64,000 nt of DNA from an uncultured Bacillales bacterium (lineage in GTDB: Bacteria > Bacillota_I > Bacilli_A > RFN20 > CAG-449). The notes under the pieces were generated by a model, which ran no database searches, was not told the DNA's origin, and was given only the letters and a program-made list of their open reading frames with translations. The translations under genes were made by a program, and so were the position numbers. The stretch covers positions 56,079 through 120,078 of the forward strand of contig CAMPBT010000003.1 in the NCBI GenBank assembly GCA_946641515.1, given 5' to 3'. Below are positions 1 to 64,000 of the stretch, one piece after another (the stretch's first letter is position 1; every line of letters starts with the position of its first letter).

Positions 1-391
1 TGAATCTTAACCAAGTAGCCATTTCAACAAAACATGCAATAAAATTTATCGCAAGATATAAAACTGAAATTACTACACCAAGAACTATTTCCATATTAAG
101 TAAGCGTCTATCTGATTCTTCTTTTTGTTTTACTAATTCGACTAAATTTAATTCTGTTTGTTTTTCATAATCTTTCATATCCAATTTTTCTCCTATTAAT
201 AATTCGTTTACATTGATACCAAGAATTTCACATAAATCTAACATAATTGCAGCGTCTGGAAGTGCTTTACCACATTCCCATTTAGATACTGCTCTATCTG
301 TTATATTTAGTTTTTCTGCTAATTGCATTTGAGTTAAATTATTATTCTTTCTACAATCCGCAATAAATTTTCCAATTTTAACTAAATCCAT
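1..391 (-). CDS. XRE-family helix-turn-helix regulator with C-terminal membrane anchor; 3'-partial (runs off window start)
   Basis: Reverse-complement translation from ATG at 391 gives MDLVKIGKFIADCRKNNNLTQMQLAEKLNITDRAVSKWECGK..., a classic HTH_3 (XRE) motif, followed by a hydrophobic segment LGVVISVLYLAINFIACFV. GGAGGAAGG RBS lies 5-13 nt upstream. Absent from the ORF track because no stop codon falls inside the window. Confidence 0.75.
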   Translation of the reverse strand, partial: MDLVKIGKFIADCRKNNNLTQMQLAEKLNITDRAVSKWECGKALPDAAIMLDLCEILGINVNELLIGEKLDMKDYEKQTELNLVELVKQKEESDRRLLNMEIVLGVVISVLYLAINFIACFVEMATWLRF

Positions 392-599
392 TTGTCCTTC
401 CTCCTTTGCATCTTCAGTGTAAAATACGAATTATAACAAGTCTACATACCAGTGGTTGAGTTGCTCATAACTAATTATATCTACCAAAAGTTGAGAATTA
501 AATTTATCTATTTACATTATAGAATCTATATTAAACGAAGTCGATAAAATATAAAAACAGCTAGACTACATAAGTCAAGCTGTTAAAAAATTTTATTAA

Positions 600-830
600 T
601 TAATTATTAATATTTAAATTATGAGGTACGTTGTTTAAATATTCTCTAGTTTCTTTATATGTTTTTTCATCTATGCTAACAGTGTAAAATTTATAATCTT
701 CATTATTTTTAATCATTACAAATGAAGTAGTTTTTTCTACTCCTATTATATATTGACCTTCATCGTTAGTATTGGTAAGATTATCATCACATAGTTCACA
801 AAAACAAAAAAATTGTGACAGATTTCTCAT
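600..830 (-). CDS. hypothetical small protein (76 aa)
   Basis: ORF-track entry only; no recognisable motifs. Lies between the HTH regulator and the tmRNA gene. Confidence 0.25.
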   Translation of the reverse strand: MRNLSQFFCFCELCDDNLTNTNDEGQYIIGVEKTTSFVMIKNNEDYKFYTVSIDEKTYKETREYLNNVPHNLNINN

Positions 831-853
831 ATCACAATTCTAACTTTTTTTAT

Positions 854-1226
854 GGTGGACCTGCGGAGAGTCGAACTCCGGTCCGAAGCACATCCTATAT
901 AAGCCACTACAGTTTGTCTAACTAATAAAGTTTCATCTTAGTTATAGCTAATTAGCGAACCGCACCAAGACTAACCTATAAGATTTTCTACCTCTCCTTA
1001 TAGATATCGAAGAAGCCTATTCCCTAGTTATTACACCTTATCCCCTTCAAGGGACCAAAAGAGGTAAGATGCCTACCATCCCAAACGCGGGACTACATTA
1101 GAGGCTTATTAGCAAGCTGCGTAGGATAATTGATTTCTGTTGCCAGATATTTTTTTGTGGTTTTTAACGGTTTCCAGCCGACTGCGCCTTATACCAAACA
1201 TACCCCGTCGAAACCTGAACAAGCCC
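854..1226 (-). ncRNA. ssrA: tmRNA (ssrA)
   Basis: The minus-strand 3' end reads ...CGGAGTTCGACTCTCCGCAGGTCCACCA: a tRNA-like T-arm (CGGAG/CTCCG stem, TTCGACT loop) plus acceptor 3' strand and CCA. The 5' end reads GGGCTTGTTCAGGTTTCGACGGGG. The 7-bp acceptor stem contains a G3:U wobble (alanine identity). An internal candidate tag frame ends in a TAA TAA double stop. Length about 373 nt. Confidence 0.85.
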
Positions 1227-1340
1227 ATGGGTGCTGGTAGCAAATAGATATTAACATCAATAATAAAATCTCGCAAGTTATAATATTAATTAAATAAAAG
1301 ATATGATAGAATTATAACAACAATTTAGGAGGCAAATAAT

Positions 1341-2213
1341 ATGCAGCAATATTTAGATTTATGCAAGAAGATTCTTGAAGAAGGTCAAGTAAGAAAAGAT
1401 AGAACAGGTACTGGTACTATTTCATTATTCGGTGCACAATACCGTGTAGATTTATCAAAAGGTTTTCCTCTCTTAACTACTAAAAAAGTATTCTTTAAGG
1501 GAGTTTTAAAAGAATTATTATGGATTATTTCTGGCTCAACAAACATTCGTCCATTAACTTTAGATAATGTAAAAATTTGGAACGATTGGCCATATAAGAA
1601 ATTTAAAGAATCATCATCTTATAATGGTGAAACAATGGAAGAATTCATCGCTAAAATCAATGCAGATGAAGAATTTGCAAAGGTTTGGGGAGAACTCGGC
1701 CCAGTTTACGGTCATCAATGGAGAAATTTCTTTGGAAAAGATCAATTACTAGAAGTTCAAAAATCTATTAGAGAAGATCCATTCTCAAGGCGTCACATCA
1801 TTTGCGCTTGGAACCCAGCACAAGTAGATGAAATGGCACTTCCTCCATGCCACGCATTTGTTCAATTCTATGTTTCTGGCGATGGTAAGAAATTATCTTG
1901 TCAATTATACCAAAGATCCGCAGATATGTTCTTAGGCGTACCATTCAATGATGCTTCATACGCATGCTTAACAATGATGATGGCAGCAGTATGTGGTCTT
2001 GAACCAGGTGAATTTATTCATACATTTGGAGATGCTCACATTTACTTAGATCACGTTGATTTAATAAAAGAACAACTCTCTAGAGAACCAAGAAAATTAC
2101 CAAAATTATTAATTAAGAGAAAAGTAGATTCAATTACTGATTATAAATATGAAGACTTTGAAGTTGTTGACTATGATCCATGGCCAGCAATCAAAGGAAA
2201 AGTTTCCGTTTAG
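1341..2213 (+). CDS. thyA: thymidylate synthase
   Basis: 290 aa. Conserved ThyA motifs: [12 protein letters not shown] (catalytic Cys region), [12 protein letters not shown] and DAHIY. RBS TTAGGAGG upstream. Confidence 0.95.
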
Positions 2214-2307
2214 TCACTAACTTGTTAGCATTTAAAAGACAAAGACTCAGTTTAATTGACTTTGGACTTCCTAAAATGCTATATTAAGCAAAGCAAAGGA
2301 GATAACT

Positions 2308-3204
2308 ATGTCAAAAGTAGCAGTCGCGACAGATAGTAATGCGGGCATTACTTTTGCTCAAGCAAAAGCAAAAGGTATTTTCATTTTACCTATGCCATTT
2401 ATTATCGACGGAAATGAATACGAAGAAGAAATCTCTCTTTCTCAAGAAGATTTTTATAAAAAACTAATTGGAGATGCAAACATCTCAACTTCTCAGCCAT
2501 CAGCATATTCTTTATCAGAATTATGGACTGAATTATTAAAAGACCACGATGAAATTATTTATGTTCCAATGTCATCTGGTTTATCAAATTCTTGTCAAAC
2601 TGCAATTGCTCTTTCTCAAGAAGAAGAATTCGATGGAAAAGTCCACGTGTTAGATTTACAAAGAATTTCTGTAACTCAGAAATCAGCAGTATATGAAGCT
2701 AAATACTTACTCGACCAAGGTAAATCATGTAAAGAAGTATGCGATTATTTAATGGCAACTAAATTACAAGCAAGTATCTATATTATGGTTGATACTCTCT
2801 ATTATCTAAAAAAAGGTGGAAGAGTTACTCCAACCGCTGCAGCATTAGCAAATTTATTAAACATCAAACCAGTTTTACAAATCCAAGGTCAAAAACTTGA
2901 TTCATACACAAAAGTTTTATCAACTAGAGTAGCGAGAATCAAGATGATTAACGCTATTAAGCAAGATATGGAAACTAGATTCAAAGATGATATTGCAAAC
3001 AATAAATGTGTCTTATCTATGGCATATACAAATAATTTAAATGATGCATTAGATTTTAAGAAACAAATAGAAGAAGCAATTCCTAATCTTCCAGTTGTCT
3101 TTGCAAATCCACTTTCATTATCAGTATCTTGTCATATTGGTCCAGGCGCTCTAGCGGTAACTATCGCTCATTGTGAAGCACCTGTTGATGCATTAAAAGA
3201 CTAA
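2308..3204 (+). CDS. DegV family fatty-acid-binding protein
   Basis: 298 aa. N-terminal VAVATDSNAGI... and overall DegV/EDD-fold pattern. AAGGAG RBS upstream. Intrinsic terminator follows at 3226-3252. Confidence 0.8.
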   Translation: MSKVAVATDSNAGITFAQAKAKGIFILPMPFIIDGNEYEEEISLSQEDFYKKLIGDANISTSQPSAYSLSELWTELLKDHDEIIYVPMSSGLSNSCQTAIALSQEEEFDGKVHVLDLQRISVTQKSAVYEAKYLLDQGKSCKEVCDYLMATKLQASIYIMVDTLYYLKKGGRVTPTAAALANLLNIKPVLQIQGQKLDSYTKVLSTRVARIKMINAIKQDMETRFKDDIANNKCVLSMAYTNNLNDALDFKKQIEEAIPNLPVVFANPLSLSVSCHIGPGALAVTIAHCEAPVDALKD

Positions 3205-3225
3205 TGTAACCGTTTACTAAACTAA

Positions 3226-3252
3226 AAGAACCGAAATCGGTTCTTTTTTTAT
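3226..3252 (+). terminator. rho-independent terminator downstream of the degV-like gene
   Basis: Hairpin AGAACCGAAATCGGTTCT followed by a T7 run. Confidence 0.75.
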
Positions 3253-3304
3253 TTTTAATAATGTTATTATAAATAAAACGATAATTTGTAAGTGAGGTAA
3301 CTAT

Positions 3305-4495
3305 ATGAATTTTATTTTCGTATCGCCTGATTTTCCAAATACTTATTATAATTTCTGTAAAGAACTAAAAAAGCAAGGCGTCACAGTACTTGGAATATCA
3401 TCCACTCCATATGATCAATTGTCACAAGATTGCCGCGATTCTTTAACAGAATATTATCGTGTAGATAATATGGAAGATTATTCTCAAATGTTTAAAGCAG
3501 TAGCATTCTTCTCTTTTAAATATGGAAAAATTGACTTTATTGAATCTAATAATGAATATTGGCTAGAACAAGACGCTAAACTAAGATCTGACTTCAATAT
3601 TAAAACTGGAAAGAAGATTGAAGAAATGGCAGTTTTCAAATCCAAAGAAGCAATGAAAGAAGCTTATAAAAAAGCTAACGTTCCTGTCGCTCGTCACCAC
3701 ATTCCTACAACCTTAGAAGAAGGTAAAAAGTTCATCAAGTTAGTAGGATATCCAGTTGTAGTAAAACCAGATAATGGAGTAGGTGCACAAGCAACTTATA
3801 AAATTTCTTCTGATAAAGAGCTAGAGGATTTCTATAAAGCTTTACCAAAAAGAAAATATATCATGGAAGAATTTATCAATGGAGATTTAATCTCTTTTGA
3901 TGGAGTAGTTGATTCACATTCTAATCCAGTTTTCTTCTCTAATGAAGTCTTCCCTGAACAAGCTATGGATATCGTCAATGAATTAAAAGATGATTTCTAT
4001 TATTCATCTAAAGAATGCCCTAAAGATTTAGAAGAAGTAGGAAGAAGAGTATTAAAAGCTTTTGAGCCAAAACAAAGATGGTTCCATATGGAATTCTTTA
4101 GACTTAGAGAAGACCATCCTTATCTTGGCCCAAAAGGCACTATATGCGGGCTTGAAGTTAACATGAGATGTCCAGGAGGATATACTCCAGATATGGTCAA
4201 CTGGGCTCATTCAATTAACTCCTACAAAATTTGGGCGGATATCATCGTTAAAGATATGACTGATGAAGCAATGAATTTACCACAATATTACTGTGCAACA
4301 TACGGTAGAAGAGATGGTAAAAACTATAAACATTCTTCTGCAGAAATCTATGATAAATATATGGGAGAAATTGTAGACCATAAGAGAATGCCTGATATTC
4401 TTTCAGATGATATGGGAAATGATTGTTGGTTTGCAAAATTCGACACCTTCGAGCAAATGGAAGAATTCAAGAATTATCTTTCTGAACTAAAATAA
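3305..4495 (+). CDS. ATP-grasp domain protein (carboxylate-amine ligase-like)
   Basis: 396 aa. Central region GYPVVVKPDNGVGAQATYKI...EEFINGDLISFDGVV resembles the ATP-grasp nucleotide-binding core. Terminator hairpin at 4531-4562. Confidence 0.6.
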   Translation: MNFIFVSPDFPNTYYNFCKELKKQGVTVLGISSTPYDQLSQDCRDSLTEYYRVDNMEDYSQMFKAVAFFSFKYGKIDFIESNNEYWLEQDAKLRSDFNIKTGKKIEEMAVFKSKEAMKEAYKKANVPVARHHIPTTLEEGKKFIKLVGYPVVVKPDNGVGAQATYKISSDKELEDFYKALPKRKYIMEEFINGDLISFDGVVDSHSNPVFFSNEVFPEQAMDIVNELKDDFYYSSKECPKDLEEVGRRVLKAFEPKQRWFHMEFFRLREDHPYLGPKGTICGLEVNMRCPGGYTPDMVNWAHSINSYKIWADIIVKDMTDEAMNLPQYYCATYGRRDGKNYKHSSAEIYDKYMGEIVDHKRMPDILSDDMGNDCWFAKFDTFEQMEEFKNYLSELK

Positions 4496-4974
4496 AAGCC
4501 ACTAATAAGCACACAACATATGAATGATAACTGTCTAGAGTAAAAATCTAGGCAGTTTTTTAAATTAAAATAAACGCGCCATTTATTCTCTTTCTAAAAA
4601 TAGATACAATCTTTTCTAATGAAGTAGTTGTATATTTTCTTCAGCAAAAGTTGATTTGCCAATTCTTCTTGCCTCCCTCAATTAAAATAGCTTTTTCCCG
4701 TTTGATTTGTTTTTCTATTCTAAAAGTTTGCCGTATATTTTTCTTTTAAAAATCATAACTCACACCTCTTAACTGCATTTACGCACTTTAATTACACATA
4801 GATTATTGCAATTACGCAGCATTGAGAAGAAAATAAGGAAAGCAAAAAAAATGAATGATGAGGCTAGATAAGGACAATATGAAAAGCGCCATAAAAAGGA
4901 TTAAAGTGTCAAATTTATGGCGTATTATTTATCTTTTTTGGAAAATATATCTATCGCGCGCTATTGTGATTTTT

Positions 4975-6069
4975 TTACTTATTATAAATAAAATCGAATG
5001 CGTCTACTAAGAAATATCTCCAAGCAATTTCGTTATGATTATATTCTTCAATAAATTGATAACGATATTTATCTTTACCAAAATGCTTCTCTAAATATGG
5101 AACATAAGCATTGTTGTAACTACTTAAATATTTTTCTAATTCGTCGCGATTACCTCCACCAATATACATTTTAGGAAGATTATCTTTATAAATCTTTTCA
5201 TAAGCTTCTTCGTTAAAGAAACCAAGAGCAGGACTTAACGCAATTGCATATCTAAAGAAATCAGAATGTACTAATGAAGTATAGAAAGCGGCGATTCCTC
5301 CCATCGAAGAACCTAAAACTCCTACATCATTAAAATCAATTTGATATTTCTTATAAACTTCTTCAAATAATTCTTCAAAAATGAATTTATTAAATGAAGT
5401 TAATCGACCATGATGATGGGCAGGATTATCAACATATCGAGGATTAATTTTACCAAATGTTGGTTCAACCATTAATTCTTTTTCTCTATAATATGTTGCA
5501 TTATCTACTGAAACTACGATGTAGTTCTTTTTTGTTTTTTCTTGGACTTTATTTAAAACTACATCAAGTTGCCAAGAACCATATGGATCACCTTTAGTAT
5601 ATTTACCTACACCATTTTTTGAAAATAGATTTTGTCCATCATACCCAAGAATCATAGAATAAGGCTTAGATTTATCATAAGTTAAAGTATAAACATATGC
5701 ACGTAGATAATATTTTCTAAAATTCAATGTTTTACTTCTAAAAGATAAAGTTTCAATCTTACCGGTCTTTCTTTTGCCATGTAAATAAAACTTAACATTA
5801 AGATACTCTTTGCTAGGAGTATACTTAAACATTAAATCAGGAGTAAATTCATTTAAATAAATAGGTAAAGAAGATAACTTACCTTGCTTAATAATTAAAC
5901 GATCATATTTATCTAAATCAACTTTAAAATAAGATTCAACTCCATGATTATATGGATGAAATTTAGTTGCAAGAAGAGTCTTTTTAGTCTTCTCACCTTC
6001 TTTATAGAAAGTGATTTTAAAAGGCTCATCTAAAGAATTATTTAGTACATATAAATCTTTATAACGCAT
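4975..6069 (-). CDS. alpha/beta-hydrolase esterase family protein (putative-esterase type, GxSxG nucleophile)
   Basis: ORF 4975..6126. I prefer the ATG at 6069 (MRYKDLY...), which has GGAG 6 nt upstream. Contains the LGSSMGG nucleophile elbow. Overlaps the uvrB stop by 11 nt. Confidence 0.6.
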   Translation of the reverse strand: MRYKDLYVLNNSLDEPFKITFYKEGEKTKKTLLATKFHPYNHGVESYFKVDLDKYDRLIIKQGKLSSLPIYLNEFTPDLMFKYTPSKEYLNVKFYLHGKRKTGKIETLSFRSKTLNFRKYYLRAYVYTLTYDKSKPYSMILGYDGQNLFSKNGVGKYTKGDPYGSWQLDVVLNKVQEKTKKNYIVVSVDNATYYREKELMVEPTFGKINPRYVDNPAHHHGRLTSFNKFIFEELFEEVYKKYQIDFNDVGVLGSSMGGIAAFYTSLVHSDFFRYAIALSPALGFFNEEAYEKIYKDNLPKMYIGGGNRDELEKYLSSYNNAYVPYLEKHFGKDKYRYQFIEEYNHNEIAWRYFLVDAFDFIYNK

Positions 6070-8044
6070 TATTATCTCCATTTCTAAGTTCAAAAAGAAT
6101 ATCTCTAAGTTCTGCTGCTCTTTCAAAATCTAATGATTTTGCCGCTTCTTTCATTTCTTTTTCAATATCCTTAATGTACATTTCTCTTTCTGAACGAGTT
6201 AATTTATTAGATTTAGGTAGTTTATCAGATGCTGAATCTTTAATACGTAATGGAGCTTTAATTTCTTTAAAGATAGTTTTAGGAATAATTCCGTGTTCTT
6301 TGTTATAAGCTTCTTGAATGGCTCTACGTCTATTAGTTTCTTTAATTGCCTCATTCATAGAATCAGTAATTCTACTTGCGTACATAATAACTCGTCCTTC
6401 CGCGTTTCTAGCCGCTCTACCGATAATTTGGATAAGAGAACGAGTATTTCTTAAGAATCCTTCTTTATCTGCGTCAAAAATTGAAATAAGTGATACTTCA
6501 GGAATATCTAAACCTTCTCTAAGTAAGTTAATACCAACAAGAACATCATATTTACCTTTTCTTAATTGATAAATGATTTCTGTTCTTTCTAAAGTCTTAG
6601 TTTCATTACTTAAATAAGTAACCTTATAACCTTTTTCTTTTAAATATGCAGTTAAATTTTCTGCATCTTTAATCGTAATAGTAACAATCATTGCTCTTTG
6701 GCCTTTACTAATGACTTCATCTAATTCTTTAGTAACATCAATAACTGGGTTAAGAACATCTCTAACTTCAACGCGAGGATCAACTAGTCCTGTCGGACGA
6801 ATAATCTGTTGAACAAATTGTCCTCCAGTTTGTCCCATTTCATAATCTCCAGGAGTAGCAGATGTACAAATAGCTTGATTAACTTTCTTTTCAAATTCTT
6901 CAAAGTTCATCGGTCTATTATCAAGCGCGGAAGGTAATCTAAAACCATATTCTACTAAAGTTAATTTTCTTGCTCTATCTCCGTTATACATACCTCTAAT
7001 TTGAGGTAAAGAAACGTGAGATTCATCTACTACTAGCAAGAAATCTTTAGGGAAATAATCAAATAATGTATAAGGAGTTGAGCCTGCTTCTCTTCCATCA
7101 ATATGTCTAGAATAGTTTTCAATACCTGAACAATAACCAAATTCTGATAATTGTTCTATATCGTATCTAGTTCTTTGAGATAATCTTTCTTCTTCAAGTA
7201 ATTTGCCTTCATCATGTAATTCTTTTAAGCGATGAGTTAATTCTTCTTGAATAGATCCAATTGCTCTTTTGATTCTCTCTTGAGAAGAAGCATATTCATG
7301 TGCAGGATAAATTGGATATTCCTTATAGGTGTGGAGAACTTCATTAGTTAAAGGATTACATTCTTTAATTGCCTCAATAGTATCCCAATCATCTAAATAA
7401 ATCTTAATAACTGATTCTTTATTCCAAGGAGTAATGACTTCTATGATATCTCCTCTAATTCTAAATTCACCTTGGCTAAGAGATAAATTATTTCTCTTAT
7501 ATTGAGTATTAATTAATTTTGCCATGAAATCTTTTCTATCGATTTCATCTCCTACTCTTAAAAAGAAAGCAAGTTCACGATATTCTTGAGGATCAGTAAG
7601 ACCATAGATTGACGCAACTGAAGCGACAATAATAGTATCTCTTCTTTCAAGAACAGAGTTAATTGCGGAACATCTCATCATTTCAATTTCATCATTCATT
7701 TGAGCGTTCTTTTCAATATAAGTATCTGATTGAGGAATATAAGCTTCAGGTTGATAAAAATCGAAGTTAGAAACGAAATATTCTACTCTATTTTCAGGAA
7801 ATAACTCTTTTAATTCTTCAAATAACTGACTTGCTAAAGTTTTATTATGAACTAAAACTAAAGTAGGTCTATTTACTTTTGCAATAACGTTTGCCACAGT
7901 AAAGGTTTTACCAGTACCAGTCGCACCTAAACAAACTTGCCACTTTTTCTTATCTTTAAGACCTTGGACAAGTTCTTCAATCGCCTGAGGTTGGTCACCA
8001 GTAGGAGAAAATTTAGATACTAATTTAAATTTTCTATCTTCCAT
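6059..8044 (-). CDS. uvrB: excinuclease ABC subunit B
   Basis: ORF 6059..8062. Start placed at MEDRKFKLVSKFSPTGDQPQAIEEL by alignment to the Bacillus UvrB N-terminus. Walker A GATGTGKT and helicase motifs present. C-terminal UvrB/UvrC-interaction-like helix (RAAELRDILFELR). Confidence 0.93.
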   Translation of the reverse strand: MEDRKFKLVSKFSPTGDQPQAIEELVQGLKDKKKWQVCLGATGTGKTFTVANVIAKVNRPTLVLVHNKTLASQLFEELKELFPENRVEYFVSNFDFYQPEAYIPQSDTYIEKNAQMNDEIEMMRCSAINSVLERRDTIIVASVASIYGLTDPQEYRELAFFLRVGDEIDRKDFMAKLINTQYKRNNLSLSQGEFRIRGDIIEVITPWNKESVIKIYLDDWDTIEAIKECNPLTNEVLHTYKEYPIYPAHEYASSQERIKRAIGSIQEELTHRLKELHDEGKLLEEERLSQRTRYDIEQLSEFGYCSGIENYSRHIDGREAGSTPYTLFDYFPKDFLLVVDESHVSLPQIRGMYNGDRARKLTLVEYGFRLPSALDNRPMNFEEFEKKVNQAICTSATPGDYEMGQTGGQFVQQIIRPTGLVDPRVEVRDVLNPVIDVTKELDEVISKGQRAMIVTITIKDAENLTAYLKEKGYKVTYLSNETKTLERTEIIYQLRKGKYDVLVGINLLREGLDIPEVSLISIFDADKEGFLRNTRSLIQIIGRAARNAEGRVIMYASRITDSMNEAIKETNRRRAIQEAYNKEHGIIPKTIFKEIKAPLRIKDSASDKLPKSNKLTRSEREMYIKDIEKEMKEAAKSLDFERAAELRDILFELRNGDNNAL

Positions 8045-9791
8045 ACTCTGCACGTACCTCATTAATAACGTTGTAGTCGTAATCTTCTAAATAAATATCT
8101 TTAACTTTTCCACCGAGTAATGCGCCTGTTTCTCTTGTAAAGATATTATCTTCACTAAGAATATTGTTTTCTCTTTGGAAAGCTTCTACAGCTTTATCAA
8201 AAGTAGTAAATGATGTACCCATTACCATATTAATTTGTTCTTTTACTAATCTTCTTTGTAAAGGTGTAAATGAATCATTATCAACATCATTACCTTCAAT
8301 ATATGCATTGTATTTACATGCAGGTAACTTAGTAACTACTTTATCGTAGAATTTATTTGTGAATTGATTTGCAAAATAATCATCATAAATTTGAGAAGTT
8401 ACTAAAGAATCTTTACTTCTTATCGCATAAGTTTCTCTACATTTAAGAATTGCTAAGCCTAAATTTGTATATGATGTACCTAGTAAAATATTAATTCTAT
8501 TTAATAAAATGTTTGTATTTTCTTCACTTAATTTATCATTAGAAGTAACTCCATCAATCCACATTGTGTATTCTTTATAAGGAATAAATTGTTGACCGAT
8601 GAATTTTTCTGGAACTATACCTCTCTTATTAATTGTTTGTTTAGAAGGAGATAAGACACGTGCAAAAGTATATCTAATAGATGAACCATCATTAAAAGGA
8701 TCAATAAAAGATTGAGCGATTCCTTTACCATAAGAAACTTGGCCATAGATATGAGTTTTATTCTTAGTATCAGGATAATCACGAAGTCCAAGCGCGAAAG
8801 TTTCTCCTGCAGAAGCTGTAGAAGAATCAACAATTAAACTAATATGATTAATTCTATTTGTATATTGAGTATCCACATTAGTATTAGTTAAAGCTTGTAA
8901 TGAATTATCTTGGAACTGGTAATATGCTGTAGCCTGGCCTTTAGGAATAAATAAACCTAAAGTATCAGTACAGTTATTAACATAACCTCCTCCATTACCT
9001 CTTAAGTCAATGATTAAGTGGTCTAAAGAAGAAACTCCATTAGTAAAAATTTCATTATCAAAAATACTTTTTAATTCACCTTGAGGAGTAGTTTCTCCAT
9101 TATTCGCGTTACCTAAGAATGAAGAAATCTTAACATAAGCTTCGCTATGACCATCGACATTAGTAAATGATTCTAAAACAGCTTTATCCACATTATATGC
9201 TCCACGAGTAACAATTAATGGGCTAGACTGTTCTTCATAAATTCCTGTAGCATTTTTTCTCTTATAATAAACTTCAACAATGCTACCTTCTTCACCAGAA
9301 AAATAATTAGTCCAATCTGAGAATGAATGGTCTTTTAAAACATACATTTCTCCTTCGACAGGATTATCTTTAGTACCAAGATTTCTAATCTTAGTAATAA
9401 TATCACCTTTTAGTAGCCCCTTATCTCCTCCGTTTTTAGGACGAGCATTTTGAGCAGGAGAATTCTTCATTACTTCTCTTACAAGTGCTTCTCCATAATA
9501 TACAGTTCTAGAAAAGCCTAGACCAACTCCAGAAGAAGAATAATCTTGATACTGATTTTTTGCAGCACTTGTGTAATAAGTAAAATCATCACCAAAAGCC
9601 TGTGTTAAACCAGAAATCATTCCGTCTAACAAAGTTCTATCATCAACATCTAAATAATAATTTGATTGTAAAAATGTTGCTAAAGCAGAAATATCTAATG
9701 ATTTATTATTTACGTTTACTCCACAACTAGTAACACTAAAAGCTATTACACTAGTTGTTAGAATCAATATTTTCTTGCTGAGATTTTTCAT
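8034..9791 (-). CDS. S41-family C-terminal processing peptidase, lipoprotein
   Basis: 585 aa. Lipoprotein signal MKNLSKKILILTTSVIAFSVTSC (lipobox). S41 catalytic Ser context SSTASAGETFA and Lys context SYGKGIAQSF. Confidence 0.65.
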   Translation of the reverse strand: MKNLSKKILILTTSVIAFSVTSCGVNVNNKSLDISALATFLQSNYYLDVDDRTLLDGMISGLTQAFGDDFTYYTSAAKNQYQDYSSSGVGLGFSRTVYYGEALVREVMKNSPAQNARPKNGGDKGLLKGDIITKIRNLGTKDNPVEGEMYVLKDHSFSDWTNYFSGEEGSIVEVYYKRKNATGIYEEQSSPLIVTRGAYNVDKAVLESFTNVDGHSEAYVKISSFLGNANNGETTPQGELKSIFDNEIFTNGVSSLDHLIIDLRGNGGGYVNNCTDTLGLFIPKGQATAYYQFQDNSLQALTNTNVDTQYTNRINHISLIVDSSTASAGETFALGLRDYPDTKNKTHIYGQVSYGKGIAQSFIDPFNDGSSIRYTFARVLSPSKQTINKRGIVPEKFIGQQFIPYKEYTMWIDGVTSNDKLSEENTNILLNRINILLGTSYTNLGLAILKCRETYAIRSKDSLVTSQIYDDYFANQFTNKFYDKVVTKLPACKYNAYIEGNDVDNDSFTPLQRRLVKEQINMVMGTSFTTFDKAVEAFQRENNILSEDNIFTRETGALLGGKVKDIYLEDYDYNVINEVRAEYGR

Positions 9792-10308
9792 TTATTTCGT
9801 CTCCTTTCTTAACGCTCATTAATTCTAATGAATAATTATCTTTATTAGTACGTTTAATCTTATAATCAATTAACATGCTATCTTTTTTAGAGAAGCTAAC
9901 TAAAACACTGATGGTCTTAATTTTATTATCAATTTGAATATAATCTAAATTATCAATTTTAATTAAAGGAGGATGAATAACGATTCTCTCGTTAATGATG
10001 TAAAGTAATCTATCTTTTAAATAAACATAATTCTTTTTTAAAGTTAGATTAGTTATAGGATCAGTATTAAATCCATCTTTACCCCATTTTGGAAGTACGC
10101 TTACCGCGTGATCAAAAAAGTATGGAAAGAATTTATCGTCCTTTAGTTGAAGATTTTGATAATATTCAACTGTCTTAGAAACAAGTTCAATATATCTTTC
10201 GTCCGCATATCTTCTTTTGTTGCTAATGATAACTAGGCTCACCACAAAGAAGGTAAGAGATAAAACAAATCCACCGATAGATAAAATCCATTGCCATACT
10301 TCATTCAT
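9751..10308 (-). CDS. hypothetical membrane-anchored protein
   Basis: 185 aa. Single N-terminal transmembrane helix (ILSIGGFVLSLTFFVVSLVII). No recognised domain. Confidence 0.45.
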   Translation of the reverse strand: MNEVWQWILSIGGFVLSLTFFVVSLVIISNKRRYADERYIELVSKTVEYYQNLQLKDDKFFPYFFDHAVSVLPKWGKDGFNTDPITNLTLKKNYVYLKDRLLYIINERIVIHPPLIKIDNLDYIQIDNKIKTISVLVSFSKKDSMLIDYKIKRTNKDNYSLELMSVKKGDEINEKSQQENIDSNN

Positions 10309-10310
10309 AT

Positions 10311-11330
10311 TTATTTTTCCTCCGTATTATTTTCTATAGGAGTTTCATTACTAGGAGAGGGTCTAGTCCAACCTTCACCATTAATTTCATGAGCACGTGA
10401 GATAGTCATAAAAGCAAATTTATCAACTGTATTAATAATTGATTGTACAGTTGAATATTCTCTAATTGAGAAAGTAAGCATTAATAATTGCTTACCTTGT
10501 TTTGAATAACCACCAGTCGCTTCAATAATAGTTGTTGTACGATCAAGTTTATGAATTACTGCATCATTAATTTCTTCATATTTATCAGAAACGATAAACG
10601 CTACGAAAGCTTGAGATCCTCCTAAGAAAATCTTATCGATAACAATTGCAGTAAGGAATGCAGTAATAATACCGAGTAAAGAAACAACCATATTCTTCAT
10701 AATAAATGCACCGCCGAAAATAATCGTAGCATCGACAATAAAGAATAATGTAGATGTCTTAGTTTTCTTAAATACATACTTAACTAAGATAAAGGAAATA
10801 ACATCTGCCCCACCAGAAGATCCTCCACCTAAGAAAGTAAAAGCACATCCTGCACCGACAAATAATCCGCCAAAAATAGAAGCAATTGGAAGAACCATTT
10901 GTCCAAATTGTTCTGCATATCTAGGGCCATTTAAAGCAAAATATCCATTTAATACATTAGGGTCAGCCATTTTAGATAATATAAGCAAGAAGAATGGATA
11001 GAAAATAGTCGCAATTAATGTTTGTAAAGCAAAATTCTTTCCTAAGAAAAATAGTCCAACAAAGAAGAATACCCAGGTAAGAATAGTTACCCAAACATCA
11101 ACTGTTAACCATTCAACTGGAATTAATTTATTTAAAATAATACCAATACCAGAGACACCTCCAGTAACTAAATCAAAAGGAATAACAAAGATTGCAGTAC
11201 CTAACGCAATTAAAAATGAGCCAAGAATTACAAGTAATGAATTCTTAAGGAAACGAATGATATTTTGTTTTGAAAAATCAAATCTAAACAAGTCTTTTAT
11301 TTTTTCACTCATTTGTTCTTTACCTCCCAT
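10311..11330 (-). CDS. YitT-family (DUF161/DUF2179) membrane protein
   Basis: 339 aa. Multi-TM N-terminal half with GGGSSGGADV, then C-terminal DUF2179-like soluble domain, as in YitT/YqfU proteins. Confidence 0.65.
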   Translation of the reverse strand: MGGKEQMSEKIKDLFRFDFSKQNIIRFLKNSLLVILGSFLIALGTAIFVIPFDLVTGGVSGIGIILNKLIPVEWLTVDVWVTILTWVFFFVGLFFLGKNFALQTLIATIFYPFFLLILSKMADPNVLNGYFALNGPRYAEQFGQMVLPIASIFGGLFVGAGCAFTFLGGGSSGGADVISFILVKYVFKKTKTSTLFFIVDATIIFGGAFIMKNMVVSLLGIITAFLTAIVIDKIFLGGSQAFVAFIVSDKYEEINDAVIHKLDRTTTIIEATGGYSKQGKQLLMLTFSIREYSTVQSIINTVDKFAFMTISRAHEINGEGWTRPSPSNETPIENNTEEK

Positions 11331-12419
11331 TTTAAGTAAGCGTTAATTAAGCCATCTAATTCTCCTTCTAAAACTCCATCTGTGTTGCTAGTTTCATAAG
11401 AAGAACGATGGTCTTTTACAAGTTTGTATGGACATAAGACATAAGAACGGATTTGAGAACCCCATTCAATATTCTTTTGTTCGCCTTTTAATTTATTCAT
11501 CTCTTCTTGTTTCTTCTTTAATTCAAGTTGATAAAGACGAGATTTTAATACGTTTAAGGCAATTTCTCTATTTTGAATTTGAGATCTTTCATTTTGGCAA
11601 GTTACCACAATTCCTGTAGGAAGGTGAGTAATTCTAACCGCGGATTCAGTTTTATTAACATTTTGTCCTCCGGCACCAGAAGATCTATATGTATCGATTC
11701 TTAAATCTTTTTCTTCAATATTAATATCGATATTACCTTCAATTTGAGGAATAACTTCAACTGAAGCAAAAGATGTATGTCTTCTACCTGATGAATCAAA
11801 AGGAGAAATTCTAACTAATCTATGTACCCCATTCTCTGATTTTAATTTACCATATGCGAATTTACCTTTCACTAAGAATGTGACTGATTTAATGCCCGCA
11901 TCAATAGCAGTTTCTAAAGCATATGTAGTAGTTTTTAATCCGTGAGAAGAAGCATATTTAATATACATTTCAAAGAGCATGTTTGCCCAATCTTGAGATT
12001 CAGTTCCACCTGCTCCAGGATGTATTTCAATAATTGCGTTATATTTATCAAATTCATTAGATAAAAGAATCGATGTGGAAAACTCATCTAACTTCTTTTC
12101 TAATGAAACTAATGATGAAGATAAACCTTCATGAATTTCTTCATCATATTCTTCTTTGATCATTTCAAGTAAACCTTCACTTTCTTCAGTTTCACTCTTT
12201 AGATCATTATAAGTTTTCAAGATTTCTTTAAGGCTATTAGATTCTTCAACAACCTTTAAAGCATTCTTTTGATCATCCCAAAATGAAGGATCATTTATTT
12301 GTTTTTCAAGTTCATTCACTCTGACTTTCTTGCTAGAAATGTCAAAGTGAATCACCTACTTCCATAAGTGATTCTTTGACAGTATTGAGACGATTTCTAA
12401 TTTCGAAAAGTTCAATCAC
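11309..12419 (-). CDS. prfB: peptide chain release factor 2, with programmed +1 ribosomal frameshift
   Basis: Frame 0 (GTG at 12419, RBS AAGGAG) encodes VIELFEIRNRLNTVKESLMEVGDSL and stops at CTT TGA C (12347..12341). An internal SD-like AGGTGAT sits just upstream. The +1 frame continues DISSKKVRVNELEK... (ORF-track 11309..12355) with the SPF and GGQ motifs. This is the classic RF2 autoregulatory frameshift site. Confidence 0.9.
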
Positions 12420-12421
12420 TA

Positions 12422-15010
12422 TTATTCTCCTTTTTCTTCGAGATTTTCTTTAGCTTTGATAGCAGCTTCAGTAGTTGATGTTTCTGGAGCTTTATCTTCT
12501 GCTACTGGAGCATTAGGAGCAGCAGTTTCTACTTTAGTTTCTTCAACTGGAGTAGCAGGAGCTTTTGCAGGTGCTTCTGATAAAGCAGCCTTTTGAGCTA
12601 ATGCTGCTTGTCTTTCTGCTTCAATTTCTTCAGGAGTCTTCATACGAACTTCAACCTTTAATAAGTTGAAAGCAATTTCGTCTGAAATCTTCATAATCAT
12701 TTCGTTAAACATATCCCAGCCTTCATCGACATATTCTTTTAATGGGTCGTGCTGAGCATATCCTCTAAGGCCAATACCTTCTTTTAACTTTGCCATTGAA
12801 TCAATGTGCATTGTCCAGTTTCTATCGACACATCTTAATGCAATTGATTTTTCTACTTGGTTAGGAATATCACCTTCCCAAGTTGCTCTCTTCTTGTTAT
12901 AGACTGCAAGTAAGATATCGCCAATTTGTTCTGCAACTTCATCTTGTGGTGCATCATCATAACCTGAAGTATCAAATGAACCTTCTGGTAGATATTTAGG
13001 TTCAAGATTTGCTTTTAATAATGAAGCAGATAAATATGGATTTCTTTGGTCTGTTGTATCCATTGATTGTTCAACAATAGCTTTACCAGCATTTTTAAAA
13101 TATGTTTCAATTTGTGAATAAATTTCTGGAGCGAATAAGATTGTATCTCTTTGAGCGTACATTGTTTCTCTTTGTTGTCTTAAGACATCATCGTAATCAA
13201 GTAATGATTTACGAGTATCAAAGTTTTGACCTTCAATCTTCTTTTGTGCAGAAGTAATTGCGTTCATAACAGTCTTTGATTCAAGAGGTTCATCACCCAT
13301 AGATGCAAATAAGCCTTTTAAGAAATCTGGAGCAAATCTAACAAGTAATTCATCTTCAATAGAAACAAAGAATCTAGAATAACCTGGGTCACCTTGACGA
13401 CCAGATCTACCACGTAATTGGTTATCAATACGTCTTGATTCTGCTCTTTCAGTACCAATAACACATAAACCTGCTGGGAATTTAACTTCACCAGTTGGGT
13501 CAACAATATCTCTAACCCCTTCACCGAGTTTAATATCAGTACCACGGCCTGCCATATTAGTTGCAATAGTAATTGCGTTCATTTGGCCTGCTTTTTCAAT
13601 GATGTGAGCTTCTCTTTCGTGGTTTTTAGCGTTTAATACTTCGTGTTGTAAACCTTCTTTATCAAGTAATTGGTGTAAAGTTTCAGAAGCTTCAACTGAT
13701 GCTGTACCAATTAAGATAGGCTGACCTAAAGCATGTCTACGTTTAACTTCCGCAATAACTGCTTTATATTTTGCACTTTCGCTACCAAATACTAAGTCTG
13801 TATCATCTTTACGGATAACTGGTCTATTTGTAGGAACTGGAGTAACGTGCATGTTATAAATTTTTTCAAATTCTTCTTCTTCAGTTTTAGCAGTACCAGT
13901 CATACCTGCAACTTTATTATAGATTCTAAAGAAGTTTTGATATGTGATTGTTGCCATTGTGATTGTTTCTGGTTTAATCTTAACATTTTCTTTAGCTTGA
14001 ATAGCCTGCTGTAAACCATCAGAATATTCTCTACCTTTCATAACACGGCCAGTGAATTGGTCGATTAAGTGGATTTCACCATCTGCAACCATATATTCAA
14101 CATTTCTCTTCATAGTGAAGTTAGCTTTTAAAGCTTGGTGAATTCTATGAACTAAATCTTGATATTCAGGAGCATATAAGTTCTTAATACCAAATGCTCT
14201 TTCAGCAGCATCAACACCAGTATCAGTTAAAGATACCGATTTTGTCTTAACATCAATTGTGAAGTCTCTTTCTTTTCTTAATGACTTAACAAAACGATCT
14301 GCGAAAATATATGTGTTTGCAGGTGCTCTTTCTCCTCCAGAAATGATTAATGGAGTTCTTGATTCATCAATTAAAATAGAGTCAGCTTCATCAACGATAG
14401 CGAAGTTAAGGCCTCTTAAAACTCTTCTCTCAATAGTTTGTGCCATATTATCTCTTAAGTAGTCAAAACCAAGTTCAGAGTTAGTTGTATATGTAATATC
14501 TGCAGCATAAGCAGCTTTTTTAGCAGCAGGATCCTTTTCACGTAAGTTAACATCACATGTTAAACCGAGCCATCTATAGACTTGGCCCATTAATTCACAG
14601 TCACGAGCTGCTAAGTATTCGTTAACAGTAACAACGTGAACACCTTTGCCTGATAAAGCATTTAAATAAACAGGCATAGTTTCAGTTAAAGTTTTGCCTT
14701 CACCTGTCTTCATTTCTGCAACATCACCTTCGTGAATGATGATACCGCCGATAACTTGAACGTAGTAAGGATATTCGCCTCTTACACGTTTATCTGCTTC
14801 TCTACATACAGCGAATGCTTCAGGTAAAATATCATCTAATGTTTTTCCTTCTGCAAGTAACTGTTTAAAATAAGGTGTCTTTGCTTTTAATTCATCATCA
14901 GATAATGCTGCCATTTCATCTGCATAAGAAAGAACCTGTTTAGCGCGTCTTTCAATTTTCTTTAATGCACGCTGGTCTACTCTCAAAATCTTATCTAGAA
15001 AGTTTGCCAT
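12422..15010 (-). CDS. secA: preprotein translocase ATPase SecA
   Basis: ORF 12422..15037. I prefer the ATG at 15010 (MANFLDKIL..., typical SecA N-terminus), which has GGAGG 8 nt upstream. DEAD-like motifs present. 862 aa. secA-prfB linkage as in Bacillus. Confidence 0.95.
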   Translation of the reverse strand: MANFLDKILRVDQRALKKIERRAKQVLSYADEMAALSDDELKAKTPYFKQLLAEGKTLDDILPEAFAVCREADKRVRGEYPYYVQVIGGIIIHEGDVAEMKTGEGKTLTETMPVYLNALSGKGVHVVTVNEYLAARDCELMGQVYRWLGLTCDVNLREKDPAAKKAAYAADITYTTNSELGFDYLRDNMAQTIERRVLRGLNFAIVDEADSILIDESRTPLIISGGERAPANTYIFADRFVKSLRKERDFTIDVKTKSVSLTDTGVDAAERAFGIKNLYAPEYQDLVHRIHQALKANFTMKRNVEYMVADGEIHLIDQFTGRVMKGREYSDGLQQAIQAKENVKIKPETITMATITYQNFFRIYNKVAGMTGTAKTEEEEFEKIYNMHVTPVPTNRPVIRKDDTDLVFGSESAKYKAVIAEVKRRHALGQPILIGTASVEASETLHQLLDKEGLQHEVLNAKNHEREAHIIEKAGQMNAITIATNMAGRGTDIKLGEGVRDIVDPTGEVKFPAGLCVIGTERAESRRIDNQLRGRSGRQGDPGYSRFFVSIEDELLVRFAPDFLKGLFASMGDEPLESKTVMNAITSAQKKIEGQNFDTRKSLLDYDDVLRQQRETMYAQRDTILFAPEIYSQIETYFKNAGKAIVEQSMDTTDQRNPYLSASLLKANLEPKYLPEGSFDTSGYDDAPQDEVAEQIGDILLAVYNKKRATWEGDIPNQVEKSIALRCVDRNWTMHIDSMAKLKEGIGLRGYAQHDPLKEYVDEGWDMFNEMIMKISDEIAFNLLKVEVRMKTPEEIEAERQAALAQKAALSEAPAKAPATPVEETKVETAAPNAPVAEDKAPETSTTEAAIKAKENLEEKGE

Positions 15011-15112
15011 TTTATATTCCTCCGTAAAATAACTCAATGTATATTATACATTGTGTAAGGCCTTACTGCAATTGAGGATTTTAATTTAAAGTGCGGAAAA
15101 TAAGACTTTTGT

Positions 15113-15721
15113 CTACTTTTCATTCTTATGACATAAAACTAAGACTTTTATAACCTTAGGATTATATTTTTTTACATATTTAATCGCCGCCTTAATAGAT
15201 GAACCAGTTGTCATAATATCATCGACAATTAAGATTTTTTTATTAGTCAATTCTTCACCATTTATAACATCTAATTTTTCATAAACTTTTTCTCTTTCAG
15301 CTTTATTCAAATCTGATTGTTTATAATGAATCTTTTTATATAAACAATTAATAAAAGGAAGATTGAGGCATTTAAAAATTTCTATTACATGATTAAAGCC
15401 TCTTTTTTCATCATCCTCTTTAGAGGAAGGTAAAGGGACTAGATAATAACCTCTATACTTTAAGCGTAATTCATATACAAATCTACATAAGAAAATATCT
15501 TTTAATTCAAAGTCAAAACAGCCTTTAAAATTAAAAATCAAATTACGCATTTTTTCATTATAATCATATAATATTTGATAATGTATTCCATCTTTATAAA
15601 ACGACCTAAAGATAGGTATTAACTCATTAAAACAAGTAGAACAAATACAGATATTTTTATTAAAAAATTGAATGCCAAAATAAGTGAAATTCTTAAAGCA
15701 AACCTTACATATTTTTGACAT
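15113..15721 (-). CDS. comFC: ComF-family protein (ComFC-like phosphoribosyltransferase domain)
   Basis: 202 aa. N-terminal Cys pairs CKVC...CSTC. C-terminal PRTase motif ILIVDDIMTTGSS. Confidence 0.7.
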   Translation of the reverse strand: MSKICKVCFKNFTYFGIQFFNKNICICSTCFNELIPIFRSFYKDGIHYQILYDYNEKMRNLIFNFKGCFDFELKDIFLCRFVYELRLKYRGYYLVPLPSSKEDDEKRGFNHVIEIFKCLNLPFINCLYKKIHYKQSDLNKAEREKVYEKLDVINGEELTNKKILIVDDIMTTGSSIKAAIKYVKKYNPKVIKVLVLCHKNEK

Positions 15722-16850
15722 AAGTATTAGCCTCTTTTATCTTTTCAAGAGCACTTCTTATTTCATCATTTTCTTTATCACAAAAGAAAATAACTTCACC
15801 GTCCCACGCATCAATTTTTCTACCTACTCTACCTGCAATTTGAATTAAAGTTTTCTCATCGTAAATCGGTGAAGAAGCATCATCGACAATTACTTGCAAA
15901 TTCTTAACCGTTACCCCTCTTTCTAAAATTGATGTAGTAATTAAATAACGATATTCACCTTTTTTAAAAGCACTTATAATTTCTTCTCGATTAGATTTTT
16001 TAGAATGAACTACCGCGCCTTGTTTATAAAATATTTTTAATTTATTAAATAATATTTCTGCTTTATCAATAGTAGGTTCAAAAATAAAGCATTGCTTATT
16101 ATCATTTAAAAATTGTTTTAATTTTTTACTAATTAAAATATCTCTAAAAAATGGAGATACTATAACTTTTGGTACAATTAAAGGATGTCCGTGGTATCTA
16201 GTTTTAAGTTCAAAGAATTTACCTCCAGTATCTCTAACTTCTTTGATCATAGAAGGCAAAGGAGTTGCGCTCATCATAATAAAATTTCCCTTGAGAGATT
16301 TATTAAAATAAGTATGTAATATTTCATTTCCTTGATAAGGAAAAGCATCTGTTTCATCAATAATTAATAAATCAAAATAATGTTCATAACGATATAATTG
16401 ATGACAAGTTAATAAAATAATATCAGCTTCTAAATTACTAGTATGTCCTCCATATACTGAAGTTACTGAATTAGAGGGAAACGCTGATTTAATTCTCTCT
16501 TCAAGTTCAATCACAACATCTTTACGAGGAATAGTAAAGCCAACTTGTAAGCCAAAACTTAAAGCATAAGCAATAGTTCGATATACCAGTTCAGTTTTTC
16601 CCGCACCACATACCGCATGAATTAAAGAATTCTTATGATTTGCAAAAGCTTCTTTAACACCTGTTGCAATATTTTCTTGTTCTTCACTTAATTCGTAAGA
16701 TAATTCTTCTTTTAAATCCGAATTAGGATTAATGTAATGAAATGATGCACTTTTACCATTAAAACTTAAGCAAAGTCTACAATATGGTTTGTTATTTATA
16801 TAACCAATATATCGAGAATTAGTATTTCCACATTTTTCACAAACGAACAT
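15705..16850 (-). CDS. comFA: ComFA-like DEAD/DEAH-box helicase (competence protein ComFA)
   Basis: 381 aa. N-terminal zinc finger CEKCGN...CRLC. Walker A CGAGKTE. DEAD-like LLIIDETD. Helicase C motifs. Overlaps comFC by 17 nt. Confidence 0.75.
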   Translation of the reverse strand: MFVCEKCGNTNSRYIGYINNKPYCRLCLSFNGKSASFHYINPNSDLKEELSYELSEEQENIATGVKEAFANHKNSLIHAVCGAGKTELVYRTIAYALSFGLQVGFTIPRKDVVIELEERIKSAFPSNSVTSVYGGHTSNLEADIILLTCHQLYRYEHYFDLLIIDETDAFPYQGNEILHTYFNKSLKGNFIMMSATPLPSMIKEVRDTGGKFFELKTRYHGHPLIVPKVIVSPFFRDILISKKLKQFLNDNKQCFIFEPTIDKAEILFNKLKIFYKQGAVVHSKKSNREEIISAFKKGEYRYLITTSILERGVTVKNLQVIVDDASSPIYDEKTLIQIAGRVGRKIDAWDGEVIFFCDKENDEIRSALEKIKEANTYVKNM

Positions 16851-16905
16851 AAAAAAAACATCCTTTCAAATAATCTATTAGGATGTTTTTAATATTTTAC
16901 AAATT

Positions 16906-17334
16906 TTATTTTTCGATTTTTTCAACACGACGTAAGTGTCTACCACCTTCGAATTCTGTGTTTAAGAAAATATGTGTTCTTCTTTTAACATCTTCAAGGT
17001 CCATAAACTTTTGTGAGAAAGCAATCATGTTAGCGTTATTATGTTGCCTCATTAAAGCAGATACTTCATCGTTATAACCCATTCCGCATCTTACTCCACG
17101 TACTTTGTTTGCAGTCATCATGACACCTTCACCTGAAGTACAAACAACAATGCCTTTATCAACTTCTCCACTTGCAACAAGTTCTGCTGCTTTTCTAGCA
17201 AAATCAGGATAATCACAAGAATCAGTAGTATAAGTTCCGCAGTCAATGACTTCGTTACCTTCTTGCTTAAGCATTTCTACTAATGCGTTCTTTGTATCAA
17301 GTCCTCCATGATCACAAGCAATTGAAATTTTCAT
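16906..17334 (-). CDS. rpiB: ribose-5-phosphate isomerase B (RpiB/LacA/LacB family)
   Basis: 142 aa. Begins MKISIACDHGG, the family signature. Confidence 0.85.
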   Translation of the reverse strand: MKISIACDHGGLDTKNALVEMLKQEGNEVIDCGTYTTDSCDYPDFARKAAELVASGEVDKGIVVCTSGEGVMMTANKVRGVRCGMGYNDEVSALMRQHNNANMIAFSQKFMDLEDVKRRTHIFLNTEFEGGRHLRRVEKIEK

Positions 17335-17337
17335 AAT

Positions 17338-17958
17338 TTAATCCTCCCAAGTTTTCTTAATTTCATCAAATTTAATTGTACCTTCTCTAACTAAAGCAAT
17401 ATCTTCATCACAGATAACAATAGTTGAAGGAACCGCAGATTTAGTTTCACCATCTACAATGTAAGGTATTTTATTATTAAAGACTTCATATGTGCCTTTA
17501 AAATCAGCATTAGAAACTTGTCCAGAGATATTCGCGCTTGTTACTAGCATTGGTTCTTTAACATTTGCAATTAAAGTACAAACTTCTTCTTTACCTGCAA
17601 CTCTAACTCCAATATAATTTGAAGATAAAGTTACCCAATGAGGTAAATGTTCTTTTGGTTTAAGAAGTAAAGTAATTTCCCCAGGCATATATTTATCAAT
17701 TAATTTTTGAGTTTTTTCATTGATATAAGCATATTTACCAATTTCACTAGGAGAAGATAGCATTAAAGTGAAAGGTTTATCAGGTCTTCTATTTTTAACT
17801 CTAACCATTTCTTCAAAAGCTTCTTCTTTACTTGCAATACATCCAAGTCCATATACAGTTTCAGTAGGGAAAGCGACTACTCCACCATCTTGAATGCATT
17901 TAATTAAATCTTTGTTTGTAAATTCTACAATTTTAGTTTCCATTTTTATCACCTTCAT
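17338..17958 (-). CDS. tsaC: L-threonylcarbamoyladenylate synthase (YrdC/YwlC/TsaC family)
   Basis: 206 aa. YrdC motifs GGVVAFPTETVYGLG and PDKPFTLMLS. Confidence 0.8.
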   Translation of the reverse strand: MKVIKMETKIVEFTNKDLIKCIQDGGVVAFPTETVYGLGCIASKEEAFEEMVRVKNRRPDKPFTLMLSSPSEIGKYAYINEKTQKLIDKYMPGEITLLLKPKEHLPHWVTLSSNYIGVRVAGKEEVCTLIANVKEPMLVTSANISGQVSNADFKGTYEVFNNKIPYIVDGETKSAVPSTIVICDEDIALVREGTIKFDEIKKTWED

Positions 17959-17974
17959 AATTATATCTCTTAGA

Positions 17975-18796
17975 CTATTTATTTAATACAAGGAAACGAA
18001 CAAAATTGTTAATATCCTTAATAAATTCATATGAGTAAGAAGGTATATATTCTTTAATTAATTTAGTTAATCCCTCTTCTAAATCAGGAGAAATTTCAAA
18101 TATTGCAAAGCCATTATCATTAAGATGTTTGTCGATATCTTTAATAATCTTATGATAAATAACAAGTCCATCTTCTTCTGCAAATAAGGCAAGTTCAGGT
18201 TCATATTTTAAAACTGATTCACCTACAAAATTACCTCTTTTAATATAGGGAGGATTAGAAACGATAATATCGTATTTCTTATCGTTAATAGGAGCAAAAC
18301 AATCTCCTAAAAAGAAATTAACTTTACCATTAAGTTCTTTATTATTTTCTTTAGCAACTTCTAAAGTTTCCAAAGAAATATCAATCGCATCTACTAAAGG
18401 ATTATTTAATTCTTTATCTAGAGTTAAAGCAATACATCCAGTCCCTGTTCCAATATCTAGAATTGATAAATTAGGGCTAGTAGATACTCTATTTATAACA
18501 TAATAAACTAACTCTTCAGTTTCATTACGAGGAATTAAAGTGACACCTTCTTTAACAATAAAATCACGTCTATAGAAAGGTGCTTTACCAATAATGTAAT
18601 AAAGAGGTTTGCCATCTAAATATTCTTGAACTCTCTTATTAAATTCACTTTCTTCAATTAAAAGGTCATCTTTAATAAATAATTCCTCACGAGATAAAGA
18701 AAAAGTCTTCTCTAAAAGATAAAAAATATCTTCTTTGAAGACTTGGTCTTCGCTTAAAGATAAAGTTTTTCTCATTAAATCTTTAAGCTTAGTCAT
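17975..18796 (-). CDS. prmC: release factor glutamine methyltransferase PrmC (HemK)
   Basis: 273 aa. SAM-binding DIGTGTGCIAL and catalytic NPPY (IIVSNPPYI). Lies immediately downstream of prfA. Confidence 0.85.
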   Translation of the reverse strand: MTKLKDLMRKTLSLSEDQVFKEDIFYLLEKTFSLSREELFIKDDLLIEESEFNKRVQEYLDGKPLYYIIGKAPFYRRDFIVKEGVTLIPRNETEELVYYVINRVSTSPNLSILDIGTGTGCIALTLDKELNNPLVDAIDISLETLEVAKENNKELNGKVNFFLGDCFAPINDKKYDIIVSNPPYIKRGNFVGESVLKYEPELALFAEEDGLVIYHKIIKDIDKHLNDNGFAIFEISPDLEEGLTKLIKEYIPSYSYEFIKDINNFVRFLVLNK

Positions 18797-19883
18797 TATA
18801 TTTTTTTGCCTCTTGTTCCATTAAATCTTGCTGGTTAGCATTGATTAATGCTTCGATAATATCTTCAAGATCGCCTTCCATAACACGGTCTAATTTTTGA
18901 ATAGTATAGCCAATTCTATGGTCAGTAACACGGTTTTGAGCGTAGTTGTATGTTCTAATCTTTTCAGATCTTTCACCTGTACCAACTTTTAATCTTCTTT
19001 CAGAACCAACTGCTGCATCTTGTTCAGCTTGTTTTGCTGCTAAAAGTTTTTGTTTTAACATGTTCATAGCAATTTCACGGTTTTGGATTTGTGATCTTTC
19101 AATTTGTGAAGCTGCGACAATACCTGTAGGAATATGGGTAATACGGACTGCGGATTCAGTTTTGTTGACGTTTTGTCCACCTGCACCCTGTGATCTATAT
19201 GTATCAATCTTTAAATCTGCTGGGTTAATTTCAATTTCAACCTTTGGTACTTCAGGCATAACTAAAACAGTAGCAGTAGAAGTTTGGATTCTACCGTTAG
19301 CTTCAGTTACTGGAATACGTTGAACTCTGTGAGCACCTGATTCGAATTTCAATTTAGAATAAACTTTATCACCCTTAACTTGGAATGAAATGTTTGAATA
19401 TCCGCCTGCAGCAGATGGAGTAGAATCAAGAACTTGAACTTTCCAACCTTGGTTTTCTGCATAACGAGTGTACATTCTAAATAAATCGCCAGCGAAAATG
19501 TTAGCTTCGTCTCCACCTGCTGCACCCTTAATTTCACAGATAATATCTTTATCATCGTTAGGGTCACGTGGAAGTAACATAATCTTTAATTTTTGATATG
19601 TTTCTTTATTCTTTTCGCTTAATTCTTTAATTGTTTCTTTAGCAAATTCGACAATTTCAGGATCTGATTCATTAACCATAATTTGTGCATCTTCTAAATC
19701 TGCTAAATCTTTTTTATAGCCTCTATAAACTTCAAGAGGTTCTTCTAAGTTTGCTTTTTCTTTACTTAAAGCAGTGAGTTTTTCAACATCAGAGCCAATT
19801 TCAGGATCAGCAAGTAATTTATCTATTTCTGCATCTCTAGCAAGCATTGCTTCGAGTCTAGAAATCATTTTATCTTCTGCCAT
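18789..19883 (-). CDS. prfA: peptide chain release factor 1
   Basis: 364 aa. GGQ motif (QGAGGQNVNKTESAVRITHIPTG) and PVT-like domain. RBS GGAGAAG upstream. Confidence 0.93.
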   Translation of the reverse strand: MAEDKMISRLEAMLARDAEIDKLLADPEIGSDVEKLTALSKEKANLEEPLEVYRGYKKDLADLEDAQIMVNESDPEIVEFAKETIKELSEKNKETYQKLKIMLLPRDPNDDKDIICEIKGAAGGDEANIFAGDLFRMYTRYAENQGWKVQVLDSTPSAAGGYSNISFQVKGDKVYSKLKFESGAHRVQRIPVTEANGRIQTSTATVLVMPEVPKVEIEINPADLKIDTYRSQGAGGQNVNKTESAVRITHIPTGIVAASQIERSQIQNREIAMNMLKQKLLAAKQAEQDAAVGSERRLKVGTGERSEKIRTYNYAQNRVTDHRIGYTIQKLDRVMEGDLEDIIEALINANQQDLMEQEAKKYND

Positions 19884-20002
19884 TTTGCTCTTCTCCTTTC
19901 GAAAGCCGCTACTATCTTATCAAAAAAGAGTAGAAAAATAAATAGAAATCTATTTATATGATTTTTTGTATACATGTGATAAGATAAGTCTCAGGTGATT
20001 TT

Positions 20003-21103
20003 ATGTATAGATTTGATATTAACAACAACTTAGTTTCACTTGCTAATTCAATTTTAAAATATTTTACAGGAGAAAGTTTCCACACTACTAACACAAACTT
20101 AGATTACTATTTATCCTCAAAAAAATACAAAAAAATTGCAGTTTTATTATTTGATGGATTTGGAAAATCTATTAGAGAAAAGACATTAAAAGAATCAGAT
20201 TTTTTACGCAAAAAGACTAAATTTACTATCTCTAGTATCTTCCCACCTACAACAGTTGCGGCAACTACTGCAATCAACACTGCAAAATATCCTGTCGAAA
20301 CAGGTTGGCTTGGTTTGGAACAGTATTTTAAAGATAGAAATCAAGTAGTAGAAATGTTTACAAATAGATGTATTAATACAGGTGAATATATCGAAGGACC
20401 ATCTTTATCAAATACCCTAGTTCCATATACTAATATCTGTGATTTAATCAATAAGAATTCAAAGGCCCATTCTGAGCTAGTTATGCCTTATCCTATCGAT
20501 AAGCAAGGTCCAAACAACCTCAACGATTGGTTACAAAAAATCTCTTCAAAATTAAATCAATATGATGAAGCATATTATTATTGTTATTGGGCAAGTCCAG
20601 ATAACATAATTCACGAATACGGCACAGACCATCCAAAAGTAAGGAATTTTTGTAAGCTAGCTAATAAATTATTAGTTAAATTTGCTAAAGAACATCCTGA
20701 CACTTTATTCATCGTTTTAGCAGATCATTCTCTAGTTGATTCAAAATTCTTCTACATCTATGAACACGATGATTTTGCCTCTACTTTAGCAAACACAATG
20801 TCTCTAGATTCAAGAAGTACAATGTTCCACGTTAAAAGCGATAAGAAAGAAGAATTCGTTTCTTTATTCAATAAATATTACGGACAGTATTTCGTTTTAA
20901 AAACTCGTCAAGAAGTCATAGATGAAAAATGGTTTGGTGAAGGTAAAGAAAATCCACATTTTAGAGACTTTTTAGGGGATTTTATGGCGACTTCAGTAAG
21001 TGAATATGGCTTTACATATGACAAAGAAAATACTATGAAAGGCGCACATTCTGGTTCACTAGAAGAAGAGTCATTAATTGATGTTTCTCTCTTAAACATA
21101 TAA
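20003..21103 (+). CDS. alkaline-phosphatase-superfamily hydrolase (type I phosphodiesterase/nucleotide pyrophosphatase-like)
   Basis: 366 aa. Metal-ligand-like motifs IAVLLFDGFG near the N-terminus and VLADHSLVD, resembling AlkP-core enzymes. Confidence 0.45.
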   Translation: MYRFDINNNLVSLANSILKYFTGESFHTTNTNLDYYLSSKKYKKIAVLLFDGFGKSIREKTLKESDFLRKKTKFTISSIFPPTTVAATTAINTAKYPVETGWLGLEQYFKDRNQVVEMFTNRCINTGEYIEGPSLSNTLVPYTNICDLINKNSKAHSELVMPYPIDKQGPNNLNDWLQKISSKLNQYDEAYYYCYWASPDNIIHEYGTDHPKVRNFCKLANKLLVKFAKEHPDTLFIVLADHSLVDSKFFYIYEHDDFASTLANTMSLDSRSTMFHVKSDKKEEFVSLFNKYYGQYFVLKTRQEVIDEKWFGEGKENPHFRDFLGDFMATSVSEYGFTYDKENTMKGAHSGSLEEESLIDVSLLNI

Positions 21104-21186
21104 TTATTTTTAATTAAGGAACATAAAATAGCTATTGTAATTGTGGCATAATTGTGCTATAATTATGTCAGAAAGAAGGTGTTTTT

Positions 21187-21444
21187 ATGCAAATATTACC
21201 TATTAAGGATTTAAGAGATACTAATAAAATATCCGATTTATGTAATGAGACTAATGAACCTATATTTATAACTAAAAATGGTTATGGTGATATGGTTGTA
21301 ATGAGTATTAAAACATATGAAGAAAAATTAGAAAGAATTGAAATGTATGAAGCTATAATTGAAGGACTTCAAAATGTCAATGATGGTAAAATTAAAAATG
21401 GACCTTCTGCCATTGAGGAGTTAAAGAAGAAATATGATTTATAG
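21187..21444 (+). CDS. type II antitoxin, Phd/YefM family
   Basis: 85 aa. MQILPIKDLRDTNKISDLCNETNEPIFITKNGYGDMVVMSIKTYEEK matches the Phd/YefM fold pattern. Overlaps the downstream toxin gene by 11 nt. Confidence 0.7.
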   Translation: MQILPIKDLRDTNKISDLCNETNEPIFITKNGYGDMVVMSIKTYEEKLERIEMYEAIIEGLQNVNDGKIKNGPSAIEELKKKYDL

Positions 21445-21733
21445 TTATGAATTAACTGACTTAGTAATAAAAGATATAGATGATACTTTAAATTATATTT
21501 CTAATAAATTATGCAATAAAAAAGCTGCGATTGACTTGATGAATAACATAGAGGCTTGCATAAATAATATATGTGCATTCCCGTTATCTTATCCAAATTG
21601 TAACTATTATTTAATTAAAGATGATTCTATTAGACATGCAGTAATTAAAAATTATATTCTTGTTTTTAAAATTTATGATAATAAGATAGTATTTTTAAGA
21701 TTTAAATACTCAAAGCAAAATACACTTTTATAA
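21434..21733 (+). CDS. type II toxin, RelE/ParE family
   Basis: 99 aa small basic protein immediately downstream of and overlapping a Phd-like antitoxin. C-terminal RelE/ParE-like pattern. Terminator hairpin at 21735-21768. Confidence 0.6.
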   Translation: MIYSYELTDLVIKDIDDTLNYISNKLCNKKAAIDLMNNIEACINNICAFPLSYPNCNYYLIKDDSIRHAVIKNYILVFKIYDNKIVFLRFKYSKQNTLL

Positions 21734-22119
21734 GAATCAGGTGTTTTACTTGATTCTTTTTTAATGGGATAACTTTTCTGGAATATCAAAGACACATGTT
21801 GAAACTATCGCACTTTCGACACGTAAAAATTAATAAAAAACTGCAAAAATATGCAATTTTAGCCACGTTTTGCAGTTTTTCTTTGTTTTTTAAGAGATCA
21901 CTCCATATACATACAATGTCTTATGTACCTGAATATGTGTTTTATCATAAGAAATAGGGGATGTTGACACTATAGGGCTTATAAAATGCTAAAAATGTAA
22001 CTTGTTTAGTTGAACATTCATAATGAGGCAGAGACTATAGAACTTAATTATTTAATTAAGCTTAATTTTTCAATTAAGGATTATGTTTAATTAGTCCAAG
22101 ACCTTATAGAAAAGTAAGT

Positions 22120-22155
22120 CACTTAAGTGTATAATTACACTTAGGTGATTTTTTT
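22120..22155 (+). promoter_or_regulatory. dnaX promoter: extended -10 (TGTATAAT) embedded in an 11-bp inverted repeat that also covers the SD
   Basis: CACTTAAGTGT-ataatt-ACACTTAGGTG inverted repeat with one mismatch. TGTATAAT sits at 22128-22135. The SD AGGTGAT lies in the 3' arm, 8 nt before the ATG at 22156, and is followed by a T7 run. Confidence 0.45.
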
Positions 22156-23820
22156 ATGGCATACAAAGCATTATATAGAACTTATAGACCAACTACATTT
22201 GAAGAAGTATATGGTCAACAACACATTGTTAGAACATTAAAGAACGCATTAAGCGAAAATAAAATTGCTCATGCATATCTTTTCTGTGGTCCTAGAGGTA
22301 CTGGTAAAACTACAATGGCAAGACTCTTTGCAAAGGCATTAAATTGTGAAGAAGGTTTTGGCCATCAATGCAACAAATGTGAAAACTGCGTTGCAATCAG
22401 TGAAGGTACTCATCCAGACGTAATTGAAATCGATGCTGCATCAAATAGAGGTATAGATGATATTAGAGATATCATCGATAAAGTAAAATATGCACCTATT
22501 AAAGGTAAATATAAAGTTTACATTATCGACGAAGTTCATATGATGACTCCAGAAGCTTTCAACGCTCTACTTAAAACATTGGAAGAGCCACCTGCAAATG
22601 TCGTCTTCATTTTAGCGACAACTGAGCCATATAAATTAATGCAAACTATTTTATCTCGTGTACAAAGATATGATTTTACTAAAGTCTCTAACAAAGATTT
22701 AATTAACAATCTTAAAAGAGTCTGTGATGCTGAAAACATCAAATATGATGAAAAGGCACTCGAACTCATCGTCTCTTTATCAGATGGAGGTGTTCGTGAC
22801 TCTTTATCAATGACCGACCAAGCTATCGCTTTCTCAGGAAACAACTTAACACTTGAAAATGTCACTGAACTATTTGGTTTATCCACATTAGAAGAAAAAG
22901 TTGATTTACTTACAAAAGTTTATAAAGGTCAAGTTCTTGAAGCAACTAAGAAATTAGATCAATTAGTAGACCATGGAGTAGATTTAAAAAGATTAACTCA
23001 AGATTTAATCGACATTGTTAAAGATTTATTAATTTTCAAAACTACTCACGATTATTCAATTTTAAGAGTAGTAGATAAAGCAACTGTCGATTCTCTTGAT
23101 ATTCCAAGAAAAACCTTATCAGACATGATTGATATTTTAATGAATGCATACGGTCAATATCGTACAGTTTCAAATATCAAATCATTACTTGAAATTAGTT
23201 TATTAAAGATTTCTTCTCTCTCTTTAGAAGAAGAATCTCCAAAAGTTAAATATGTCGAAAAAGTTGTCGAAGTAGTTAAGCAAGAAGAGTCTCCAAAGGT
23301 ACAAGTAAAACCTACTAATGTAGTAATCAATGCACCTTTACCAAATCCTGCACCTACTCCAAAAGTTGAAGAAAAGAAATTTGTTTCTTTATTCCCTGAT
23401 ATCAAACCTTTAGAAAATGAAGGTGAAGAATATATCTTATCAGAAGAAGATACAATCAACTTAATGCAACAAGGCAATAAAAAAGAAAAAGATTCAGTCA
23501 CTAATAAATGGAATGAACTTGACCAATATTTAGATGATGAAAATATTGGTAAATATGCAAATATCTTACTCAAATGTACTCCAACAATCATTTCAGAAAA
23601 CGTCATAGTTCTTGGAGTAAATTTTGAAAGTTTTGCAAATAAAATTAGAATTAAAGCAAACCAAAAAGGTTTTACAGCATTATTAAAAAAGATTACTGGA
23701 AAAGATTACATCGTCCTTGTTTTATCTAACCAAGAAAGAGTAAATCGAGTCCAAAAATTCATCAATTTAAGACAAGCAGGAAAATTACCTGCTACTTACC
23801 CAATTGAAATTAAGTTCTAG
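22156..23820 (+). CDS. dnaX: DNA polymerase III subunits gamma/tau
   Basis: 554 aa. AAA+ Walker A GPRGTGKTT, zinc module CxxC...CxxC, and SRC motif (ILSRVQRYDF). Confidence 0.95.
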   Translation: MAYKALYRTYRPTTFEEVYGQQHIVRTLKNALSENKIAHAYLFCGPRGTGKTTMARLFAKALNCEEGFGHQCNKCENCVAISEGTHPDVIEIDAASNRGIDDIRDIIDKVKYAPIKGKYKVYIIDEVHMMTPEAFNALLKTLEEPPANVVFILATTEPYKLMQTILSRVQRYDFTKVSNKDLINNLKRVCDAENIKYDEKALELIVSLSDGGVRDSLSMTDQAIAFSGNNLTLENVTELFGLSTLEEKVDLLTKVYKGQVLEATKKLDQLVDHGVDLKRLTQDLIDIVKDLLIFKTTHDYSILRVVDKATVDSLDIPRKTLSDMIDILMNAYGQYRTVSNIKSLLEISLLKISSLSLEEESPKVKYVEKVVEVVKQEESPKVQVKPTNVVINAPLPNPAPTPKVEEKKFVSLFPDIKPLENEGEEYILSEEDTINLMQQGNKKEKDSVTNKWNELDQYLDDENIGKYANILLKCTPTIISENVIVLGVNFESFANKIRIKANQKGFTALLKKITGKDYIVLVLSNQERVNRVQKFINLRQAGKLPATYPIEIKF

Positions 23821-23834
23821 GAGGAAATATAAAT

Positions 23835-24131
23835 ATGAACATGCAAGCAATGTTAATGCAAGCTCAAAAAATGCAAAGAGATATGCAAAAAGCTCAAAAA
23901 CAATTAGAAGAAACATTATTCGAGCTTGAATCTGCAGGAGGAGCAATCAAAATCTCTTACTACGGAAATAGAAAGATTGAAAAAATCGACATCGATGAAG
24001 ATGCTTTAGACGATAAAGAAATGTTAGAAGATATGCTTAAAATCGCTATCAACGAAGTAAATGACAGAGTTTATGAAGCAGAACAAGCTATCCAAAATAA
24101 ATTCACAAAAGGTATGAAGATGCCTTTCTAA
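23835..24131 (+). CDS. ybaB: nucleoid-associated protein YbaB/EbfC
   Basis: 98 aa. MNMQAMLMQAQKMQRDMQKAQKQLEE... typical of YbaB. Conserved dnaX-ybaB-recR order. Confidence 0.9.
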   Translation: MNMQAMLMQAQKMQRDMQKAQKQLEETLFELESAGGAIKISYYGNRKIEKIDIDEDALDDKEMLEDMLKIAINEVNDRVYEAEQAIQNKFTKGMKMPF

Positions 24132-24140
24132 TATTTAGTT

Positions 24141-24746
24141 ATGGAACAGTTTGATACTATTGAACAATTAATTAATGCTTTTAGAAAATTACCAGGTGTA
24201 GGAGTCAAATCTGCAGAACGTATGGCGTATCAAATGCTAGATTCTAAAAAAGAAACTAGAGATGAAATGATTGAAGCGTTACGTTCAATTGAAACAATTA
24301 CTAAATGCCCTACATGTGGTTCATATCAAGAAAATGGAATTTGTCCATTCTGTAATGATGAGTCTAGAAGTGATGAAACTATTGTCGTTACATCTTTCTT
24401 TAAAGATGCTTTAGCATTTGAAAAATTAAAAACATATCATGGTTTATACCACATTTTAAACGGTTCTATTTCTCCTTCAAAAGGAGTAGGCGTTAACGAT
24501 ATTAACATTCCTTCTCTATTTGAAAGATTAAAAGGTAGTAACACTAAAGAAGTAATTCTTGCTACTAACCCAACTCTTGAAGGTGAAACAACTGCTTTAT
24601 ATATTTCAAAATTACTTGAGAAATATCCACAAATTAAAGTCACTAGATTAGCATATGGTCTACCTATGGGTGCCCAGCTTGACTATGCTGACGAATTAAC
24701 TCTAACTAAAGCCCTAGAAGGTAGAAGTGAAATCAGAAAGGACTAA
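24141..24746 (+). CDS. recR: recombination protein RecR
   Basis: 201 aa. HhH region (LPGVGVKSAERMAY), C4 zinc finger CPTCGS...CPFC, and Toprim. Confidence 0.93.
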   Translation: MEQFDTIEQLINAFRKLPGVGVKSAERMAYQMLDSKKETRDEMIEALRSIETITKCPTCGSYQENGICPFCNDESRSDETIVVTSFFKDALAFEKLKTYHGLYHILNGSISPSKGVGVNDINIPSLFERLKGSNTKEVILATNPTLEGETTALYISKLLEKYPQIKVTRLAYGLPMGAQLDYADELTLTKALEGRSEIRKD

Positions 24747-24750
24747 TATA

Positions 24751-25383
24751 ATGTCAAAAGGATTATTTATTACTTTAGAAGGACCTGAAGGATCAGGTAA
24801 ATCATCTGCAATCAAAATTGTTGTAGAAAAATTAAAAGCTCTTGGATACGAAATCGTCATGACTCGTGAACCAGGAGGAACACCAATTTCCGAGCAGATT
24901 AGAAACGTCATCTTAGACAACAATAATACAGAAGAAGATCCTCGTACTGAAGCATTATTATATGCAGCATCAAGAAGACAACACTTAGTAGAAAAGATTT
25001 GGCCTGCAATTAATGAAGGCAAAATCGTCATTTGCGATAGATATTTAGATTCTTCTTTAGCGTATCAAGGACACGCTAGAGGACTTGGCATCGATAACAT
25101 TTTAAAAGTTAACGAATACGCTACAGAAGGTACATTCCCTGATTTAACTTTATTATTTGATATTGAACCAGAAATCGGCTTTGAAAGAATTAATAAAAAC
25201 AAAGATCGTGAAGTTAATAGATTAGATAAAGAAGCTCTCTCTTTCCATCACAAAGTAAGAGAAGGATATCTATTATTATCTAAACGTTTCTCTGATAGAT
25301 ATGAAGTAATTGATGCTTCAAAAGACTTAGACACAGTCGTAAATAATGTCTATAACGTAATTTTAAAAAGATTAGGAAAATAA
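24751..25383 (+). CDS. tmk: thymidylate kinase
   Basis: ORF 24727..25383. I prefer the ATG at 24751 (MSKGLFITLEGPEGSGKSS, P-loop), which has AAAGGA 9 nt upstream. DRY motif present. Confidence 0.92.
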   Translation: MSKGLFITLEGPEGSGKSSAIKIVVEKLKALGYEIVMTREPGGTPISEQIRNVILDNNNTEEDPRTEALLYAASRRQHLVEKIWPAINEGKIVICDRYLDSSLAYQGHARGLGIDNILKVNEYATEGTFPDLTLLFDIEPEIGFERINKNKDREVNRLDKEALSFHHKVREGYLLLSKRFSDRYEVIDASKDLDTVVNNVYNVILKRLGK

Positions 25384-26370
25384 ATGGAATTTAAAGAATA
25401 TCTCAAAACTAAACAAAAATTTGTCTACAACACTTTTAAAAATGCTTTATCTTTAAATAGATTATCTCAAGCATATTTAATTAAAGGTGGAGATGGTGCA
25501 CCAGTCCTTGAGACTGCTCTTTTCCTTGCAAAATCTTTAGTTTGTGAAGAAGGAAGTGACCTTGCGGACAACACTTGTTTAAACTGTATTAGATTTGATG
25601 AAGGTAATTACAGTGATTTTATGTTAATTGATGGTAAAAAACAAACTATCAAAGTAGGAGACATTGAAGCACTTGAAGAATTCTTATCTTCTTCATCTAT
25701 GGAAAAAGCTGGTAAAAAAATATATATTATCAACTGTTTTGAGAATTCAAATAAAGAAGCAGTAAATGCTCTACTTAAAACTCTAGAAGAACCTGCTCCT
25801 AACGTCCACGCTTTTATTACTACTGAAAATGAAGCTAAGCTTCTTCCTACTATCATCTCTCGTTGCCAAGTATTAAATTTATTACCAGGCTCAAAAGATT
25901 TAGTAGTAGAAGATGTAATAAATAAAGGTGTAGAAAAAGAAGATGCAGAAATACTTTCTTCTTTATATTCAAATGAAGAAGCAATTTTAAATAACATCAA
26001 CGATGATACATATAAAACTTGTAAAAAATGTTTATTAAAAACTATCGATGAATTACAAGTTAGTTCATCTAGAGCATTATACAGTCTTCAAGCAGAAATA
26101 GAAAAAGATATCAACACTAAAGAAACATTAAGAATGTACTTAGATTTATTAAGTGTTCTATTTAAAGATTTAGTTTCTTTAGAAGCTTCTTCCTCTTTAT
26201 TACTAGAAAGTAAAAAAGAAGAATTAAAATTAATCTCAAAAAATATTAAAAATTCAGAAAAGATATATCTAGAAATCGTCTTAACAAGAGGTAAGATTGA
26301 AGAAAATATCTCTACTGCATTAATCTTAGAACATATATTCATCTACATTATTAAAGAAGGAGGTAAATAA
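25384..26370 (+). CDS. holB: DNA polymerase III delta' subunit
   Basis: 328 aa. AAA+-like N-terminal region with SRC-like ISRCQVLNL and the zinc-module remnant CEEGSDLADNTCLNC. Positioned after tmk as in Bacillus. Confidence 0.75.
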   Translation: MEFKEYLKTKQKFVYNTFKNALSLNRLSQAYLIKGGDGAPVLETALFLAKSLVCEEGSDLADNTCLNCIRFDEGNYSDFMLIDGKKQTIKVGDIEALEEFLSSSSMEKAGKKIYIINCFENSNKEAVNALLKTLEEPAPNVHAFITTENEAKLLPTIISRCQVLNLLPGSKDLVVEDVINKGVEKEDAEILSSLYSNEEAILNNINDDTYKTCKKCLLKTIDELQVSSSRALYSLQAEIEKDINTKETLRMYLDLLSVLFKDLVSLEASSSLLLESKKEELKLISKNIKNSEKIYLEIVLTRGKIEENISTALILEHIFIYIIKEGGK

Positions 26371-26371
26371 C

Positions 26372-27274
26372 ATGGCAGAAAAAATATTATTTCCAGTAAG
26401 AATTCTATCTTTAAATAGAACATTCTTTTTCATCGCTGAAAAAGACGAATTTAAAGTTGGAGATCTAGCAATTTGTGAAACTACTAGAGGAAGAGAACTC
26501 GGAGAAATTACTGGTCCTTCTATTAAAAAAGAAGTAGAAAACGAACAAGAATTTCCTACTATCGTTACTAAAGGTGATAAAAACGATTTAATTATCTATA
26601 ACAAGAATATTGAACTTGGAGAACAGGCAAAAAAAGCATGTCAAGAATGTGCAGATAAATTAAATCTTGATATGAAAGTAGTCTCTGCAGATTACACCTT
26701 AGATCAAACAAAAGTCACTATTTATTATTTATCAGATTCTCGTGTTGATTTTAGGGAATTATTAAAAGACCTTGCAAACGTCTTACACTGCCGTCTTGAT
26801 TTAAGACAAATTGGTACAAGAGACAAAGCAAAAATGGTCGGAGGCATTGGTATCTGTGGTCTTAAACTTTGCTGTGCTTCATTCTTAAATGAATTCGATG
26901 GTATTTCAATTACTATGGCAAAGAACCAGATGCTTGCATTAAATATTCCTAAATTATCCGGTCACTGTGGAAAACTTATTTGCTGTTTAAAATTTGAAAA
27001 TGATGCATACACAGAACTTCAAAAAGACCTCCCACGTATTGGAGCCCACGTCCGTTACGAAGGTGGTATTTATAAAATCACTTCAATGAACGTCATCACT
27101 AAAATGATTAGAATTGAAAATAAAGAAAACATTCAAGTTTTACCATATAAAGATATTCAAGATTCAATCTTAACAAAAGAAGAATTTGCAAAAATCAATC
27201 AGCTTAGACAACAGTCTTTCCAGCAAAAAGCTAACGATTCAAAAAAGGATGTAAATAAAGATGCAAAGGATTAA
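26372..27274 (+). CDS. PSP1-domain protein (YaaT/RicT-like)
   Basis: 300 aa. PSP1 C-terminal-type region with Cys cluster (GICGLKLCCASFL...CGKLICCLKFE). Synteny holB-yaaT-rsmI. Confidence 0.75.
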   Translation: MAEKILFPVRILSLNRTFFFIAEKDEFKVGDLAICETTRGRELGEITGPSIKKEVENEQEFPTIVTKGDKNDLIIYNKNIELGEQAKKACQECADKLNLDMKVVSADYTLDQTKVTIYYLSDSRVDFRELLKDLANVLHCRLDLRQIGTRDKAKMVGGIGICGLKLCCASFLNEFDGISITMAKNQMLALNIPKLSGHCGKLICCLKFENDAYTELQKDLPRIGAHVRYEGGIYKITSMNVITKMIRIENKENIQVLPYKDIQDSILTKEEFAKINQLRQQSFQQKANDSKKDVNKDAKD

Positions 27275-28109
27275 AAGTTTTGAACGTGACGCAATATTAT
27301 ATGTAATTGCAACACCTATTGGTAACTTAAAAGAATTCTCTCCACGTGCAAAAGAAGCAATTTCTGAAGCAGATTATGTTGCAAGTGAAGACACAAGAAC
27401 CACTGCTCAGCTCTTAAGTAATTTTGGTTTATCTAAACCTTCTATTTCTTATCACGAGCATAATGAACAAGAAGCTTCAGTTAAAATCATTTCTTTACTT
27501 GAACAAGGCAAAAAAATTGCCTTAACTTCTGATGCAGGATATCCTGGTATTTCTGATCCTGGTTCAATTCTAATTAAACACTGTATTGAACACGATATTC
27601 CAGTTTCTATTATCAACGGATCTAATGCATTTATCCCTGCACTTGTCGGTTCTGGACTTGATACTACTCATTTCTATTTCCACGGTTTCTTAGATTCTAG
27701 AAATTCATTAAAAAGAAAAGAATTAGAACTCCAAAAGAATAGAAAAGAAACAATGATTTTCTATGAATCACCTCATAGAATTATTGAAACATTAACTGAT
27801 ATGTATGAAATTCTCGGAGATAGACAAGTATCACTTGCTAGAGAAATTACAAAATTACATGAAGAATATATTCGTGGTAAATTAAGTGAATTAAAAGATA
27901 TCGACCCAACCACATTAAAAGGTGAAATGGTTGTCGTAGTTGAAGGAAATAAAGAAATCAAAGTTCTTTCTGAAGATGATGTAATTAATATTATTAAAGA
28001 AGAACTTGCCTCTGGTAAATCAAAAAAAGACGTTATCAAAGAAGTAACAGAACAATATTCTTTAAAGAAGAATTATGTCTACGCTTTAGTAAATTCAATT
28101 AAAGGCTAA
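27261..28109 (+). CDS. rsmI: 16S rRNA (cytidine1402-2'-O)-methyltransferase RsmI
   Basis: 282 aa. Tetrapyrrole-methylase fold motifs LYVIATPIGNLKE and SDAGYPGISDPG. Confidence 0.88.
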   Translation: MQRIKSFERDAILYVIATPIGNLKEFSPRAKEAISEADYVASEDTRTTAQLLSNFGLSKPSISYHEHNEQEASVKIISLLEQGKKIALTSDAGYPGISDPGSILIKHCIEHDIPVSIINGSNAFIPALVGSGLDTTHFYFHGFLDSRNSLKRKELELQKNRKETMIFYESPHRIIETLTDMYEILGDRQVSLAREITKLHEEYIRGKLSELKDIDPTTLKGEMVVVVEGNKEIKVLSEDDVINIIKEELASGKSKKDVIKEVTEQYSLKKNYVYALVNSIKG

Positions 28110-28110
28110 A

Positions 28111-28148
28111 AACTACTACACATCAAAGTGTAGTAGCTTTTTTTATAA
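28111..28148. terminator. bidirectional intrinsic terminator between rsmI (+) and the yfhO-like gene (-)
   Basis: AAAAACTACTACACATCAAAGTGTAGTAGCTTTTTTT: an 11-bp stem flanked by A-run and T-run. Confidence 0.8.
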
Positions 28149-31100
28149 ATTCTTTATCTTCTCTAACAACTGTTAAAGAATAATAAAGTAACGCTAAGAA
28201 CATGCTACCAATAGCAAATCCTAGAGCACCGGTACTTAATTTAGGAGTACAGTAAGATAATGAATAAGATACATTTCCTTCAGGAACTAAGAAAGAAATA
28301 AATCCACCGTTACCTTTATATAAATCAATATTAGTATATTCTCCGTTAATTAAGGCTTTTAAAGACCATCCTTCATCATAAGGAACACTTAATACGGCAA
28401 GGCGTTCAAAAGGGTTAGAAGTTCTAAAAGTAATGTTATTTGATGTATTTACTTTAACATCTAAAAAAGGATATTTCTTTTGTTCATCCATTCTAGCTTT
28501 ATAAGTATCATAATATTCATAAGTAACATCAGGTTTAACTAAATAATTAGCTTTACCTAAAGTATCATAGACAACTATTTCAATCTTATAAACCTGATCA
28601 TTAACATAGAAGCCACGATCATATTTATAATCATATGTTTTATTATAACCATGTTTTAGATGTCTATCTTTAGCAAGAACAATTTCTTTATCGTCCGCAT
28701 CTTTTCCATATAAAGTAATTTCAAGGTTTTCACCCATTCTTTGTTTAACAGTAATGAAGGCTCCTCCTCTTTCTTTAGCATCTGGAGCAATTCTTGTACC
28801 TTCGTCACCATTTCTAGATTCAGGAGAACAATCTACAACAAGCTTAGAATTCCATTTTAAGCCGGTAGCTTTTTCTTGAGTGTACGCTCCTATGTCGTTA
28901 TTTTGTACAAATTTATGAGTATTTTCATTCCATTCTGCAGAATAAACTTCTACTCTCTTAGAAGGAATAAATACTTGATTTACTTCACCTTCAAAATATG
29001 AACCATAATAAAGTGAATTCTTATAATTAAGACTATCTTTATTAGTCAATTTATCTTTTATAGATAAATAATCTTCTTCTTTTAAAACTGCATTCTTAGT
29101 AAATAAATATTCATTTTTAACTGTATATGCTTTATATGAATAAGAATAAGTTCCATTGTATGAATCAGAATATCTAATTGCCTCTTTATTAACGACAGTA
29201 TCATAAGTAAAACCTAAATCAACATAATTAGGATTTTCATATAAGACTCTATTATTCTCTCTACCAATTTCTTTTAATCCAAAAGGAATATTCTTATCAG
29301 TATCATGTAATAAATAATATTTAGTACCTAAGAAAGATTCAAAATTAATAATCTTTTCATGGTCTCCCATAGACCAGCCTTTATAACCATAAGAATAATG
29401 AGTCCAATCAATAAAGTCTTGTAAATCATATCCATATATTGAATGGAAAGTGCCTAGCCCATTATATCCTTCTACCATTTCAATATTGTTATACGTTCTA
29501 GTCATTGAGGTGTTAAAAACGCGGTAATAACCTTGATCTTCTTTAATTTTCTCAATTAATTTAGATTCATTCTTTAATGACTCAAAGCCTCCATAAGTAG
29601 AAGCATATGATGATGTACCTTGGAACTGTAATAAGATATTTCCCATAACTATTACTTCAAGTGCCGTCGCCCATTTTAAGGTCTTTAACATATTAGGACT
29701 ATATAATTTAAATCTCATATATAAATATAAGATAAGTGTATAGCCCATTTGAACATAAACTAAGATTCTAGAGTCTGCGACAAACTCTTTAGTACCCGAT
29801 GAATTTTGTAGTTTTAAAGCATAGACAAAAAGCAAGATTTGCATTGCTAGAACAAAGACAACTGAGATATCTAAATAAAATCTAGGCATCTTCTTAACTT
29901 GTTCAAAACTAATTGCCATATAGATAGCAACACAGTTAACTACAAATAATTGCCATCTACCATAACTTACATTAGTAAATCCTGAGAAGCAATAATACGC
30001 AAAAGGAGTAAAGAGTAATGCACATAATCCAATAAAACCTAGAATATGAGATATCTTCTTATTTCTAATAGAATTAATTAAAGAAGGAAGAAGCATAAGC
30101 ATTGTTGGAGTATATAAGAATAATGAACATAAAGTATTATCATAACCTGTATTATTAAACAACAAATGATCATAGCAAGATACTGTTGGATAGAAGAATG
30201 ATACTGCAGGATACATATAAGTCTTCGCATTATTACTTGTATCAAATACCATCACTATCTTAAAGAATGCTTTTAAGTTCTTTCCAAATGTAGAAAAATC
30301 TTTAGATGTAAAATTTTCTTTCAAAGCTTCTAAAGTATCTTTTAAAGAAGATAAATAAGAAGTAGAAGAAGACGCTCGCGAAGAATTTAATGCAACTCTA
30401 AAACAAGGTAAAACAATGCAAGAACACATTGTGAGTCCCACTGCAAAGCCTAAAATTCCTAGACCTACAACACTCCAACCTTCTTTAGGAGTATAATTTT
30501 TCACATTCTGGAAGAATCTAAATAATGAATATAGTACTCCACAGAAACAAAAAGAAATTAAGAAGAAATAATTAGTAATGCCAATTAGGAAAACACTAAA
30601 AACTAATAAAGCAGGTTTTCTTTCTTGAATAACTTTTTCTATTCCATAAATCATTAACGGGAATAATACTGCAATCTCTAAGAAATGGTTAAACCATAAA
30701 TAATACATAGCCCAACCAGAGAAACCATAGCAAAGTGCCACTACTCTAGAAACATCTTCACTAATCTTAAACATATTATTTAAGAGTTTCTTCATAACTA
30801 AACCTGCTAAAACAAATTTAGTAAGAATCATAAAGGCTTGAGCTTGAGGTACTAAAAATCTAGGAACAAGTAATACTGGTAAAAAGAAAACATTAAATAA
30901 ATAATAAAATGAGTTAGAGCCAATATTATTAGCGCCTAAATTAGTATTAGAATCCCAGAAAGGAAATTCACCTGTCCTAAAGAATGTCCACCAATCATCA
31001 TATCCATTGTAATAAAAAGGTATTTCTTGGATGACAAAATCTCCACTTACTGGAATAACAAAATAGTTTTGAATTAAGACATATCCAAAAGCAAGTAAGC

Positions 31101-31266
31101 CTACTAAATATAAAAGTAAAGCAAACCTTACATCTGAATAACAAAAAATGTGACGATATAAAAAGTTTCCCACTTTTTTCATCACATCATGAAATGACGT
31201 GGATAAATACCACGTTAAAAATTTACTATTAGCAATTTTCCCTTTCACTTTATTTATTATAATCAT
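28123..31266 (-). CDS. YfhO-family large polytopic membrane protein (putative glycosyltransferase-like)
   Basis: 1047 aa. More than 12 predicted TM helices, then a large extracytoplasmic C-terminal domain, and a final TM (ALGFAIGSMFLALLYYSL). Architecture typical of YfhO proteins. The start may instead be Met at 31182. Confidence 0.65.
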   Translation of the reverse strand: MIIINKVKGKIANSKFLTWYLSTSFHDVMKKVGNFLYRHIFCYSDVRFALLLYLVGLLAFGYVLIQNYFVIPVSGDFVIQEIPFYYNGYDDWWTFFRTGEFPFWDSNTNLGANNIGSNSFYYLFNVFFLPVLLVPRFLVPQAQAFMILTKFVLAGLVMKKLLNNMFKISEDVSRVVALCYGFSGWAMYYLWFNHFLEIAVLFPLMIYGIEKVIQERKPALLVFSVFLIGITNYFFLISFCFCGVLYSLFRFFQNVKNYTPKEGWSVVGLGILGFAVGLTMCSCIVLPCFRVALNSSRASSSTSYLSSLKDTLEALKENFTSKDFSTFGKNLKAFFKIVMVFDTSNNAKTYMYPAVSFFYPTVSCYDHLLFNNTGYDNTLCSLFLYTPTMLMLLPSLINSIRNKKISHILGFIGLCALLFTPFAYYCFSGFTNVSYGRWQLFVVNCVAIYMAISFEQVKKMPRFYLDISVVFVLAMQILLFVYALKLQNSSGTKEFVADSRILVYVQMGYTLILYLYMRFKLYSPNMLKTLKWATALEVIVMGNILLQFQGTSSYASTYGGFESLKNESKLIEKIKEDQGYYRVFNTSMTRTYNNIEMVEGYNGLGTFHSIYGYDLQDFIDWTHYSYGYKGWSMGDHEKIINFESFLGTKYYLLHDTDKNIPFGLKEIGRENNRVLYENPNYVDLGFTYDTVVNKEAIRYSDSYNGTYSYSYKAYTVKNEYLFTKNAVLKEEDYLSIKDKLTNKDSLNYKNSLYYGSYFEGEVNQVFIPSKRVEVYSAEWNENTHKFVQNNDIGAYTQEKATGLKWNSKLVVDCSPESRNGDEGTRIAPDAKERGGAFITVKQRMGENLEITLYGKDADDKEIVLAKDRHLKHGYNKTYDYKYDRGFYVNDQVYKIEIVVYDTLGKANYLVKPDVTYEYYDTYKARMDEQKKYPFLDVKVNTSNNITFRTSNPFERLAVLSVPYDEGWSLKALINGEYTNIDLYKGNGGFISFLVPEGNVSYSLSYCTPKLSTGALGFAIGSMFLALLYYSLTVVREDKEFIKKATTL

Positions 31267-31268
31267 AA

Positions 31269-31748
31269 CTATTTGTGATAAACTTCGTTATTTAAAATTT
31301 TAAACGCACGATAGACTTGTTCTAAAATAATTACTCTAGTCATCTGATGAGTAAAGGTTAAAGGAGATAATTTCAATTTAAAATTAGATCTTTTTCTAAC
31401 TTCATCTGAAAGTCCATTGCTTCCCCCAATAACAAAATCAATAGTAGAAAAGCCTTGTGTTTGAATCTTTTCTACAATCTTTGAGAACTTTATAGAATCT
31501 ATCTCTTCACCATGTAAATCAAGTAAGACTACATAGTCATTTGGTTTAATTTGTTTAAGAAGGTTTTCACCTTCTTTTTTTAATATTCTTTCAATATCTG
31601 AAGGTGAATTATCAAAAGCTTTTTCTTCTTCAACTTCAACTATTGAAGGCTTACAGTATTTAGAAAGTCGCTTAAGATATTCACTAATCTCATCTTTAGT
31701 GAATTTCTCTTTAATTTTACCAACTGCGACAATTCTAACTGTAACCAT
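31269..31748 (-). CDS. rlmH: 23S rRNA (pseudouridine1915-N3)-methyltransferase RlmH
   Basis: ORF 31269..31787. Start preferred at MVTVRIVAVGKIKEKF (31748). SPOUT fold. C-terminal PLTFTHQMTRVIILEQVYRAFKI. Confidence 0.82.
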   Translation of the reverse strand: MVTVRIVAVGKIKEKFTKDEISEYLKRLSKYCKPSIVEVEEEKAFDNSPSDIERILKKEGENLLKQIKPNDYVVLLDLHGEEIDSIKFSKIVEKIQTQGFSTIDFVIGGSNGLSDEVRKRSNFKLKLSPLTFTHQMTRVIILEQVYRAFKILNNEVYHK

Positions 31749-32494
31749 TATTTCCCTCCACTTACTGTGTCTTTTTGAGAAGCACATCTAATGTTATAAG
31801 CATTAAAATCTACCCCTCTCATCTCAAATACTTTCTTCCAATCATCAAAAGCTTGTTCAGGTGAATTAGCTTCTTCAGAAAGGTGAGCAAGTACAATTTC
31901 TTTAGTCTTTTTGCCAATTACATCGCAAATATAATTAGCACTATCTTCATTAGACATATGACCATAGTCACCCATAATTCTCTGCTTAAGCATTTGAGTT
32001 CTATTAGTATTAATTAACATTCTGACATTGTGATTTGATTCAAAGATATAATAATCAGCATTCTTAATCATCTCGACTACTTTTTCATAAATGTAACCAG
32101 TATCAGTAATATATACTAATTTTTCATCACCGTCTTCAATGATAAATCCAATAGATCCTTTTGCGTCATGAGAAGTAGGAACTACCTTAACCTTAAAGCA
32201 ATTAATTTTATATTCGTTATATGGTATTAATTCATTTTGTAAAAGAACACCTTCATAAGTTAATTTAGTAGTATAAATTTGTTCAGCATTAAAAGTATCT
32301 AACCCACTGATGTGGTCAGAATGGTTATGGGTAACTAATACATAATTAATAGAATCAAGAGTTAAACCAAGATCTAATAATTTATTAACTAATTTTCTTT
32401 TAGAAATACCCATATCAATTAATAAATAACGTCCATTAGATTCAATTAATGTTGAATTACCTTTGGAACCAGATTCAAAAATGTAATATTTCAT
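31748..32494 (-). CDS. MBL-fold metallo-hydrolase (YycJ/WalJ-like)
   Basis: ORF 31748..32539. Start preferred at MKYYIFESGSKGN. HxHxDH motif (VTHNHSDHISG). Confidence 0.75.
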   Translation of the reverse strand: MKYYIFESGSKGNSTLIESNGRYLLIDMGISKRKLVNKLLDLGLTLDSINYVLVTHNHSDHISGLDTFNAEQIYTTKLTYEGVLLQNELIPYNEYKINCFKVKVVPTSHDAKGSIGFIIEDGDEKLVYITDTGYIYEKVVEMIKNADYYIFESNHNVRMLINTNRTQMLKQRIMGDYGHMSNEDSANYICDVIGKKTKEIVLAHLSEEANSPEQAFDDWKKVFEMRGVDFNAYNIRCASQKDTVSGGK

Positions 32495-32498
32495 AATT

Positions 32499-33947
32499 TT
32501 ATTCTTTATTTTCGTGTTCAAGTTCAACGAACTTACCAATATTTTTCATAAAGATAAGTTGAATATTTCTAGTTTGACCATTACGGTTTTTTGCAACAAC
32601 AATAGTTGTAGGAACTGCGTTACCCTGTGGAGAATCATCATCAGGATTACCATCAAAAGGTCTAGATGCTTCTTGAGCAGATTTTTCTGAAGATTGTTTT
32701 CCTTGTTTTTGATAGTCTTCACGGTGGATAAATAATACTTGGTCAGCATCTTGTTCAATAGAACCAGAGTCTCTCAAGTCAGAAAGAACTGGCATACGTG
32801 ATTCTTTTTCATTAGCACGAGATAACTGTGCAAGACAAATAACTGGAACTTCTAATTCTCTAGCAAGTTGCTTTAATTGTTTGGTAATTTCTCCAATTTC
32901 CTGAGTTTTAGAAATTTCACCAAGTTTTGCATTAGTAGTAATTAAGCCTAAGTAGTCAATATAAACAGCGCCTAAATCTGGGTTAGTAGCTTTTAATTTC
33001 TTACACTTAGTTTTAATATCATTTAATTTTTGTGAAGGAGTATCATCAACAAAAATCTTTAATCTTCTTAAGTTGTTATATCCAGCATCTAAAGCTGACC
33101 AATCATCTGGAGATAATTCACCAGTTTGAATGTTTCTAGAGTTAATTTGAGAACACATAGAAAGCATACGGATACCAATATCCGCTGCATCCATTTCAAG
33201 TGAGAAGAATGCAATAGGTCTATCCATTAAAGACGCTGCATTATACATTAAGTTAATTGTTAAAGCAGTTTTACCAACAGAAGGACGTGCACCAATAATA
33301 ATTAATGAACCTGGCTGCCAACCTGTAGTAACTTTATCTAAAGATAAGAAGCCAGTAGTAATACCAGTACAATACTGGTTAACTTTAGTTTTTGCTTTAG
33401 CTTTAGATAATCTTTGAGTAATTTGATTAACAATTGCGTTAGTATCAACAAATTCTGCTACTCTTCTTCTTTGAGTAACTTTTAAAACAGAGTTTTCACA
33501 ATCTGCAACGTATTGAGAAATATCATTAACTGTACCATTAAATCCTTCAATACAATCATCAAGAGTATAAATTAATGATCTAGCAAGTGAATCATCCTGC
33601 AAAATTTTAAGATATGCTCTAGTGTTAACTTCACCTAAATATTCTTCAGATAATTCTCTTAAAAATTCAACTCCTCCAATATTTGGTAAAGCCTTCATTT
33701 GAACATCAAGATAGTTAGTTAAAGAAGTAATATCAACTTTAGTACCTTCGTTAACTAAATTATAAATAGCATGATAAACAATCTTATTTTTAGCATCATA
33801 AAAATCATCATCAGTAAGTGCTGAGATAATATCATCAGTTTCTGTAGCACTTCTAATTAACGCACCCAAAACTGATCTTTCTGCTTCAATATTAAATGGT
33901 AAAGGTAAGTTCTTATTTACCTTTCTATCTTTAGTATTTGCTGGCAT
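32499..33947 (-). CDS. dnaB: replicative DNA helicase (DnaB/DnaC)
   Basis: 482 aa. N-terminal domain (ERSVLGALI), Walker A GARPSVGKTA, and RecA-like motifs. Small Gln/Ser-rich insertion near the C-terminus. Confidence 0.93.
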   Translation of the reverse strand: MPANTKDRKVNKNLPLPFNIEAERSVLGALIRSATETDDIISALTDDDFYDAKNKIVYHAIYNLVNEGTKVDITSLTNYLDVQMKALPNIGGVEFLRELSEEYLGEVNTRAYLKILQDDSLARSLIYTLDDCIEGFNGTVNDISQYVADCENSVLKVTQRRRVAEFVDTNAIVNQITQRLSKAKAKTKVNQYCTGITTGFLSLDKVTTGWQPGSLIIIGARPSVGKTALTINLMYNAASLMDRPIAFFSLEMDAADIGIRMLSMCSQINSRNIQTGELSPDDWSALDAGYNNLRRLKIFVDDTPSQKLNDIKTKCKKLKATNPDLGAVYIDYLGLITTNAKLGEISKTQEIGEITKQLKQLARELEVPVICLAQLSRANEKESRMPVLSDLRDSGSIEQDADQVLFIHREDYQKQGKQSSEKSAQEASRPFDGNPDDDSPQGNAVPTTIVVAKNRNGQTRNIQLIFMKNIGKFVELEHENKE

Positions 33948-33955
33948 AAGTTCAC

Positions 33956-34405
33956 CTATTTCTTTTCACTGACGTGAACGTTAATAACACCTTCTACACC
34001 TTTAAAGATTTGAATCTTCATTCTTGTATAGCCGAAAGCATTAGCAGTTGTCTTATCAACAAATTTTCTCTTATCAAGTTCAATACCATATTGATTTTTT
34101 AAAGCATCAATGGCTTGTTTAGGAGAAATTGAACCTGCCATACGGCCGTCTTTTGAAGCTGGTGCAGTGAATTCAAGAGTGATGCCTTTTAATTTATCAG
34201 CGATAACTCTAGCTTCAGCTTGTTTCTGTTCAAATAAAGCTTTTTCTTCCGCCATTTGTTTATCTCTAACTTCAATTCCTCTTTCAGTTGATTTAACTGC
34301 TAATCTTTTAGGAATTAAAAAGTTTTGAGCGTATCCATCAGATACTTCGACAATTTGATTTTTCTTGCCAAGTGTCTTTACGTCTTGTAATAAAATAACT
34401 TTCAT
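33956..34405 (-). CDS. rplI: 50S ribosomal protein L9
   Basis: 149 aa. MKVILLQDVKTLGKKNQIVEVSDGYAQNFLIPK is diagnostic. Confidence 0.95.
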   Translation of the reverse strand: MKVILLQDVKTLGKKNQIVEVSDGYAQNFLIPKRLAVKSTERGIEVRDKQMAEEKALFEQKQAEARVIADKLKGITLEFTAPASKDGRMAGSISPKQAIDALKNQYGIELDKRKFVDKTTANAFGYTRMKIQIFKGVEGVINVHVSEKK

Positions 34406-34416
34406 TTTCTCTCCTC

Positions 34417-36450
34417 CTAAGATGCTCTAGCATCGTTTAAATAATATTCTAATGTTTCAATAAGTTTTTTCTTAACTTCTTCAATCTTTAAGTTGTTAAA
34501 TTGTGCTGCTGCCGCTGAGAAGTGACCTCCGCCACCTAATTTTTCAACCAAGTATTGAACGTTAATAGAACCATCAGATCTAGCGGAAATACCAACTTGA
34601 TCTTTACCAATTCTACCAATGACAAAGCAAGCGTTAACCCCGTTTACACTTAAAGATTCTTGTCCAACAATTGAAAGCATTGTTCTATCAATAATATCTT
34701 CTTCACTACTTGTACATACAACTACACCAGTAAAAGGAGTAGTAGCAGTAGCCATAATCTTAACTTTTAATGAATATTCTTCAAATTCTTCTTTTAAGAA
34801 CGAATCAGCAACAGAATTATCTGCACCGAAATCCTTAAGAACAAGTGAAGCATCATAAGTTCTAGAACCAGTTCTAACACGATAATAGTTAGTATCAAGC
34901 AAGATACCTGATAACATCATCGTCGCGTAGTTAGCAGGTAAAATAATTCTCTTTTCGTTGTTAGAAATAATTTCTGCAACAAGTTCAGAAGCTGATGAAG
35001 CAGAAGGTTCAACATAGTTAAATGCTGGGTGTTCAACGAATTCTTCGCCACGTCTATGGTGGTCAACAATTGCAATCTTTCTTGCAGTTTCAACAAGTTT
35101 AGGCCACATTGTTTGAGAAGGTCTATGAACATCAGTAAGAATTAATAATGTTTGAACGTGACATCCTTCAACAGCTTGTGAAGGTGAAATAGTCATTTCC
35201 GCTAACTCTTCTTTAGTAAACATCTGTTTGAATGCTTTTCTAGTTTTAGCTTCAGTTAATTTATCATCGTATACAATTTGAACTTTTGCGCCAAATTGCT
35301 TAGCAAAATAATATAAACCTACAGCAGAACCAATAGCGTCTAAGTCTGCCATAACATGTCCCATAATATAGACGTTAGCAACTTTAGAAGCATCCTTAAT
35401 TAAAGTTTCTAATGATTTAGAAACAATTCTAACTTTAACACGAGATCTCTTACCTTTAGCTTCACTCTTACCACCAATGAAGATTAAATTAGATCCATAT
35501 GGTTGAATAACTGCTTGGTCACCACCACGAGATAAAGCAACATCAAGAGCGCTAGTAGCTAGTTCATTTAATTTAGTGTAATCATCAAGTCCCACAGCAA
35601 AGCCAATTGATAAAGTTAATTCATAATCTTCATCATGAGTATCATTTCTAACTTGGTCAATAATTGAGAAGTTATCATTCATCAATTGTTCATATTTTTC
35701 ATAGTTAGTAATAATTAAATAAGAATCTGCTCTAAATTTTCTAACTAACAATTCATATTTCTTTGCATAGTTAACAATATCTGCTTGAACCTTACCAAGC
35801 ATATCATTAGTCTTAACTTCATCAACAAGAGACATAATATCTTGGTAGTTATCAATTGAGATAATTCCAATTGCAGGAGCATTAGCTTTAGAATATTCAC
35901 TCATAGCATTAAATTCAGTAATGTCTTTAAAAACATATAAGTTAGCTTCTCTTAAGAATTTAACATCATAAACACGGTTGTTGTTTTCAATCTTTACATC
36001 CTGAATTTTATTTTCACGAGCGGATTCTTTTAATTTTCTAAGTTCACTCTTCCATTCAAAAATATTTTTATCAATTAATTTAGTTTGTTCATCTTCAAAC
36101 CATTCATTAACCCAAATAACTTCATCCATTTCATTAACTAAGACTAAGCCAACTTGAGCAAAATCATAAACATCTTGAATGTCATCACCGACAATATCTG
36201 CAGCAGTAACATCACTCTTCAATCTACTTGAAGCAATTCTATGCATAGTTAACCAAATAAAGAATACATCGATAACCATTGATAAAGCTAAAGTGCCAAA
36301 AGATAGATATAAATAAATAGGTTTCTTATCCATCAAATAATATAAAACTGCAAAAACAGTAGTAATCGATGCTTCAACAAAGAAGATCCAGAAATTTAAA
36401 ATCACATACTTTTTAATTAGTTTCTGCATATAATTCTCCTTATTATCCAA
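34417..36450 (-). CDS. gdpP: DHH/DHHA1 phosphoesterase with N-terminal TM and PAS/GGDEF-like region (GdpP-type c-di-AMP phosphodiesterase)
   Basis: 677 aa. Two N-terminal TM helices. DHH motifs (IMGHVMADLDAIGSA...DHH) and DHHA1 GGGH (LGGGGHFSAAAAQ). Synteny gdpP-rplI-dnaB as in B. subtilis. Confidence 0.85.
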   Translation of the reverse strand: MDNKENYMQKLIKKYVILNFWIFFVEASITTVFAVLYYLMDKKPIYLYLSFGTLALSMVIDVFFIWLTMHRIASSRLKSDVTAADIVGDDIQDVYDFAQVGLVLVNEMDEVIWVNEWFEDEQTKLIDKNIFEWKSELRKLKESARENKIQDVKIENNNRVYDVKFLREANLYVFKDITEFNAMSEYSKANAPAIGIISIDNYQDIMSLVDEVKTNDMLGKVQADIVNYAKKYELLVRKFRADSYLIITNYEKYEQLMNDNFSIIDQVRNDTHDEDYELTLSIGFAVGLDDYTKLNELATSALDVALSRGGDQAVIQPYGSNLIFIGGKSEAKGKRSRVKVRIVSKSLETLIKDASKVANVYIMGHVMADLDAIGSAVGLYYFAKQFGAKVQIVYDDKLTEAKTRKAFKQMFTKEELAEMTISPSQAVEGCHVQTLLILTDVHRPSQTMWPKLVETARKIAIVDHHRRGEEFVEHPAFNYVEPSASSASELVAEIISNNEKRIILPANYATMMLSGILLDTNYYRVRTGSRTYDASLVLKDFGADNSVADSFLKEEFEEYSLKVKIMATATTPFTGVVVCTSSEEDIIDRTMLSIVGQESLSVNGVNACFVIGRIGKDQVGISARSDGSINVQYLVEKLGGGGHFSAAAAQFNNLKIEEVKKKLIETLEYYLNDARAS

Positions 36451-36659
36451 TTCGTACTATATATTGAATATATAGTATCCCCGGATTATATTATAACAAG
36501 TATACCACTTATCACTTACAAAGAAAATTCTTTTTGTCTTATGACAAAAGGCTCTTTTCATATTTTTACTATAAAAATGTATAAAAAATCCCATAAAAAC
36601 GTTCAAAAACCTATAGATATGAAATCTTTATATATTTTTTACACATTTGTATACCAGAA

Positions 36660-36840
36660 TTAGCCTTGACTAACTCACTTTTTAAATGTTACATTTAAAG
36701 GGCTTAGCGGAGTAGTTTCTTATTTATTAAGTTACTAAGTCAACAATCCCGGTGCAAACCTGGCTTAGAGTAATAACGAGAGTTAAGTATAGTTTACTAT
36801 ACTTGGCTTTTTTTATTTCCAAGTTAGTAGTCACAGGAAA
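36660..36840 (+). promoter_or_regulatory. 5' leader with intrinsic terminator upstream of the CaCA transporter gene (candidate riboswitch/attenuator, class unassigned)
   Basis: TTGACT (36667) is followed after 17 nt by TTACAT. The roughly 140-nt leader contains two GGCTTAG(N)GAGTA elements and CCCGGTGCAAACCTGG. It ends in hairpin AAGTATAGTTTACTATACTT plus GGCTTTTTTT (about 36795-36826), just before the RBS and ATG at 36852. Confidence 0.4.
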
Positions 36841-36851
36841 GGAGTATAATT

Positions 36852-37868
36852 ATGTGGTGGATCTACCCATTGTATATCGTTGCACTTGTCGCAATGGTCT
36901 ACTTATCAATTAAACTAGGTGACCTAGTTGATTTATTAGACAAGAAAACAAAAGTTTCAGGCGCATTCATTGGTTCTGTTCTTCTTGGAGCAGTAACATC
37001 ATTACCTGAATTATTTACATCTATATCTTCAGTATTATTTGTAAATAACCCAGAACTTGTTATCGGAGACATTCTTGGTTCAGATATCTTTGATATCGTC
37101 GCATTAGTTGTCTTAACATTTATCTTTGCAAGACACTTTTTCGAATCAAAATTAAAATCAAAATTACACTTATTAAATGTCGGTGTATTACTAGTTATGT
37201 ACGCCCTTGCTTTATATGCAGTATTTGCACCAGCAGAATGGCAACTTATGCTAGGTGATATCAACGTTATTTCACCAATTATCTTTATTGGTTACGTTGC
37301 TCTTCTTATCTTATCTCCAAAAGAAGCAGAGGAAGAAAAAGAAGAAACAGACTCAAAACTTACAGTTAAACAAATTTTAGTATTATTTTCCATCAGTGCA
37401 GTATTATTAATCGGCGTATCAATTGGTATTACATTCATAACAGATCTTATTGTAAAAGAAATCCCTTGGCTTGGTGCTTCTGTAGGTGGAGCAATCTTAC
37501 TTGGTGTTGCTACTTCAATTCCAGAAATTATCTCAACTGCTCATTTATTCAAGCTTAGAAATTACGATGCAGGATTTGGTAACATCATCGGTTCTTGCAC
37601 ATTCAACTTCGCAATTATTTCACTTGCCGACTTCTTATCATGGCAAGCAGTCAACGGATCAGTTGTTGCTTCTAGAGGTATTTGGATTTCAACACAGAAT
37701 TCACAATTATTAACATTATTCGGTTTATTCAGTGTTTTACTCTTAGGTGGATTTATCTTAATCAAGAGTTACACAAAACAGATTAAAGGTGTCAAAAGTT
37801 CATTTATCTATTCAGGTATTGTCGCAGCTTTAATTACTACACTTTATATTTTATCTTTAGTATTATAA
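36852..37868 (+). CDS. Ca2+/cation antiporter (CaCA, Na+/Ca2+ exchanger family) membrane protein
   Basis: 338 aa, about 10 TM helices. Two alpha-repeat signatures: GAVTSLPELFTSIS and GVATSIPEIISTAH. Confidence 0.75.
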   Translation: MWWIYPLYIVALVAMVYLSIKLGDLVDLLDKKTKVSGAFIGSVLLGAVTSLPELFTSISSVLFVNNPELVIGDILGSDIFDIVALVVLTFIFARHFFESKLKSKLHLLNVGVLLVMYALALYAVFAPAEWQLMLGDINVISPIIFIGYVALLILSPKEAEEEKEETDSKLTVKQILVLFSISAVLLIGVSIGITFITDLIVKEIPWLGASVGGAILLGVATSIPEIISTAHLFKLRNYDAGFGNIIGSCTFNFAIISLADFLSWQAVNGSVVASRGIWISTQNSQLLTLFGLFSVLLLGGFILIKSYTKQIKGVKSSFIYSGIVAALITTLYILSLVL

Positions 37869-38127
37869 TCATTATTAATTATAATTATTATATACGCATG
37901 AGCTACCCTCTATTAAGAGAGTAGCTTTTTTATACTCAATTCTATGTATATGTAGTGATTTACAAAAAAATAGAATGATTTTCACAAAAAACTTTCGAAA
38001 ATTTTCTTATTTTGAGAGGTATTTAAAAAGTTATCTCTATTTTTAAACATTTGTGTGACATTATGCACGAAAACGTTGCGAAATGCCTAAAAAAGGCCAC
38101 TTTATGCCAAAAAAATGTAATAAAATT

Positions 38128-38152
38128 TTTTTTAAAGACGTTTCGTGCCAAA
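38128..38152 (+). promoter_or_regulatory. conserved TTTTTTAAAGnnTTTCGTGCCAAA box (copy 1) upstream of cassette 1
   Basis: TTTTTTAAAGACGTTTCGTGCCAAA. Related ATGCCAAAAAAATG at 38102-38117. The same box recurs at 49165-49190, 49391-49410, 50763-50841 and, inverted, at 52641-52680. Confidence 0.5.
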
Positions 38153-38270
38153 TTTTTGGATACTTATGTAACGCCTCTACTTTTATATCCTTTTATTAAG
38201 TATGATAATCGAGGCTTTTGAAAAAAGGCACGCGAATAAAATCATTAGTATAAATAAAGGAGAAAGAAAT

Positions 38271-38765
38271 ATGAAGTTATTAAATAGAGTTACATTATTA
38301 TCAGTCTTAGGTATCTCAGCATTAGTAGGTACAGGTTACGCTGCATGGACATTCTCTGCATCAGCAGAAAACAAAACAGCAAACGCAGCACTCTTAATCA
38401 CAGATGCAAACACTGTTGGTGAAATCTCATTCAAAACAAATACAGCAAAATTCACTTTAGATCAATCAGGTATCACATGGGAAGGTGAAATCGTTGCAGA
38501 TTATTCTTCAGTTGGTTCAGAAGTTGAAGATCCATCAATTGAAAAATCATGGACAGCAGCAATTCCTGCAGAATTAGCAACATACGTTACATTCGTAGAT
38601 GCTTCAACAACAATCTCAGGCACATGGGAAGATGATGTTGCAATCGTTTTACCAGAACTCGTTTACACAGCAAACAAGCCAACAACAAAATCAGCTTACG
38701 ATACAATGGTTAGCTTAATCTCAGAATCAAATATCACATTCACATTCTCAGCAACAATTGCATAA
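38271..38765 (+). CDS. small exported TasA/camelysin-like protein with SipW-cognate-type signal peptide (paralog A1)
   Basis: ORF 38202..38765. Start preferred at ATG 38271, with AAAGGAGAAAG RBS. N-terminus MKLLNRVTLLSVLGISALVGTGYAAWTFSAS. C-terminus ...NITFTFSATIA. Paralogous to 50973..51503 and 53022..53507. Confidence 0.7.
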   Translation: MKLLNRVTLLSVLGISALVGTGYAAWTFSASAENKTANAALLITDANTVGEISFKTNTAKFTLDQSGITWEGEIVADYSSVGSEVEDPSIEKSWTAAIPAELATYVTFVDASTTISGTWEDDVAIVLPELVYTANKPTTKSAYDTMVSLISESNITFTFSATIA

Positions 38766-38865
38766 TATATTTAATTAACTTACATATATAATAAATCGGC
38801 CGTAGTTCAGAAATGCACTTCGGCCATTATCATAAATAATGGTTCAAAGAAAGGAGGTACCAGTT

Positions 38866-39801
38866 ATGAAAAAAATCAAAATGATCTTAACAGCATTAAT
38901 TGGTGCTCTATTTCTTGGAACAGCCGCTGCTACAGTAGCTACAACAGGATTTGCAGCATGGACATTCTCTTCAAATTCTTACAACACTCAATCAATCAGA
39001 GGTGCAATAAACGAATGGGAATTTGCTTCTTATGAAAGCATCTTTGAATTTGATGAAGAAACAGGAACTATCTTATACATCAAACAAATCATTGATGAAA
39101 ATGGAACAGTCACTGTACCAAATGAAATTAACGGTGTCCCAGTTACACATATTGACAAGTATGCATTTAGCAATCAGCCTAGTTTAACATCAATTGTTAT
39201 CGAAGCAGAAAACTTAACAATTGAAAGCTATGCTTTCTATGGTGACTACAACTTAAAAGAAATCACTTTACCTTCTTCAACAAAATTACTCAAATATTCA
39301 TTTGCTAATTCAGGATCATATAACTCAGATACAAAGACATATTCAATTGACAGCGTTACATTCACAGGAAGCGCTACTGAATTAACAGGTAACCAAGTAT
39401 TCAAAGGATTAGAAATTAACACAATTACAATCCCTGCAATCGTTACTAACGTTGAAAAATCATTCTTCGATGGTGTTGAAGATTACGAAATGATCAATTA
39501 CGGTGGATCTGTTGAAGACTTCGTTGGTACAGATCATAACAACGATACATATTCAATCTTTGAAGGTTTAGTTTATAACTTACGTAATAGAAATGCTGGT
39601 ACATATGCTTACCAAGCTCCAACAGCATTAACAATCTCTGGCAGAGTATTCTACTTAAATCAAAGCAACTTTACACAGAACTTATTACATTACTACGCAG
39701 AAGATGGTTCATATATTGTATATAACTTTAACAATCGTGTTAAGGTTAGCGGCAGCACATACGATAACTCAAATTGCTACTATTATTACATTGCAGAATA
39801 A
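38866..39801 (+). CDS. exported BspA-type leucine-rich-repeat (LRR_5-like) protein with SipW-cognate-type signal peptide (paralog B1)
   Basis: ORF 38839..39801. Start preferred at ATG 38866, with AAAGGAGG RBS. N-terminus MKKIKMILTALIGALFLGTAAATVATTGFAAWTFSS. LRR_5-like repeats (VTVPNEINGVPVTHIDKYAFSNQPSLTSIVI...). Terminator at 39802-39840. Confidence 0.65.
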   Translation: MKKIKMILTALIGALFLGTAAATVATTGFAAWTFSSNSYNTQSIRGAINEWEFASYESIFEFDEETGTILYIKQIIDENGTVTVPNEINGVPVTHIDKYAFSNQPSLTSIVIEAENLTIESYAFYGDYNLKEITLPSSTKLLKYSFANSGSYNSDTKTYSIDSVTFTGSATELTGNQVFKGLEINTITIPAIVTNVEKSFFDGVEDYEMINYGGSVEDFVGTDHNNDTYSIFEGLVYNLRNRNAGTYAYQAPTALTISGRVFYLNQSNFTQNLLHYYAEDGSYIVYNFNNRVKVSGSTYDNSNCYYYYIAE

Positions 39802-40019
39802 AATGCAAAACGGCTCAATGAGCCGTTTTCTTTTGCATTAAGCACAAATTACAATTACATTTATATAAATCTCTTAAATAGGCTTAAACTAATAAATAAC
39901 AAGCATTCACAGTTTAATAATAATATTAAAAATTACAAAGAACATATTTCTCTTTGGCATATTTTTTACATCTAAATAAAGTAAATCGAGTAGGGAGTAA
40001 AATTAGATAATTTCCTCTC

Positions 40020-40560
40020 CCTCTCACACCACGTAACGTGCCGTTCGGCATTACGCGGTTCAACTTACTTTTAAAGTATGCCTTGACATACTTTCCGCTT
40101 CTTCTCCTTTCCGCTTCTAAGATTTATTTCCTACGTATTGGATATTCTTTGAGATACGCTCATACCTTTTCCTGTCGGATATACCTTAGAAACATACATT
40201 TGTTAAAGCGATGTAAATTGTTTGGTCCTTCCTCTACTGAGTACTATGACCTCTGCTGACTTCCTATAGTTCGCTTTTCTAGGATTTCTCCTCTATAGGA
40301 CCTCACGGGATAAGTTATATATCTTTCCTCGTTTACCTACCTAATTTACGGATTAAGATTACGTTTGCCTTTTGGACTTTATTGCTTTTGGTCAACTTGT
40401 CCACTTAATTCGCCTTGATATTAGGTTTCTATTCGTTAGGCCACGATTTCGCTATCCCTTCTTTTCATGCGTAGTTACCTAGAGGCACTTTGGGAGTCGC
40501 TATCGGGTTGGTCGGCAAATACCTCTCTTCGGACTTTCATCGTAGATATATGACATGCCC
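40020..40560 (-). ncRNA. ORF-free, strand-asymmetric (purine-rich on minus strand) structured region; candidate large ncRNA of unassigned class
   Basis: About 540 nt with no credible ORF; the 73-aa frame at 40038..40259 is low-complexity. Multiple local hairpins, e.g. CGTAATGCCGAACGGCACGTTACG and GAAAGTATGTCAAGGCATACTTT. Bounded by the LRR-gene terminator at 39802-39840 and the rpsR terminator at 40566-40600. Strand assignment is tentative. Confidence 0.3.
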
Positions 40561-40565
40561 GTCAT

Positions 40566-40600
40566 ACCAAAAAAACCGTCCAATTAATGGACGGCTTAAT
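40566..40600 (-). terminator. intrinsic terminator of the rpsF-ssb-rpsR operon
   Basis: On the minus strand: GCCGTCCATTAATTGGACGG followed by TTTTTTT. Confidence 0.8.
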
Positions 40601-40620
40601 TTGCTTTTTGTTTTCCTTAA

Positions 40621-40848
40621 TTAGTCTTCTACGTAAGGAAGAAGTGCAACGAATCTTGCGTTTTTGATTGCTTGTTCGACTGCTCTCTGGTGCTTTGCAC
40701 AAGTACCAGTGACTCTTCTTGGAGAAATCTTTCCGTTTGGAGAGATGAATTTCTTTAATAATTCAACATCCTTATAGTCGATTTCCTGGTTTTTATTCTT
40801 ACAGAAGATACAAACCTTTTTTCTAGGTCTCATTTTCTTAAAAGCCAT
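40621..40848 (-). CDS. rpsR: 30S ribosomal protein S18
   Basis: ORF 40621..40872. Start probably at [13 protein letters not shown].... Conserved CxFC and RRVTG...KHQR motifs. Confidence 0.9.
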
Positions 40849-40901
40849 GCTATATCCTACCTTTCTTCTCACATTTGTGAGAGCATCAACATTTACCGTT
40901 A

Positions 40902-41351
40902 CTAGAATGGTAAATCGTCATCTGCGACATCGATAGAAGTTACGTTCTTTTTGCTTTCGTCTTCAGAAGGGATTGGATCTGGTTGGTAACCAAAATCTTG
41001 GTCTGGTTCAACAACAGAGTTTGCTGCACCATTTCTTCTTTCAAGACTATTAACGTTGTCACAAACAACTTCGATTACTTGGACCTTGCGGCCATCCTTA
41101 GAATCATAAGATCTCTGGTTTAATCTACCGTCGACTGCAACTAAAGAACCCTTGAAAGCATATTTTGTAATATAATCTGCTCTCTGTCCCCAAGCAGTAC
41201 ATGGAATGAAAGATGTTGTTCTTTCTTGATTGTCCTTGCTTGTTGGATTGTCAATAGCGACTGTGAAGGATGCGACTGACATGCCACTAGTTGTCTTTCT
41301 AAGTTCTGGATCTCTGGTCAAGCGACCTACTAAAACTACTCTGTTAATCAT
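40902..41351 (-). CDS. ssb: single-stranded DNA-binding protein
   Basis: 149 aa. [18 protein letters not shown]... OB-fold. Acidic C-terminal tail ending DDDLPF. Confidence 0.95.
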
Positions 41352-41380
41352 AACTGAATCTCCTTTATGCTATAGGAAAC

Positions 41381-41665
41381 TTATTTAGCTCTGACAAACT
41401 GACGTAATACTTGTGGATTTAATTTAGCAAGTCTGCTAAATTCATCAACTACTGCTGGTGATGCAACTGTAGCATCAACAACTACGTAATATCCTTTGAT
41501 TTCCTTGTTGATTTCGTATGCTAAATCTCTTAAACCCCATTCATTAACATTGTCAACAGTGCTGTTGTCTGCTGTTAATGCTTCGTTTAATTTTCCGATT
41601 AATGCGTTACGTGATGCATCATCAAGGTCAGCTTTTAAGATATACATAATTTCGTATTTTCTCAT
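41381..41665 (-). CDS. rpsF: 30S ribosomal protein S6
   Basis: 94 aa. MRKYEIMYIL... typical S6. Operon rpsF-ssb-rpsR. Confidence 0.93.
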   Translation of the reverse strand: MRKYEIMYILKADLDDASRNALIGKLNEALTADNSTVDNVNEWGLRDLAYEINKEIKGYYVVVDATVASPAVVDEFSRLAKLNPQVLRQFVRAK

Positions 41666-41860
41666 ATCTTTTACCTCCCTATGGTCTTATCTGGCTACTC
41701 CTAAATTAAAGTAGCAGAGAAGCTTTTGTCATGGGCCTTCACTCCCATTCTCTAATACTATAACTTAGTTATAGGAGGTTGTAAAGTAAAAATTGTCGAA
41801 CTTCTAATTCTCCTACACTAAATCTATACACAATTTTAAATAAAATCCCAAAAAATATTT

Positions 41861-43111
41861 TTATAACTTTTCTTTTCCTACTGCAATCATAAGTTTAATT
41901 CTATTTTCTTGATTGACTTTAGTTTGAGAAGGATCGTAATCAATTGCAACAATATTTGCTAAAGGATATTTATCCTTTAATTCTTTCATAACGCCTTTAC
42001 CACAAATATGGTTAGGTAAGCAACCGAATGGTTGAGCGCAGACAATGTTTTCATATCCAGTTTGAATTAATTCAACCATTTCTGCAGTTAATAAGAAACC
42101 TTCTCCCATCTTAACCGCGTGAGACAAAATTCCATTAGATAAATTGACTGTATGTTTAAAAGGCATCATCGGTGTAAAACTTGTATACTTTTCAATGGCT
42201 TTTATCATCAATTTTTCACGTTTTTCTAGGTATTTTATAAGTCCTTTGTAAATTAAATTTTTGATGGTAGAACCACCATAAATTTCTTTATCATACTGAG
42301 GAACATATAACGAATAATAAACAAAACCTAGAAGTCCTGGAACATTAACTTCGCATCCTTGTTCTACTAAAAATGTCTCTAAATTATTATTAGCAAGAGA
42401 AGCATATTTAACATAGATTTCTCCGACCACACCAACTTTAACTTTCTTTTCATTTGTAATTGGTAATTTATTAAATTCTTCACAAATATATCTATAATTT
42501 TTAGACATTTCACGTGCACCAATACCAGAACCATTTTTAAGTTTTTCTGCAAGAACTTTAGTTATTTTATTAACTAACTCTTCTGCAGAACCTTTTGTAA
42601 TTTCATAGCTTCTAGTCTTGTTGTAAAGATACATAATTAAGTCGCCATAAAAAACCGCTACACCTAATTTTGTTGCCATTTTTAAGTCAAGTTTAAAACC
42701 AGAATGTTCAAGTCCTTGCATAGAAACTGAAATAACAGGAACATGGCCAAATCCCGCTTTTTTTAACGCTTTTCTAAGTAAATAGATATAGTTAGATGCT
42801 CTACATCCTCCACCAGTTTGAGTAAGAATCAAAGCAACTTTTGAAGTATCTTCCATATGCTCTAAAGCATCAATAAATTGACCAATAACTAAAGTAGCAG
42901 GATAACAAGTATCATTATGAACATACTTAAGACCTACTTGAGCAACACCTTCAAAATTATCACAAACTTTGCATTTATATCCTGCTTGAACAAGGACTTC
43001 CTTCATAAGTTTCATATGAACATCAAGCATAGAAGGAATTAAGATTGTATAGTCTTTAACCATCTCTTTAGTAAAGACAGGATAATCAATTACTTTATTA
43101 TTTCTTTTCAT
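41861..43111 (-). CDS. 2-hydroxyacyl-CoA dehydratase family protein (HgdB/D-component-like)
   Basis: 416 aa. Overall resemblance to dehydratase beta/D-component proteins (Cys residues C...C...GGGC, conserved GxxG pockets). Overlaps the upstream fusion gene by 14 nt, as expected for an operon partner. Confidence 0.5.
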   Translation of the reverse strand: MKRNNKVIDYPVFTKEMVKDYTILIPSMLDVHMKLMKEVLVQAGYKCKVCDNFEGVAQVGLKYVHNDTCYPATLVIGQFIDALEHMEDTSKVALILTQTGGGCRASNYIYLLRKALKKAGFGHVPVISVSMQGLEHSGFKLDLKMATKLGVAVFYGDLIMYLYNKTRSYEITKGSAEELVNKITKVLAEKLKNGSGIGAREMSKNYRYICEEFNKLPITNEKKVKVGVVGEIYVKYASLANNNLETFLVEQGCEVNVPGLLGFVYYSLYVPQYDKEIYGGSTIKNLIYKGLIKYLEKREKLMIKAIEKYTSFTPMMPFKHTVNLSNGILSHAVKMGEGFLLTAEMVELIQTGYENIVCAQPFGCLPNHICGKGVMKELKDKYPLANIVAIDYDPSQTKVNQENRIKLMIAVGKEKL

Positions 43112-46013
43112 TTTTATCCTCCTTTTCTAAAGCAGCGAATAAAGATCTTAATCTAATCTTAACTGCACCTAAGTTAGTAATTTCATCAATCTTGATTTGA
43201 GTATAAATCTTGTTTTTAGCTTCTAAGATTTCTTTAACTTCATCAGTAGTAATAGCGTCAAGTCCACATCCGAAAGAAACAAGTTGAACAAGTTCCATAT
43301 TCTTTTTAGTACTTACATAGTTTGCAGCATTATATAGTCTTGCGTGATATGTCCACTGATTAAGAACATGACGAGGAAGCTTTTCAACTCTATTTGATAA
43401 AGAAGATTCAGTAATAACTGCTTTATCAAATCCTGCGATCAATTTATCAATACCATGATTAATTAATGGATCAACGTGATAAGGTCTACCACATAAAACA
43501 ACAATACGTTTTCCGCTTTTTTCCGCTTCTTCAATAATCTCTTCACCTTTACGACGAATATCGCTTAAATATGAAGAATATTCTGCGTAAGCTTTATCAA
43601 CTGCATTAAGAATATCTTTTTTCTTTAACGTACTATCAAACTTACGAAGAATAGGGACTATTCTCTTCTTAAAATATGGTTCATTATGTATACCAACATA
43701 ATCAAAGACATAATTAACATCTTGAAGTCTCATCACATTGTTATGCAATTGTTCTGGATAATACGCAACAACTGGACAGTTATAATGATTATCAGAAATC
43801 TTTTCATCAATATTATATGACATACCAGGATAGAAAATATTTGTATAACCTTCATTTAACAATTTTTCAATGTGACCATGAGCAAGTTTTGCGGGGAAAC
43901 ATTCAGTATCTGAAGGAATTGTATGTTGACCTGATGAATATAATTTTTCATTAGAAAAACCAGAATTATGAACTTCAAAACCAAGTTCAGTAAGTAATGT
44001 AAACCAGAAAGGATATAACTCATACATATTTAAACAAAGAGGAATACCAATCTTTGCTCTTTTGCCGTGTACTGGTTCATAAGAAGCAATTTTTTGTCTT
44101 ATATATTCATATAAGTTTAATGAATTATCTTGAGCTTTCTTAGTAAGAGGTCTTTCACATCTATTACCTGAAATATATCTATTTTTGTTATTAAAGACAT
44201 TAATAGATAAATCGCAGTGGTTATTGCATAATCCACATTTAGTATTAATAATCTTATGCTCAAAATTTTTAATTTCTTCTGCACTTAAAATATTAGATTT
44301 TTCTAATTCTAAATCTTTAGCATATAATGCAGCACCATACGCTCCCATTAAGCCAGCAATATTTGGTCTAATTACTTCTTTACCAAGCATCTGTTCAAAA
44401 GATCTTAAAACCGCTTCGTTATAGAAAGTACCGCCTTGAACAACGATATGATCACCTAACTTAGCAGTAGAAGTAACTCTAATAACTTTGTATAAAGCAT
44501 TTTTAACAACAGACATTGCTAAACCTGCAGAAATATTATCAATAGTCGCGCCATCTTTTTGAGCCTGTTTAACAGAGGAATTCATAAAAACGGTACATCT
44601 AGAGCCTAAATCTACCGGTTTTTTAGCAAGTAATCCAATACGAGCAAATTCACTGACATCATAACCAAGTGCATTTGCAAATGTCTGTAAGAAAGAACCG
44701 CATCCAGACGAGCATGCTTCATTTAAGAAGATGTTAGTAGTAATTCCGTGTTCAACTTTAAAACACTTAATATCTTGTCCACCGATATCAATAATAAAAT
44801 CTACATCTTTTTGGAAATGTTTCGCAGCTTCTAAATGTGCCATAGTTTCAACTAGCCCACCATCAAGTTGGAAAGCATTTTTAATTAAATCTTCACCATA
44901 TCCTGTTGAAGCGGCACCTTTAATTAATAAATCAGGTTTTAAATCATACATCTCAGTTAAGATGTCTTTTAACATCACAACTGGATTACCTTTATTAGGT
45001 AAATATTTAGTAAAACGAATATTTAAATCTTCATCAATTAAGCAAACTTTAATAGTAGTAGAGCCAGAATCAATACCTAAATAGAATGGTCCGTTATAAG
45101 AATCATCTAAAGGTAAAGTATTTACATACGCTTTAGCGTGTCTTTCTCTAAATTCTTTTAATTCTTCTTCATTATTAAATAATGGAGATAATGATTTGTA
45201 ATGACCTTTAGATTCATGATGTTCAATCTTATAAATTAAATCATCAATAGTCATCTCGCCATTTGCACTTAATGCTGCACCCATTGCAACATAATAAAGT
45301 GAATTAGGAGGACAAATACCTTTACATTTTAAAGTTTCATCAAAGCTCTTTTGAAGTTCACTCATAAATGTTAAAGGTCCACCTAAATAAACAATCTTAC
45401 CTTGAATATCTCTTCCTTGAGCAAGTCCACCAATAGTTTGATTAACTACAGCTTTAAAAATAGATGCTGCAATATCTTTTTTATCTGCACCTTGGTTAAG
45501 TAAAGGTTGAATATCAGTTTTAGCAAAAACACCACATCTAGAAGCAATGTTATAGATTTTGCCGTGTTCTTTAGCAATGTCATTTAAATCTTCAATTGAA
45601 ATATTAAGTAAGGTAGACATTTGGTCAATAAAAGCACCAGTACCACCTGCACAAGATCCATTCATTCTAACTTCAAGTCCATTAGATAAGAATAAAATTT
45701 TCGCGTCTTCCCCGCCAAGTTCAATGACACAGTCTGTACCTGGAATAAACTTATTCACTGCAACTCTAGTTGCATATACTTCTTGAACAAAATCAATGCC
45801 TAAATCTTCACAAAGTCCCATACCTGCAGAGCCAGAAATAGCAACATGTAATTCTGAATCACCTAACTTATTTTTAATATCTTTTAATATCTCTAAAAGA
45901 TTCTCTTTGATATGAGAATAATGTCTTTTATAAATATCATATTTAATATTCGTATTATCATCAAAAACAATTGCTTTAATTGTAGTTGAACCAATATCAA
46001 GTCCTAGTCTCAT
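43098..46013 (-). CDS. acyl-CoA dehydratase activase-related fusion protein: two BadF/BadG/BcrA/BcrD (HgdC-like) ATPase domains plus a C-terminal dehydratase-component-like domain
   Basis: ORF 43098..46031. Start preferred at MRLGLDIGSTTIKA (46013). A second actin-fold start motif YLGIDSGSTTIKVCL lies about 320 aa later. Cys cluster KCGLCNNHCDLS...GNRCERP. C-terminal half HgdB-like. Confidence 0.6.
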   Translation of the reverse strand: MRLGLDIGSTTIKAIVFDDNTNIKYDIYKRHYSHIKENLLEILKDIKNKLGDSELHVAISGSAGMGLCEDLGIDFVQEVYATRVAVNKFIPGTDCVIELGGEDAKILFLSNGLEVRMNGSCAGGTGAFIDQMSTLLNISIEDLNDIAKEHGKIYNIASRCGVFAKTDIQPLLNQGADKKDIAASIFKAVVNQTIGGLAQGRDIQGKIVYLGGPLTFMSELQKSFDETLKCKGICPPNSLYYVAMGAALSANGEMTIDDLIYKIEHHESKGHYKSLSPLFNNEEELKEFRERHAKAYVNTLPLDDSYNGPFYLGIDSGSTTIKVCLIDEDLNIRFTKYLPNKGNPVVMLKDILTEMYDLKPDLLIKGAASTGYGEDLIKNAFQLDGGLVETMAHLEAAKHFQKDVDFIIDIGGQDIKCFKVEHGITTNIFLNEACSSGCGSFLQTFANALGYDVSEFARIGLLAKKPVDLGSRCTVFMNSSVKQAQKDGATIDNISAGLAMSVVKNALYKVIRVTSTAKLGDHIVVQGGTFYNEAVLRSFEQMLGKEVIRPNIAGLMGAYGAALYAKDLELEKSNILSAEEIKNFEHKIINTKCGLCNNHCDLSINVFNNKNRYISGNRCERPLTKKAQDNSLNLYEYIRQKIASYEPVHGKRAKIGIPLCLNMYELYPFWFTLLTELGFEVHNSGFSNEKLYSSGQHTIPSDTECFPAKLAHGHIEKLLNEGYTNIFYPGMSYNIDEKISDNHYNCPVVAYYPEQLHNNVMRLQDVNYVFDYVGIHNEPYFKKRIVPILRKFDSTLKKKDILNAVDKAYAEYSSYLSDIRRKGEEIIEEAEKSGKRIVVLCGRPYHVDPLINHGIDKLIAGFDKAVITESSLSNRVEKLPRHVLNQWTYHARLYNAANYVSTKKNMELVQLVSFGCGLDAITTDEVKEILEAKNKIYTQIKIDEITNLGAVKIRLRSLFAALEKEDKNEKK

Positions 46014-46230
46014 TATAATACCCCGCTTCATTAAAAATTATAGGAGGGTATTTATTAAAAATAAATAAAATCCAAAATTTAAAAATTTTTTGTTATTATT
46101 TTCAAGTTGTTAATAGGCACTTTTAGAAAAAGTGTCTATTTACTTTGTTATATAAATAGATTAAAACTACTATTTACAAAAATTATTAAAATTTTAAATT
46201 GGTTTCATTATAATAAAGGCAGGTTAACAT

Positions 46231-47016
46231 ATGAGAAAACAAAAAACTGTTTATTACAAAGATGAAATTAATGATGATTTTGCAGGCACAAATATCATCA
46301 CTCAACCTCTACGAGAAGATTATCATTATGTCCATAAAGGTTTTGTATGGAACTTTTTTGCATTTATCTTCTATTGGATAATTGCTTTCCCATTAGTATT
46401 CCTAATCCAAAAGCTTTGGACACATCAAAAAATTGTTAATAAAAAAGTTTTAAAAGAAGCAAGAAAGAAAAAGACGGGATATTTTATTTATTGTAACCAT
46501 ACTCAGTTATTCTCAGATGCAGTTACTCCTGCTTTAATTGCTGCTCCTCATAAAGCATATGTCACTGCTCATCCAGACTGTGTCTCCATTCCACTAGTAA
46601 AAGTACTCGTAGAATGGGCAGGAGGGCTTCCATTAAGTTCTACATTCAAAGGAATGAAAAATATGTATCGAGCGATGGATTACCGCCTAAAACATAAAAA
46701 CGTTATTACTATTTTTCCAGAAGCTCATATCTGGCCTTATTATAATAAAATTAGACCATTTATCGATTCTTCATTTGCCTACCCTGTCAAATTCAACGTA
46801 CCAGTATACGCAGTAACTACTACTTATTACAAAAAGAAATATTTTATTAAGCCAAGAATTAAAACATTCGTAGACGGACCTTTCTATCCAGACCCTTCTT
46901 TATCTCCAGTAGAAGCTAGAGAAAAGTTAAGAGATCAAGTATATAACGTTATGTGTGAACGTGCGGAAAAATATTCCACATATGAATATGTTAAATACGT
47001 AAAAAAAGAAGATTAG
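46231..47016 (+). CDS. lysophospholipid acyltransferase-like (PlsC-family) protein
   Basis: 261 aa. N-terminal TM. NHTQLFSD (HX4-5D-like) and FPEAHIW (FPEGTR-like) motifs. Confidence 0.45.
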   Translation: MRKQKTVYYKDEINDDFAGTNIITQPLREDYHYVHKGFVWNFFAFIFYWIIAFPLVFLIQKLWTHQKIVNKKVLKEARKKKTGYFIYCNHTQLFSDAVTPALIAAPHKAYVTAHPDCVSIPLVKVLVEWAGGLPLSSTFKGMKNMYRAMDYRLKHKNVITIFPEAHIWPYYNKIRPFIDSSFAYPVKFNVPVYAVTTTYYKKKYFIKPRIKTFVDGPFYPDPSLSPVEAREKLRDQVYNVMCERAEKYSTYEYVKYVKKED

Positions 47017-47044
47017 AAAATCACTAATCTTCTTATTTTTTTGC

Positions 47045-48208
47045 CTATTTTTGATATAAATCAATAGCCTTTTTTAGTCTAGATAAAGCATCAATAACAT
47101 TACTTCTTTGAGTAGCAAGATTCATTCTCAAGAAAGATAATCCACCTTCTCCATATTCTTCTCCATCAGATAAATATAAACCTGTAGTATCTAAAATATA
47201 ATCTCTTAATTTAGTACCATTTGGTTCAACATTAGAAACATCTATCCAAAGTAAATACAAAGCATCTGATTCAATAACTTTTAAAGAAGGAATTTCTTTG
47301 TTAATGTAATCTCTAACATAATCTTTATTTGCAAAGACATATTCTCTTAATTCATCAATCCATTCTTCACCTTTATAGAACGCTAGTTGAGGAGCTATTG
47401 TTGCAAGAGTATTAGCTTCTGCACATTCATCAGTATTTAATCCTCTTTCAAATTTATGTTTTAAATATGGATTTGGAATAACCGCCATAGAGGTTTGAAT
47501 TCCCGCGATATTAAAGCATTTTGTAGGTGCAATTAATGTTAATGAATTATTTAAATTAGTTTCAGAAACTGATGCAAAAGGAATATAAGATTTTCCAGGT
47601 CTAGTTAAATCACCATGAACTTCATCAGAAATAACTACAACATTATATTTTTTACATAATTCACCAATTCTAATTAATTCTTCTTTAGTCCAAATCTTAC
47701 CAATTGGATTATGAGGATTACAGAAAATTAAAGCAGAAGTTTCTTCTAACGCTAATTTATTTTCTAAATCGGCCCAATCAACTTCATAAATTCCATCTTT
47801 ATATAAAAGTTTATTTTGTAATGGTTTTCTTCCATTATTAACAATTGAATTAAAGAATATATTATAGACCGGAGTCATAACCACAACATTATTTGCCACT
47901 TCAGTCAATCTTCTAACAGCAGAAGAAATAGAAGGAATAACACCTGTAGAAAAAACCATCCATTCTTTTTTTATTTCAAAATGATAACGTTTATTCCACC
48001 AATAGATATAAGATTCAAACATTGAAGGAGGAAGAATATTATATCCGTAAATACCTTGATTAATTCTTTCTTTAAATCCTTCAATAATTTCAGGAGCAGT
48101 CTCAAAATCCATATCTGCAATCCACATAGGAAGGACATTGTCCTTAACATCCCATTTAACCGAGTATGTATTACGTCTATTAGTAGGTTTATCAAAGTTA
48201 TATTTCAT
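47045..48208 (-). CDS. PLP-dependent C-S lyase (MalY/PatB-family cystathionine beta-lyase-like aminotransferase)
   Basis: 387 aa. Aminotransferase class I/II fold with the PatB/MalY N-terminus (KYNFDKPTNRRNTYSVKWD). Confidence 0.75.
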   Translation of the reverse strand: MKYNFDKPTNRRNTYSVKWDVKDNVLPMWIADMDFETAPEIIEGFKERINQGIYGYNILPPSMFESYIYWWNKRYHFEIKKEWMVFSTGVIPSISSAVRRLTEVANNVVVMTPVYNIFFNSIVNNGRKPLQNKLLYKDGIYEVDWADLENKLALEETSALIFCNPHNPIGKIWTKEELIRIGELCKKYNVVVISDEVHGDLTRPGKSYIPFASVSETNLNNSLTLIAPTKCFNIAGIQTSMAVIPNPYLKHKFERGLNTDECAEANTLATIAPQLAFYKGEEWIDELREYVFANKDYVRDYINKEIPSLKVIESDALYLLWIDVSNVEPNGTKLRDYILDTTGLYLSDGEEYGEGGLSFLRMNLATQRSNVIDALSRLKKAIDLYQK

Positions 48209-48213
48209 ATTAT

Positions 48214-49053
48214 TTACCCCTTAATAATAATTTCAGTTTTAGATGGATCAATTTCATTCTTATCCATAATTAATTCATCAATACCTTCACATACTAGTCT
48301 ACCAGAAATAATGTTCTTAACAGAATCAATACGAGAATTAATTTCACAATTAATTGTAGAATATTCAAATGCCAAGTTTGTATTTTCTAATTTACAATTC
48401 TCCATAACTAAGTTTTCCATATAACAGAAACCTTGTTCACTTTCGATTGTACAGTTAACTAATTTAACATTTTTAGAGTTCCAACCAAAATATTCACCTC
48501 TAATAACAGAATCGTAAACTTCAACATTTTCACAATTCCAAAATGAATCTTTTGAATTTAAGATAGAGTTTTTAACAACAATGTTCTTACCTCCATCAAG
48601 AATATAATTGCCATCTAAAATTAAGTTTTCAATTACTACGTCAGAAGAATCTTTTAATAAGTAATCCCCTTTAGCTTTAACATTCTTCATATTAATATGA
48701 TCACATGACCATAAAGTTTCTTTAGCATCCAAGAATTCAGTATCTTCAATAGTTATAAATGATGCTCTTCTAAATTCTTTAGGAGCTTCTACTAAGCAAT
48801 TCTTTAATTTAATGTTCTTTGTATACCAAATACCAGATCTAGACATAACTTTAAAAGTAGAATTATTAACTTCAAAGTTTTCTCCATACCATAAAGGATA
48901 TTTCCATTCAAACGATGAATTGTTTATAACAACATTCTTACTTTCTTTTAATGGAGATTCTCCATCTTTGAAAGTAGAATTATTAATAACTAAATCACGA
49001 GATTTAAAAAGTGCTCTTTCACCTGTAAAAGTACCATTTTCTAAAATTTTCAT
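48214..49053 (-). CDS. right-handed parallel beta-helix repeat protein (DUF3737-like)
   Basis: 279 aa of repeated about 22-aa units (VxNNSTF / NxxLxN...). 5 nt separate it from the patB-like gene, so likely co-transcribed. Confidence 0.5.
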   Translation of the reverse strand: MKILENGTFTGERALFKSRDLVINNSTFKDGESPLKESKNVVINNSSFEWKYPLWYGENFEVNNSTFKVMSRSGIWYTKNIKLKNCLVEAPKEFRRASFITIEDTEFLDAKETLWSCDHINMKNVKAKGDYLLKDSSDVVIENLILDGNYILDGGKNIVVKNSILNSKDSFWNCENVEVYDSVIRGEYFGWNSKNVKLVNCTIESEQGFCYMENLVMENCKLENTNLAFEYSTINCEINSRIDSVKNIISGRLVCEGIDELIMDKNEIDPSKTEIIIKG

Positions 49054-49164
49054 AATTAAACCTCCATGTAAGACTAATATAATTATAAATAATTATTAAT
49101 TTTTATTCGTGACATTATCACATTATATATTGTGTTTAATATCAATTTAAATTTTAAAAATTAT

Positions 49165-49190
49165 TATTTTTTTAAAGTTTTCGTGCCTAT
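49165..49190 (+). promoter_or_regulatory. conserved TTTTTTTAAAGTTTTCGTGCC box (copy 2) upstream of the SipW-like gene
   Basis: Near-identical to 38128-38150. A second related site ATCGTGCAATTTGTGCCACAATG lies at 49391-49413. Confidence 0.45.
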
Positions 49191-49464
49191 TTTGATAATA
49201 TTTCACATTTATAATCAATAGTTTTGCTATTTTTATTGCAGACAAAAGTATTTTTCGGCTATTTACATTAATTTTATCGGTATTTATTATTGTTTTAATA
49301 TATTGTATCTATATTATATCATTTATATATATACGTACGCGCACGCGCATTGATAGATGTTATCTCAAAAAAAGTGCTTTTGTGTATCAAATCGTGCAAT
49401 TTGTGCCACAATGTTTAAAATTATATAATATTAATGTAAAAATATAGATGTAAGGAGGGATATT

Positions 49465-50499
49465 ATGACCACTTTTGCAACAGTAATTGTATTAATTATA
49501 TTGTCATTAATTATTTTCGCCTTTATTGGCGTTGCGTTATATTCTATTTTTAAATCAGAAAAAATTATTGTAAGTAGAAAAGAACGTGACCAGTTGATAA
49601 TTAAAGAACAGCAAAAAGAAAAGAAACCATCTAAAGCATCTAAAACTACTTCAATAGTATTTACAATCATTGGATATGTCATTGTATTTGGAATCTTAAT
49701 CTTTGAAGGATTTGCAGTTATTACTAATTCATCAAATAACTTATTGTTCATCGGAAACAATGCAAATTTAGTAGTAGCATCAGATTCTATGTCTACTATT
49801 GATAGTTCCGCTCAATTAGAAGCAAATGGTGGTTATTTGACAGACGATATGTTAAATGACCAATTCCAGATTGGAGATATTCTCTCTTTCTCAAAATTAC
49901 CATCTACAGAAAAAGAATTATTATCTTATACAGAAACCGGAGAACTAGAATATGTTGATGAATTAAATAAAAAAGTCAATTCTCCATATTTATATAAAGT
50001 ATTCGCATTCAAATACACTTTACCTGAAAAAGGTGAATCAATCGTATTACATAGACTTGTAGAAATTAGAGAAGTCTCTACTGCAAGTGGATCAACATAT
50101 CAATATGTTTTCATAGGAGATAAATATCCAAAATCAAGCCAAGTAGTAACTTATAAGAGTTTACTAGGTATTTATACTAGAGGAAGAATATCAGGGCTCG
50201 GATATCCAATTTTATTCTTAGGATCTGCTTATGGAGCCTACTCAGTTCTTGGAGCGTTATTCATTATTATCGCGACATCATACTTTACTAAAAAATTATC
50301 TAAGCTCTATTCAGATAGATATGACCAAATCAAAAAAGAAAAATTCGATACAGAATTCTCTTCAGACACATTTAAGAATCGTAGGCATGAAGTAGAAGAA
50401 AAAGTAATCGAAGCTGAAGAAGTTAAAGTCATCCCAAAAGATCATCAATCTCAAGAAGATGATAATTCAGATATTGGAAGTCTAAAGAAGAGAGATTAA
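49465..50499 (+). CDS. candidate ER/archaeal-type (SipW-like, Ser/His) signal peptidase I with extended architecture
   Basis: 344 aa. N-terminal TM (FATVIVLIILSLIIFAFIGVALY). Box-B-like VVASDSMSTI (Ser). Box-D-like IVLHRLVEI (His, not Lys). GDK segment. C-terminal TM (ILFLGSAYGAYSVLGALFIIIATSYF), as in SipW. Sits between cassettes of SipW-cognate-signal proteins. RBS AAGGAGGG. Confidence 0.5.
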   Translation: MTTFATVIVLIILSLIIFAFIGVALYSIFKSEKIIVSRKERDQLIIKEQQKEKKPSKASKTTSIVFTIIGYVIVFGILIFEGFAVITNSSNNLLFIGNNANLVVASDSMSTIDSSAQLEANGGYLTDDMLNDQFQIGDILSFSKLPSTEKELLSYTETGELEYVDELNKKVNSPYLYKVFAFKYTLPEKGESIVLHRLVEIREVSTASGSTYQYVFIGDKYPKSSQVVTYKSLLGIYTRGRISGLGYPILFLGSAYGAYSVLGALFIIIATSYFTKKLSKLYSDRYDQIKKEKFDTEFSSDTFKNRRHEVEEKVIEAEEVKVIPKDHQSQEDDNSDIGSLKKRD

Positions 50500-50762
50500 G
50501 ACTCACTACCGTTCAAAATGGACGGTAGTTTTTTTATTATAAAATCACTTTGCAAATTACTTATAATCTGTAAAGTTACAAACGTTTATCCCAAAAAATG
50601 TTAAACTTTTAACCCTACATTTGTAACATTTTTGGTATAAAACTGAAAGTGTATCTCTCAATGGAGCATCAAGAAAAGAACATTTGTTCCTTTCTTTGAT
50701 TTTCGAGTCAAATTTTTACTATTTTAAAAAGGAACATTTTAACATATTTCGTTTAAAATCTT

Positions 50763-50841
50763 GTCGTTTTGTGCCAAATATTAGTTACATTGTGCCAGTG
50801 TTTGAATAATTTTATGTTAAATTGGTCGTTTTGTGCCAAAT
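50763..50841 (+). promoter_or_regulatory. three CGTGCCA-family boxes (GTCGTTTTGTGCCAAAT x2 plus TTGTGCCAGTG) upstream of cassette 2
   Basis: GTCGTTTTGTGCCAAAT at 50763-50779 and 50825-50841. ACATTGTGCCAGTG at 50787-50800. Confidence 0.5.
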
Positions 50842-50972
50842 TTAGAAATTCCTATGAAAATTGCCTTTTTATAGCCTAAATCTATTATATGATGAAGGTG
50901 TCTTCAGGAGAGGAAGATAAAAACTAACCCATCTATTAAATGGATTAATTAAATAAAAGGAGAGTAATTATT

Positions 50973-51503
50973 ATGAAATTATTAAATAGAGTCACATTAG
51001 TATCAGTCTTAGGCGTAGCAGCTGTCATCGGTACAGGTTACGCTGCATGGACATTCTCAGCAGACACAACTGCAAACGCTAACGCAAATGTATTAATCAC
51101 ATCAGCATCAGAACAGGCAGGTACAATCACATTTGATAAAACTGTTAAATTAGTACTTGATCAAGGTTGGATTGGTTGGATTGATGCAGGAGTAGCTCCA
51201 AAAGATGCATACACTAACGAAGATGCACTTGCTTCAATCGTACCAACATTAACTCCATATGCAGGTTCTGAAACATTAGTAAGCGAATACGCATTAACTT
51301 GTTCAGTTAATTACGGCAATTTTACAAATTACTTAAACTTCGGTGCTTTCGCAACAACATGGGAATCAGGTTCAGCAGTTGCTTTACCAACAGTTTCTTG
51401 GAAAGATGGAATGAAGCCAACAACATTAACTGAATACAATACAATGAAAACTGCACTTCAAAATTTACAAATTGTCTTTACATTTAATGCAGACGTTGCT
51501 TAA
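50973..51503 (+). CDS. small exported TasA/camelysin-like protein with SipW-cognate-type signal peptide (paralog A2)
   Basis: 176 aa. MKLLNRVTLVSVLGVAAVIGTGYAAWTFSAD. C-terminus ...QIVFTFNADVA. The first about 100 nt are roughly 85% identical to 38271... at the DNA level. Confidence 0.7.
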   Translation: MKLLNRVTLVSVLGVAAVIGTGYAAWTFSADTTANANANVLITSASEQAGTITFDKTVKLVLDQGWIGWIDAGVAPKDAYTNEDALASIVPTLTPYAGSETLVSEYALTCSVNYGNFTNYLNFGAFATTWESGSAVALPTVSWKDGMKPTTLTEYNTMKTALQNLQIVFTFNADVA

Positions 51504-51640
51504 TTAGATTAAAAAAAATGGCCGTAGTTCCTAGTGAGCTTCGGCCATTATATAGATATAACCATAATAAATATATATAAGTTAAATATTTATAATTATA
51601 TTAAATAATAAAAACCTACCACTATGAAAGGAGGGCAAAT

Positions 51641-52489
51641 ATGAGAAAGCATAAATTTTTAACTTTCCTATTAGCGTACAGTATCCTTTTTAGTGGTGTA
51701 ATGCTTAGTAGTTACGCTACTAAAGGCTATGCAGCCTTTACTTTCAGCGCTGAATCAACTAGTATAAATCCTGTTCCAACAGTAGTAACAAATTGGACAT
51801 TCAACAATCAAGAGCCAGGAACAACTATTGTAATCGATGGAAATGGTAATGCTACAATTTCTGGTGGAGAGCATGATGGTGAATCAGTAGAAATTACATA
51901 CGTTACTGATGATGAAGGAAATAGTTTAATCAATAATGGTTCTGTAACAACACAAATTGAAATTAATGAAGACGGAACAGTTTCAATCACTCAATTTGAT
52001 GTCACACCTGGATCAGGTTCAATTGGAGACATCAATTATATCTTCTATGGTGAAACTTTATATTTACCAAGCCAATACGTTATTGATGGGCAAGTATATC
52101 CTGTTTCTTCATTAGATCAACCGCTTAAAGTTGAAAAAGCTAAACTTTTAATTGGCATTGCAGCAGTTAACAATGTAATTGTACCTGAAGGATATGTATC
52201 CTTATGTGCTGAAGCATTCTACGGTAACAATTGTTCTTTCAAAACTCCAGTAGCCTTTAATTTACCTTCAACATTAACAAGTATTGGATATCACGCAATT
52301 GATTTAGCAGATAGCCCTAAAATTAATTACGCAGGTACAAAAGCTCAATTTAGAGCATTATCAAATAACTCCGGTAACTGGGTAGGAAGATCAAGCGGAT
52401 CTAACAATACTATTACAGTAACTTGTTCAGACGGAAATTTAACTGTAAGATACAATAATAATAATAATGGTACAATAACTATTTCTTAA
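51641..52489 (+). CDS. exported BspA-type LRR (LRR_5-like) protein with SipW-cognate-type signal peptide (paralog B2)
   Basis: 282 aa. MRKHKFLTFLLAYSILFSGVMLSSYATKGYAAFTFSAE. LRR_5-like segment IVPEGYVSLCAEAFYGNNCSFKTPVAFNLPSTLTSIGYHAI. C-terminal INYAGT motif shared with B1 (INYGGS). Confidence 0.65.
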   Translation: MRKHKFLTFLLAYSILFSGVMLSSYATKGYAAFTFSAESTSINPVPTVVTNWTFNNQEPGTTIVIDGNGNATISGGEHDGESVEITYVTDDEGNSLINNGSVTTQIEINEDGTVSITQFDVTPGSGSIGDINYIFYGETLYLPSQYVIDGQVYPVSSLDQPLKVEKAKLLIGIAAVNNVIVPEGYVSLCAEAFYGNNCSFKTPVAFNLPSTLTSIGYHAIDLADSPKINYAGTKAQFRALSNNSGNWVGRSSGSNNTITVTCSDGNLTVRYNNNNNGTITIS

Positions 52490-52640
52490 TTCCCCTATTA
52501 ACAAATTGTAAACTCATCTATATAATAAAAGTGTAGATGAGTTTTTTTATTAAATAATTAAAAAGAGATAAATTGATAATTTTGTTAAAGAAAATAATAT
52601 TGAATATGATACATTCAATTCTTAATGATAAATATAAAGT

Positions 52641-52680
52641 TTGGCACGGATAGACATTTTTCTGGCACGGATGGGATTTC
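52641..52680 (-). promoter_or_regulatory. two inverted-orientation copies of the CGTGCCA box (TTTGGCACGG, TCTGGCACGG) upstream of cassette 3
   Basis: AAAGTTTGGCACGGATAGACATTTTTCTGGCACGGATGGG. Confidence 0.45.
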
Positions 52681-53021
52681 CATTTGTTACAATAAAGGAA
52701 AAATCGATTATAAATGTTACTCTAAATTTTCAAGTGATACATATGATAAATTTATCGATTGTGTTTCTTTGATACAAAGAGCTTTGTAAAGTAATGCATA
52801 TACAAATGTTACATTTTTAAAGAGATATTAAACAAATGTGTTTGTTAGTGTGCAAAATCAACATAGTTAATCGATAGCAAGTCTATCAGTTTAAAAAATA
52901 TCGATTTAAGTACTTGCCAAGTTTCGAATATTTGCTATATTGAGGGTGACCTGAGGGAAACCTAACACATCTAACCAAAAAATATGCTTATCGAAAATAA
53001 TAGAATAGGAAAGGAGATAGT

Positions 53022-53507
53022 ATGAAACTCACAGCAAAATTAAATTTAGTTAGCATTCTTGGTTTAACAGCTATTGTTGGTGTTGGCTACGCAGCGTTTA
53101 CTTTCAGTGACGACGCTACTATATCTTCTCTCTCACAAGCTCATATCACTCAAGTACAAGAATTCGGTGAAGTCGAAGTTACAAATACAAATCTTAACAT
53201 TGTATTAGATCAAAAAGAAATCACATGGACTGGTTCAGTCAAAGCAGTTAGAAAAGGTCAATGTGCTAACTTAGATACTACTAATACATGGACTGCTACA
53301 TTATCAGATAATTTAGCATACTACGTTAGATTTGCAGGTGATGCATCTACTTATACAAACGTTGTTTGGGAAGATAACGTTGAAATTTCTCTTCCTAAAC
53401 TTGAATATGTTGAAGAACATAAACCAACAACATTATCACAATATAATGTAATGACAAGTGTTCTTGCAGGCGAAATGGTTAATTTCTCATTCACTGCAGC
53501 AAAATAA
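53022..53507 (+). CDS. small exported TasA/camelysin-like protein with SipW-cognate-type signal peptide (paralog A3, singleton)
   Basis: 161 aa. MKLTAKLNLVSILGLTAIVGVGYAAFTFSDD. C-terminus ...VNFSFTAAK. Shares the internal HKPTTLSQYNVM motif with A1 (KPTTKSAYDTM) and A2 (KPTTLTEYNTM). Confidence 0.7.
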   Translation: MKLTAKLNLVSILGLTAIVGVGYAAFTFSDDATISSLSQAHITQVQEFGEVEVTNTNLNIVLDQKEITWTGSVKAVRKGQCANLDTTNTWTATLSDNLAYYVRFAGDASTYTNVVWEDNVEISLPKLEYVEEHKPTTLSQYNVMTSVLAGEMVNFSFTAAK

Positions 53508-53599
53508 ATTTAGTTATTAGTAATTTGATAAAAATTACTCTCCAATAACAGCTCCTCTCTCTCCAATTCGAGGGGCTTTATTTTTGTCTAAAAAGCATC

Positions 53600-53637
53600 A
53601 AAAAAGTTTCCCAAAGGAAACTCTTTTTTTATTTTTA
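53600..53637. terminator. bidirectional intrinsic terminator
   Basis: AAAAAGTTTCCCAAAGGAAACTCTTTTTTTATTTTT. Serves cassette 3 on the plus strand and the BI-1-like gene on the minus strand. Confidence 0.8.
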
Positions 53638-53640
53638 CAA

Positions 53641-54426
53641 TTATGATTCTTTACTTCTAGCAATGATGATTGCAAGTCTAATGAATAAGTAAATAAAGTC
53701 TGTATATAACTGTAAAGCATAATAAACTGCCCAGTTATCTGTTAATGTTCCTGATTCAGCATGTCTTTTTAATAGCCAAGTATCATAACCTACATATAAT
53801 AAGACTAAAGCAATGTAAGCATATCCGATGAAATAATATAATGTTTCACTTCTTAAGAAGATATTCATTAATGTAATAAATAAGATACCAAATAATAAAC
53901 CAATTATTCCATACCATAATGCGCTAGCTTTTTCTTTAGCAAGGTATCCGTATAAAGTCATGACGCCAAACATACCTGCAGTACCAACAAACGCCCAACC
54001 AATAGTAGAAACAAATGAAGCAAAGTCTAAGGATTCTACCATGATTGTTAGCATTGTTCCGGAAATTAATATTCCCATTAGTACTGAATAAATTAATAAG
54101 CAAATAAGTCCGCCTCTTTTAGCCTTAATAGTAACTAACTGAGTAACAAACATCATGATAATTGAGCCTACTCCTGAAATAATTAATAATGCTAAATAGG
54201 TATTTCCTGCTTTTAGCATTTGTTCTTCAGTAGGATTAGATCCTAAAGCAGCATTAAATATAAAATATAAACCTACACAAGTTAAAGCACTGACTAAAAC
54301 TGCAACAAACATATATAAATAAGTTTTAGCAATGGCTCTCCATGTTGAAGACGTAGTTACATTATTATTTGTCTTATGAGAAAAGCCACTTCCATCATCT
54401 TCATAAATGATATTTTTATCTTCCAT
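53641..54426 (-). CDS. Bax-inhibitor-1/YccA-like seven-TM membrane protein (tentative)
   Basis: ORF 53641..54468. Start preferred at MEDKNIIY (54426), with AAGGAGG 7 nt upstream. Seven hydrophobic helices, small size, charged C-terminus. Confidence 0.4.
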   Translation of the reverse strand: MEDKNIIYEDDGSGFSHKTNNNVTTSSTWRAIAKTYLYMFVAVLVSALTCVGLYFIFNAALGSNPTEEQMLKAGNTYLALLIISGVGSIIMMFVTQLVTIKAKRGGLICLLIYSVLMGILISGTMLTIMVESLDFASFVSTIGWAFVGTAGMFGVMTLYGYLAKEKASALWYGIIGLLFGILFITLMNIFLRSETLYYFIGYAYIALVLLYVGYDTWLLKRHAESGTLTDNWAVYYALQLYTDFIYLFIRLAIIIARSKES

Positions 54427-54519
54427 AATTAACCTCCTTAAAAGAGTAGTTATCTTTAGATAACTCATTATTATTAGTATATATTATAAAAAAATACATT
54501 AAAATCTTTTTTAGTATCT

Positions 54520-56013
54520 TTATTTTAGAATGTTTTCAATAATAAATTTGATATTTTCTACAGTATCACTAGGCGTCATAGTCACTTCACTTCTTTGTTT
54601 AGCAGCCTTTTCACCGGCAAGGCCATTAATATACGCGCCTTTAGCAACATTTGTTACTATTTCATCATTAAGACAACAAATCCCTGTTAGAAGGCCGGAA
54701 AGTACGTCTCCTGAGCCTCCTTTTGCCATCCCTGGAGTACCTCTATTAATTAAATATACTTTATTACCATCACTTACAATTGTTGTAGGGCCTTTTAATA
54801 AGACTATAACATTATTTTCTAAGCAATAATTTTTAATAGCATTAATCGGAGAAGATAATATCTCACTAACTTCTTTATGAGATAATCTACTAAATTCATA
54901 TAAGTGAGGAGTTAAGATAATTTTAGCCTTACTATTTTTTAAGCATACTGAATCTATTTTTGATAAAGCATTTAAAGCATCTGCATCTAAAATTAAGATT
55001 CCTTCATAATGATCTAAAACATATTTTACTAATTTTAATGTTTCATCATTATTCATAAGTCCCATACCAATAGTTAAGACTTTTAAATTTCTAATAAATT
55101 CTTCTATTTCTTTTTCATCAAACAAAAGATGATTATCTATTTCACTTAATGGATAATAAGTAGCCTCTAGAATATTAGGTAAAATATTATTAGCTAAAGA
55201 CTTAATTGTCGCAAGTTTGACAACTCCTGCCCCTGACACAACACTAGCAAGAGCCATAGAAGATAAACGTAACGCTCCACTATAATTAATAGATCCACCA
55301 ATTAAACCAACATAACCATAATCTCTTTTAGTACTAAAATTCTTACACTTAGGAAACATATTAATCAAATCTTTATCTTCAATTAGATAATATGGTTCAT
55401 CTATTAAATCAATTCCTATATCCACTACTTCTAGTTCATCGATATAATCTTTTGCCATATTTAAGAAATGCCCTGGCTTATAATTATTAATTGCAATTGT
55501 TAAAGATGAACGAATTATATTATTTCCCATTCCGTTTTCCGCGTTTAGCCCAGAATTAATATCAATAGAAACTACCTCTTTGTTAGATGAATTAATTAAA
55601 TCTATAACTCTAGCAACTAAATTACTTACTTCACCTTTAAAGCCGATACCAAAGATACAGTCAATAATTAAATCTTCATTAAATTCTTTTAGATTATGTA
55701 TTAAAGTACAATTGCATCCTTCAATAAGCGCTTCATCAAAATAATATTTTCCGCTTTCAGAAAATGTCTCTTCGATTAAATAAATATTAACATCGATATT
55801 ATGTTTTTTTAATAATGAAGCAATAACAAATCCATCTCCTCCGTTATTACCTTTTCCACATACTATTCCTACAAATTTAAGATAAGGATATCTTTTTAAA
55901 ATAACTTCAGTACATTTGCTTCCAGCATTAAACATTAATTCTTTACTTGAAGATAAAGAACATGCTTTTAAATCTGATTTTTTCATATTTTCTAAAGAAG
56001 CTACATTAATCAT
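54520..56013 (-). CDS. nnr: bifunctional NAD(P)H-hydrate repair enzyme Nnr (epimerase + ADP-dependent dehydratase)
   Basis: N-terminal YjeF_N motif CGKGNNGGDGFV. C-terminal carbohydrate-kinase motif GGSGDVLSG. Start preferred at ATG 56013, with AGGTGAT SD. Confidence 0.85.
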   Translation of the reverse strand: MINVASLENMKKSDLKACSLSSSKELMFNAGSKCTEVILKRYPYLKFVGIVCGKGNNGGDGFVIASLLKKHNIDVNIYLIEETFSESGKYYFDEALIEGCNCTLIHNLKEFNEDLIIDCIFGIGFKGEVSNLVARVIDLINSSNKEVVSIDINSGLNAENGMGNNIIRSSLTIAINNYKPGHFLNMAKDYIDELEVVDIGIDLIDEPYYLIEDKDLINMFPKCKNFSTKRDYGYVGLIGGSINYSGALRLSSMALASVVSGAGVVKLATIKSLANNILPNILEATYYPLSEIDNHLLFDEKEIEEFIRNLKVLTIGMGLMNNDETLKLVKYVLDHYEGILILDADALNALSKIDSVCLKNSKAKIILTPHLYEFSRLSHKEVSEILSSPINAIKNYCLENNVIVLLKGPTTIVSDGNKVYLINRGTPGMAKGGSGDVLSGLLTGICCLNDEIVTNVAKGAYINGLAGEKAAKQRSEVTMTPSDTVENIKFIIENILK

Positions 56014-56067
56014 AAATATCACCTAATAAACATTATATAACAAAAAAAAGAAGTTCAACGAACTTCT

Positions 56068-56628
56068 TTAAGCATTTAATAATTGATCATCTTGTTCTTC
56101 AGATAATCTTAAGAATTCTTTGTAATATTCTTCCATCTTCTTATCGTCAAATGGGAAAGTACCATTTTCCATAAGCTTCCTAGTTTCTTTAAAAGCATGT
56201 TTAATGACTTTATCTAAATCAGAAGAATACCCCATCTTTTTACGATGATATTCATATTCTTTACCATCTAGTTCAACGATTGATTTATCACCCAATAATT
56301 TAAGATCTAAATCATAATCGATATATTTAATACAGTTCTTATCAAGTAAAGAAGGTGAAGCGATATTGCAGTAATACATTAATGCATCCTTTTTAAACAT
56401 CGCGATTAAGTTATACCATTCATTAAACATATAGACAGATACTGCAGGTTCACGAGTAAACCATCTTCTGCCATCTGATTCAATTACTTTAGTAGAATTA
56501 TTAACAGTAACAATGTAGTCATCAGTAACATCTACTACCATTGCCGCGTCCCAAGTTCTATGTAAGGATTCATCATGTTTATAGCTTTGGACATGAATCC
56601 ATTGTCCAATCAATTCTTTGTTATTCAT
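56068..56628 (-). CDS. DUF402-family protein (YgaC/FomD-like nucleoside phosphatase fold)
   Basis: 186 aa. YIDYDLDLK motif typical of DUF402. Confidence 0.5.
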   Translation of the reverse strand: MNNKELIGQWIHVQSYKHDESLHRTWDAAMVVDVTDDYIVTVNNSTKVIESDGRRWFTREPAVSVYMFNEWYNLIAMFKKDALMYYCNIASPSLLDKNCIKYIDYDLDLKLLGDKSIVELDGKEYEYHRKKMGYSSDLDKVIKHAFKETRKLMENGTFPFDDKKMEEYYKEFLRLSEEQDDQLLNA

Positions 56629-56715
56629 TTTATACTACTTCCTAAGTCATTATCGATTATAACAAAGTAAGTTTTATAATTAAACCTTACAAAGAAAAAA
56701 GCATCGAATTCGATG

Positions 56716-57684
56716 CTATAATGAATAATTTTTATTAGATAAGATGTTTCTAGTTAAGTTAAAGACCTTAATAACATCATTATTATATTGATCTAAATAT
56801 TTTTCGTTAAAACTATTTTCATAAGGAATAGTCATCATTTCATCTACGTAAGATATGCCAACAATAATTTCTTCTTTATTAATTTTAATTATTATATCAT
56901 CAATTAATTCTTCTCTAGTAAAAGCATTTAATGCATTAACAGTATTTAAAGTAATTAATGACGAAGAAGTTGGAGTTAGATAAACTCTAAAATCGCTTCT
57001 TAAGTTTTTAATTATTGTAGGTTCAAGACCTTCTAAAGAAGTAACTTCACCTTTTCCTTTATTTCTTAAATAGATGACACCTTCGCCTTTATTATTTTTA
57101 ACATTAAAAATAAATAATCTACCGCTGAAAGGAGAAAATGAATTATTAACTCTTATTAAACTTTCAACACATTTAAAATTAGTTTTATTGTATGTACCTT
57201 TAACGTAATCTCTAAAGACTACATTACTAACTTCATCAAACACATTAAATTTATTAACTAATTCTTTTTCTAAATTAGTATTATAAGATAATTCCAAATT
57301 AGTTACTCCATCTTTATTAAAGACGTAAGAATCTAATTCTAATAAATATTTCTTCTTATAAGACGAAAAGACTACTTCTCTTTCTTTTTTATAAAAACTT
57401 AAGAAAATTAAAACAAATAAAGCATAGACAAAAAAGACAATTAAAGAAGGAACAAAGATTTTATTAACAGAATCCTTATTGATAATTAAAATAGTCATTA
57501 AAACGCCCATTAAGACTAAAAAGGAAAGTAAAACAATTCTTTTAATCCATGCCGCCTTATTCATAAAACTTAAAAATTCTTTTCTAGCGTCTTCAATATT
57601 ATTTATTGTAGTTTCTTTATCTTTAACATTACATGGAGAATAAAATTCACCAGGCATAGTTCTTTTAAAATCTTCTTTTTTCAT
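56716..57684 (-). CDS. hypothetical membrane protein (two TM helices plus extracytoplasmic domain)
   Basis: 322 aa. TM helices around residues 48-66 and 73-95. No recognised catalytic motif. Confidence 0.4.
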   Translation of the reverse strand: MKKEDFKRTMPGEFYSPCNVKDKETTINNIEDARKEFLSFMNKAAWIKRIVLLSFLVLMGVLMTILIINKDSVNKIFVPSLIVFFVYALFVLIFLSFYKKEREVVFSSYKKKYLLELDSYVFNKDGVTNLELSYNTNLEKELVNKFNVFDEVSNVVFRDYVKGTYNKTNFKCVESLIRVNNSFSPFSGRLFIFNVKNNKGEGVIYLRNKGKGEVTSLEGLEPTIIKNLRSDFRVYLTPTSSSLITLNTVNALNAFTREELIDDIIIKINKEEIIVGISYVDEMMTIPYENSFNEKYLDQYNNDVIKVFNLTRNILSNKNYSL

Positions 57685-57788
57685 CTTTCTAAATTCCTTT
57701 AGGATTATATTATAATAAATAATATAAAATTACTAGATTTAAAGTAGTTATCTACTCTTTATGTTAAGATATATTTAAGAGGTAATTT

Positions 57789-58391
57789 ATGAATACTTGT
57801 TATATTTTCGGTGCATTACAACCAAGTAAAAACTTAATGATTGATGAATCAGATTTAATCATTGCCGTAGACAAAGGTTATTCTTATTTAAAATGTCGTA
57901 ATGAACGTATCGATTTAGTAGTAGGAGATTTCGATTCTCTAGGATATGTACCAAAAGATGAAGAAATCGTCATCTTACCAAAAGAAAAAGATATAACAGA
58001 TTTACATAAAGCCATCGAAGAAGGAATTAAAAAAGGTTACAAACAATTTGTAATACTAGGTTGTTTAGGAGGAGAAAAAGAAGAACACACCATTGCAACT
58101 CTTCAAGATGTCTATCATTTCTCTAGAATTGGTTATAAATTCACTTTATATAGTCTAAATAGAACATATATTTTATTAAATAATGATTCAATCTCATTAG
58201 AAGGAAATTCTTTGATTTCAATTTTATCTTTATCTCCTATCTCAAAAGGAGTAACTTTAAAAAATCTAAAATATGAATTAAATAATAAAGAATTATCATT
58301 TGATTTTCCTCTTGGAGTATCAAACGAATTTATTCAAAATAAAAAAGCAACCATCGAAGTTAAGGATGGTTGCCTACTTATCATCTATTAG
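57789..58391 (+). CDS. thiN: thiamine pyrophosphokinase
   Basis: 200 aa. TPK motifs LIIAVDKG and VVGDFDSL. Confidence 0.8.
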   Translation: MNTCYIFGALQPSKNLMIDESDLIIAVDKGYSYLKCRNERIDLVVGDFDSLGYVPKDEEIVILPKEKDITDLHKAIEEGIKKGYKQFVILGCLGGEKEEHTIATLQDVYHFSRIGYKFTLYSLNRTYILLNNDSISLEGNSLISILSLSPISKGVTLKNLKYELNNKELSFDFPLGVSNEFIQNKKATIEVKDGCLLIIY

Positions 58392-58864
58392 TTTTCTTTT
58401 TTATCTTTTAAAACAAAGTAATTTGCACATGAGGCAACAAGTAAGAATAACGCAATTATTCCAATAAATAAATATGAAGAATAATCTACAAAAACAAATT
58501 CTTTTCCTTTTGCCATAGCTTTAAATAAAGCTTTAAAGAAAACACCTAATGTATAAAAACTACATAATGAAGTAGATGTAATACTTGCAAGAACTGAAGC
58601 ATATCTATATGCTTCTTTTTTAGTTAATAAGATGTAAAGCTCATAGCCAAAATATGAAACAACAATTAATCCCACTAATAACATAATTAAGTAATTGTTA
58701 TCTGCAACGAACTCTTTTCCGTCCGCACCATAATCTTCAACTGATGCACTTTTAATATACTTAACTAAGCCAAGGACAAAGACAAATATTCCTGATGCTA
58801 AGAATGATAAGTTTTTAATAAGTTTACTTAATTTCACTGACAGCTTCCCCCTCTCTATATTCAT
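58388..58864 (-). CDS. hypothetical small membrane protein
   Basis: ORF 58388..58879. Four hydrophobic helices. Overlaps the thiT 3' end, so the call and start are uncertain. Confidence 0.35.
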   Translation of the reverse strand: MNIERGKLSVKLSKLIKNLSFLASGIFVFVLGLVKYIKSASVEDYGADGKEFVADNNYLIMLLVGLIVVSYFGYELYILLTKKEAYRYASVLASITSTSLCSFYTLGVFFKALFKAMAKGKEFVFVDYSSYLFIGIIALFLLVASCANYFVLKDKKEN

Positions 58865-59474
58865 AGTCTTCTTCAACAATAAAGAATTGTGGATACTTAA
58901 TTACAACAGGAATCATAACAATTAAGCATAAGACAATAGATGGACCAGTATAAGAAATGTTATAGACAAATGAATATAAGTATTTGCCTCCAACAAAGCC
59001 TTCAGGGCAAGATGAACCCCAGAAGATAACACCTGCTAAATAGTGGCAGACAAACTTGAGTAATCCACCAAGTACTGTACCAATACTTACCCAAGCAATC
59101 TTTTCTTTATCAGTTTTTGCGTTCTTAAATGGCTTAAAGAATAAACCTGCAGCAGCAACAACTGGATAAGCTAAAATATAATCTAATAAAATTTGGAACA
59201 TGACTTTATACCATGTGTCAGCAATGGCATAAACTCCTCCAAGCATTTGTAAGAAACTGAGAATAAATCCAGATATAAAACCCGCTACAAAGCCCCTTCT
59301 ATAACATAGAATTAAGATTGGTAGCATAGCAAGTCCGATAGATCCTCCGTTTAAAAATACCCCTCTCCATAGACCACCTTGTAAGAAGTCTAAAGCAAAG
59401 GCAATCGCGGTAAAGATAGCAATTTCAACAATACCTTTAACGCTTAAAACATTGTTTTTTCTTTTCTCTCCCAT
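58824..59474 (-). CDS. thiT: ECF-transporter thiamine-specific S component ThiT
   Basis: 216 aa. Similar to L. lactis ThiT (VEIAIFTAIAFALD..., ILCYRRGFVAGFISG, HYLAGVIFWGS). Preceded by a TPP riboswitch. Confidence 0.75.
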   Translation of the reverse strand: MGEKRKNNVLSVKGIVEIAIFTAIAFALDFLQGGLWRGVFLNGGSIGLAMLPILILCYRRGFVAGFISGFILSFLQMLGGVYAIADTWYKVMFQILLDYILAYPVVAAAGLFFKPFKNAKTDKEKIAWVSIGTVLGGLLKFVCHYLAGVIFWGSSCPEGFVGGKYLYSFVYNISYTGPSIVLCLIVMIPVVIKYPQFFIVEEDYEYREGEAVSEIK

Positions 59475-59482
59475 AAAAAAAT

Positions 59483-59630
59483 CCTTTCAGACCTAGTACG
59501 CCCAAAAGGATAGAATAAAATACATTGTGTTAGAATCCTTCCGCTAGCATTACCTAGATCAAGTTATTGGTCCCATAAGTCACACTTATGATCTCAGCCT
59601 AGTTTACTAAGCACCCATACTAAATTGTTT
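59483..59630 (-). promoter_or_regulatory. TPP (THI-box) riboswitch with SD-sequestering terminator hairpin
   Basis: Minus-strand RNA: UGGGUGCUUAG...GGCUGAGAUCAUAAGUGUGACUUAUGGGACCAAUAACUUGAUCUAGGUAAUGCUAGCGGAAGGA matches the THI element consensus (CUGAGA, ACCUGAUCUGGAUAAUGCCAGCG-AGGGA). Expression platform CCUUUUGGGCGUACUAGGUCUGAAAGG plus U7 lies immediately before the ATG at 59474; its 3' arm holds AAAGGA (SD). Confidence 0.85.
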
Positions 59631-59639
59631 TGCAAATAA

Positions 59640-62045
59640 TTACTCACTTGCAGTTTTTAATTTTGAATCCATTTCTAACAAACTTTCCTGCTGTTTTTTA
59701 GAAGGGATTCGTGACTCAACTTTACCAGTTCTGACATCTACTGGTCTAAATTTTCTGAATGCATATTCCTTTTTAGGAGGTAATAATTTTTTTACCTTCT
59801 TTTTCTCAAAAAGTACTGGAGTTTTAAACATTGAAACTTTATTAGTACTCTTCTTTTTAGTAGGTTGAGTCTTTTCAGGAATATCTTTCTTTTCTACTTC
59901 ATTAAGTGAAGTATCATCTAAAGATTTATCTAAACTATGCTGGCACAAAGCATAGGCATTCATCGCTTTTTGTTTTTCTAATCGATGTTTATATTTTCCG
60001 TAAACAAGTAAAGCTTTTTCTTTCGCACGTTTTTGTTTGATTAACTTAACGTAAACTTGAGTAGCTTTTTCTTTAGTCATTCCTTTATTAGGGTCTAAAG
60101 AAATATAGTTATTTTGTCTTCTAAATTCATTTAAGAAATCTTCATAAGCTTTACGTCTTAATTCTTCTTTTTCATTTTCATCTAAAGTAGCTTTTTCATA
60201 AACAACTTTAACGACTTCTTTAACATTGCTTACTTCTTTATAATGCTCTTTATAAGAAGATAATTCAAGAAGAATATTAATAGCAGCATTTTCATCATGA
60301 ACTCTGTTAATAATTTCTTGTTCTTTTACTTCATTAACTTCTCTTGCTCCGTAAACTGTATTTCCTTTAGAAGGAATATGTTTAGTTCTACCTGCAAGAA
60401 GAATATTAATAGCAGCATCTTCAACATGGTTCTTATTAACAAAATCAAATGGTTTGACAGGTTTATATGTAGATACTAAAGAAGATAAATCTCCACCTTC
60501 TAAACCTAAATCAGTGAAAGATTCTCTTATAACAAATTCTTCACCGAGAACTGTATTTCCTAAAGCAGGAATATGTTTTTCTCTATTTTGTAAAAGAATA
60601 TTAACTGCAGCATCAGGATCATGTTTAGTATTAATATAATCCATCTTAGGTCTACTTAAGATAGGAGTTACTACTGGAGTAACTTTCTTAAGTGGAGAAG
60701 TAGGAAGAACTTCTTCATTATCTTCAACATAAACTTCTTCATTTGAAGAAGTAGATACTTCATTTATTAATTGAGAAGGAGTTTCTACTTCATAAGGAAC
60801 GATTACTTCATCATCATAAGAAACAACATTGTTATTGTTTTCATATTCATCTAATGGCTTAAGAGCAATATCATCCGCAACATATTTTTCGTAGAATAAT
60901 TCATCTTCTTTATTTTGAGAAATTAATGCATCTAATCCATCATCTTCAACTGCTTCAATAACAGGTTCAGCTTCAAGAACGATATCATAATCTTCATCAG
61001 CAATATAACGAACTTCTCTTTCAACAATTGGTTTTGAAGTAGAAGTAGCAGTTTCTCCAACACCTAAATCTTTAACACCTTCACCTAAAGCTTCATAATA
61101 AGCAATTTCATCAGGTGAAGATTCTTTTTTGTTTTCATCCTTGTTATCAATTGTAGCAATAGGAGAAGATTTATCTTCCTCTTCATACATAGAAATGAAT
61201 TCTTCAGATTTATTTGAATACTCTTTTCCGTGTTGGATTCTAAACTTATATTCATCTTTATCTCTATTTCTAATTAATTTATTTCTTGCTTTTTTAGCGT
61301 GTCTAATTGCACTAGGCTTTTTAAAAATTAAACCAATTAAAGAAATTATTCCAACCCATAAAAAACAAACGACAAGTACTACAACTGGTATAATAATATA
61401 TTCAAGCCAAGCAAAATCACCAATAAGTTCATTTGCTTTATCAATATAACCAGTCTTATTAACGTTATAGAAAAGATTCAAATAATTATTAGCAGCATCA
61501 GGATCTGCATAATAAATTTTTCTAATAAAGTTTTCCACAAAGGAAGTGTATAAATTAGTAAAGCCATTTAATTTAGAAGATGAAGCTTCACAAACTGTAT
61601 AATCAAATCTAGTAACAATGATTAAGAAAAAAATAAACAATGGGATTATTAAAGATAAACAAGTTTTTAGAGGAAATTTATCTAAATAATTATGATAATC
61701 ATATTTCTTTTCTTCAGCATCAGTAGGTACATAATGTTCTTTAATAACGCGAAGCATCTTCTTTTCGTTATTATTTTTAACAATTTTTGCAATGATAGAA
61801 GAAATAATAACGTAAACTAAAATAAAGATTACATTAACTAAAACTAATGATAAATAAGCAGGATATTTAAAGCCAAAATATCCATTCATTAAATTAGAAA
61901 CAAATTTAAGAATTCTACTTACAAAGAATTCACCAATAGAATAAACAAAACTAAAAAATGCTGGAAGTTGAATATCAAATCCATACACAAATAAAACAAT
62001 TGCTTCAAAGAATAATATTATCCACATCAGGAAGTATTTCTTCAT
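59640..62045 (-). CDS. large membrane-anchored protein with internal tandem repeats (hypothetical)
   Basis: 801 aa. N-terminal TM helices. Acidic low-complexity middle region. Three tandem about 45-aa repeats H(D/V)xDAA(V/I)NILLxxRxKHIPxxGNTVxG, also visible as DNA repeats at about 60250-60650. Lys-rich C-terminus. Confidence 0.45.
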   Translation of the reverse strand: MKKYFLMWIILFFEAIVLFVYGFDIQLPAFFSFVYSIGEFFVSRILKFVSNLMNGYFGFKYPAYLSLVLVNVIFILVYVIISSIIAKIVKNNNEKKMLRVIKEHYVPTDAEEKKYDYHNYLDKFPLKTCLSLIIPLFIFFLIIVTRFDYTVCEASSSKLNGFTNLYTSFVENFIRKIYYADPDAANNYLNLFYNVNKTGYIDKANELIGDFAWLEYIIIPVVVLVVCFLWVGIISLIGLIFKKPSAIRHAKKARNKLIRNRDKDEYKFRIQHGKEYSNKSEEFISMYEEEDKSSPIATIDNKDENKKESSPDEIAYYEALGEGVKDLGVGETATSTSKPIVEREVRYIADEDYDIVLEAEPVIEAVEDDGLDALISQNKEDELFYEKYVADDIALKPLDEYENNNNVVSYDDEVIVPYEVETPSQLINEVSTSSNEEVYVEDNEEVLPTSPLKKVTPVVTPILSRPKMDYINTKHDPDAAVNILLQNREKHIPALGNTVLGEEFVIRESFTDLGLEGGDLSSLVSTYKPVKPFDFVNKNHVEDAAINILLAGRTKHIPSKGNTVYGAREVNEVKEQEIINRVHDENAAINILLELSSYKEHYKEVSNVKEVVKVVYEKATLDENEKEELRRKAYEDFLNEFRRQNNYISLDPNKGMTKEKATQVYVKLIKQKRAKEKALLVYGKYKHRLEKQKAMNAYALCQHSLDKSLDDTSLNEVEKKDIPEKTQPTKKKSTNKVSMFKTPVLFEKKKVKKLLPPKKEYAFRKFRPVDVRTGKVESRIPSKKQQESLLEMDSKLKTASE

Positions 62046-62113
62046 TTTGTTCCACCTTTAAACTAATTATATCAAAATATCTTTATAAATAAAAATGATA
62101 ATACAAATAATAT

Positions 62114-62152
62114 ATCAAAAAAGGCTGTTTTGCTAAGAAAACGGCCTATTTT
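62114..62152. terminator. bidirectional intrinsic terminator
   Basis: AAAAAAGGCTGTTTTGCTAAGAAAACGGCCTATTTTTTT. Confidence 0.7.
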
Positions 62153-62153
62153 T

Positions 62154-63923
62154 TTATAACAAAGATACAATGATTTCATTTCCACTTTCAATAACTAAAG
62201 AGGATTTATCTCCTTCATAAAATACTGAAGTTAAAGAGGAACATCCTTTAAATGCATCCTGTTTAATAATTCTAACTGTTGAAGGAATAGTAATTGTTTT
62301 TAGATTTTCACATTCTTCAAAACATCTAGTTCCAATTTCAGTAATTCCATTAGGAATAACCATTTCTTCAATACTTGATTCTGCAAAAACTTGATTTCCA
62401 AAACTAGAATTCATTTCGTTTAAAACAATTTTTTTAACATTAGCCTGATAGAAAGTTACATTTTGAATAAGTGCTTGATTAGTAATTATTACTTCATCTA
62501 AGGCAATTGTAGGTCCCCCAGCACTTGAAGTAGATTTTAAACCCGCTTGAGAATATCTATAGCCTGCACCAAAGAATCTAGTAAATAAATTTTGGTTAGA
62601 AGAATCATTGTTAGTATATCTTTTCATTCCTACAAAAGGAGCTTTAATTCTCTTCATATTATCACAATATTCAAAAGGACTAATACCTAAATAAGTTAGA
62701 CTATCAGGGATTTCTACAGAAGTTAATGAAAGATTATATCTAAAAGCATAATCGCCAATTGATTTTAAATTTGTTGCGTCACTAAAATCAATTTCCTTTA
62801 GGCTATAATTGTATTCAAAAGCATATTGATTAATGCTCTTAACACTATCTGTAATAACTACTTTTTCTAAGTTAGTACATCCTCTAAATGAATAATCATA
62901 TACTTCTTCCCAATCAACTTTAATTTCTTTTAACTTAGCAGGTACTAAAGCTATTTTATTTTTAGTTGAAGTATAGAATAAGACTTCATTATGAACATAT
63001 AAATTCTTATTTCCATCTTCCAAATTAATCTTAGTTAAATTAGGGATTAATGTAGGGGTCGGAATACTTACTGTATGAACAGTACTAGGAATATTTAAAG
63101 TTTTAATTTTTGAATAATCATAGCCGTTTTTAAAAGTAATTTGTCCAACTGGAATTCCACCAATATATTTTGGAACATGGTAATTTTCTTCATTAACATT
63201 AATTACTAAATTAACTCCACTAGTATTAATACTCATTTCATATTGGGAATAATATGAAATCATTGCAATATTACTAATAGGTGTACCAATAAGAAGTAAT
63301 AGCATAGCCCAAGCAGGAATGTTCTTAACTTTAACTTTTAGTAATAATGCATAATAAACTGCAAAAATAATATCATATGCAAAGACAATGACAAAGTTAT
63401 AAGATGTTCTAACAAATAATGATAAAGAGATAACATTTAAAGTAACTAGAGAAGCAACCTTAATACCTTTCCCAATATATTCAATTAACTTGCTATATTT
63501 ATTTCTACCAATAATAGAAACAATAATTCCTACAACTGGTAAAAGTGGTAAAACGAAACGATCCATTACCCCTAAGAAATCATTGTAAGCAGTATTTGAA
63601 TAAAGTACGTCGCCTTTATATAAAACATTAACAATGAAGAAATTAAGAATTAATGTTAAAACAATAAAAGGTAAAACCGCCATATTTAAATTGATAAAAT
63701 AATTAGATTCACCTTGTTCTTTATCAACAAAGACTTCATTATTAAAAATCTTTCTTTTTTCTTCATGACAATTCATACATTTGTCTTGGCAATTAAAATT
63801 AATATGTCCACATGTACAATGCCAATAAGAATCAAACCGAACAGCTTCACAAGTAATATTTTCTTTTTTTAAGCCATTCTGTTTTACCATCTTTTGAACA
63901 TATAAAAATCTTTCTCTACGCAT
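62154..63923 (-). CDS. zinc-ribbon / multi-TM / BspA-type LRR (LRR_5) protein; the reading frame stays open to the window end, so the true start may lie beyond 64000
   Basis: N-terminal CxxC...CxxC (CTCGHINFNCQDKCMNCH). At least 5 TM helices. C-terminal LRR_5-like repeats (FRGCTNLEKVVITDSVKSINQYAFEYNYSLKEIDFSDATNLKSIGDYAFRYNLSLTSVEIP). Upstream frame ...VIDGKKIDFTYIDCEYIIQPKSIFS continues without a stop to position 64000. Confidence 0.5.
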   Translation of the reverse strand: MRRERFLYVQKMVKQNGLKKENITCEAVRFDSYWHCTCGHINFNCQDKCMNCHEEKRKIFNNEVFVDKEQGESNYFINLNMAVLPFIVLTLILNFFIVNVLYKGDVLYSNTAYNDFLGVMDRFVLPLLPVVGIIVSIIGRNKYSKLIEYIGKGIKVASLVTLNVISLSLFVRTSYNFVIVFAYDIIFAVYYALLLKVKVKNIPAWAMLLLLIGTPISNIAMISYYSQYEMSINTSGVNLVINVNEENYHVPKYIGGIPVGQITFKNGYDYSKIKTLNIPSTVHTVSIPTPTLIPNLTKINLEDGNKNLYVHNEVLFYTSTKNKIALVPAKLKEIKVDWEEVYDYSFRGCTNLEKVVITDSVKSINQYAFEYNYSLKEIDFSDATNLKSIGDYAFRYNLSLTSVEIPDSLTYLGISPFEYCDNMKRIKAPFVGMKRYTNNDSSNQNLFTRFFGAGYRYSQAGLKSTSSAGGPTIALDEVIITNQALIQNVTFYQANVKKIVLNEMNSSFGNQVFAESSIEEMVIPNGITEIGTRCFEECENLKTITIPSTVRIIKQDAFKGCSSLTSVFYEGDKSSLVIESGNEIIVSLL

Positions 63924-64000
63924 TGAGAAAATTGATTTAGGTTGAATAATATATTCACAATCTATATATGTAAAATCAATCTTTTTACCATCAATGACAG

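Follow-up and report, generated by a model that had tools for sequence, protein, structure and literature searches.

A probable yybP-ykoY riboswitch of the three-way-junction subtype in the leader of a CaCA transporter gene from an uncultured Bacillales bacterium

The 64,000-nt stretch of DNA analysed here (the window) carries a gene for a transporter of the Ca2+/cation antiporter (CaCA) superfamily, which a spacer of about 400 nt separates from the divergent gdpP gene. The part of the spacer closest to the CaCA gene encodes a structured leader, and this raises the question as to which class of RNA the leader belongs to and what signal it might pass on to the transporter gene. An initial annotation of the locus proposed a cis-acting, ion-responsive riboswitch with a terminator as expression platform, left its class open, and considered the likeness of a GGAGUAG segment to the yybP-ykoY family unconvincing. 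The analysis below supports the first of these proposals and arrives at a different view of the other two.

A promoter and a structured leader are found at 36660–36852, together with an intrinsic terminator and the CaCA gene's ribosome-binding site (Table 1). The promoter described earlier as TTGACT-17-TTACAT is indeed present, and from its position transcription is predicted to start at ~36700–36703, just 5' of the first helix of the leader (P1.1). A strong terminator shortly before the ribosome-binding site, also noted in the initial annotation, was found as well, and the region contains three terminator-like sites where 0.2 are expected from shuffled sequences. The 37 nt from the U-tract to the ATG contain no evident second promoter for the CaCA gene. 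Among five strain-level contigs, the two that span the spacer hold 13 spacer SNPs (alignment artefacts excluded), all at 36562–36643 and none within 36644–36851 (208 nt); the CaCA coding sequence differs at 19 of 1017 nt. The SNP-free promoter and leader lend mild support to constraint on the leader among strains.

Table 1 Features of the CaCA locus, in window coordinates.
Feature	Position	Strand	Remarks
gdpP	34417–36450	minus	GdpP-type, with GGDEF, DHH and DHHA1 domains
–35 box TTGACT	36666–36671	+	within TTGACTAAC, which recurs in orthologous CaCA leaders
Extended –10 TG-t-TACATT	36687–36695	+	TG 36687–88, TACATT 36690–95
Leader	~36700 up to ATG at 36852	+	start predicted
P1.1 5' strand CUUAGC	36703–36708	+	partner strand 36782–36787
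L1 5' strand GGAGUA	36709–36714	+	
P1.2 5' strand GUU	36715–36717	+	partner AAC 36775–36777
P2 hairpin CUUA/UAAG, loop UUUAU	36719–36731	+	4 bp, weakest P2 of the family
P3 arm	36735–36768	+	P3.1: CUAAGUCA (36735–42) with UGGCUUAG (36761–68)
L3 bulge ACAAUCCC	36743–36750	+	holds invariant C36744 and A36745
P3.2 GGU-GCAA-ACC	36751–36760	+	3 bp
J3/1 linker AGUAAU	36769–36774	+	replaces helix P4
P1.2 3' strand AAC, L1 3' strand GAGA, P1.1 3' strand GUUAAG	36775–36787	+	
Intrinsic terminator	36778–36814	+	stem 36778–92/36797–811, 15 pairs at full extent
Terminator core stem AAGUAUAG/CUAUACUU	36785–92/36797–804	+	followed by GGC and U7 at 36808–14
Ribosome-binding site GGAAAGGAG	36836–36844	+	22 nt 3' of the U-tract, 7 nt 5' of the ATG
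CaCA-superfamily transporter gene (PF01699)	36852–37868	+	338 aa, uncharacterised subfamily

Rfam matches and covariance models of the leader

At Rfam gathering thresholds, the whole window yields a tmRNA, pieces of a group II intron and a TPP riboswitch, and no riboswitch is found in the leaders of the window, of 20 orthologous loci or of 20 metagenome loci. The initial annotation had suggested a scan with the yybP-ykoY, nhaA-I, DUF1646 and ydaO models. With permissive settings over 36430–36900 the yybP-ykoY model (RF00080, Manganese) is indeed the top match, with 18.3 bits (E 0.0049) where the gathering score is 45, and its local alignment places GGAGUAG, GUCAACA and UGGC on the conserved blocks of the model. 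The models for Na+ (DUF1646), Li+ (nhaA-I), Mg2+, NiCo and ydaO riboswitches give no match in the leader at E <= 10, and neither does RF02617 (SSRC10; gathering score 56); the other permissive matches in the leader, to a mycoplasma frameshift element, mir-318 and Qrr, are at chance level. On orthologous CaCA leaders, RF00080 reaches up to 27.4 bits at permissive thresholds. RF02617 gives 43.2, 36.9 and 27.9 bits there, which is higher than RF00080 although the significance is not greater, and its gathering score is reached by no locus in this study.

How much weight should these low scores be given? The gathering score of RF00080 is passed by 0 of 20 other three-way-junction copies, including those linked to mntP, GDT1 and P-type ATPase genes. 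Because these copies fail too, the sub-threshold score of the window leader is a fault of the model and not of the RNA, and we dropped the idea that a missing Rfam match could prove absence, given that even mntP-linked copies go unrecognised. The Rfam 15 manganese model thus does not cover the three-way-junction subtype (none of the 20 copies tested); in the Rfam copy used, P1 pairs are absent from it and its P4 region is long. The low scores might instead be read as the mark of a new class for Na+, Li+, Mg2+ or c-di-AMP, the last suggested by the divergent neighbour, the c-di-AMP phosphodiesterase GdpP. We regard this as hardly credible, since the Na+, Li+, Mg2+ and ydaO families are unmatched even at E <= 10 and yybP-ykoY agrees with the sequence, the structure and the gene context alike; a new class is already refuted by sequence and structure.

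An alignment of orthologous 5' UTRs, the other comparison put forward in the initial annotation, does uncover a shared leader. Among 80 species-level loci of CaCA homologues that were fetched, 22 carry the element 130–200 nt 5' of the start codon, as the motif series GGAGUAG...G(U/C)CAACA...UGG...A(C/U)(G/A)AGAC, behind which come a hairpin and a U-run. Conservation is patchy, because the nearest CaCA orthologs, at ~70% identity (L081–L086 and L092), have no riboswitch; more distant orthologs with 65–66% identity (L093–L095) carry the element, and one orthologous CaCA locus (L054) has a clean four-way-junction version. The element is also absent from L001–L003, where a clean deletion was considered and rejected on account of an unconvincing pairwise alignment.

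Two covariance models were derived from these relatives. The first (R1) was built from 19 sequences and then used for realigning matches without the window, and the second (R2) is a leave-one-out model of 22 relatives, all from other genomes and excluding the window. R2 finds the window leader at 36699–36791 with 46.7 bits (E 5.7e-9) as its sole match in 64 kb; this is the sixth-lowest score among 85 matches, most of which lie at 50–89 bits. In the alignment of 22 sequences, 27 of the 32 base pairs change in a compensatory manner and the paired cells amount to 87%, compared with 28–41% when the partners are slid; for 85 sequences the corresponding values are 30 of 32 pairs and 89% vs. 27–42%. 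Fitting both alignments to the model biases them towards the structure, and it is the slid-partner control together with the number of distinct pair types that argue for the helices being real. RNAalifold, run on a MAFFT alignment, recovered just P1.1 and P1.2 because hairpin lengths vary among the sequences, a problem that was solved by per-sequence constrained folds and realignment to the covariance model.

The aptamer and its overlap with the terminator

The per-sequence constrained folds give all family members the same order of elements, with P1.1, L1, P1.2, a three-way junction, P2, P3.1, L3 and P3.2. The L3 bulge measures 7–8 nt in the relatives, and a linker of ~6 nt leads into the 3' strands of P1.2, L1 and P1.1. 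In the window copy all 24 base pairs are canonical, and since only 6 nt (36769–74) separate P3.1 from P1.2, there is no four-way junction with a P4 helix. The absence of P4 is compatible with membership of the yybP-ykoY family, because a three-way-junction variant is documented: in the mgtA riboswitch of Streptococcus pneumoniae, P4 is replaced by a UNAAA motif, after which the terminator follows (Martin et al. 2019, PMC6649816).

The core of the window aptamer can be compared residue by residue with that of the streptococcal RNA. The window keeps every unpaired-core position with at least 85% conservation among relatives, namely GGAGUA, ACA and AGA, and also the C-G pair beside L3. The residues required in S. 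pneumoniae are G16, G17 and A18 in the 5' strand of L1, C49/A50 in L3 and A102–A104 in the 3' strand of L1, and mutating G16/G17, C49/A50 or A102–A104 does away with either the binding of metal or the response to it; the mgtA core also includes the C-G pair beside L3 (PMC6649816). Their counterparts in the window are G36709, G36710 and A36711, C36744 and A36745, A36779, G36780 and A36781 (the AGA of the L1 3' strand, invariant in 23/23 relatives), and the pair C36741-G36762. This pair adjoins L3, is CG in 82 of 83 sequences, and probably makes a cross-helix A-minor contact. The GGAGUAG segment (36709–15) that had looked unconvincing is the L1 loop, and it is invariant at this position in the relatives; the match appeared weak because the copy belongs to the P4-less subtype, outside the reach of RF00080. 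With the yybP-ykoY core complete and an R2 score of 46.7 bits, leaving the class unassigned is no longer warranted.

The initial annotation also described a duplicated element. The 7-mer GGCUUAG does occur twice, at 36701–07 and 36762–68, although not as a repeat motif: the two copies are strands of two different helices, the first being the P1.1 5' strand and the second the P3.1 3' strand. A 7-mer repeat is within chance, with about one expected in 180 nt (~15,000 pairs over 4^7, and more at 30% GC), and orthologs do not share it, for which reason we rejected it as a repeat or as an alternative-pairing device. In the minimum-energy fold of the OFF state the first GGCUUAG pairs with 36727–33, which may be incidental.

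Some features of the window copy depart from its family. P1.1 closes with C36708-G36782, both sides having been exchanged relative to the G-C found in 81 of 82 other distinct relatives (the last has a gap), so that pairing is kept. At 36733, at the junction end of P3.1, a U replaces the G of a position that is at least 85% conserved. The family consensus of the linker is CUUAAU/A (UUAAU/UUAAA), which fits the streptococcal UNAAA motif, and the window has GUAAU (36770–74), with the first U changed to G and the last A to U; the first U varies in 3 of 23 relatives as well. ViennaRNA does not pick P2 of the window copy, even with constraints. In unconstrained folding the aptamer part is no better than shuffled sequences (z = 0.18) and the whole leader has z = –2.1; because the RNA is AU-rich, the folding energy of a single sequence is uninformative here.

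These departures raise the question as to whether the leader could be a decaying or non-switching relic, an aptamer that no longer binds metal in front of what has become a constitutive attenuator. The low rank of its family score would agree with decay, as would the minimal, AU-rich P2 and P3.2, the P2 that folding leaves unchosen, the linker off consensus, the unusual P1.1 closing pair and the loss of the riboswitch in several close orthologs. Decay would, on the other hand, hardly be expected to spare every invariant core nucleotide, to compensate the P1.1 change on both strands, or to leave 208 nt of promoter and leader without a SNP next to 19 in the 1017 nt of the coding sequence and 13 in the upstream spacer; moreover, a constitutive strong terminator would silence an intact, conserved gene. 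We consider a relic quite unlikely, and return to an intact aptamer for what follows.

The terminator bears directly on how such an aptamer could act. The P1.1 3' strand (36782–87) lies inside the terminator arm 36778–92, which consists of the L1 3' and P1.1 3' strands; the terminator and the folded aptamer therefore exclude each other, and a terminator whose 5' arm is common to the P1.1 3' strand makes for an ON-switch design. The overlap is kept in the family: about 20 of 25 members have a hairpin and U-run behind the aptamer whose 5' arm is formed by the L1 3' and P1.1 3' strands. With the terminator folded, the leader has a calculated energy of –32.6 kcal/mol, compared with –15.9 kcal/mol for the secondary structure with the aptamer formed, in which the terminator is reduced to a 5-bp remnant of –1.4 kcal/mol. 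The terminator state is thus far more stable than the aptamer state, and termination is therefore the default. By analogy with the characterised three-way-junction member, in which Mn2+ promotes transcription read-through (PMC6649816), we infer that the window leader switches in the ON direction.

A plausible course of events would be as follows. RNA polymerase would initiate at ~36700 from the TTGACT/TG-n-TACATT promoter. At high cytoplasmic Mn2+, the ion would bridge L1 (36709–14 and 36779–81) and the L3 bulge (C36744 and A36745), docking the P1 and P3 arms and locking P1.1 (36703–08 with 36782–87). Formation of P1.1 would leave only the 5-bp remnant of the terminator, and the polymerase would read through into the gene for the CaCA transporter, which presumably exports the excess cation. 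The ligand-stabilised P1.1 would have to be captured during transcription. At low Mn2+, the more stable terminator would form and transcription would stop at U7, giving a leader transcript of ~115 nt that resembles an sRNA. Taken together, the leader at 36703–36814 is probably a yybP-ykoY metal riboswitch of the three-way-junction subtype with a terminator, which would be ON with Mn2+ so that the CaCA transporter is made.

Gene partners and the probable ligand

The genes that lie downstream of this element in other genomes offer a view of its function. R1 also matches minus-strand elements in two of the fetched loci (L036 and L043) that lie directly 5' of mntP (PF02659). In a metagenome scan with an RNA-only pattern, 120 loci were obtained, R2 confirmed 78 matches, and 66 downstream ORFs were considered. 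MntP is the commonest partner (32/66), followed by CaCA proteins (Na_Ca_ex) as the second commonest (10/66), P-type ATPases (8/66), GDT1/UPF0016 (4/66), and TerC and CDF with one each; the remainder are miscellaneous, and some of these may be ORF-picking errors. Since the RNA pattern was derived from CaCA-linked seeds, these shares give no more than a rough indication. Copies linked to CaCA, MntP and ATPase genes do not differ in their consensus for L1, L3 and the linker. MntP, TerC, UPF0016/GDT1 and P-type ATPases are the four major partner families of yybP-ykoY, and CaCA is not among them (bioRxiv 10.1101/2024.09.30.615890). We found no link between CaCA proteins and Mn riboswitches in the literature searched, and earlier mention in Dambach 2015, Price 2015 or Barrick 2004 is possible.

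A promoter and a terminator that delimit a transcript of ~115 nt would also suit an independent sRNA with its own terminator that is functionally unrelated to the transporter. There is a precedent of sorts, in that Rfam lists the streptococcal homologue as 'Streptococcus sRNA 10' (SSRC10) and the S. pneumoniae RNA SN44 was initially described as an sRNA (PMC6649816). Across ~90 loci and at least five transporter families, however, the element always lies in sense orientation immediately 5' of a cation-transporter gene, the terminator overlaps P1.1 as in the expression platforms of riboswitches, and the 37 nt before the ATG show no evident promoter of the CaCA gene's own. An unrelated sRNA is thus very unlikely, and the cis-acting, ion-responsive riboswitch of the initial annotation is supported by the R2 match, the gene context and the P1.1 overlap.

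The regulated protein itself is a distant CaCA member. PF01699 matches it in two stretches (E 3.8e-19), it has two alpha-repeat motifs of the (T/S)S(L/I)PE type (TSLPE and TSIPE), and its nearest solved structure is NCX_Mj (E ~5e-6); its NCBIfam matches are all far below the cut-offs. Homologues number in the hundreds, in MAGs of Acholeplasmatales, Bacilli and Clostridia. The 10 CaCA partners from the metagenome scan are YrbG-like and only ~25% identical to the window protein, so two CaCA subfamilies are found under this riboswitch. The window protein is predicted to be an exporter of Mn2+, possibly also of Ca2+. In the papers that could be searched, no established bacterial Mn2+ exporter of the CaCA superfamily was found. 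Whether two unrelated CaCA subfamilies are unrecognised, riboswitch-marked Mn2+ exporters, beside MntP, TerC, GDT1, P-type ATPases and CDF, is in our judgement an evenly balanced proposition.

Mn2+ is most likely the physiological ligand. The fold could also be the same with Ca2+, or Ca2+ and Mn2+, as the physiological signal, the leader then controlling Ca2+ extrusion by a Ca2+/cation antiporter. We count this as a minority possibility and an unlikely one, which deserves attention because the characterised three-way-junction aptamer binds Ca2+ tightly and the partner belongs to a superfamily of Ca2+ transporters, with NCX_Mj as nearest solved structure. That aptamer, from the sole characterised three-way-junction member, has in vitro a higher affinity for Ca2+ than for Mn2+ (PMC6649816); it is compacted by Ca2+, and the gene under its control encodes a Ca2+/Mn2+ ATPase (PMC6649816; PMC11672702). 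The recurrence of CaCA genes from two subfamilies as partners points the same way. The metal core of the CaCA-linked copies, however, is identical to that of copies linked to MntP, the commonest partner, with no difference in L1 or L3 that could serve as a signature of ligand specificity; A36745 is the conserved adenine whose N7 confers Mn2+ selectivity; and read-through in S. pneumoniae is activated far more by Mn2+ than by Ca2+, both in vitro and in vivo (PMC6649816). Mn2+ accordingly remains the preferred ligand in our assignment.

Assignment to the Mn2+ riboswitches closes the question of the orphan leader: as an RNA it is an unremarkable representative of an established class overlooked by Rfam, and as such of low novelty, the partner gene alone being uncommon. 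The blind spot of Rfam for the three-way-junction subtype is of modest interest, as such switches will stay unannotated in MAGs of gut Bacilli and Clostridia, and Rfam continues to list the streptococcal version among the sRNAs. The recurrent partnership with two CaCA subfamilies is a modest novelty and makes CaCA proteins candidates for the export of Mn2+ or of Mn2+/Ca2+. Given that the characterised three-way-junction aptamer also binds Ca2+, CaCA-linked loci are the natural place to test for a Ca2+ signal. It is improbable that the CaCA-linked copies as a group are physiological Ca2+ or dual Mn2+/Ca2+ sensors controlling Ca2+/cation antiporters; if they were, they would be the first riboswitches with Ca2+ as a biological signal.

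Comparison with known metal-responsive leaders

The Mg2+ M-box and the NiCo, Na+ (DUF1646), Li+ (nhaA-I) and ydaO riboswitches likewise lie 5' of cation transporter genes, often with a terminator platform, but their core motifs are unrelated to the window leader. Much closer is the mgtA riboswitch of S. pneumoniae. Both RNAs have P1, P2 and P3 without P4, an L1 made up of GGAGUA and (G)AGA, an L3 bulge with an invariant C-A, a C-G pair beside L3, and a short linker rich in A that stands where P4 would be, and in both the terminator comes right after the aptamer in an ON-switch arrangement. They also share a Firmicute-type host and a partner from a family known for Ca2+ transport. The partners themselves differ, the window gene encoding a secondary CaCA antiporter and mgtA a PII-type ATPase. 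Within the RNA, P2 and P3.2 of the window are much shorter, its linker reads GUAAU instead of UNAAA, and P1.1 closes with C-G where mgtA has G-C.

The streptococcal element is represented in Rfam by RF02617, a model that fails to pick up the window copy. Its consensus is nevertheless that of a three-way-junction Mn riboswitch with a terminator (GGGAGUAG...GUCaaUAC...CUgAAACAGCgaGaC, then a hairpin and a U-run). The family, 'Streptococcus sRNA 10', is filed as gene/sRNA and not as a cis-regulator, and was built on streptococci including their terminator.

The canonical four-way-junction yybP-ykoY riboswitches (RF00080) include those of Lactococcus lactis yoaB, Escherichia coli mntP and alx, and Bacillus subtilis yybP and ykoY. 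Unlike these, the window leader has no P4 helix, and whereas the E. coli four-way-junction members control translation, the window leader would act through transcription termination. What it has in common with them is the L1/L3 metal-binding core, the layout of P1.1/P1.2 and P3.1/P3.2, and a design in which stabilisation of P1.1 by the ligand would turn the gene on.

Leader pairing and the conserved promoter region

In the predicted terminator-state fold of the manganese riboswitch leader, the 5' strand of P1.1 (GGCUUAG) pairs with UUAAGUU, a segment formed by the 3' strand of P2 and the junction. When the switch is OFF, this pairing could serve as an anti-P1 helper; orthologs show no such alternative pairing. 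Further upstream, in many orthologous CaCA leaders, conservation at the promoter motif TTGACTAA(C) reaches past the -35 hexamer, with the motif lying ~150-200 nt 5' of the CaCA start (comparison loci L001-L003, L006, L008, L009, L011, L013, L015 and L065). Since it is kept even in L001-L003 and L013, whose leaders are without a riboswitch, the pattern suggests either that the aptamer was lost repeatedly while the promoter stayed, or that there is an extra protein-binding site. The divergent gdpP/CaCA spacer also contains a second terminator-like hairpin, with no gene evident for it to terminate, and all strain-level SNPs in the spacer (13/13) fall just 3' of this hairpin.

Positions of features in the window and in comparison loci
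Locus	Position	Strand	Feature	Score
Window	853-1226	-	tmRNA	127 bits
Window	36530-36551		terminator-like hairpin, 9 bp then CUCUUUUCAU	
Window	36562-36643		spacer SNPs	
Window	36666-36674		promoter motif	
Window	36701-36707		GGCUUAG	
Window	36727-36733		UUAAGUU	
Window	40225-40484	-	group II intron D1-D4 pieces	97 and 47 bits
Window	59518-59628	-	TPP riboswitch	61 bits
L036 (L043 likewise)	100-666; 1441-2451	-; +	divergent mntP and CaCA ortholog pair	
L054	1309-1419		four-way-junction aptamer	
L136	310-411		riboswitch, 5' of TerC	
L136	565-1329		TerC gene	
L136	1475-1570		riboswitch, 5' of GDT1/UPF0016	
L136	1631-2314		GDT1/UPF0016 gene	
L168	1517-1589	-	RAGATH-18 RNA	72.6 bits

Genes associated with the riboswitch in other loci

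At L036 and L043 no riboswitch precedes the CaCA ortholog itself; ~800 nt away, in divergent orientation, is an mntP gene that is under riboswitch control, making the two transporter genes neighbours. Another locus, L136, carries two riboswitch copies as tandem units on a single contig, and at L168 a RAGATH-18 RNA lies near an mntP under riboswitch control. Several confirmed three-way-junction (3WJ) copies precede genes from outside the usual Mn-exporter families, namely ABC_tran (L166, L116), OAD_beta (L184, L192), Band_7 (L128, L176), CitMHS (L200) and LysR (L167). These partners were assigned by simple ORF picking, and may be wrong assignments or the leading genes of longer operons.

Rfam models and the 3WJ subtype

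The tmRNA, group II intron and TPP matches in the window all reach the Rfam gathering score. At L054, the aptamer 5' of a CaCA ortholog (~41% identity) is a yybP-ykoY four-way junction, clean and with a short P4, and it too gave no RF00080 match at E <= 1. RF02617 and RF00080 were tested on L079, L057, L038 and 20 metagenome loci. At gathering score, RF00080 (Rfam 15) found 0 of 20 3WJ copies, mntP-linked ones among them. RF02617, 'Streptococcus sRNA 10', is in effect the 3WJ Mn riboswitch together with its own terminator, catalogued as an sRNA gene.

Follow-up and report, generated by a model that had tools for sequence, protein, structure and literature searches.

A divergent SipW/ER-type signal peptidase encoded among exported proteins with a shared signal motif in an uncultured Bacillales bacterium

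Introduction

In a 64-kb stretch of DNA from an uncultured Bacillales bacterium (hereafter, the window), a candidate signal peptidase gene lies among five genes for exported proteins that resemble one another around the end of their signal sequences. This arrangement raises the question whether the locus encodes a dedicated peptidase together with its own substrates and, if so, whether those substrates assemble into a surface structure.

Results

Five genes with a shared signal motif

An ORF check of the window recovered all five plus-strand genes that the sequence-only reading had listed (Table 1). Their N-terminal Sec-type signals have in common the consensus G-x-G-[YF]-A-A-[WF]-T-F-S, in the variants GTGYAAWTFS (twice), GVGYAAFTFS, TTGFAAWTFS and TKGYAAFTFS; each signal starts with an n-region that contains K/R, continues with ~16 hydrophobic residues and ends in the motif. 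The claim of a shared motif was confirmed, and a regex scan of the 64-kb window in six frames found no copies beyond these five genes. Given the window composition, 5.6e-6 occurrences would be expected by chance, so the copies are explained by paralogy and not by chance. The motif codons show synonymous differences between homologues, which points to selection on the protein and rules out that the 5' ends were kept alike by gene conversion or by conservation at the DNA level.

Table 1. Features of the locus. The slash marks the predicted cut.
Feature	Coordinates	Strand	Remarks
A1, putative small subunit, 164 aa, beta-rich core	38271..38765	+	GTGYA/AWTFS at 38328-38357; C-terminal ITFTFSATIA
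B1, larger protein, 311 aa, BspA-type LRR_5 domain	38866..39801	+	TTGFA/AWTFS at 38941-38970
Terminator-like hairpin, end of A1-B1 unit	39807..39829	+	
Divergent SipW/ER-type (S26B) signal peptidase, 344 aa	49465..50499	+	VVASDSMS, HRLV and GD motifs
Peptidase Ser108	49786-49788	+	
Peptidase His196-Arg197	50050-50055	+	
Peptidase Gly218-Asp219	50116-50121	+	
Terminator-like hairpin directly 3' of peptidase gene	50505..50529	+	
A2, putative small subunit, 176 aa	50973..51503	+	GTGYA/AWTFS at 51030-51059; C-terminal IVFTFNADVA
B2, larger protein, 282 aa, degenerate LRR-like C-terminal part	51641..52489	+	TKGYA/AFTFS at 51719-51748
Terminator-like hairpin, end of A2-B2 unit	52510..52544	+	
A3, putative small subunit, 161 aa	53022..53507	+	GVGYA/AFTFS at 53079-53108; C-terminal VNFSFTAAK
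Terminator-like hairpin 3' of A3	53605..53622	+	

The residues at positions -3 and -1 of the predicted cut (G and A) obey the signal-peptidase rule. The proposed likeness to the TasA signal holds at the level of residue order, as the motif reproduces the aromatic-Ala/Ala-aromatic arrangement of the TasA cleavage site (PMC10269814), with [YF]-A/A-[WF] paralleling W-A/A-F by inspection; the suggested check against the SipW-cognate signal model TIGR04088 gave no match to the window proteins. A type IV pilin or class III signal was rejected, the motif standing after the hydrophobic stretch and not before it, and no pilus machinery was found among the called neighbouring genes. The five signal peptides contain no Cys, hence no lipobox, and a lipoprotein reading was likewise rejected.

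The A- and B-type proteins have a mature N-terminal module in common that extends ~30 residues into the mature part. The genes had been described as duplicated two-gene cassettes, and the architecture is indeed repeated, but the paralogues are old: A1 and A2 are 39% identical, and B1 and B2 are alike over their first ~85 residues only. No riboswitch or other regulatory RNA was found upstream of the cassettes, and no anchor, chaperone or regulator gene was evident.

The signal peptidase

By its sequence, the central gene does encode a signal peptidase of the SipW/ER type (S26B), albeit a very divergent one, in agreement with the earlier assignment. Its layout comprises TM1 (about residues 5-28), a K/R-rich loop, TM2 (about 63-85), an ecto-domain, TM3 (about 250-275) and a charged tail. 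The protein itself had no direct match in Pfam or NCBIfam at E<=1. A profile search yielded a family of 1,229 clusters, from which 72 diverse members were sampled for HMM and residue comparison. Sixty-six of these relatives matched both NF046067, "signal peptidase I SipW" (best 2.3e-17), and TIGR02228 (best 3.6e-16); the bacterial P-type model was matched by 9 of the 72, and Pfam S24/S26 by none of the sampled members.

Ser108-Met109, His196-Arg197 and Gly218-Asp219 are invariant in all 72. An hhalign comparison of the family alignment (A5) with human SEC11A, an S26B enzyme whose sequence was verified against 7P2P, gave 96.4% probability (E 1.1e-9, 102 columns), and an alignment of seven sequences gave 91%. 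Boxes B, C, D and E of the two proteins align (Ser, His-Arg, Gly-Asp): Ser108 is in register with Ser56, box D His196-Arg197 with His96-Arg97, Asp219 with Asp116, and the box C GD is also in register. SEC11A is part of a multi-subunit complex and its triad acid is Asp122, whereas the window peptidase has Ser224 at that position. The equivalent column contains Asp in 68 of the 72 relatives and N or Q in the subclade nearest to the window peptidase. Since the triad Asp is replaced by Ser224, the activity of the window enzyme may be altered.

Linkage of peptidase and motif genes in other lineages

The peptidase gene adjoins motif-bearing genes in six further lineages of Bacilli and Christensenellaceae, with peptidases 26-59% identical and GC contents of 30-51%. 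At L004/L005 (peptidase 59% identical), the motif genes flank the peptidase in the same order, and they also flank it at L001/L002, where the peptidase is 31% identical and GC reaches 51%. In the Caryophanales bacterium UBA4951 (L008), one small and three LRR proteins with the motif surround the peptidase gene. Flanking motif genes were further found in a Christensenellaceae MAG (L009), at L006 and at L010/L011/L019. This recurrence in six distant lineages supports the idea that the motif is the cognate signal of the peptidase. The genome scan returned two loci, neither from the window's own species, and the metagenome scan one, both by matching one exact peptide pattern. Apart from the five, a single exported protein was recognised in the window, a lipoprotein encoded at 8034-9791, and for this reason the case that the motif is not generic draws mainly on synteny.

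The small and larger proteins

The mature small proteins are predicted to measure about 137-152 aa. Their C-terminal F-x-F-x-A strand, noted earlier, is present in all three and kept in homologues; F159 and A161 do not vary across the small-protein alignment (A6), and this last beta-strand is the most conserved element of the mature small proteins. An AF2 model of A1 shows a beta-sandwich core with a single helix, at a pLDDT of about 72 over residues 51-164, and leaves the first 25 mature residues unstructured; an earlier model from 8 sequences (pLDDT 52) was too poor for use. At this moderate model confidence, structure matches were generic Ig-like only, and the anticipated fold link to the TasA fibre was undetected. 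Membership of the TasA/camelysin family was not borne out by HMMs either, the small proteins having no match to PF12389 or elsewhere in Pfam and NCBIfam. Comparison by hhalign with TasA and with a four-member TasA-family alignment reached at most 10% probability, over the signal peptide only, and PDB sequence searches with three family profiles gave no match.

In the related K and N families of larger size, the first 40 residues are 96-97% identical against about 45% for the remainder, an N-terminal figure that is inflated because candidates were gathered through shared exact words. The window-type small proteins aligned with these families at an hhalign probability of 10% over the C-terminal 76 columns, and homology beyond the signal was not established.

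LRR domains had been assigned to both larger proteins. For B1 this is clear from a match to Pfam PF13306 LRR_5 (4.5e-15, 56.1 bits; gathering cut-off 27.7), the sole match when the six proteins were scanned directly against Pfam and NCBIfam. B2 has no direct LRR match; a comparison with the LRR portion of a relative gave E 5e-7, and B2 is 41% identical to an orthologue with a weak precomputed Pfam LRR_5 entry. It is the sole member of its own 90%-identity cluster.

Discussion

The identity of the peptidase, the motif and the conserved gene linkage are direct results of the comparisons, and a dedicated peptidase with cognate substrates at the locus is well supported. We consider it fairly probable that the locus as a whole comprises a dedicated SipW-type peptidase, its five cognate substrates and a surface assembly with LRR accessory proteins. 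The substrates would be exported by Sec via an ordinary n-h-c signal peptide, whose c-region, with the first mature residues (G-[YF]-A/A-[WF]-T-F-S), would put aromatic residues at P2 and P2'. In TasA, the Trp at P2 and the Phe at P2' are an obstacle to LepB, and the dedicated enzyme is SipW (PMC10269814); by analogy, an ordinary P-type signal peptidase would be blocked here and a SipW-type enzyme required. The catalytic domain is predicted to lie outside the cell, between TM2 and TM3. We infer that the peptidase cuts after G-[YF]-A, so that all mature proteins would start with A-[WF]-T-F-S, and that it is the exclusive enzyme for these substrates.

The three small proteins may then serve as main subunits of an assembly at the cell surface or outside the cell. 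The two larger ones, with LRR adhesin domains behind the common N-terminal module, could be adhesive tip or accessory components that join the assembly or are displayed by it. The most conjectural step is polymerisation, in which the conserved mature N-terminus would act as a donor strand paired with the conserved C-terminal strand, giving fibres with LRR tip proteins.

It is rather unlikely, in our judgement, that the locus provides processing only, that is, a private secretion or maturation route whose products are separate soluble or surface-associated proteins that do not polymerise, with A-W-T-F-S as nothing but the P' side of the recognition site. Such a route would fit peptidase identity, conserved synteny and every other observed fact equally well, and the searches revealed no donor-strand subunit linked to these proteins by fold or sequence. 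Against it, the conservation reaches ~30 mature residues in the otherwise unrelated A and B types, it peaks in the last strand of the small proteins, and every SipW-type system characterised so far acts on matrix or fibre proteins.

These shared mature residues, confined to the N-terminal module of the A and B types, also speak against the central gene encoding the organism's only type I signal peptidase, with a motif that is common simply through nearby paralogues. The 64-kb window contains no other S-x-S-M-type candidate, and reduced-genome Bacilli can have few peptidases, but a housekeeping enzyme would not be expected to keep its substrates adjacent from Christensenellaceae to several Bacilli clades at 26-31% identity, or to have relatives that so largely match SipW and archaeal-type models instead of the bacterial P-type; we regard this explanation as improbable. 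Still less credible is an uncleaved N-terminus, with the hydrophobic segment as a signal-anchor in the membrane and the peptidase-like protein inactive or serving another role. The missing triad Asp would fit it, and near-identical N-termini such as those of the K and N families would be unusual for a discarded signal peptide; yet that identity is overstated by the way candidates were gathered, Ser108, His196 and Arg197 are invariant even in the subclade without the Asp, and the residues at -3 and -1 conform to the rule for signal peptidase sites.

The preferred reading, a dedicated peptidase serving a surface assembly, has close parallels. In Bacillus subtilis tapA-sipW-tasA and B. cereus sipW-tasA/calY, an ER-type Ser/His peptidase gene likewise stands beside its substrates. 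The cleavage region is small-aromatic-Ala/Ala-aromatic in both cases (TWA/AF in TasA, G[YF]A/A[WF] here), and mature TasA in the fibre structure 8AUR begins at A28, in TWA/AF. Two kinds of substrate have common first mature residues, TasA and TapA in one case and the A and B types in the other. The TasA donor strand, residues 28-38, follows immediately past the cut and is common to TapA (PMC9674648). The differences are also considerable: the subunits here have about 140 aa against 233 aa in TasA, with no TasA jellyroll likeness detected in sequence or fold; the accessory proteins are LRR adhesins and not TapA; and the peptidase is set apart from SipW by an additional TM at the N-terminus, by an insertion that follows box B, by a long charged tail and, in this species, by the lack of the triad Asp.

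A similar set is found in Clostridium perfringens sipW-bsaA-bsaB-bsaC, which combines SipW and small matrix subunits with a larger protein whose domain is of the adhesion type, vWA in BsaC as opposed to LRR here; SipW is presumed to process the signal peptides of the Bsa proteins (PMC11580942). Remote homology to TasA can still be recognised in BsaA and BsaB, which are locked by isopeptide bonds, whereas neither such homology nor such a motif was found here. TasA-superfamily filaments of archaea and bacteria that have their own signal peptidase I (AbpA, AbpX, Tafi and 0406 threads) also have small subunits (163 aa in mature AbpX), an adjacent and sometimes structurally unusual TIGR02228-type peptidase, and predicted tip/adhesin and minor components (bioRxiv 10.64898/2026.01.04.697558). 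The earlier remark that this is not a described system is fair for these protein families. The general design, which combines subunits and adhesin-like accessory proteins with a dedicated signal peptidase of archaeal type, is already known from TasA, BsaA-C and AbpA/AbpX/Tafi.

With TasA, BsaA, AbpA/AbpX and Tafi as examples, the coupling of a dedicated archaeal-type peptidase to matrix proteins that self-assemble is emerging as a general route to biofilm fibres, and the locus carries the dedicated-peptidase design into uncultured gut-type Bacillota with low GC. It contributes a peptidase subfamily of >1,200 clusters with no sampled member matching Pfam, substrate families without any annotation, and LRR adhesins as passengers. 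A bolder possibility, which we put forward tentatively, is that these loci represent a hitherto unrecognised class of donor-strand filaments that depend on SipW and are widespread among uncultured gut-type Bacilli and present in some Clostridia. Their small subunits would have no relationship, or none that can still be recognised, to the TasA superfamily, and LRR adhesins would be attached via the common N-terminal strand; if so, the K and N families, in which the first 40 residues hardly vary, would form further branches. The cleavage motif, the catalytic residues and the candidate donor strand offer targets relevant to attachment to hosts or to each other, and the motif could help to find SipW-dependent substrates missed by TIGR04088-90. 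Database entries of the exact window proteins that carry a source name are labelled hypothetical.

Motif-bearing genes and their arrangement

All five genes that the sequence-only reading had described as sharing the motif G-x-G-[YF]-A-A-[WF]-T-F-S were found on the + strand, three for small proteins (A1-A3) and two for larger ones (B1 and B2). Each starts with a typical Sec signal, in which a short basic n-region is followed by a hydrophobic core of approximately 16 residues and then by the motif. A regular-expression search in six frames of the 64-kb window detected the motif at these five sites only, compared with 5.6e-6 chance occurrences expected from the window composition. Codons of the motif differ mostly synonymously between homologues (for example, GGT ACA GGT TAC GCT GCA TGG vs. 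GGC ACG GGC TAT GCC GCT TGG), so the constraint acts on the protein, and DNA-level constraint is ruled out as the cause of motif conservation.

The positions of terminator-like hairpins suggest four units, namely A1-B1, the peptidase gene, A2-B2 and A3, the first of which is parted from the others by ~9 kb of opposite-strand housekeeping genes (rpsR-ssb-rpsF and others). In the 59%-identity relative (L004, positions 1-969, compared with 38271-40872 of the window), an acetyltransferase gene adjoins rpsR in place of the A1-B1 unit and the intron fragment; therefore, judged on this locus, whose DNA ends at that point, the position of the first cassette is not conserved. The group II intron matches lie close behind rpsR and its terminator-like hairpin (40597-40573), on the downstream side, with ~400 bp between them and the point where the A1-B1 unit ends. 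Because no ORF for an intron-encoded protein was found in 39830-40620, this intron looks ORF-less or degenerate.

Features of the window and of peptidase loci from other genomes (L numbers)
Source	Feature	Position	Strand	Details
Window	tmRNA gene	853-1226	-	127 bits
Window	A1	38271-38765	+	signal ends in GTGYAAWTFS
Window	B1	38866-39801	+	signal ends in TTGFAAWTFS
Window	Group II intron D1-D4 (Rfam), two matches	40225-40484	-	RF02001, 96.6 bits; RF01998, 46.9 bits
Window	Peptidase	49465-50499	+	344 aa
Window	A2	50973-51503	+	signal ends in GTGYAAWTFS
Window	B2	51641-52489	+	signal ends in TKGYAAFTFS
Window	A3	53022-53507	+	signal ends in GVGYAAFTFS
Window	Terminator-like hairpins	3' of 39801, 50499, 52489, 53507		follow + genes
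Window	TPP riboswitch	59518-59628	-	60.9 bits; upstream of small membrane protein 58824-59474
L004/L005	Peptidase, 59% identity, syntenic			179-aa, 279-aa (weak LRR_5) and 163-aa genes: GTGFAAWTF, TKGYAAWTF, GVGFAAWTF
L001/L002	Peptidase, 31% identity, GC 51%			185-aa protein VGTGYAAWTFNA ... IKFTFSAAPTVA, directly upstream
L006	Peptidase, 32% identity over 58% of query, GC 42%			end of small-type gene upstream; GGVSAAWTY protein downstream
L008 (Caryophanales bacterium UBA4951)	Peptidase, 30% identity			177-aa small protein upstream; three LRR proteins downstream (384, 511, 686 aa): GVGYATWTY, SIGFSAWTY, GVGYAAWTY
L009 (Christensenellaceae MAG)	Peptidase, 28% identity			small protein (GGVYATWTF ... 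VTLTFSAE) upstream; 328-aa protein (GGAFATWQF) downstream
L010/L011/L019	Peptidase, 26% identity			two families with S[ST]GFAAWV[IL]S upstream
L010	Two genes and ABC transporter 3' of peptidase	2806-5921
L011	Two genes and ABC transporter 3' of peptidase	9680-12795
L019	Two genes and ABC transporter 3' of peptidase	7834-10949

The signal peptidase and its conserved neighbors

The window peptidase itself matched no S24/S26 model in Pfam or NCBIfam and no sequence in the PDB. A profile search of a database of 1.84 billion cluster representatives retrieved 1,229 clusters at E<=0.001 (188 at E<=1e-30), with VV[AY]SDSMS, HR[LI]V and GD common to close and distant homologues. Across 72 diverse relatives, Ser108, Met109, His196, Arg197, Gly218 and Asp219 are invariant; none of the 72 matches Pfam S24/S26, and the same 66 match both NCBIfam NF046067, 'signal peptidase I SipW' (best 2.3e-17), and TIGR02228, archaeal-type signal peptidase I (best 3.6e-16). 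A profile-profile alignment to human SEC11A, whose sequence had been confirmed at every residue against chain A of 7P2P, gave 96.4% probability (E 1.1e-9) and matched up the nucleophile Ser of box B, the F-x-x-GD hairpin of box C, the His-Arg of box D and the Gly-Asp of box E. The family matches and this alignment bear out the proposal of a Ser/His ER-type signal peptidase, and the protein belongs to a distinct, large subfamily that is unrecognised by Pfam.

The window peptidase is longer than SEC11A: it carries one more TM segment at the N-terminus, an insertion that follows box B and ~70 residues of cytoplasmic tail. SipW resembles SEC11A in being short and has a single TM segment at either end. 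A K/R-rich loop joins the first two hydrophobic segments, and the C-terminal tail carries charges; by the positive-inside rule, these features would put the catalytic domain on the outside of the cell. One caveat concerns the triad acid, which is Asp122 in SEC11A, where Asp116 is salt-bridged to Arg97 (bioRxiv 10.1101/2020.11.11.378711). The column equivalent to Asp122 holds Asp in 68 of the 72 relatives, N or Q in the nearest subclade and Ser224 in the window peptidase.

Motif-bearing neighbors were found at every homologous peptidase gene for which flanking DNA was obtained, at identities as low as 26%. The adjacency of a SipW-type peptidase gene and genes with the shared, selected N-terminal motif is thus kept across distant lineages.

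Relationship to TasA

In the fibre structure 8AUR, TasA begins at Ala28, and therefore the SipW cut is ...GGGTWA|AFND; plasmid-borne Bacillus TasA-family proteins have GGGTYAYFSD in the corresponding region. In TasA, Trp at P2 and Phe at P2' hinder LepB, a P-type peptidase, and SipW is the dedicated enzyme (PMC10269814). By inspection, the window motif resembles this site when read as G-[YF]-A|A-[WF]-T-F-S, with small residues at -3/-1 and aromatics at P2/P2'. None of the proteins tested was matched by the NCBIfam models of exported families or of SipW-cognate signals.

In sequence comparisons, likeness of the small proteins to TasA did not extend beyond the signal. They share 31-39% pairwise identity and have no sequence match in Pfam, NCBIfam or PDB. 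Against TasA, hhalign aligned the signal peptide only (10% probability), as it did when three Bacillus TasA-family proteins were added (6%); the probability fell to 0.2% once the signal peptide was taken out. A first AF2 model was poor (pLDDT 52); a second, from 55 sequences, reached 61.8 overall. Its residues 51-164 (mean pLDDT ~72) form about nine β-strands, one helix (140-152) and a final strand (156-163); pLDDT stays under 50 across residues 1-50 (signal plus the first 25 mature residues). TasA-family membership is hence not supported, and a remote relationship is conceivable given the model quality. The predicted C-terminal hydrophobic-x-F-x-F-x-A strand is present in all three small proteins (ITFTFSATIA, IVFTFNADVA, VNFSFTAAK), its F and A being invariant in a 13-member alignment.

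Both larger proteins had been assigned BspA-type LRR domains; B1 has a clear LRR_5 domain, whereas support for B2 is indirect. B2 is the sole member of its 90%-identity cluster, compared with 30 members for the peptidase and 36 for A2, which suggests that it varies strongly between strains.

Proposed processing and assembly, and comparison with known systems

Sec probably exports the five proteins, and this peptidase probably cleaves them behind G-[YF]-A. In their predicted mature forms, all A- and B-types start [AT]-[WF]-[TQ]-[FY]-[SNAG], with a short hydrophobic strand 10-15 residues further on. This conserved mature N-terminus might serve as a donor strand for an adjacent small subunit, whose conserved last strand it would pair with; such pairing could build a fibre, with the LRR proteins attached by the same strand. 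The TasA donor strand is common to TapA also (PMC9674648), and the window A- and B-types likewise have more in common than the signal.

Processing without assembly, which shares the proposed cut and dispenses with strand pairing, is the alternative to be taken most seriously, though we consider it unlikely. That the peptidase is general and not dedicated seems improbable; its motif-bearing neighbors recur in distant lineages. Least credible is an uncleaved signal-anchor at the N-terminus.

The locus has the same overall design as tapA-sipW-tasA of B. subtilis and sipW-bsaA-bsaB-bsaC of C. perfringens, whose passenger has a vWA domain (PMC11580942); archaeal and bacterial TasA-superfamily loci likewise encode tip components alongside a dedicated signal peptidase I (bioRxiv 10.64898/2026.01.04.697558). 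We found no paper describing the present system. Unlike in all of these, its subunit families lack annotation and show no detectable likeness to TasA, its passengers are LRR adhesins, and its peptidase is of a separate subfamily.

The K and N families

A profile search with the small proteins retrieved 431 proteins, most of them from two paralogous families, K (start MAKLTRKSYKRKKIAFAAVILGGVALVSSGFAAWVLS) and N (start MNKFKKKTRSKMIAASIAILSSAAVVSTGFAAWVISGG), of Bacilli/Firmicutes MAGs. The proteins (P0011-P0125) are 230-290 aa long and come from MAGs of gut-type Bacilli. The two families are homologous to each other (97.6%), but their link with the mature domain of the window type is weak, at 10% across the C-terminal helix and the final strand. 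Identity is 96-97% in the first 40 residues and ~45% in the remainder, a contrast that is partly an artefact of word-based candidate collection in the search tool. Gene order is always N-K-SipW-like peptidase (L010, L011, L019), followed by two genes with overlapping stop and start and an ABC transporter. The product of the first has 607 aa, many TM segments and a P-loop (GLSGTGKSS), that of the second has 429 aa and contains CxxC pairs, and Pfam matched neither. One K-family protein (P0063) is fused in frame to part of the second TM segment of the peptidase, likely an assembly or frameshift artefact. Two short fragments from the A1 cluster (P0305, P0307) are named 'flagellar basal body-associated protein FliL' by JGI, probably a spurious name derived from the N-terminal hydrophobic segment.

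Follow-up and report, generated by a model that had tools for sequence, protein, structure and literature searches.

The 64-kb stretch of DNA analysed here, hereafter the window, derives from an uncultured low-GC gut bacterium and carries a signal-peptidase-like gene together with three cassettes encoding its presumed secreted substrates. The peptidase-like gene (49465..50499, +) encodes a 344-aa membrane protein that, from conserved motifs and a family profile, appears to be of SEC11/SipW type. S108-M109, H196-R197 and G218-D219 are invariant across 41 diverse family members, matching the S26B (SipW/SEC11) order of a Ser in S-M, a His in H-R and then G-D, and the 41-member family profile matches human SEC11A/C (E=4e-7) over the HR..GD region. 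The family comprises 1,229 representative sequences and is without a Pfam family; no member tested has a match in Pfam or NCBIfam, and the structure model of the protein is poor (pLDDT 47). Cassette 1 (38271..39801, +) encodes a small subunit (38271-38765) and a large LRR_5 protein (38839-39801), cassette 2 (50973..52489, +) a small subunit (50973-51503) and a large protein (51641-52489), and cassette 3 (53022..53507, +) a small subunit only. All five cassette proteins share, by eye, the signal-peptide end G(Y/F)AA(W/F)TFS, and none has an NCBIfam match to the SipW-cognate signal peptide model (TIGR04088 type). The proteins of cassettes 1 and 2 are 42-45% identical. A terminator closes each transcription unit of the locus, so every unit needs a promoter of its own. 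The four upstream regions total 1,818 bp.

A GTGCC-type box with consensus T-Y-GTGCCA-AA is present in four of the four upstream regions, as the preliminary description of this DNA had proposed. Exact CGTGCCA occurs only three times in the window (38144+, 52642- and 52663-), so the shared core is YGTGCCA and not CGTGCCAAA as first described. In the recurring unit the starts of two direct-repeat boxes are separated by 21 bp, and a predicted TATNAT -10 element, often preceded by TG, starts 35 bp past the proximal box; there is no good -35. Upstream of cassette 2 the promoter-proximal pair consists of box C (TGTGCCAAA, 50832-50840, +) and box D (TATGAAAAT, 50853-50861, +), with a predicted -10 element (TATGAT, 50888..50893, +) 56 bp from the start of box C. 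A second pair, box A (TGTGCCAAA, 50770-50778, +) and, 21 bp from it, box B (TGTGCCAGT, 50791-50799, +), lies 61-62 bp further upstream. Cassette 1 has a strong distal box C (CGTGCCAAA, 38144..38152, +) within the best-conserved block of the cassette promoter alignment, a degenerate box D (TATGTAACG, 38165..38173, +) exactly 21 bp beyond it, and a predicted -10 element (TATGAT, 38201..38206, +) 57 bp from the start of box C. Its boxes A (AATGCCTAA, 38082-38090, +) and B (TATGCCAAA, 38103-38111, +) are degenerate (ATGCC) and in register with those of cassette 2, at spacings of 21 bp (A-B) and 41 bp (B-C).

The peptidase gene is preceded by a strong proximal box (TGTGCCACA, 49402..49410, +) 63 nt upstream of its ATG, a degenerate distal box (TGTGTATCA, 49381..49389, +) 21 bp further upstream, at which offset relatives read GATGTTACA and CGTGTTACA, and a predicted -10 element (TG-TAAAAA, 49435..49442, +) 35 bp past the proximal box, in which ATGTA is invariant across three species. 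The site originally placed at 49395-49410 begins with CGTGCAA, and only the true box that follows it, the proximal box, stands. A lone box-like sequence far upstream (CGTGCCTAT, 49182..49190, +), embedded in TTTTTTTAAAGTTTTCGTGCC, is poorly conserved, lacks a partner box and is not followed by a -10 at the distance seen in the modules. It had been counted as a site at 49182-49187, where the DNA reads CGTGCCT without the final A, and it is not retained in one relative and only weakly in the other. The longer element said to surround it and the cassette 1 box, TTTTTTT(T)AAAG..GTTT(T/C)CGTGCC, is real (38126-38149 and 49167-49187).

Between cassettes 2 and 3 lies an inverted pair of strong boxes (52640..52669, -), CGTGCCAGA (52669 to 52661) and CGTGCCAAA (52648 to 52640), again 21 bp apart; the second inverted copy, previously positioned at 52673-52680, is at 52663-52670. 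A candidate -10 for a leftward transcript (TGTATCAT, 52606..52613, -) follows 58 bp past the first inverted box, compared with 56-57 bp elsewhere, and completes the top-scoring full module of the window. A distance of 56-58 bp between distal box and -10 is common to the peptidase promoters, the inverted module and, for their C-D pairs, the cassette promoters. A module scan of the whole window returned the five known pairs as its five best scores, four with a -10 and the A-B pair by its two boxes alone, and found no additional module scoring comparably. The recurring unit looks like an activator-dependent promoter by its sequence layout.

The extended form YGTGCCARW has six matches in the window (38144, 50770, 50791, 50832, 52640- and 52661-), all upstream of cassettes 1, 2 and 3, which agrees with the initial statement that the sites occur only upstream of genes of the locus. 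GTGCCA has 13 window matches, 7 of them in the four upstream regions and six within genes; the remaining 5,273 bp of intergenic DNA in the window contain none. An unbiased k-mer screen ranks GTGCCA first among the 6-mers of the four regions (binomial p=2.2e-8, Bonferroni 4.5e-5), and it is the sole top G+C-containing 6-mer to occur in all four. Enrichment of YGTGCC recurs independently in two other species, with 4/6 (p=8e-5) and 5/7 (p=5e-5) matches in orthologous upstream regions. A 20-nt matrix derived solely from the sites of cassettes 1 and 2 was run over the whole window; the best other match was the cassette 3 site at 52636(-), and the two peptidase-upstream sites ranked only about 29th-30th.

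In two syntenic loci from related species, with peptidases 57-59% identical, the intergenic sequence around the boxes has diverged, yet the boxes themselves persist, still 21 bp apart and at the same distance from a conserved -10. Upstream of cassette 2 these relatives keep three boxes, spaced 21 and then 40-41 bp, and TTTGTGCCA is invariant (9/9 columns in three species) 62-63 nt ahead of the peptidase start codon. In three-species alignments of the cassette 2/cassette 1 promoters and of the peptidase promoters, the best-conserved 9-mers are the boxes (8/9 and 9/9 respectively), exceeding both the -10 element and the ribosome binding site. CTTATG.AA at +21, the position of box D, and TAT.AT are each kept in 4/4 aligned cassette promoters, and the A-B spacing is 21 bp in all four, with B-C at 40-41 bp. 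The boxes are enriched, phased and conserved across species. In more distant relatives (subunits 30-43% identical, higher GC) the box is absent.

Cassette 3 stands apart. The inverted boxes sit 350 bp upstream of it, in a distal segment of approximately 250 bp that relatives lack, and look like a lineage-specific module facing left, toward the 3' end of cassette 2. The conserved promoter of cassette 3 itself (52873..52941, +) is free of GTGCC boxes and comprises a palindrome GATAG-N5-CTATC (52873-52887), a -35 TTGCCA (52914-52919) and an extended -10 TGcTATATT (52933-52941). It is this different palindrome and the strong extended -10 promoter that are conserved, and in relatives the cassette 3 promoter contains no GTGCC box. 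Box control of cassette 3 is not supported by these sequences. The proposal of one regulator for all four transcription units was therefore overstated, and what survives of it is a box common to the peptidase-like gene, cassette 2 and its paralogue cassette 1.

We propose, with a probability of roughly 60%, that the T-Y-GTGCCA-AA box is bound by a single transcription factor whose gene lies elsewhere in the genome; a search of the 64-kb window and the 10 kb beyond its left end revealed no regulator gene. A tandem-binding activator, for example a response regulator, would occupy boxes centred near -64 and -43 of the predicted starts and recruit RNA polymerase. As the same box-pair unit precedes the SEC11/SipW-like peptidase gene, cassette 2 and, as a paralogous copy, cassette 1, protease and presumed substrates would be switched on jointly despite their separate transcription units, with cassette 3 driven by its own strong promoter and a different palindromic site. 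From sequence we infer that a protein binds, that it activates and does not repress, where transcription starts, and that a leftward transcript exists. The term operator used in the preliminary description implies repression, and boxes near -64 and -43 with no -35 would fit an activator better.

The architecture recalls the sites of LytTR-family response regulators, such as AgrA at agr P2/P3, ComE, PlnC/D and VirR, in which repeats of about 9 bp, direct and imperfect, recur every 21 bp just upstream of promoters with a poor -35. LytTR-type sites comprise 9-bp repeats with a 12-13 bp spacer. Against the 21-22 bp period of that family, the A-B, C-D, peptidase and inverted pairs all show 21 bp, in three species. 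LytTR repeats adjoin the -35 region on its upstream side; here the boxes would be centred at about -64 and -43 of the predicted starts. For regulators of the AgrA type, a dimer occupies two direct repeats directly upstream of a weak promoter and activates transcription (PMC4227749). The sequence itself differs, with YGTGCCAAA here against [TA][AC][CA]GTTN[AG][TG] and only the flank CGTTT similar, and the present locus has an extra upstream box pair. A LytTR-domain regulator gene, usually with one for a kinase, lies near such sites, whereas neither turned up in the window or the 10 kb to its left.

A functional parallel is provided by tapA-sipW-tasA of Bacillus subtilis, controlled by SinR, AbrB and RemA, in which secreted fibre proteins and the dedicated ER/archaeal-type signal peptidase that processes them come under common control; for the present locus such a relationship is suggested by sequence. 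The signal peptide of TasA ends in …GGGTWAAFND, which is alike to …GTGYAAWTFS here. Unlike the single operon and promoter of B. subtilis, the units here are separately terminated and would be linked via the common box. Genes for SinR, AbrB and RemA are absent from the window, and SinR-type GTTCTYT sites are not concentrated at these promoters: the window has 42 matches, of which a single one lies in the four upstream regions.

The same boxes could instead be repressor operators, with the promoter upstream of or over them and a multimeric repressor coating the phased sites, a reading we consider unlikely. It draws on a TTTACA-N15-TATAAT-like block conserved just upstream of box A in relatives; this conserved ACATTTT..TTTYGTWTA sequence could be a promoter that would put boxes A-D downstream of the start, although in the window it is weak (GGAACA..TTTAAA). 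Alternative -10 elements also exist, and use of the TATAAT at 49424-49429 (+) upstream of the peptidase gene would place the box over the -35. Against this, all modules share one geometry, set by a TATNAT at +56 and an invariant ATGTA at +33; this favours the activator arrangement. Repression would retain one regulator and one box and differ in the sign of regulation only.

Rather less probable is that the box is a promoter element, a -35-like hexamer read by an alternative sigma factor. GTGCCA and TTGTGC are akin to a weak TTGACA, GTGCCA-N14-TATGAA is invariant in the cassette promoters, and a TATAAT occurs 15-17 bp past the peptidase box in the window. However, box B stands at the identical spacing from box A yet is not -10-like, the strong box of the peptidase promoter is the downstream member of its pair, and the conserved TATNAT, 25-26 bp past the box end, is too far away for a -35; nor does the window contain a sigma factor gene. 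A sigma-54 promoter was also considered, as the reverse complement of the box, TGGCAC, resembles the -24 element (TGGCAC-N5-TTGC). It was rejected on sequence inspection: there is no GC at -12, where 52642 and 52663 read GACA and GGAT, six of the eight sites are on the wrong strand, and the boxes here form 21-bp phased arrays.

The upstream regions of cassettes 1 and 2 align over approximately 280 bp (z about 8). The cassette 1 promoter is a paralogous copy of the cassette 2 promoter, so the boxes of the two are not independent observations. Together with an exact 17-mer held in duplicate in the cassette 2 upstream region, this might suggest that the similarity is only a legacy of cassette duplication and now serves no function. 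That reading is very improbable and already disfavoured, since the boxes are islands of identity both between paralogues and between species with diverged flanks, and since the peptidase promoter, though not homologous to those of the cassettes, has the box at one and the same position in three species.

Paralogous cassettes with conserved 5' regions, a small low-GC genome and allelic diversity of subunits are reminiscent of phase-variable surface-protein loci of Mollicutes, which switch through poly-A promoter spacers or vsa/vpma-type inversions. The boxes might accordingly be recombination sites for DNA inversion, or slipped-strand switches with the T tracts, giving phase or antigenic variation of the cassettes. 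Oppositely oriented boxes do flank cassette 2 (50832+ versus 52640- and 52661-), and its small subunit is allelically diverse, with 84-85% amino-acid identity downstream of identical upstream DNA. Inversion is nevertheless highly improbable: the orientation is the same in the window and in all four contigs spanning cassette 2 to the inverted boxes, no recombinase gene was found in the window, relatives carry direct boxes and no inverted ones, and the common core is only 9-10 bp. Slippage fares no better. Homopolymers do occur near the sites, as originally noted, but at an unremarkable density (3.9 per kb in the four regions versus 2.8 per kb in other intergenic DNA), and the suggested phase variation via T tracts finds no support in tracts of at most eight bases, where slipped-strand promoters have a long, length-variable tract. 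The window contains 45 A/T runs of at least 7 bases, the longest of 8, and two of the seven in the four regions are terminator tails. Between strains, the sole length polymorphism is A7 versus A6 at 49367-49373, outside the box pair, and the T8 versus T7+A difference at cassette 1 is a substitution. Unlike the Mollicutes loci, the contigs examined here show no long tracts, recombinase, inverted variants or length variants.

That the repeats act in an RNA leader, either contacted by an RNA-binding protein or folding into a structured element, has similarly little to commend it: long upstream regions and the promoter candidate upstream of box A would accommodate a leader, but there is no conserved structure (consensus fold -0.96 kcal/mol), direct repeats are unable to pair mutually, spacings of 21 bp (two helical turns) and 40-41 bp suit DNA helical phasing, and the peptidase -10 element lies downstream of the box.

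A single activator at the box pairs would constitute an ordinary transcription-factor site, whose value is as a handle on an unstudied surface/fibre system and not as a new principle. It would tie the regulation of a divergent SEC11/SipW-like signal peptidase, in a testable manner, to that of the small and large secreted proteins presumed to be its substrates, in uncultured low-GC gut bacteria whose gene control is almost undescribed. The box, its 21-bp phasing and the fixed -10 distance may be used in clade-wide genome scans to look for other members of the regulon and for a regulator gene under its own control. More speculatively, and with considerable doubt, the boxes could mark the regulon of a so-far undescribed regulator over a large secretion/fibre system without a Pfam family; in this lineage the system would extend to a leftward (antisense) promoter under box control, located between cassettes 2 and 3, through which the same regulator would switch between alternative, allelically diverse subunits.

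At 400-530 bp the upstream regions are long for a compact genome. Strains are 93-100% identical within them, and footprinting within the species thus gives little contrast; in one strain box C of cassette 2 reads GTGTCA.

The locus consists of four transcription units, each terminated: cassette 1, encoding a small subunit (38271-38765) and a large LRR_5 protein (38839-39801); the gene for a 344-residue, peptidase-like membrane protein (49465-50499); cassette 2 (50973-51503 and 51641-52489); and cassette 3 (53022-53507). The three small subunits share 39-45% pairwise identity, and the signal peptides of all five cassette proteins end in G(Y/F)AA(W/F)TFS. GTGCCA occurs upstream of all four units and is the top enriched 6-mer in a k-mer screen that was independent of the motif first proposed (p=2.2e-8; 4.5e-5 corrected). 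Of its 13 matches in the window, seven lie upstream of the four units (1,818 bp in total) and six within genes; the other 5,273 bp of intergenic sequence have none. The preliminary description correctly placed a shared motif in the upstream regions but gave it too strict a core, CGTGCCA being found only three times in the window; the shared core is YGTGCCA, and all six window matches to YGTGCCARW lie upstream of cassettes 1, 2 and 3. Among the sites originally listed, 49182 is weak and reads CGTGCCT, 49395 is a weak CGTGCAA that adjoins a true box at 49402, and the second inverted copy ahead of cassette 3 is located at 52663-52670, not 52673-52680. A matrix trained only on the cassette 1 and cassette 2 sites and scanned over the window found its best other match at the cassette 3 site 52636 (minus strand); the sites upstream of the peptidase gene ranked only about 30th. 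The 10 kb leftward of the window contains no box at all.

The upstream regions of cassettes 1 and 2 align over ~280 bp (score 92 versus 40.5±6.3 for shuffles). Box spacing is equal in both, at 21 then 41 bp, and the degenerate cassette 1 boxes AATGCCTAA (38082) and TATGCCAAA (38103) are in register with cassette 2 boxes A (50770) and B (50791). As judged by sequence, the two promoters are copies of one ancestral promoter, and their boxes are thus not independent evidence. Homology was not detectable between the remaining pairs of upstream regions.

Comparison across species provides the main ground for considering the box functional. Contigs L027 and L030 encode homologues of the peptidase-like protein that are 59% and 57% identical, an informative distance; these contigs are the syntenic loci of two related species, where the gene order is DUF3737, peptidase-like gene, small subunit, large subunit, small subunit and Bax1-I. 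Upstream of cassette 2, YGTGCC is found at 11229, 11250 and 11290 in L027 and at 7734, 7755 and 7795 in L030, a spacing of 21 then 40 bp compared with 21 then 41 bp in the window. Each species carries one TTTGTGCCA 62-63 nt before the ATG of the peptidase gene (49402 in the window), with a degenerate YGTGT(T/A)(A/T)CA exactly 21 bp upstream of it (49381). Within ~1 kb of upstream DNA fall 4 of 6 YGTGCC matches in one related locus (p=8e-5) and 5 of 7 in the other (p=5e-5). The best-conserved 9-column window in a four-sequence alignment of the cassette promoter is box C (50832; 8/9), followed by box D (50853), a fourth element, CTTATGAAA, 21 bp past box C, and by box A (7/9). For the peptidase promoter, one window scores highest, TTTGTGCCA with 9/9. 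Mainly because the boxes are the best-conserved elements of both alignments, outranking the ribosome binding site as well as the -10 element, the view that they are functional is well supported. Among strains 93-100% identical in these upstream regions (L001-L004, L007, L018-L021) the box cores are not significantly less variable than their flanks. Scans of genomes and metagenomes for distant homologues, with subunits 30-43% identical (L006, L008-L017, L022-L026, L033, L034), found no GTGCC boxes, and these homologues show ordinary sigma-70-like promoters.

The boxes follow a common plan, with a distal box at 0, a proximal box at +21 and a TATNAT hexamer at +56 to +58, often preceded by TG and lacking a convincing -35. 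The predicted -10 of cassette 2 reads TATGAT in the window, TATCAT in L027 and TATTAT in L030, and that of cassette 1 reads TATGAT. For the peptidase gene it reads TG-TAAAAA, TG-TATAAA or TG-TATTAA, with ATGTA invariant, and for the inverted pair (52669/52648) it is TGTATCAT on the minus strand. When the window was scanned for a box, a second box at 21 and a -10 at 55-58, the five best matches were the five known box pairs, four of them with a -10 element at 55-58 and the fifth, the cassette 2 A-B pair, scoring through its two strong boxes alone; beyond these, no pair in the window had a comparable score. A transcription start ~6-7 nt past the hexamer would centre the boxes near -64 and -43, with the upstream A-B pair at about -126 and -105. 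Predicted starts fall near 38213 for cassette 1, 49449 for the peptidase gene, 50900 for cassette 2 and 52948 for cassette 3, with a further, leftward one near 52599. This arrangement resembles that of tandem-binding activators. However, the box sequence is unlike the LytTR consensus and no LytTR regulator lies nearby, so the likeness extends only to how the boxes may work and membership of such a family is not claimed. Taken together, the sequence data give good support to the box as a new cis-regulatory motif, familiar in kind, from an organism about which little is known; its main use would be as a probe for its regulon and regulator.

It is possible that the box is instead a repressor operator. 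An alternative TATAAT at 49424 would place the peptidase box over the -35, and in the relatives a conserved TTTACA-N15-TATAAT-like block lies directly upstream of box A. A conserved ACATTTT-N-TTTYGTWTA block is located ~20 bp upstream of box A (50737-50758; ~11190-11216 in L027; ~7695-7721 in L030) and may represent a second promoter, which in L027 reads TTTACA-N15-TATAAT, or else one more degenerate box, the fifth, in the 21-bp register. A role for the repeats at the RNA level is unlikely, and their reading as a structured RNA element was rejected, the consensus fold (-0.96 kcal/mol) revealing no conserved structure. Phase variation, suggested earlier from adjacent T tracts, finds no support either as inversion or as slipped-strand switching: the window and the four contigs spanning cassette 2 to the inverted boxes all share one orientation, no recombinase was found in the window, and homopolymer runs are of at most 8 bases and of ordinary density. 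The only homopolymer length difference seen near boxes, A7 in the window versus A6 in L001 and L002 (49367-49373), lies outside the pair, 8 bp ahead of the distal peptidase box. Three observations are inconsistent with the box being read by an alternative sigma factor: the 21-bp relation also links box A to box B, which does not resemble a -10; the strong member of the pair is the distal one in the cassettes and the proximal one ahead of the peptidase gene; and the conserved -10 lies 25-26 bp past the box. Likeness through paralogy alone is excluded by conservation of the box in the non-homologous peptidase promoter.

Searches of ~50 window proteins and the 10 kb beyond the left end with Pfam and NCBIfam revealed no regulator gene linked to the locus. 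The sole finds were YbaB, a Phd/ParE pair and, outside the window, a membrane-anchored Xre-type protein, none of them locus-linked. The Xre-type HTH protein (202 aa; contig L035, 8443-9051, minus strand), ~1.5 kb left of the window start, has transmembrane segments and a Cys-rich C-terminal region with no box nearby, and is the only classical transcription factor seen in ~74 kb of genome. Among known sites, sigma-54 is ruled out by the -12 element and by strand, and SinR, LexA-type and EbfC-type sites were also rejected as explanations. LexA-type GAAC-N4-GTTC matches once in the window, at chance level (0.69 expected), this sole match being a LexA/Cheo-box-like palindrome, GAACATTTGTTC, at 50678-50689. 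EbfC-type TGTWACA has 5 matches against 10.5 expected, and is not enriched in the relatives.

Control of the whole system by one regulator, as originally envisaged, is supported for the peptidase gene together with cassettes 1 and 2, whereas for cassette 3's own promoter it is not. In both relatives the region ahead of cassette 3 (~270 bp) lacks the GTGCC box. Conserved in all three species are a TTG-type -35, a canonical extended -10 TGnTATATT (52933-52941) and, ~27 bp before that -35, a palindrome GATAG-N5-CTATC (52873-52887; L027 13058; L030 9574) that occurs just once per sequence and probably serves as the site of another, dimeric regulator. The window's two inverted boxes (52640-52669) lie within a ~250-bp distal segment without counterpart in the relatives and with no BLAST similarity to the rest of the window or to the other loci compared. 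Because the pair has a well-placed minus-strand -10, the simplest reading, speculatively, is a lineage-specific, box-dependent leftward promoter. Such a promoter would face the terminator and 3' end of cassette 2, and is followed by no ORF. Four of the window's 13 WATCGATW sites fall in the 205 bp at 52702-52906 upstream of cassette 3; a fifth is present in close strains at 52571-52576, a position that reads ATTGAT in the window.

The 344-residue protein has no match in Pfam, NCBIfam or the PDB by single-sequence search, nor in the PDB with a 6-sequence profile. Its family is large (1,229 representatives at E<=1e-3; 188 at E<=1e-30) and has no Pfam or NCBIfam model. The label "SipW-like" seems reasonable because the S-M, H-R and G-D motifs are invariant across 41 diverse members and a 41-member profile, the sole one to reach SEC11, matches human SEC11A/C (E=4e-7) over the HR..GD segment. 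Literature searches on the box sequence and on Mollicutes systems of the SipW type found nothing relevant. AlphaFold models are of low confidence (pLDDT 47 for the peptidase-like protein, 52 for the small subunit).

The window, part of a compact genome, has a G+C content of 30% and is rich in housekeeping genes, including secA, uvrB, dnaB, dnaX and the rpsF-ssb-rpsR operon, together with tmRNA. Metagenome assemblies (ENA, JGI, Logan) hold near-identical contigs, with sample names suggesting human gut; the remoter homologues carry the label of uncultured Mollicutes or Bacilli MAGs. Fragments of group II intron domains 1-4 (40225-40484, minus strand; Rfam RF02001, 96.6 bits; RF01998, 46.9 bits) lie between cassette 1 and rpsR, in a gap of 820 bp, without an intron-encoded protein ORF. 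At the corresponding place L027 has an acetyltransferase gene beside rpsR and lacks cassette 1. The cassette 2 small subunit (50973-51503) has 84-85% amino acid identity to its counterparts in L019 and L005 (87-95% DNA identity per 100 bp), whereas the upstream DNA is identical to the window over 366 bp in L019 and over the ~30-60 bp that L005 carries, which suggests recombination or diversifying selection limited to the coding part. Elsewhere in the window are a Phd/YefM-ParE toxin-antitoxin pair amid housekeeping genes (21187-21733, plus strand), a TPP riboswitch upstream of a ThiT-like transporter gene (59518-59628, minus strand) and a tmRNA (853-1226, minus strand) with the unusual tag GNRNQLSYAAC.

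Follow-up and report, generated by a model that had tools for sequence, protein, structure and literature searches.

The window, by which we mean the whole stretch of 64,000 nucleotides analysed here, has a G+C content of 30.4% and carries two cassettes in which a gene for a small secreted protein is followed, in the same orientation, by a gene for a larger secreted protein, with a GC-rich stem-loop lying between the two. The features that bear on this element are listed below.

38139-38155, plus strand: conserved upstream box CGTTTCGTGCCAAATTT, with a counterpart at 50827-50843
38271-38765, plus strand: cassette 1 small secreted-protein gene, 164 aa from MKLLNRV
38798-38825, plus strand: cassette 1 stem-loop GGCCGTAGTTCAGAAATGCACTTCGGCC, followed by ATTAT at 38826-38830
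38866-39801, plus strand: cassette 1 downstream gene, 311 aa, BspA-type LRR_5, N-terminal motif GFAAWTF
39807-39829, plus strand: canonical hairpin-plus-T-run terminator, end of the cassette 1 unit
49465-50499, plus strand: candidate divergent SipW/SEC11-type signal peptidase, a 344-aa membrane protein
50505-50529: terminator of the peptidase-candidate gene
50973-51503, plus strand: cassette 2 small secreted-protein gene, 176 aa
51517-51549, plus strand: cassette 2 stem-loop, core GGCCG...CGGCC at 51520-51546
51641-52489, plus strand: cassette 2 downstream gene, 282 aa, with a good RBS
52510-52544, plus strand: canonical terminator, end of the cassette 2 unit
53022-53507, plus strand: third small-gene paralog, used as an internal control, with no co-oriented gene after it
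53556-53575 and 53600-53627: U-tract terminators after the third paralog

Both cassette 1 reading frames can be opened further upstream. The start at 38202 of the small gene is probably a spurious extension of a gene that truly begins at 38271; the start at 38839 of the downstream gene is probably spurious as well, the true start being 38866, with the RBS AAAGGAGG upstream of it.

An earlier, sequence-only reading of this DNA had described a conserved stem-loop in both cassettes. The two strings it quoted are present, ATCGGCCGTAGTTCAGAAATGCACTTCGGCCATTAT at 38795-38830 and AATGGCCGTAGTTCCTAGTGAGCTTCGGCCATTAT at 51517-51551, although the cassette 1 start it gave (38786) lies about 9 nt too far upstream and its cassette 2 coordinates are off by one. 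Its placement of the hairpin holds: in each cassette the element sits past the stop codon of the small gene and before a co-oriented gene, and canonical terminators appear only after the second gene. The distance from stop codon to hairpin is 14-32 nt and that from hairpin to the next start 40-94 nt, neither being conserved. In cassette 1, and in a locus of another species that is syntenic with the cassette 2 region (L031, described below), the hairpin-to-start gap is only about 40-46 nt, a length that would hardly accommodate a promoter of its own; one could be concealed in the AT-rich spacer of cassette 2, which measures 94 nt.

The cassette 1 hairpin is built from a GGCCG stem, a U.U mismatch, the pairs AGU:ACU, a U.C mismatch, the pairs CA:UG and a GAAA loop. 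In cassette 2, where the core sequence is GGCCGTAGTTCCTAGTGAGCTTCGGCC and is again followed by ATTAT, AAU/AUU lengthens the stem, the inner stem has 5 bp and the loop is CUAGU. The flanking ATTAT is thus kept while the loops differ, as the earlier reading had it, and its extension of the stem to TGGCCG/CGGCCA is correct for cassette 2 but not for cassette 1, where a C.A mismatch occupies that pair. Folding of the RNA gave -13.5 kcal/mol for cassette 1 (z = -3.95) and -18.5 kcal/mol for cassette 2 (z = -5.74), with none of 200 shuffles as stable in either case. The pattern GGCCGTAGTTC-N(6-12)-CTTCGGCC matches exactly twice in the 64 kb, against none expected from shuffles, and GGCCG itself occurs only four times in the whole window. 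Beyond the hairpin, and with the exception of the RBS, the spacers of cassettes 1 and 2 cannot be aligned. A second, smaller foldback overlaps the cassette 1 element: CCATTAT-CATAA-ATAATGG (38824-38842) can form a 7-bp AU-rich mini-hairpin that shares with the main stem its two final bases and also covers the spurious ATG (38839). The AUUAU...AUAAU complement recurs in cassette 2 (51547-51551 with about 51565-51569) and is missing from L031; it is probably due to chance in AT-rich DNA.

No U-tract follows the stem on the plus strand, in agreement with the earlier reading. The T-tract score over the 15 nt past the stem is 1.40 in cassette 1, 1.47 in cassette 2 and 1.04 in L031, compared with 2.0-4.9 for the predicted terminators of the window and a window-wide median of 0.9. 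The hairpin is not among the predictions of a consensus terminator scan, and no terminator is predicted between the small gene and its downstream neighbour in either cassette. Canonical terminators are abundant in the window (21 found, 6.4 expected); since the organism clearly uses them, the missing U-tract is a real difference. The element resembles a canonical intrinsic terminator in being a GC-rich hairpin in an AT-rich spacer past a stop codon, but it has no sense-strand U-tract in any lineage and lies inside the apparent unit, with a co-oriented gene that has its own RBS further on, and the view that it is not a canonical terminator is borne out on both counts. A window-wide census of hairpins at dG <= -11 kcal/mol was too permissive to be useful.

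The earlier reading overlooked a run of eight A residues directly 5' of the cassette 2 stem, by virtue of which the minus strand resembles a terminator. The minus-strand T-score is 3.2-4.5 in cassette 2 itself and 3.0-4.5 when its close orthologs, where the run is A7-A8, are included, and is low elsewhere (1.27 in cassette 1, 1.43 in L031). Because the A-run is absent from cassette 1 and L031, neither it nor the terminator-like minus strand that it gives is part of the conserved element, and a minus-strand terminator was rejected as a general explanation, the A-run being confined to the cassette 2 lineage.

Conservation of the hairpin in orthologous cassettes had been set as a point on which its significance would turn, and the hairpin is present in all close orthologs as well as in the syntenic L031. 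It is identical in three close orthologs of cassette 1 (L005, L007, L019) and four of cassette 2 (L001, L002, L006, L017); L018 has one loop change with all pairs kept, and L004 has two loop changes together with two inner-stem changes that still pair (U-G to U-A and C-G to U-G). The more distant comparison comes from L031/L032, the locus of a different species that is syntenic with the cassette 2 region and whose flanking housekeeping DNA is 77.5% identical and whose proteins are 57% (peptidase), 63% (third small protein), 39% (small protein) and 41% (downstream protein) identical to those of the window. The junction there reads AUGGCCG-AGCUUC-GAAA-GAUGUU-CGGCCAUUAAC. UGGCCG...CGGCCAUUA is kept in L031/L032, so that all five G-C pairs at the base persist together with the 3' AUUA; the inner stem has another sequence and is still paired, the loop is GAAA as in cassette 1 (and hence in two of the three lineages), and the fold is at -16.2 kcal/mol.

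In a structure-guided alignment, made by hand from five distinct sequences of three lineages, none of the ten pairs is broken, six being invariant, one changed on one side and three changed on both sides, a covariation result that depends on the alignment: a sequence-only alignment (MAFFT/RNAalifold) misplaces the indels and returns no two-sided pair changes and some broken pairs. Shuffling of the inner segment alone gave p = 0.15 for cassette 1, 0.07 for cassette 2 and 0.009 for L031. Together these comparisons lend moderate support to selected pairing. The clamp remains fully G/C and intact at 30% GC, while the surrounding spacer has become unalignable. Within the inner stem, the proximal part (U AGUU ... 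CUU) is common to cassettes 1 and 2 and missing in L031, and the spacing from GGCCG to CGGCC is 16 nt in L031, 17 nt in cassette 2 and 18 nt in cassette 1. The invariance of the basal stem and AUUA, which is no evidence for pairing, suggests sequence-specific recognition.

The hairpin is found in one kind of gene arrangement only. The third small-gene paralog has no GGCCG hairpin and is followed by ordinary U-tract terminators instead. Distant homologous clusters (L003, L021, L022, L026-L030, L034 and L035), in which the small protein is 26-43% identical and the order is small gene, peptidase, third gene, have no hairpin at the small-gene junction, and at 12-21 nt these junctions offer no room for one. 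The element is therefore confined to homologs in which the small gene directly precedes a larger secreted-protein gene, which ties it to a lineage-specific arrangement.

Searches beyond these relatives returned no known family and no further copies. Rfam, run over the whole window at the gathering threshold, has no family for the hairpin, and a search of 38700-38900 at E up to 10 gave only noise (14.6 bits at most, compared with gathering scores of at least 37). A covariance-model search of 160 kb of related loci recovered the known copies only. Scanning 185,579 genomes of bacterial and archaeal species (GTDB representatives), a set that includes neither the species of the window nor any close hairpin-bearing relative, with GGCCGTAGTTN{5,13}CTTCGGCCAT produced nine matches, about the number expected by chance; these are in unrelated, mostly high-GC taxa and mostly inside coding-like sequence. 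A dispersed repeat of the REP/MITE kind was rejected, the two copies in 64 kb both lying at homologous junctions with no more in the 160 kb of related loci. Several other resemblances failed when cassette 1, cassette 2 and L031 were compared by eye: a likeness to the 5' end and D-arm of a tRNA (GTAGTTCAG), the REP 'GTAG' tetranucleotide, a sigma-54 promoter, a K-turn, a UUCG tetraloop and attC.

The proteins on either side of the element are themselves unusual. The small proteins of cassettes 1 and 2 are 39% identical and belong to a rare family, with 5 and then 22 members found among 5.8 billion proteins, all from metagenomes. Neither Pfam nor NCBIfam nor the sequences of the PDB contained a match to the small proteins, and a Foldseek search of the PDB with an AlphaFold model of pLDDT 56 returned nothing at E < 0.5, the model being too poor to exclude a shared fold. 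The earlier description of the small protein as TasA-like has its only support in a TasA-like signal-peptide motif and a SipW/SEC11-like peptidase nearby; it finds no backing in matches to TasA among Pfam, NCBIfam, PDB sequences or folds. That the small protein is the major subunit of a fibre is a conjecture. All five secreted proteins, three small and two larger, have the N-terminal motif G[YF]AA[WF]TFS past a hydrophobic segment. The two downstream proteins have only about 85 N-terminal residues in common, and the earlier assignment of an LRR gene to both cassettes stands for cassette 1, which has an LRR_5 domain, but not for cassette 2, where Pfam detects no LRR. The cassette 2 downstream protein is 41% identical to a 279-aa protein of L031 and related to the third gene of the distant clusters.

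The 344-aa membrane protein has family members next to all homologs of the small gene (L031:2785-3849, L003:856-1704, L026:6594-7361, L034:1531-2382 and others). No Pfam or NCBIfam model reaches threshold on it. A profile of the family matches the human signal-peptidase catalytic subunits SEC11C/SEC11A (E = 1.8e-6 to 5.8e-6) in the region of the HR...GDN boxes, and Ser108, His196-Arg197 and Gly218-Asp219 are invariant among its members. The protein looks like a signal peptidase of the SipW/ER type, so divergent that current family models overlook it. Given this match and these invariant residues, a SipW-type secretion setting is plausible.

Two further segments are conserved along with the hairpin. 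In both cassettes and in L031 the small genes that bear the hairpin are preceded, some 130-145 nt ahead of their start codons, by the box CGTTTYGTGCCAARTTT, which in L031 is found at about 4100-4120 ahead of a 179-aa gene; it is duplicated in L004 and L017 and is missing ahead of the third small gene. The box probably serves the hairpin-bearing cassettes as a common promoter, regulator or alternative-sigma site. The first 90 nt of the small genes (38271-38360, 50973-51062 and L031:4251-4340) are 79-86% identical as DNA, 86% between cassettes 1 and 2 and 81% between cassette 2 and L031, while their remaining parts hardly align at all; over this 90-nt stretch the orthologous third small genes reach only 58% identity. 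We considered concerted evolution of cassettes 1 and 2 and set it aside, the difference between 86% and 81% being unconvincing. Basal stem, AUUA tail, upstream box and first 90 nt are thus conserved in sequence only in the hairpin-bearing class.

The reading that we favour, and judge probable though by no means secure, is that the hairpin is a read-through intercistronic stem-loop, of the kind known from selective RNA processing and stabilisation (SRPS) or from weak internal terminators, that favours the transcript of the upstream small gene. The small secreted-protein gene, the hairpin, the larger secreted-protein gene and a canonical terminator would lie in this order on a two-gene transcript. 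The element itself combines a clamp of five G-C pairs that never varies, an inner stem that varies yet pairs, and a stable loop. RNA polymerase would mostly read through it because there is no U-tract, and any termination at the AUUAU tail would be weak. Once transcripts had ended there, or once an endonuclease had cut the downstream AU-rich spacer, the hairpin would block 3'-to-5' exonucleases; the message of the small gene would then persist and the downstream part decay, giving more small protein than downstream protein, on the assumption that an excess of the small protein is required. In the present evidence, stabilisation, processing and partial termination would all look alike. The sequence invariance of the basal stem and AUUA suggests something beyond the needs of a pure exonuclease block.

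Comparable elements have been demonstrated by experiment in cellulolytic Clostridia, where stem-loops located 3' of the more abundant gene, mostly without U-tracts, protect processed transcripts, and where the dG of the stem-loop correlates with the transcript ratio (PMC4423207). Such SRPS stem-loops are known from Clostridium/Ruminiclostridium operons such as cip-cel (PMC4423207, PMC8219983, PMC10311766). The element of the window resembles them in being a stem-loop in the spacer of co-oriented genes, directly 3' of one of them and usually without a classical U-tract, in its low-GC host of Gram-positive type, and in its association with secreted proteins that might assemble in unequal amounts. 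A stem-loop of about -10 kcal/mol or below, sited where the upstream gene ends, is the form that SRPS elements and weak internal terminators take and that the hairpin shows, and its structure has been kept in evolution together with its gene across five distinct sequences, as far as the alignment can be relied upon. Its stability falls inside the reported range of -6.6 to -31.8 kcal/mol (PMC4423207), but at about -12 to -19 kcal/mol it occupies the weaker half of it. A further difference is that paralogs and species alike retain the sequence of the basal stem and of the AUUA; for SRPS loops no such requirement has been described.

A second group of relatives is formed by weak internal terminators. 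In cellulolytic Clostridia, stem-loops with tails of fewer than five U act in this way, with an efficiency of about 9-33% for three-U tails (PMC9045158). The Type II internal terminators between substrate-binding-protein and permease genes of ABC importers (PMC9045158) share with the hairpin a GC-rich stem-loop past the first, presumably more abundant gene and a short interrupted tail, here AUUAU. The cassette 2 tail can moreover pair with upstream A residues, as in Type II/IV elements (PMC9045158). The difference is that no more than two U stand in a row in the tail here, for which low termination would be expected from the same data (PMC9045158). More distantly, the logic recalls an older set of examples. 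Classical intercistronic stabilisers and attenuators, from pilus and other operons, include papB-papA processing with a hairpin after papA, fimA, the hairpins of the puf operon and the malE-malF REP. There too a hairpin past the gene for a major subunit leads to an excess of its message over those of accessory genes; those systems, however, belong to Proteobacteria with RNase E, whereas the hairpin here is not a dispersed REP and follows a gene whose product is only a putative major subunit.

Three other accounts of the same anatomy have to be weighed. The hairpin might have no present function on the sense strand, being either a relic of a former terminator, kept by chance or by local gene conversion between the paralogous cassettes, or a minus-strand terminator or insulator against antisense transcription into the small gene. 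The A7-A8 run that gives the minus strand of cassette 2 and its close orthologs a hairpin followed by U7-8 fits this, as does the rearrangement of gene order relative to the small gene-peptidase-third gene order of the distant clusters, in which a terminator could have been stranded, and the proximal inner stem common to cassettes 1 and 2 and lacking in L031. We nevertheless regard it as unlikely: the minus-strand T-tract is not conserved, a neutral GC-rich stem should erode at 30% GC and yet the G/C clamp is intact in three lineages whose housekeeping DNA is 77.5% identical and whose spacers are unalignable, and the inner stems differ between lineages yet pair. The signal-peptide segment, at the identities given above, shows little sign of recent conversion. 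Rather less credible still, in our estimation, is a site that acts as DNA, whether a palindromic operator for a dimeric regulator, a piece of the downstream gene's promoter, an attC-like or other recombination site at the edge of a mobile cassette, or a REP/MITE-like repeat. The half-sites GGCCG/CGGCC and the flanking ATTA are invariant in sequence beyond what complementarity calls for, a weak promoter-like match (TTCAGA-16-TATCAT) overlies the cassette 1 hairpin, and the common upstream box suggests that the cassettes are co-regulated; but a half-site spacing that varies between 18, 17 and 16 nt sits ill with a rigid dimer or a promoter. The promoter-like match, which is not conserved in cassette 2 or L031, was rejected as a promoter, and such matches are as frequent in shuffled sequence (96 found, 97.8 expected). 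Two copies per 64 kb, with no others in 160 kb of related DNA and only chance-level matches in the 185,579 genomes, are hard to reconcile with a repeat, and no integrase or transposase gene was found adjacent to the cassettes. We hold this account to be very improbable.

The remaining account concerns the downstream gene. In Firmicutes, 5'-terminal hairpins stabilise mRNAs, and downstream structure can guide cleavage by RNase Y. The hairpin could be a processing signal and 5' stabiliser of the downstream gene: an endonuclease such as RNase Y would cut in the AU-rich sequence immediately ahead of it, and the hairpin would then shield the downstream mRNA from 5'-to-3' decay by RNase J. The benefit would go to the downstream protein and not to the small one, or the half-lives of the two messages would become independent. 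The anatomy, a stable hairpin that lacks a U-tract and lies between AU-rich single-stranded flanks, is what either account calls for. Two points make the 5' version quite unlikely in our view: in a systematic Clostridium data set the stem-loops occur mainly at the 3' ends of processed transcripts (27 of 33) rather than at 5' ends (PMC4423207), and the hairpin lies at a variable 40-94 nt from the downstream start, its distance from the small gene's stop codon being the more constant one at 14-32 nt.

If the read-through stem-loop is the right reading, the hairpin would be a cis element that sets the ratio of two secreted proteins in an uncharacterised system dependent on a SipW-like peptidase, and the stoichiometry rule of stem-loops in cellulolytic Clostridia would extend to another low-GC lineage and another class of surface protein. 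The element itself is ordinary in type; the more novel part is the protein system around it, which has so far been met only in a handful of metagenome contigs, with sheep rumen suggested as the habitat by two sample names. A more speculative extension, to which we attach little probability, takes the basal stem and AUUA as a sequence-specific site that a dedicated nuclease or RNA-binding protein, acting in trans, would recognise; upstream box, first 90 nt and hairpin would then make up a small post-transcriptional regulon coordinating the unlinked cassettes of an undescribed SipW-dependent surface-protein system. In a variant of this idea, the conserved 5' coding segment and the 3' hairpin may be gene-conversion boundaries that serve to diversify the mature protein.

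Other structured elements were noted in the window. Pieces of a group II intron, D1-D4 (Rfam RF02001, 96.6 bits; RF01998, 46.9 bits), lie on the minus strand at 40225-40484, directly downstream of a minus-strand terminator hairpin at 40597-40573, and the intron looks truncated. Bacterial class C introns typically insert after terminators. A tmRNA gene is found at 853-1226 on the minus strand (127 bits), and a TPP riboswitch at 59518-59628 on the minus strand (60.9 bits), upstream of an 801-aa ORF at 59640-62045.
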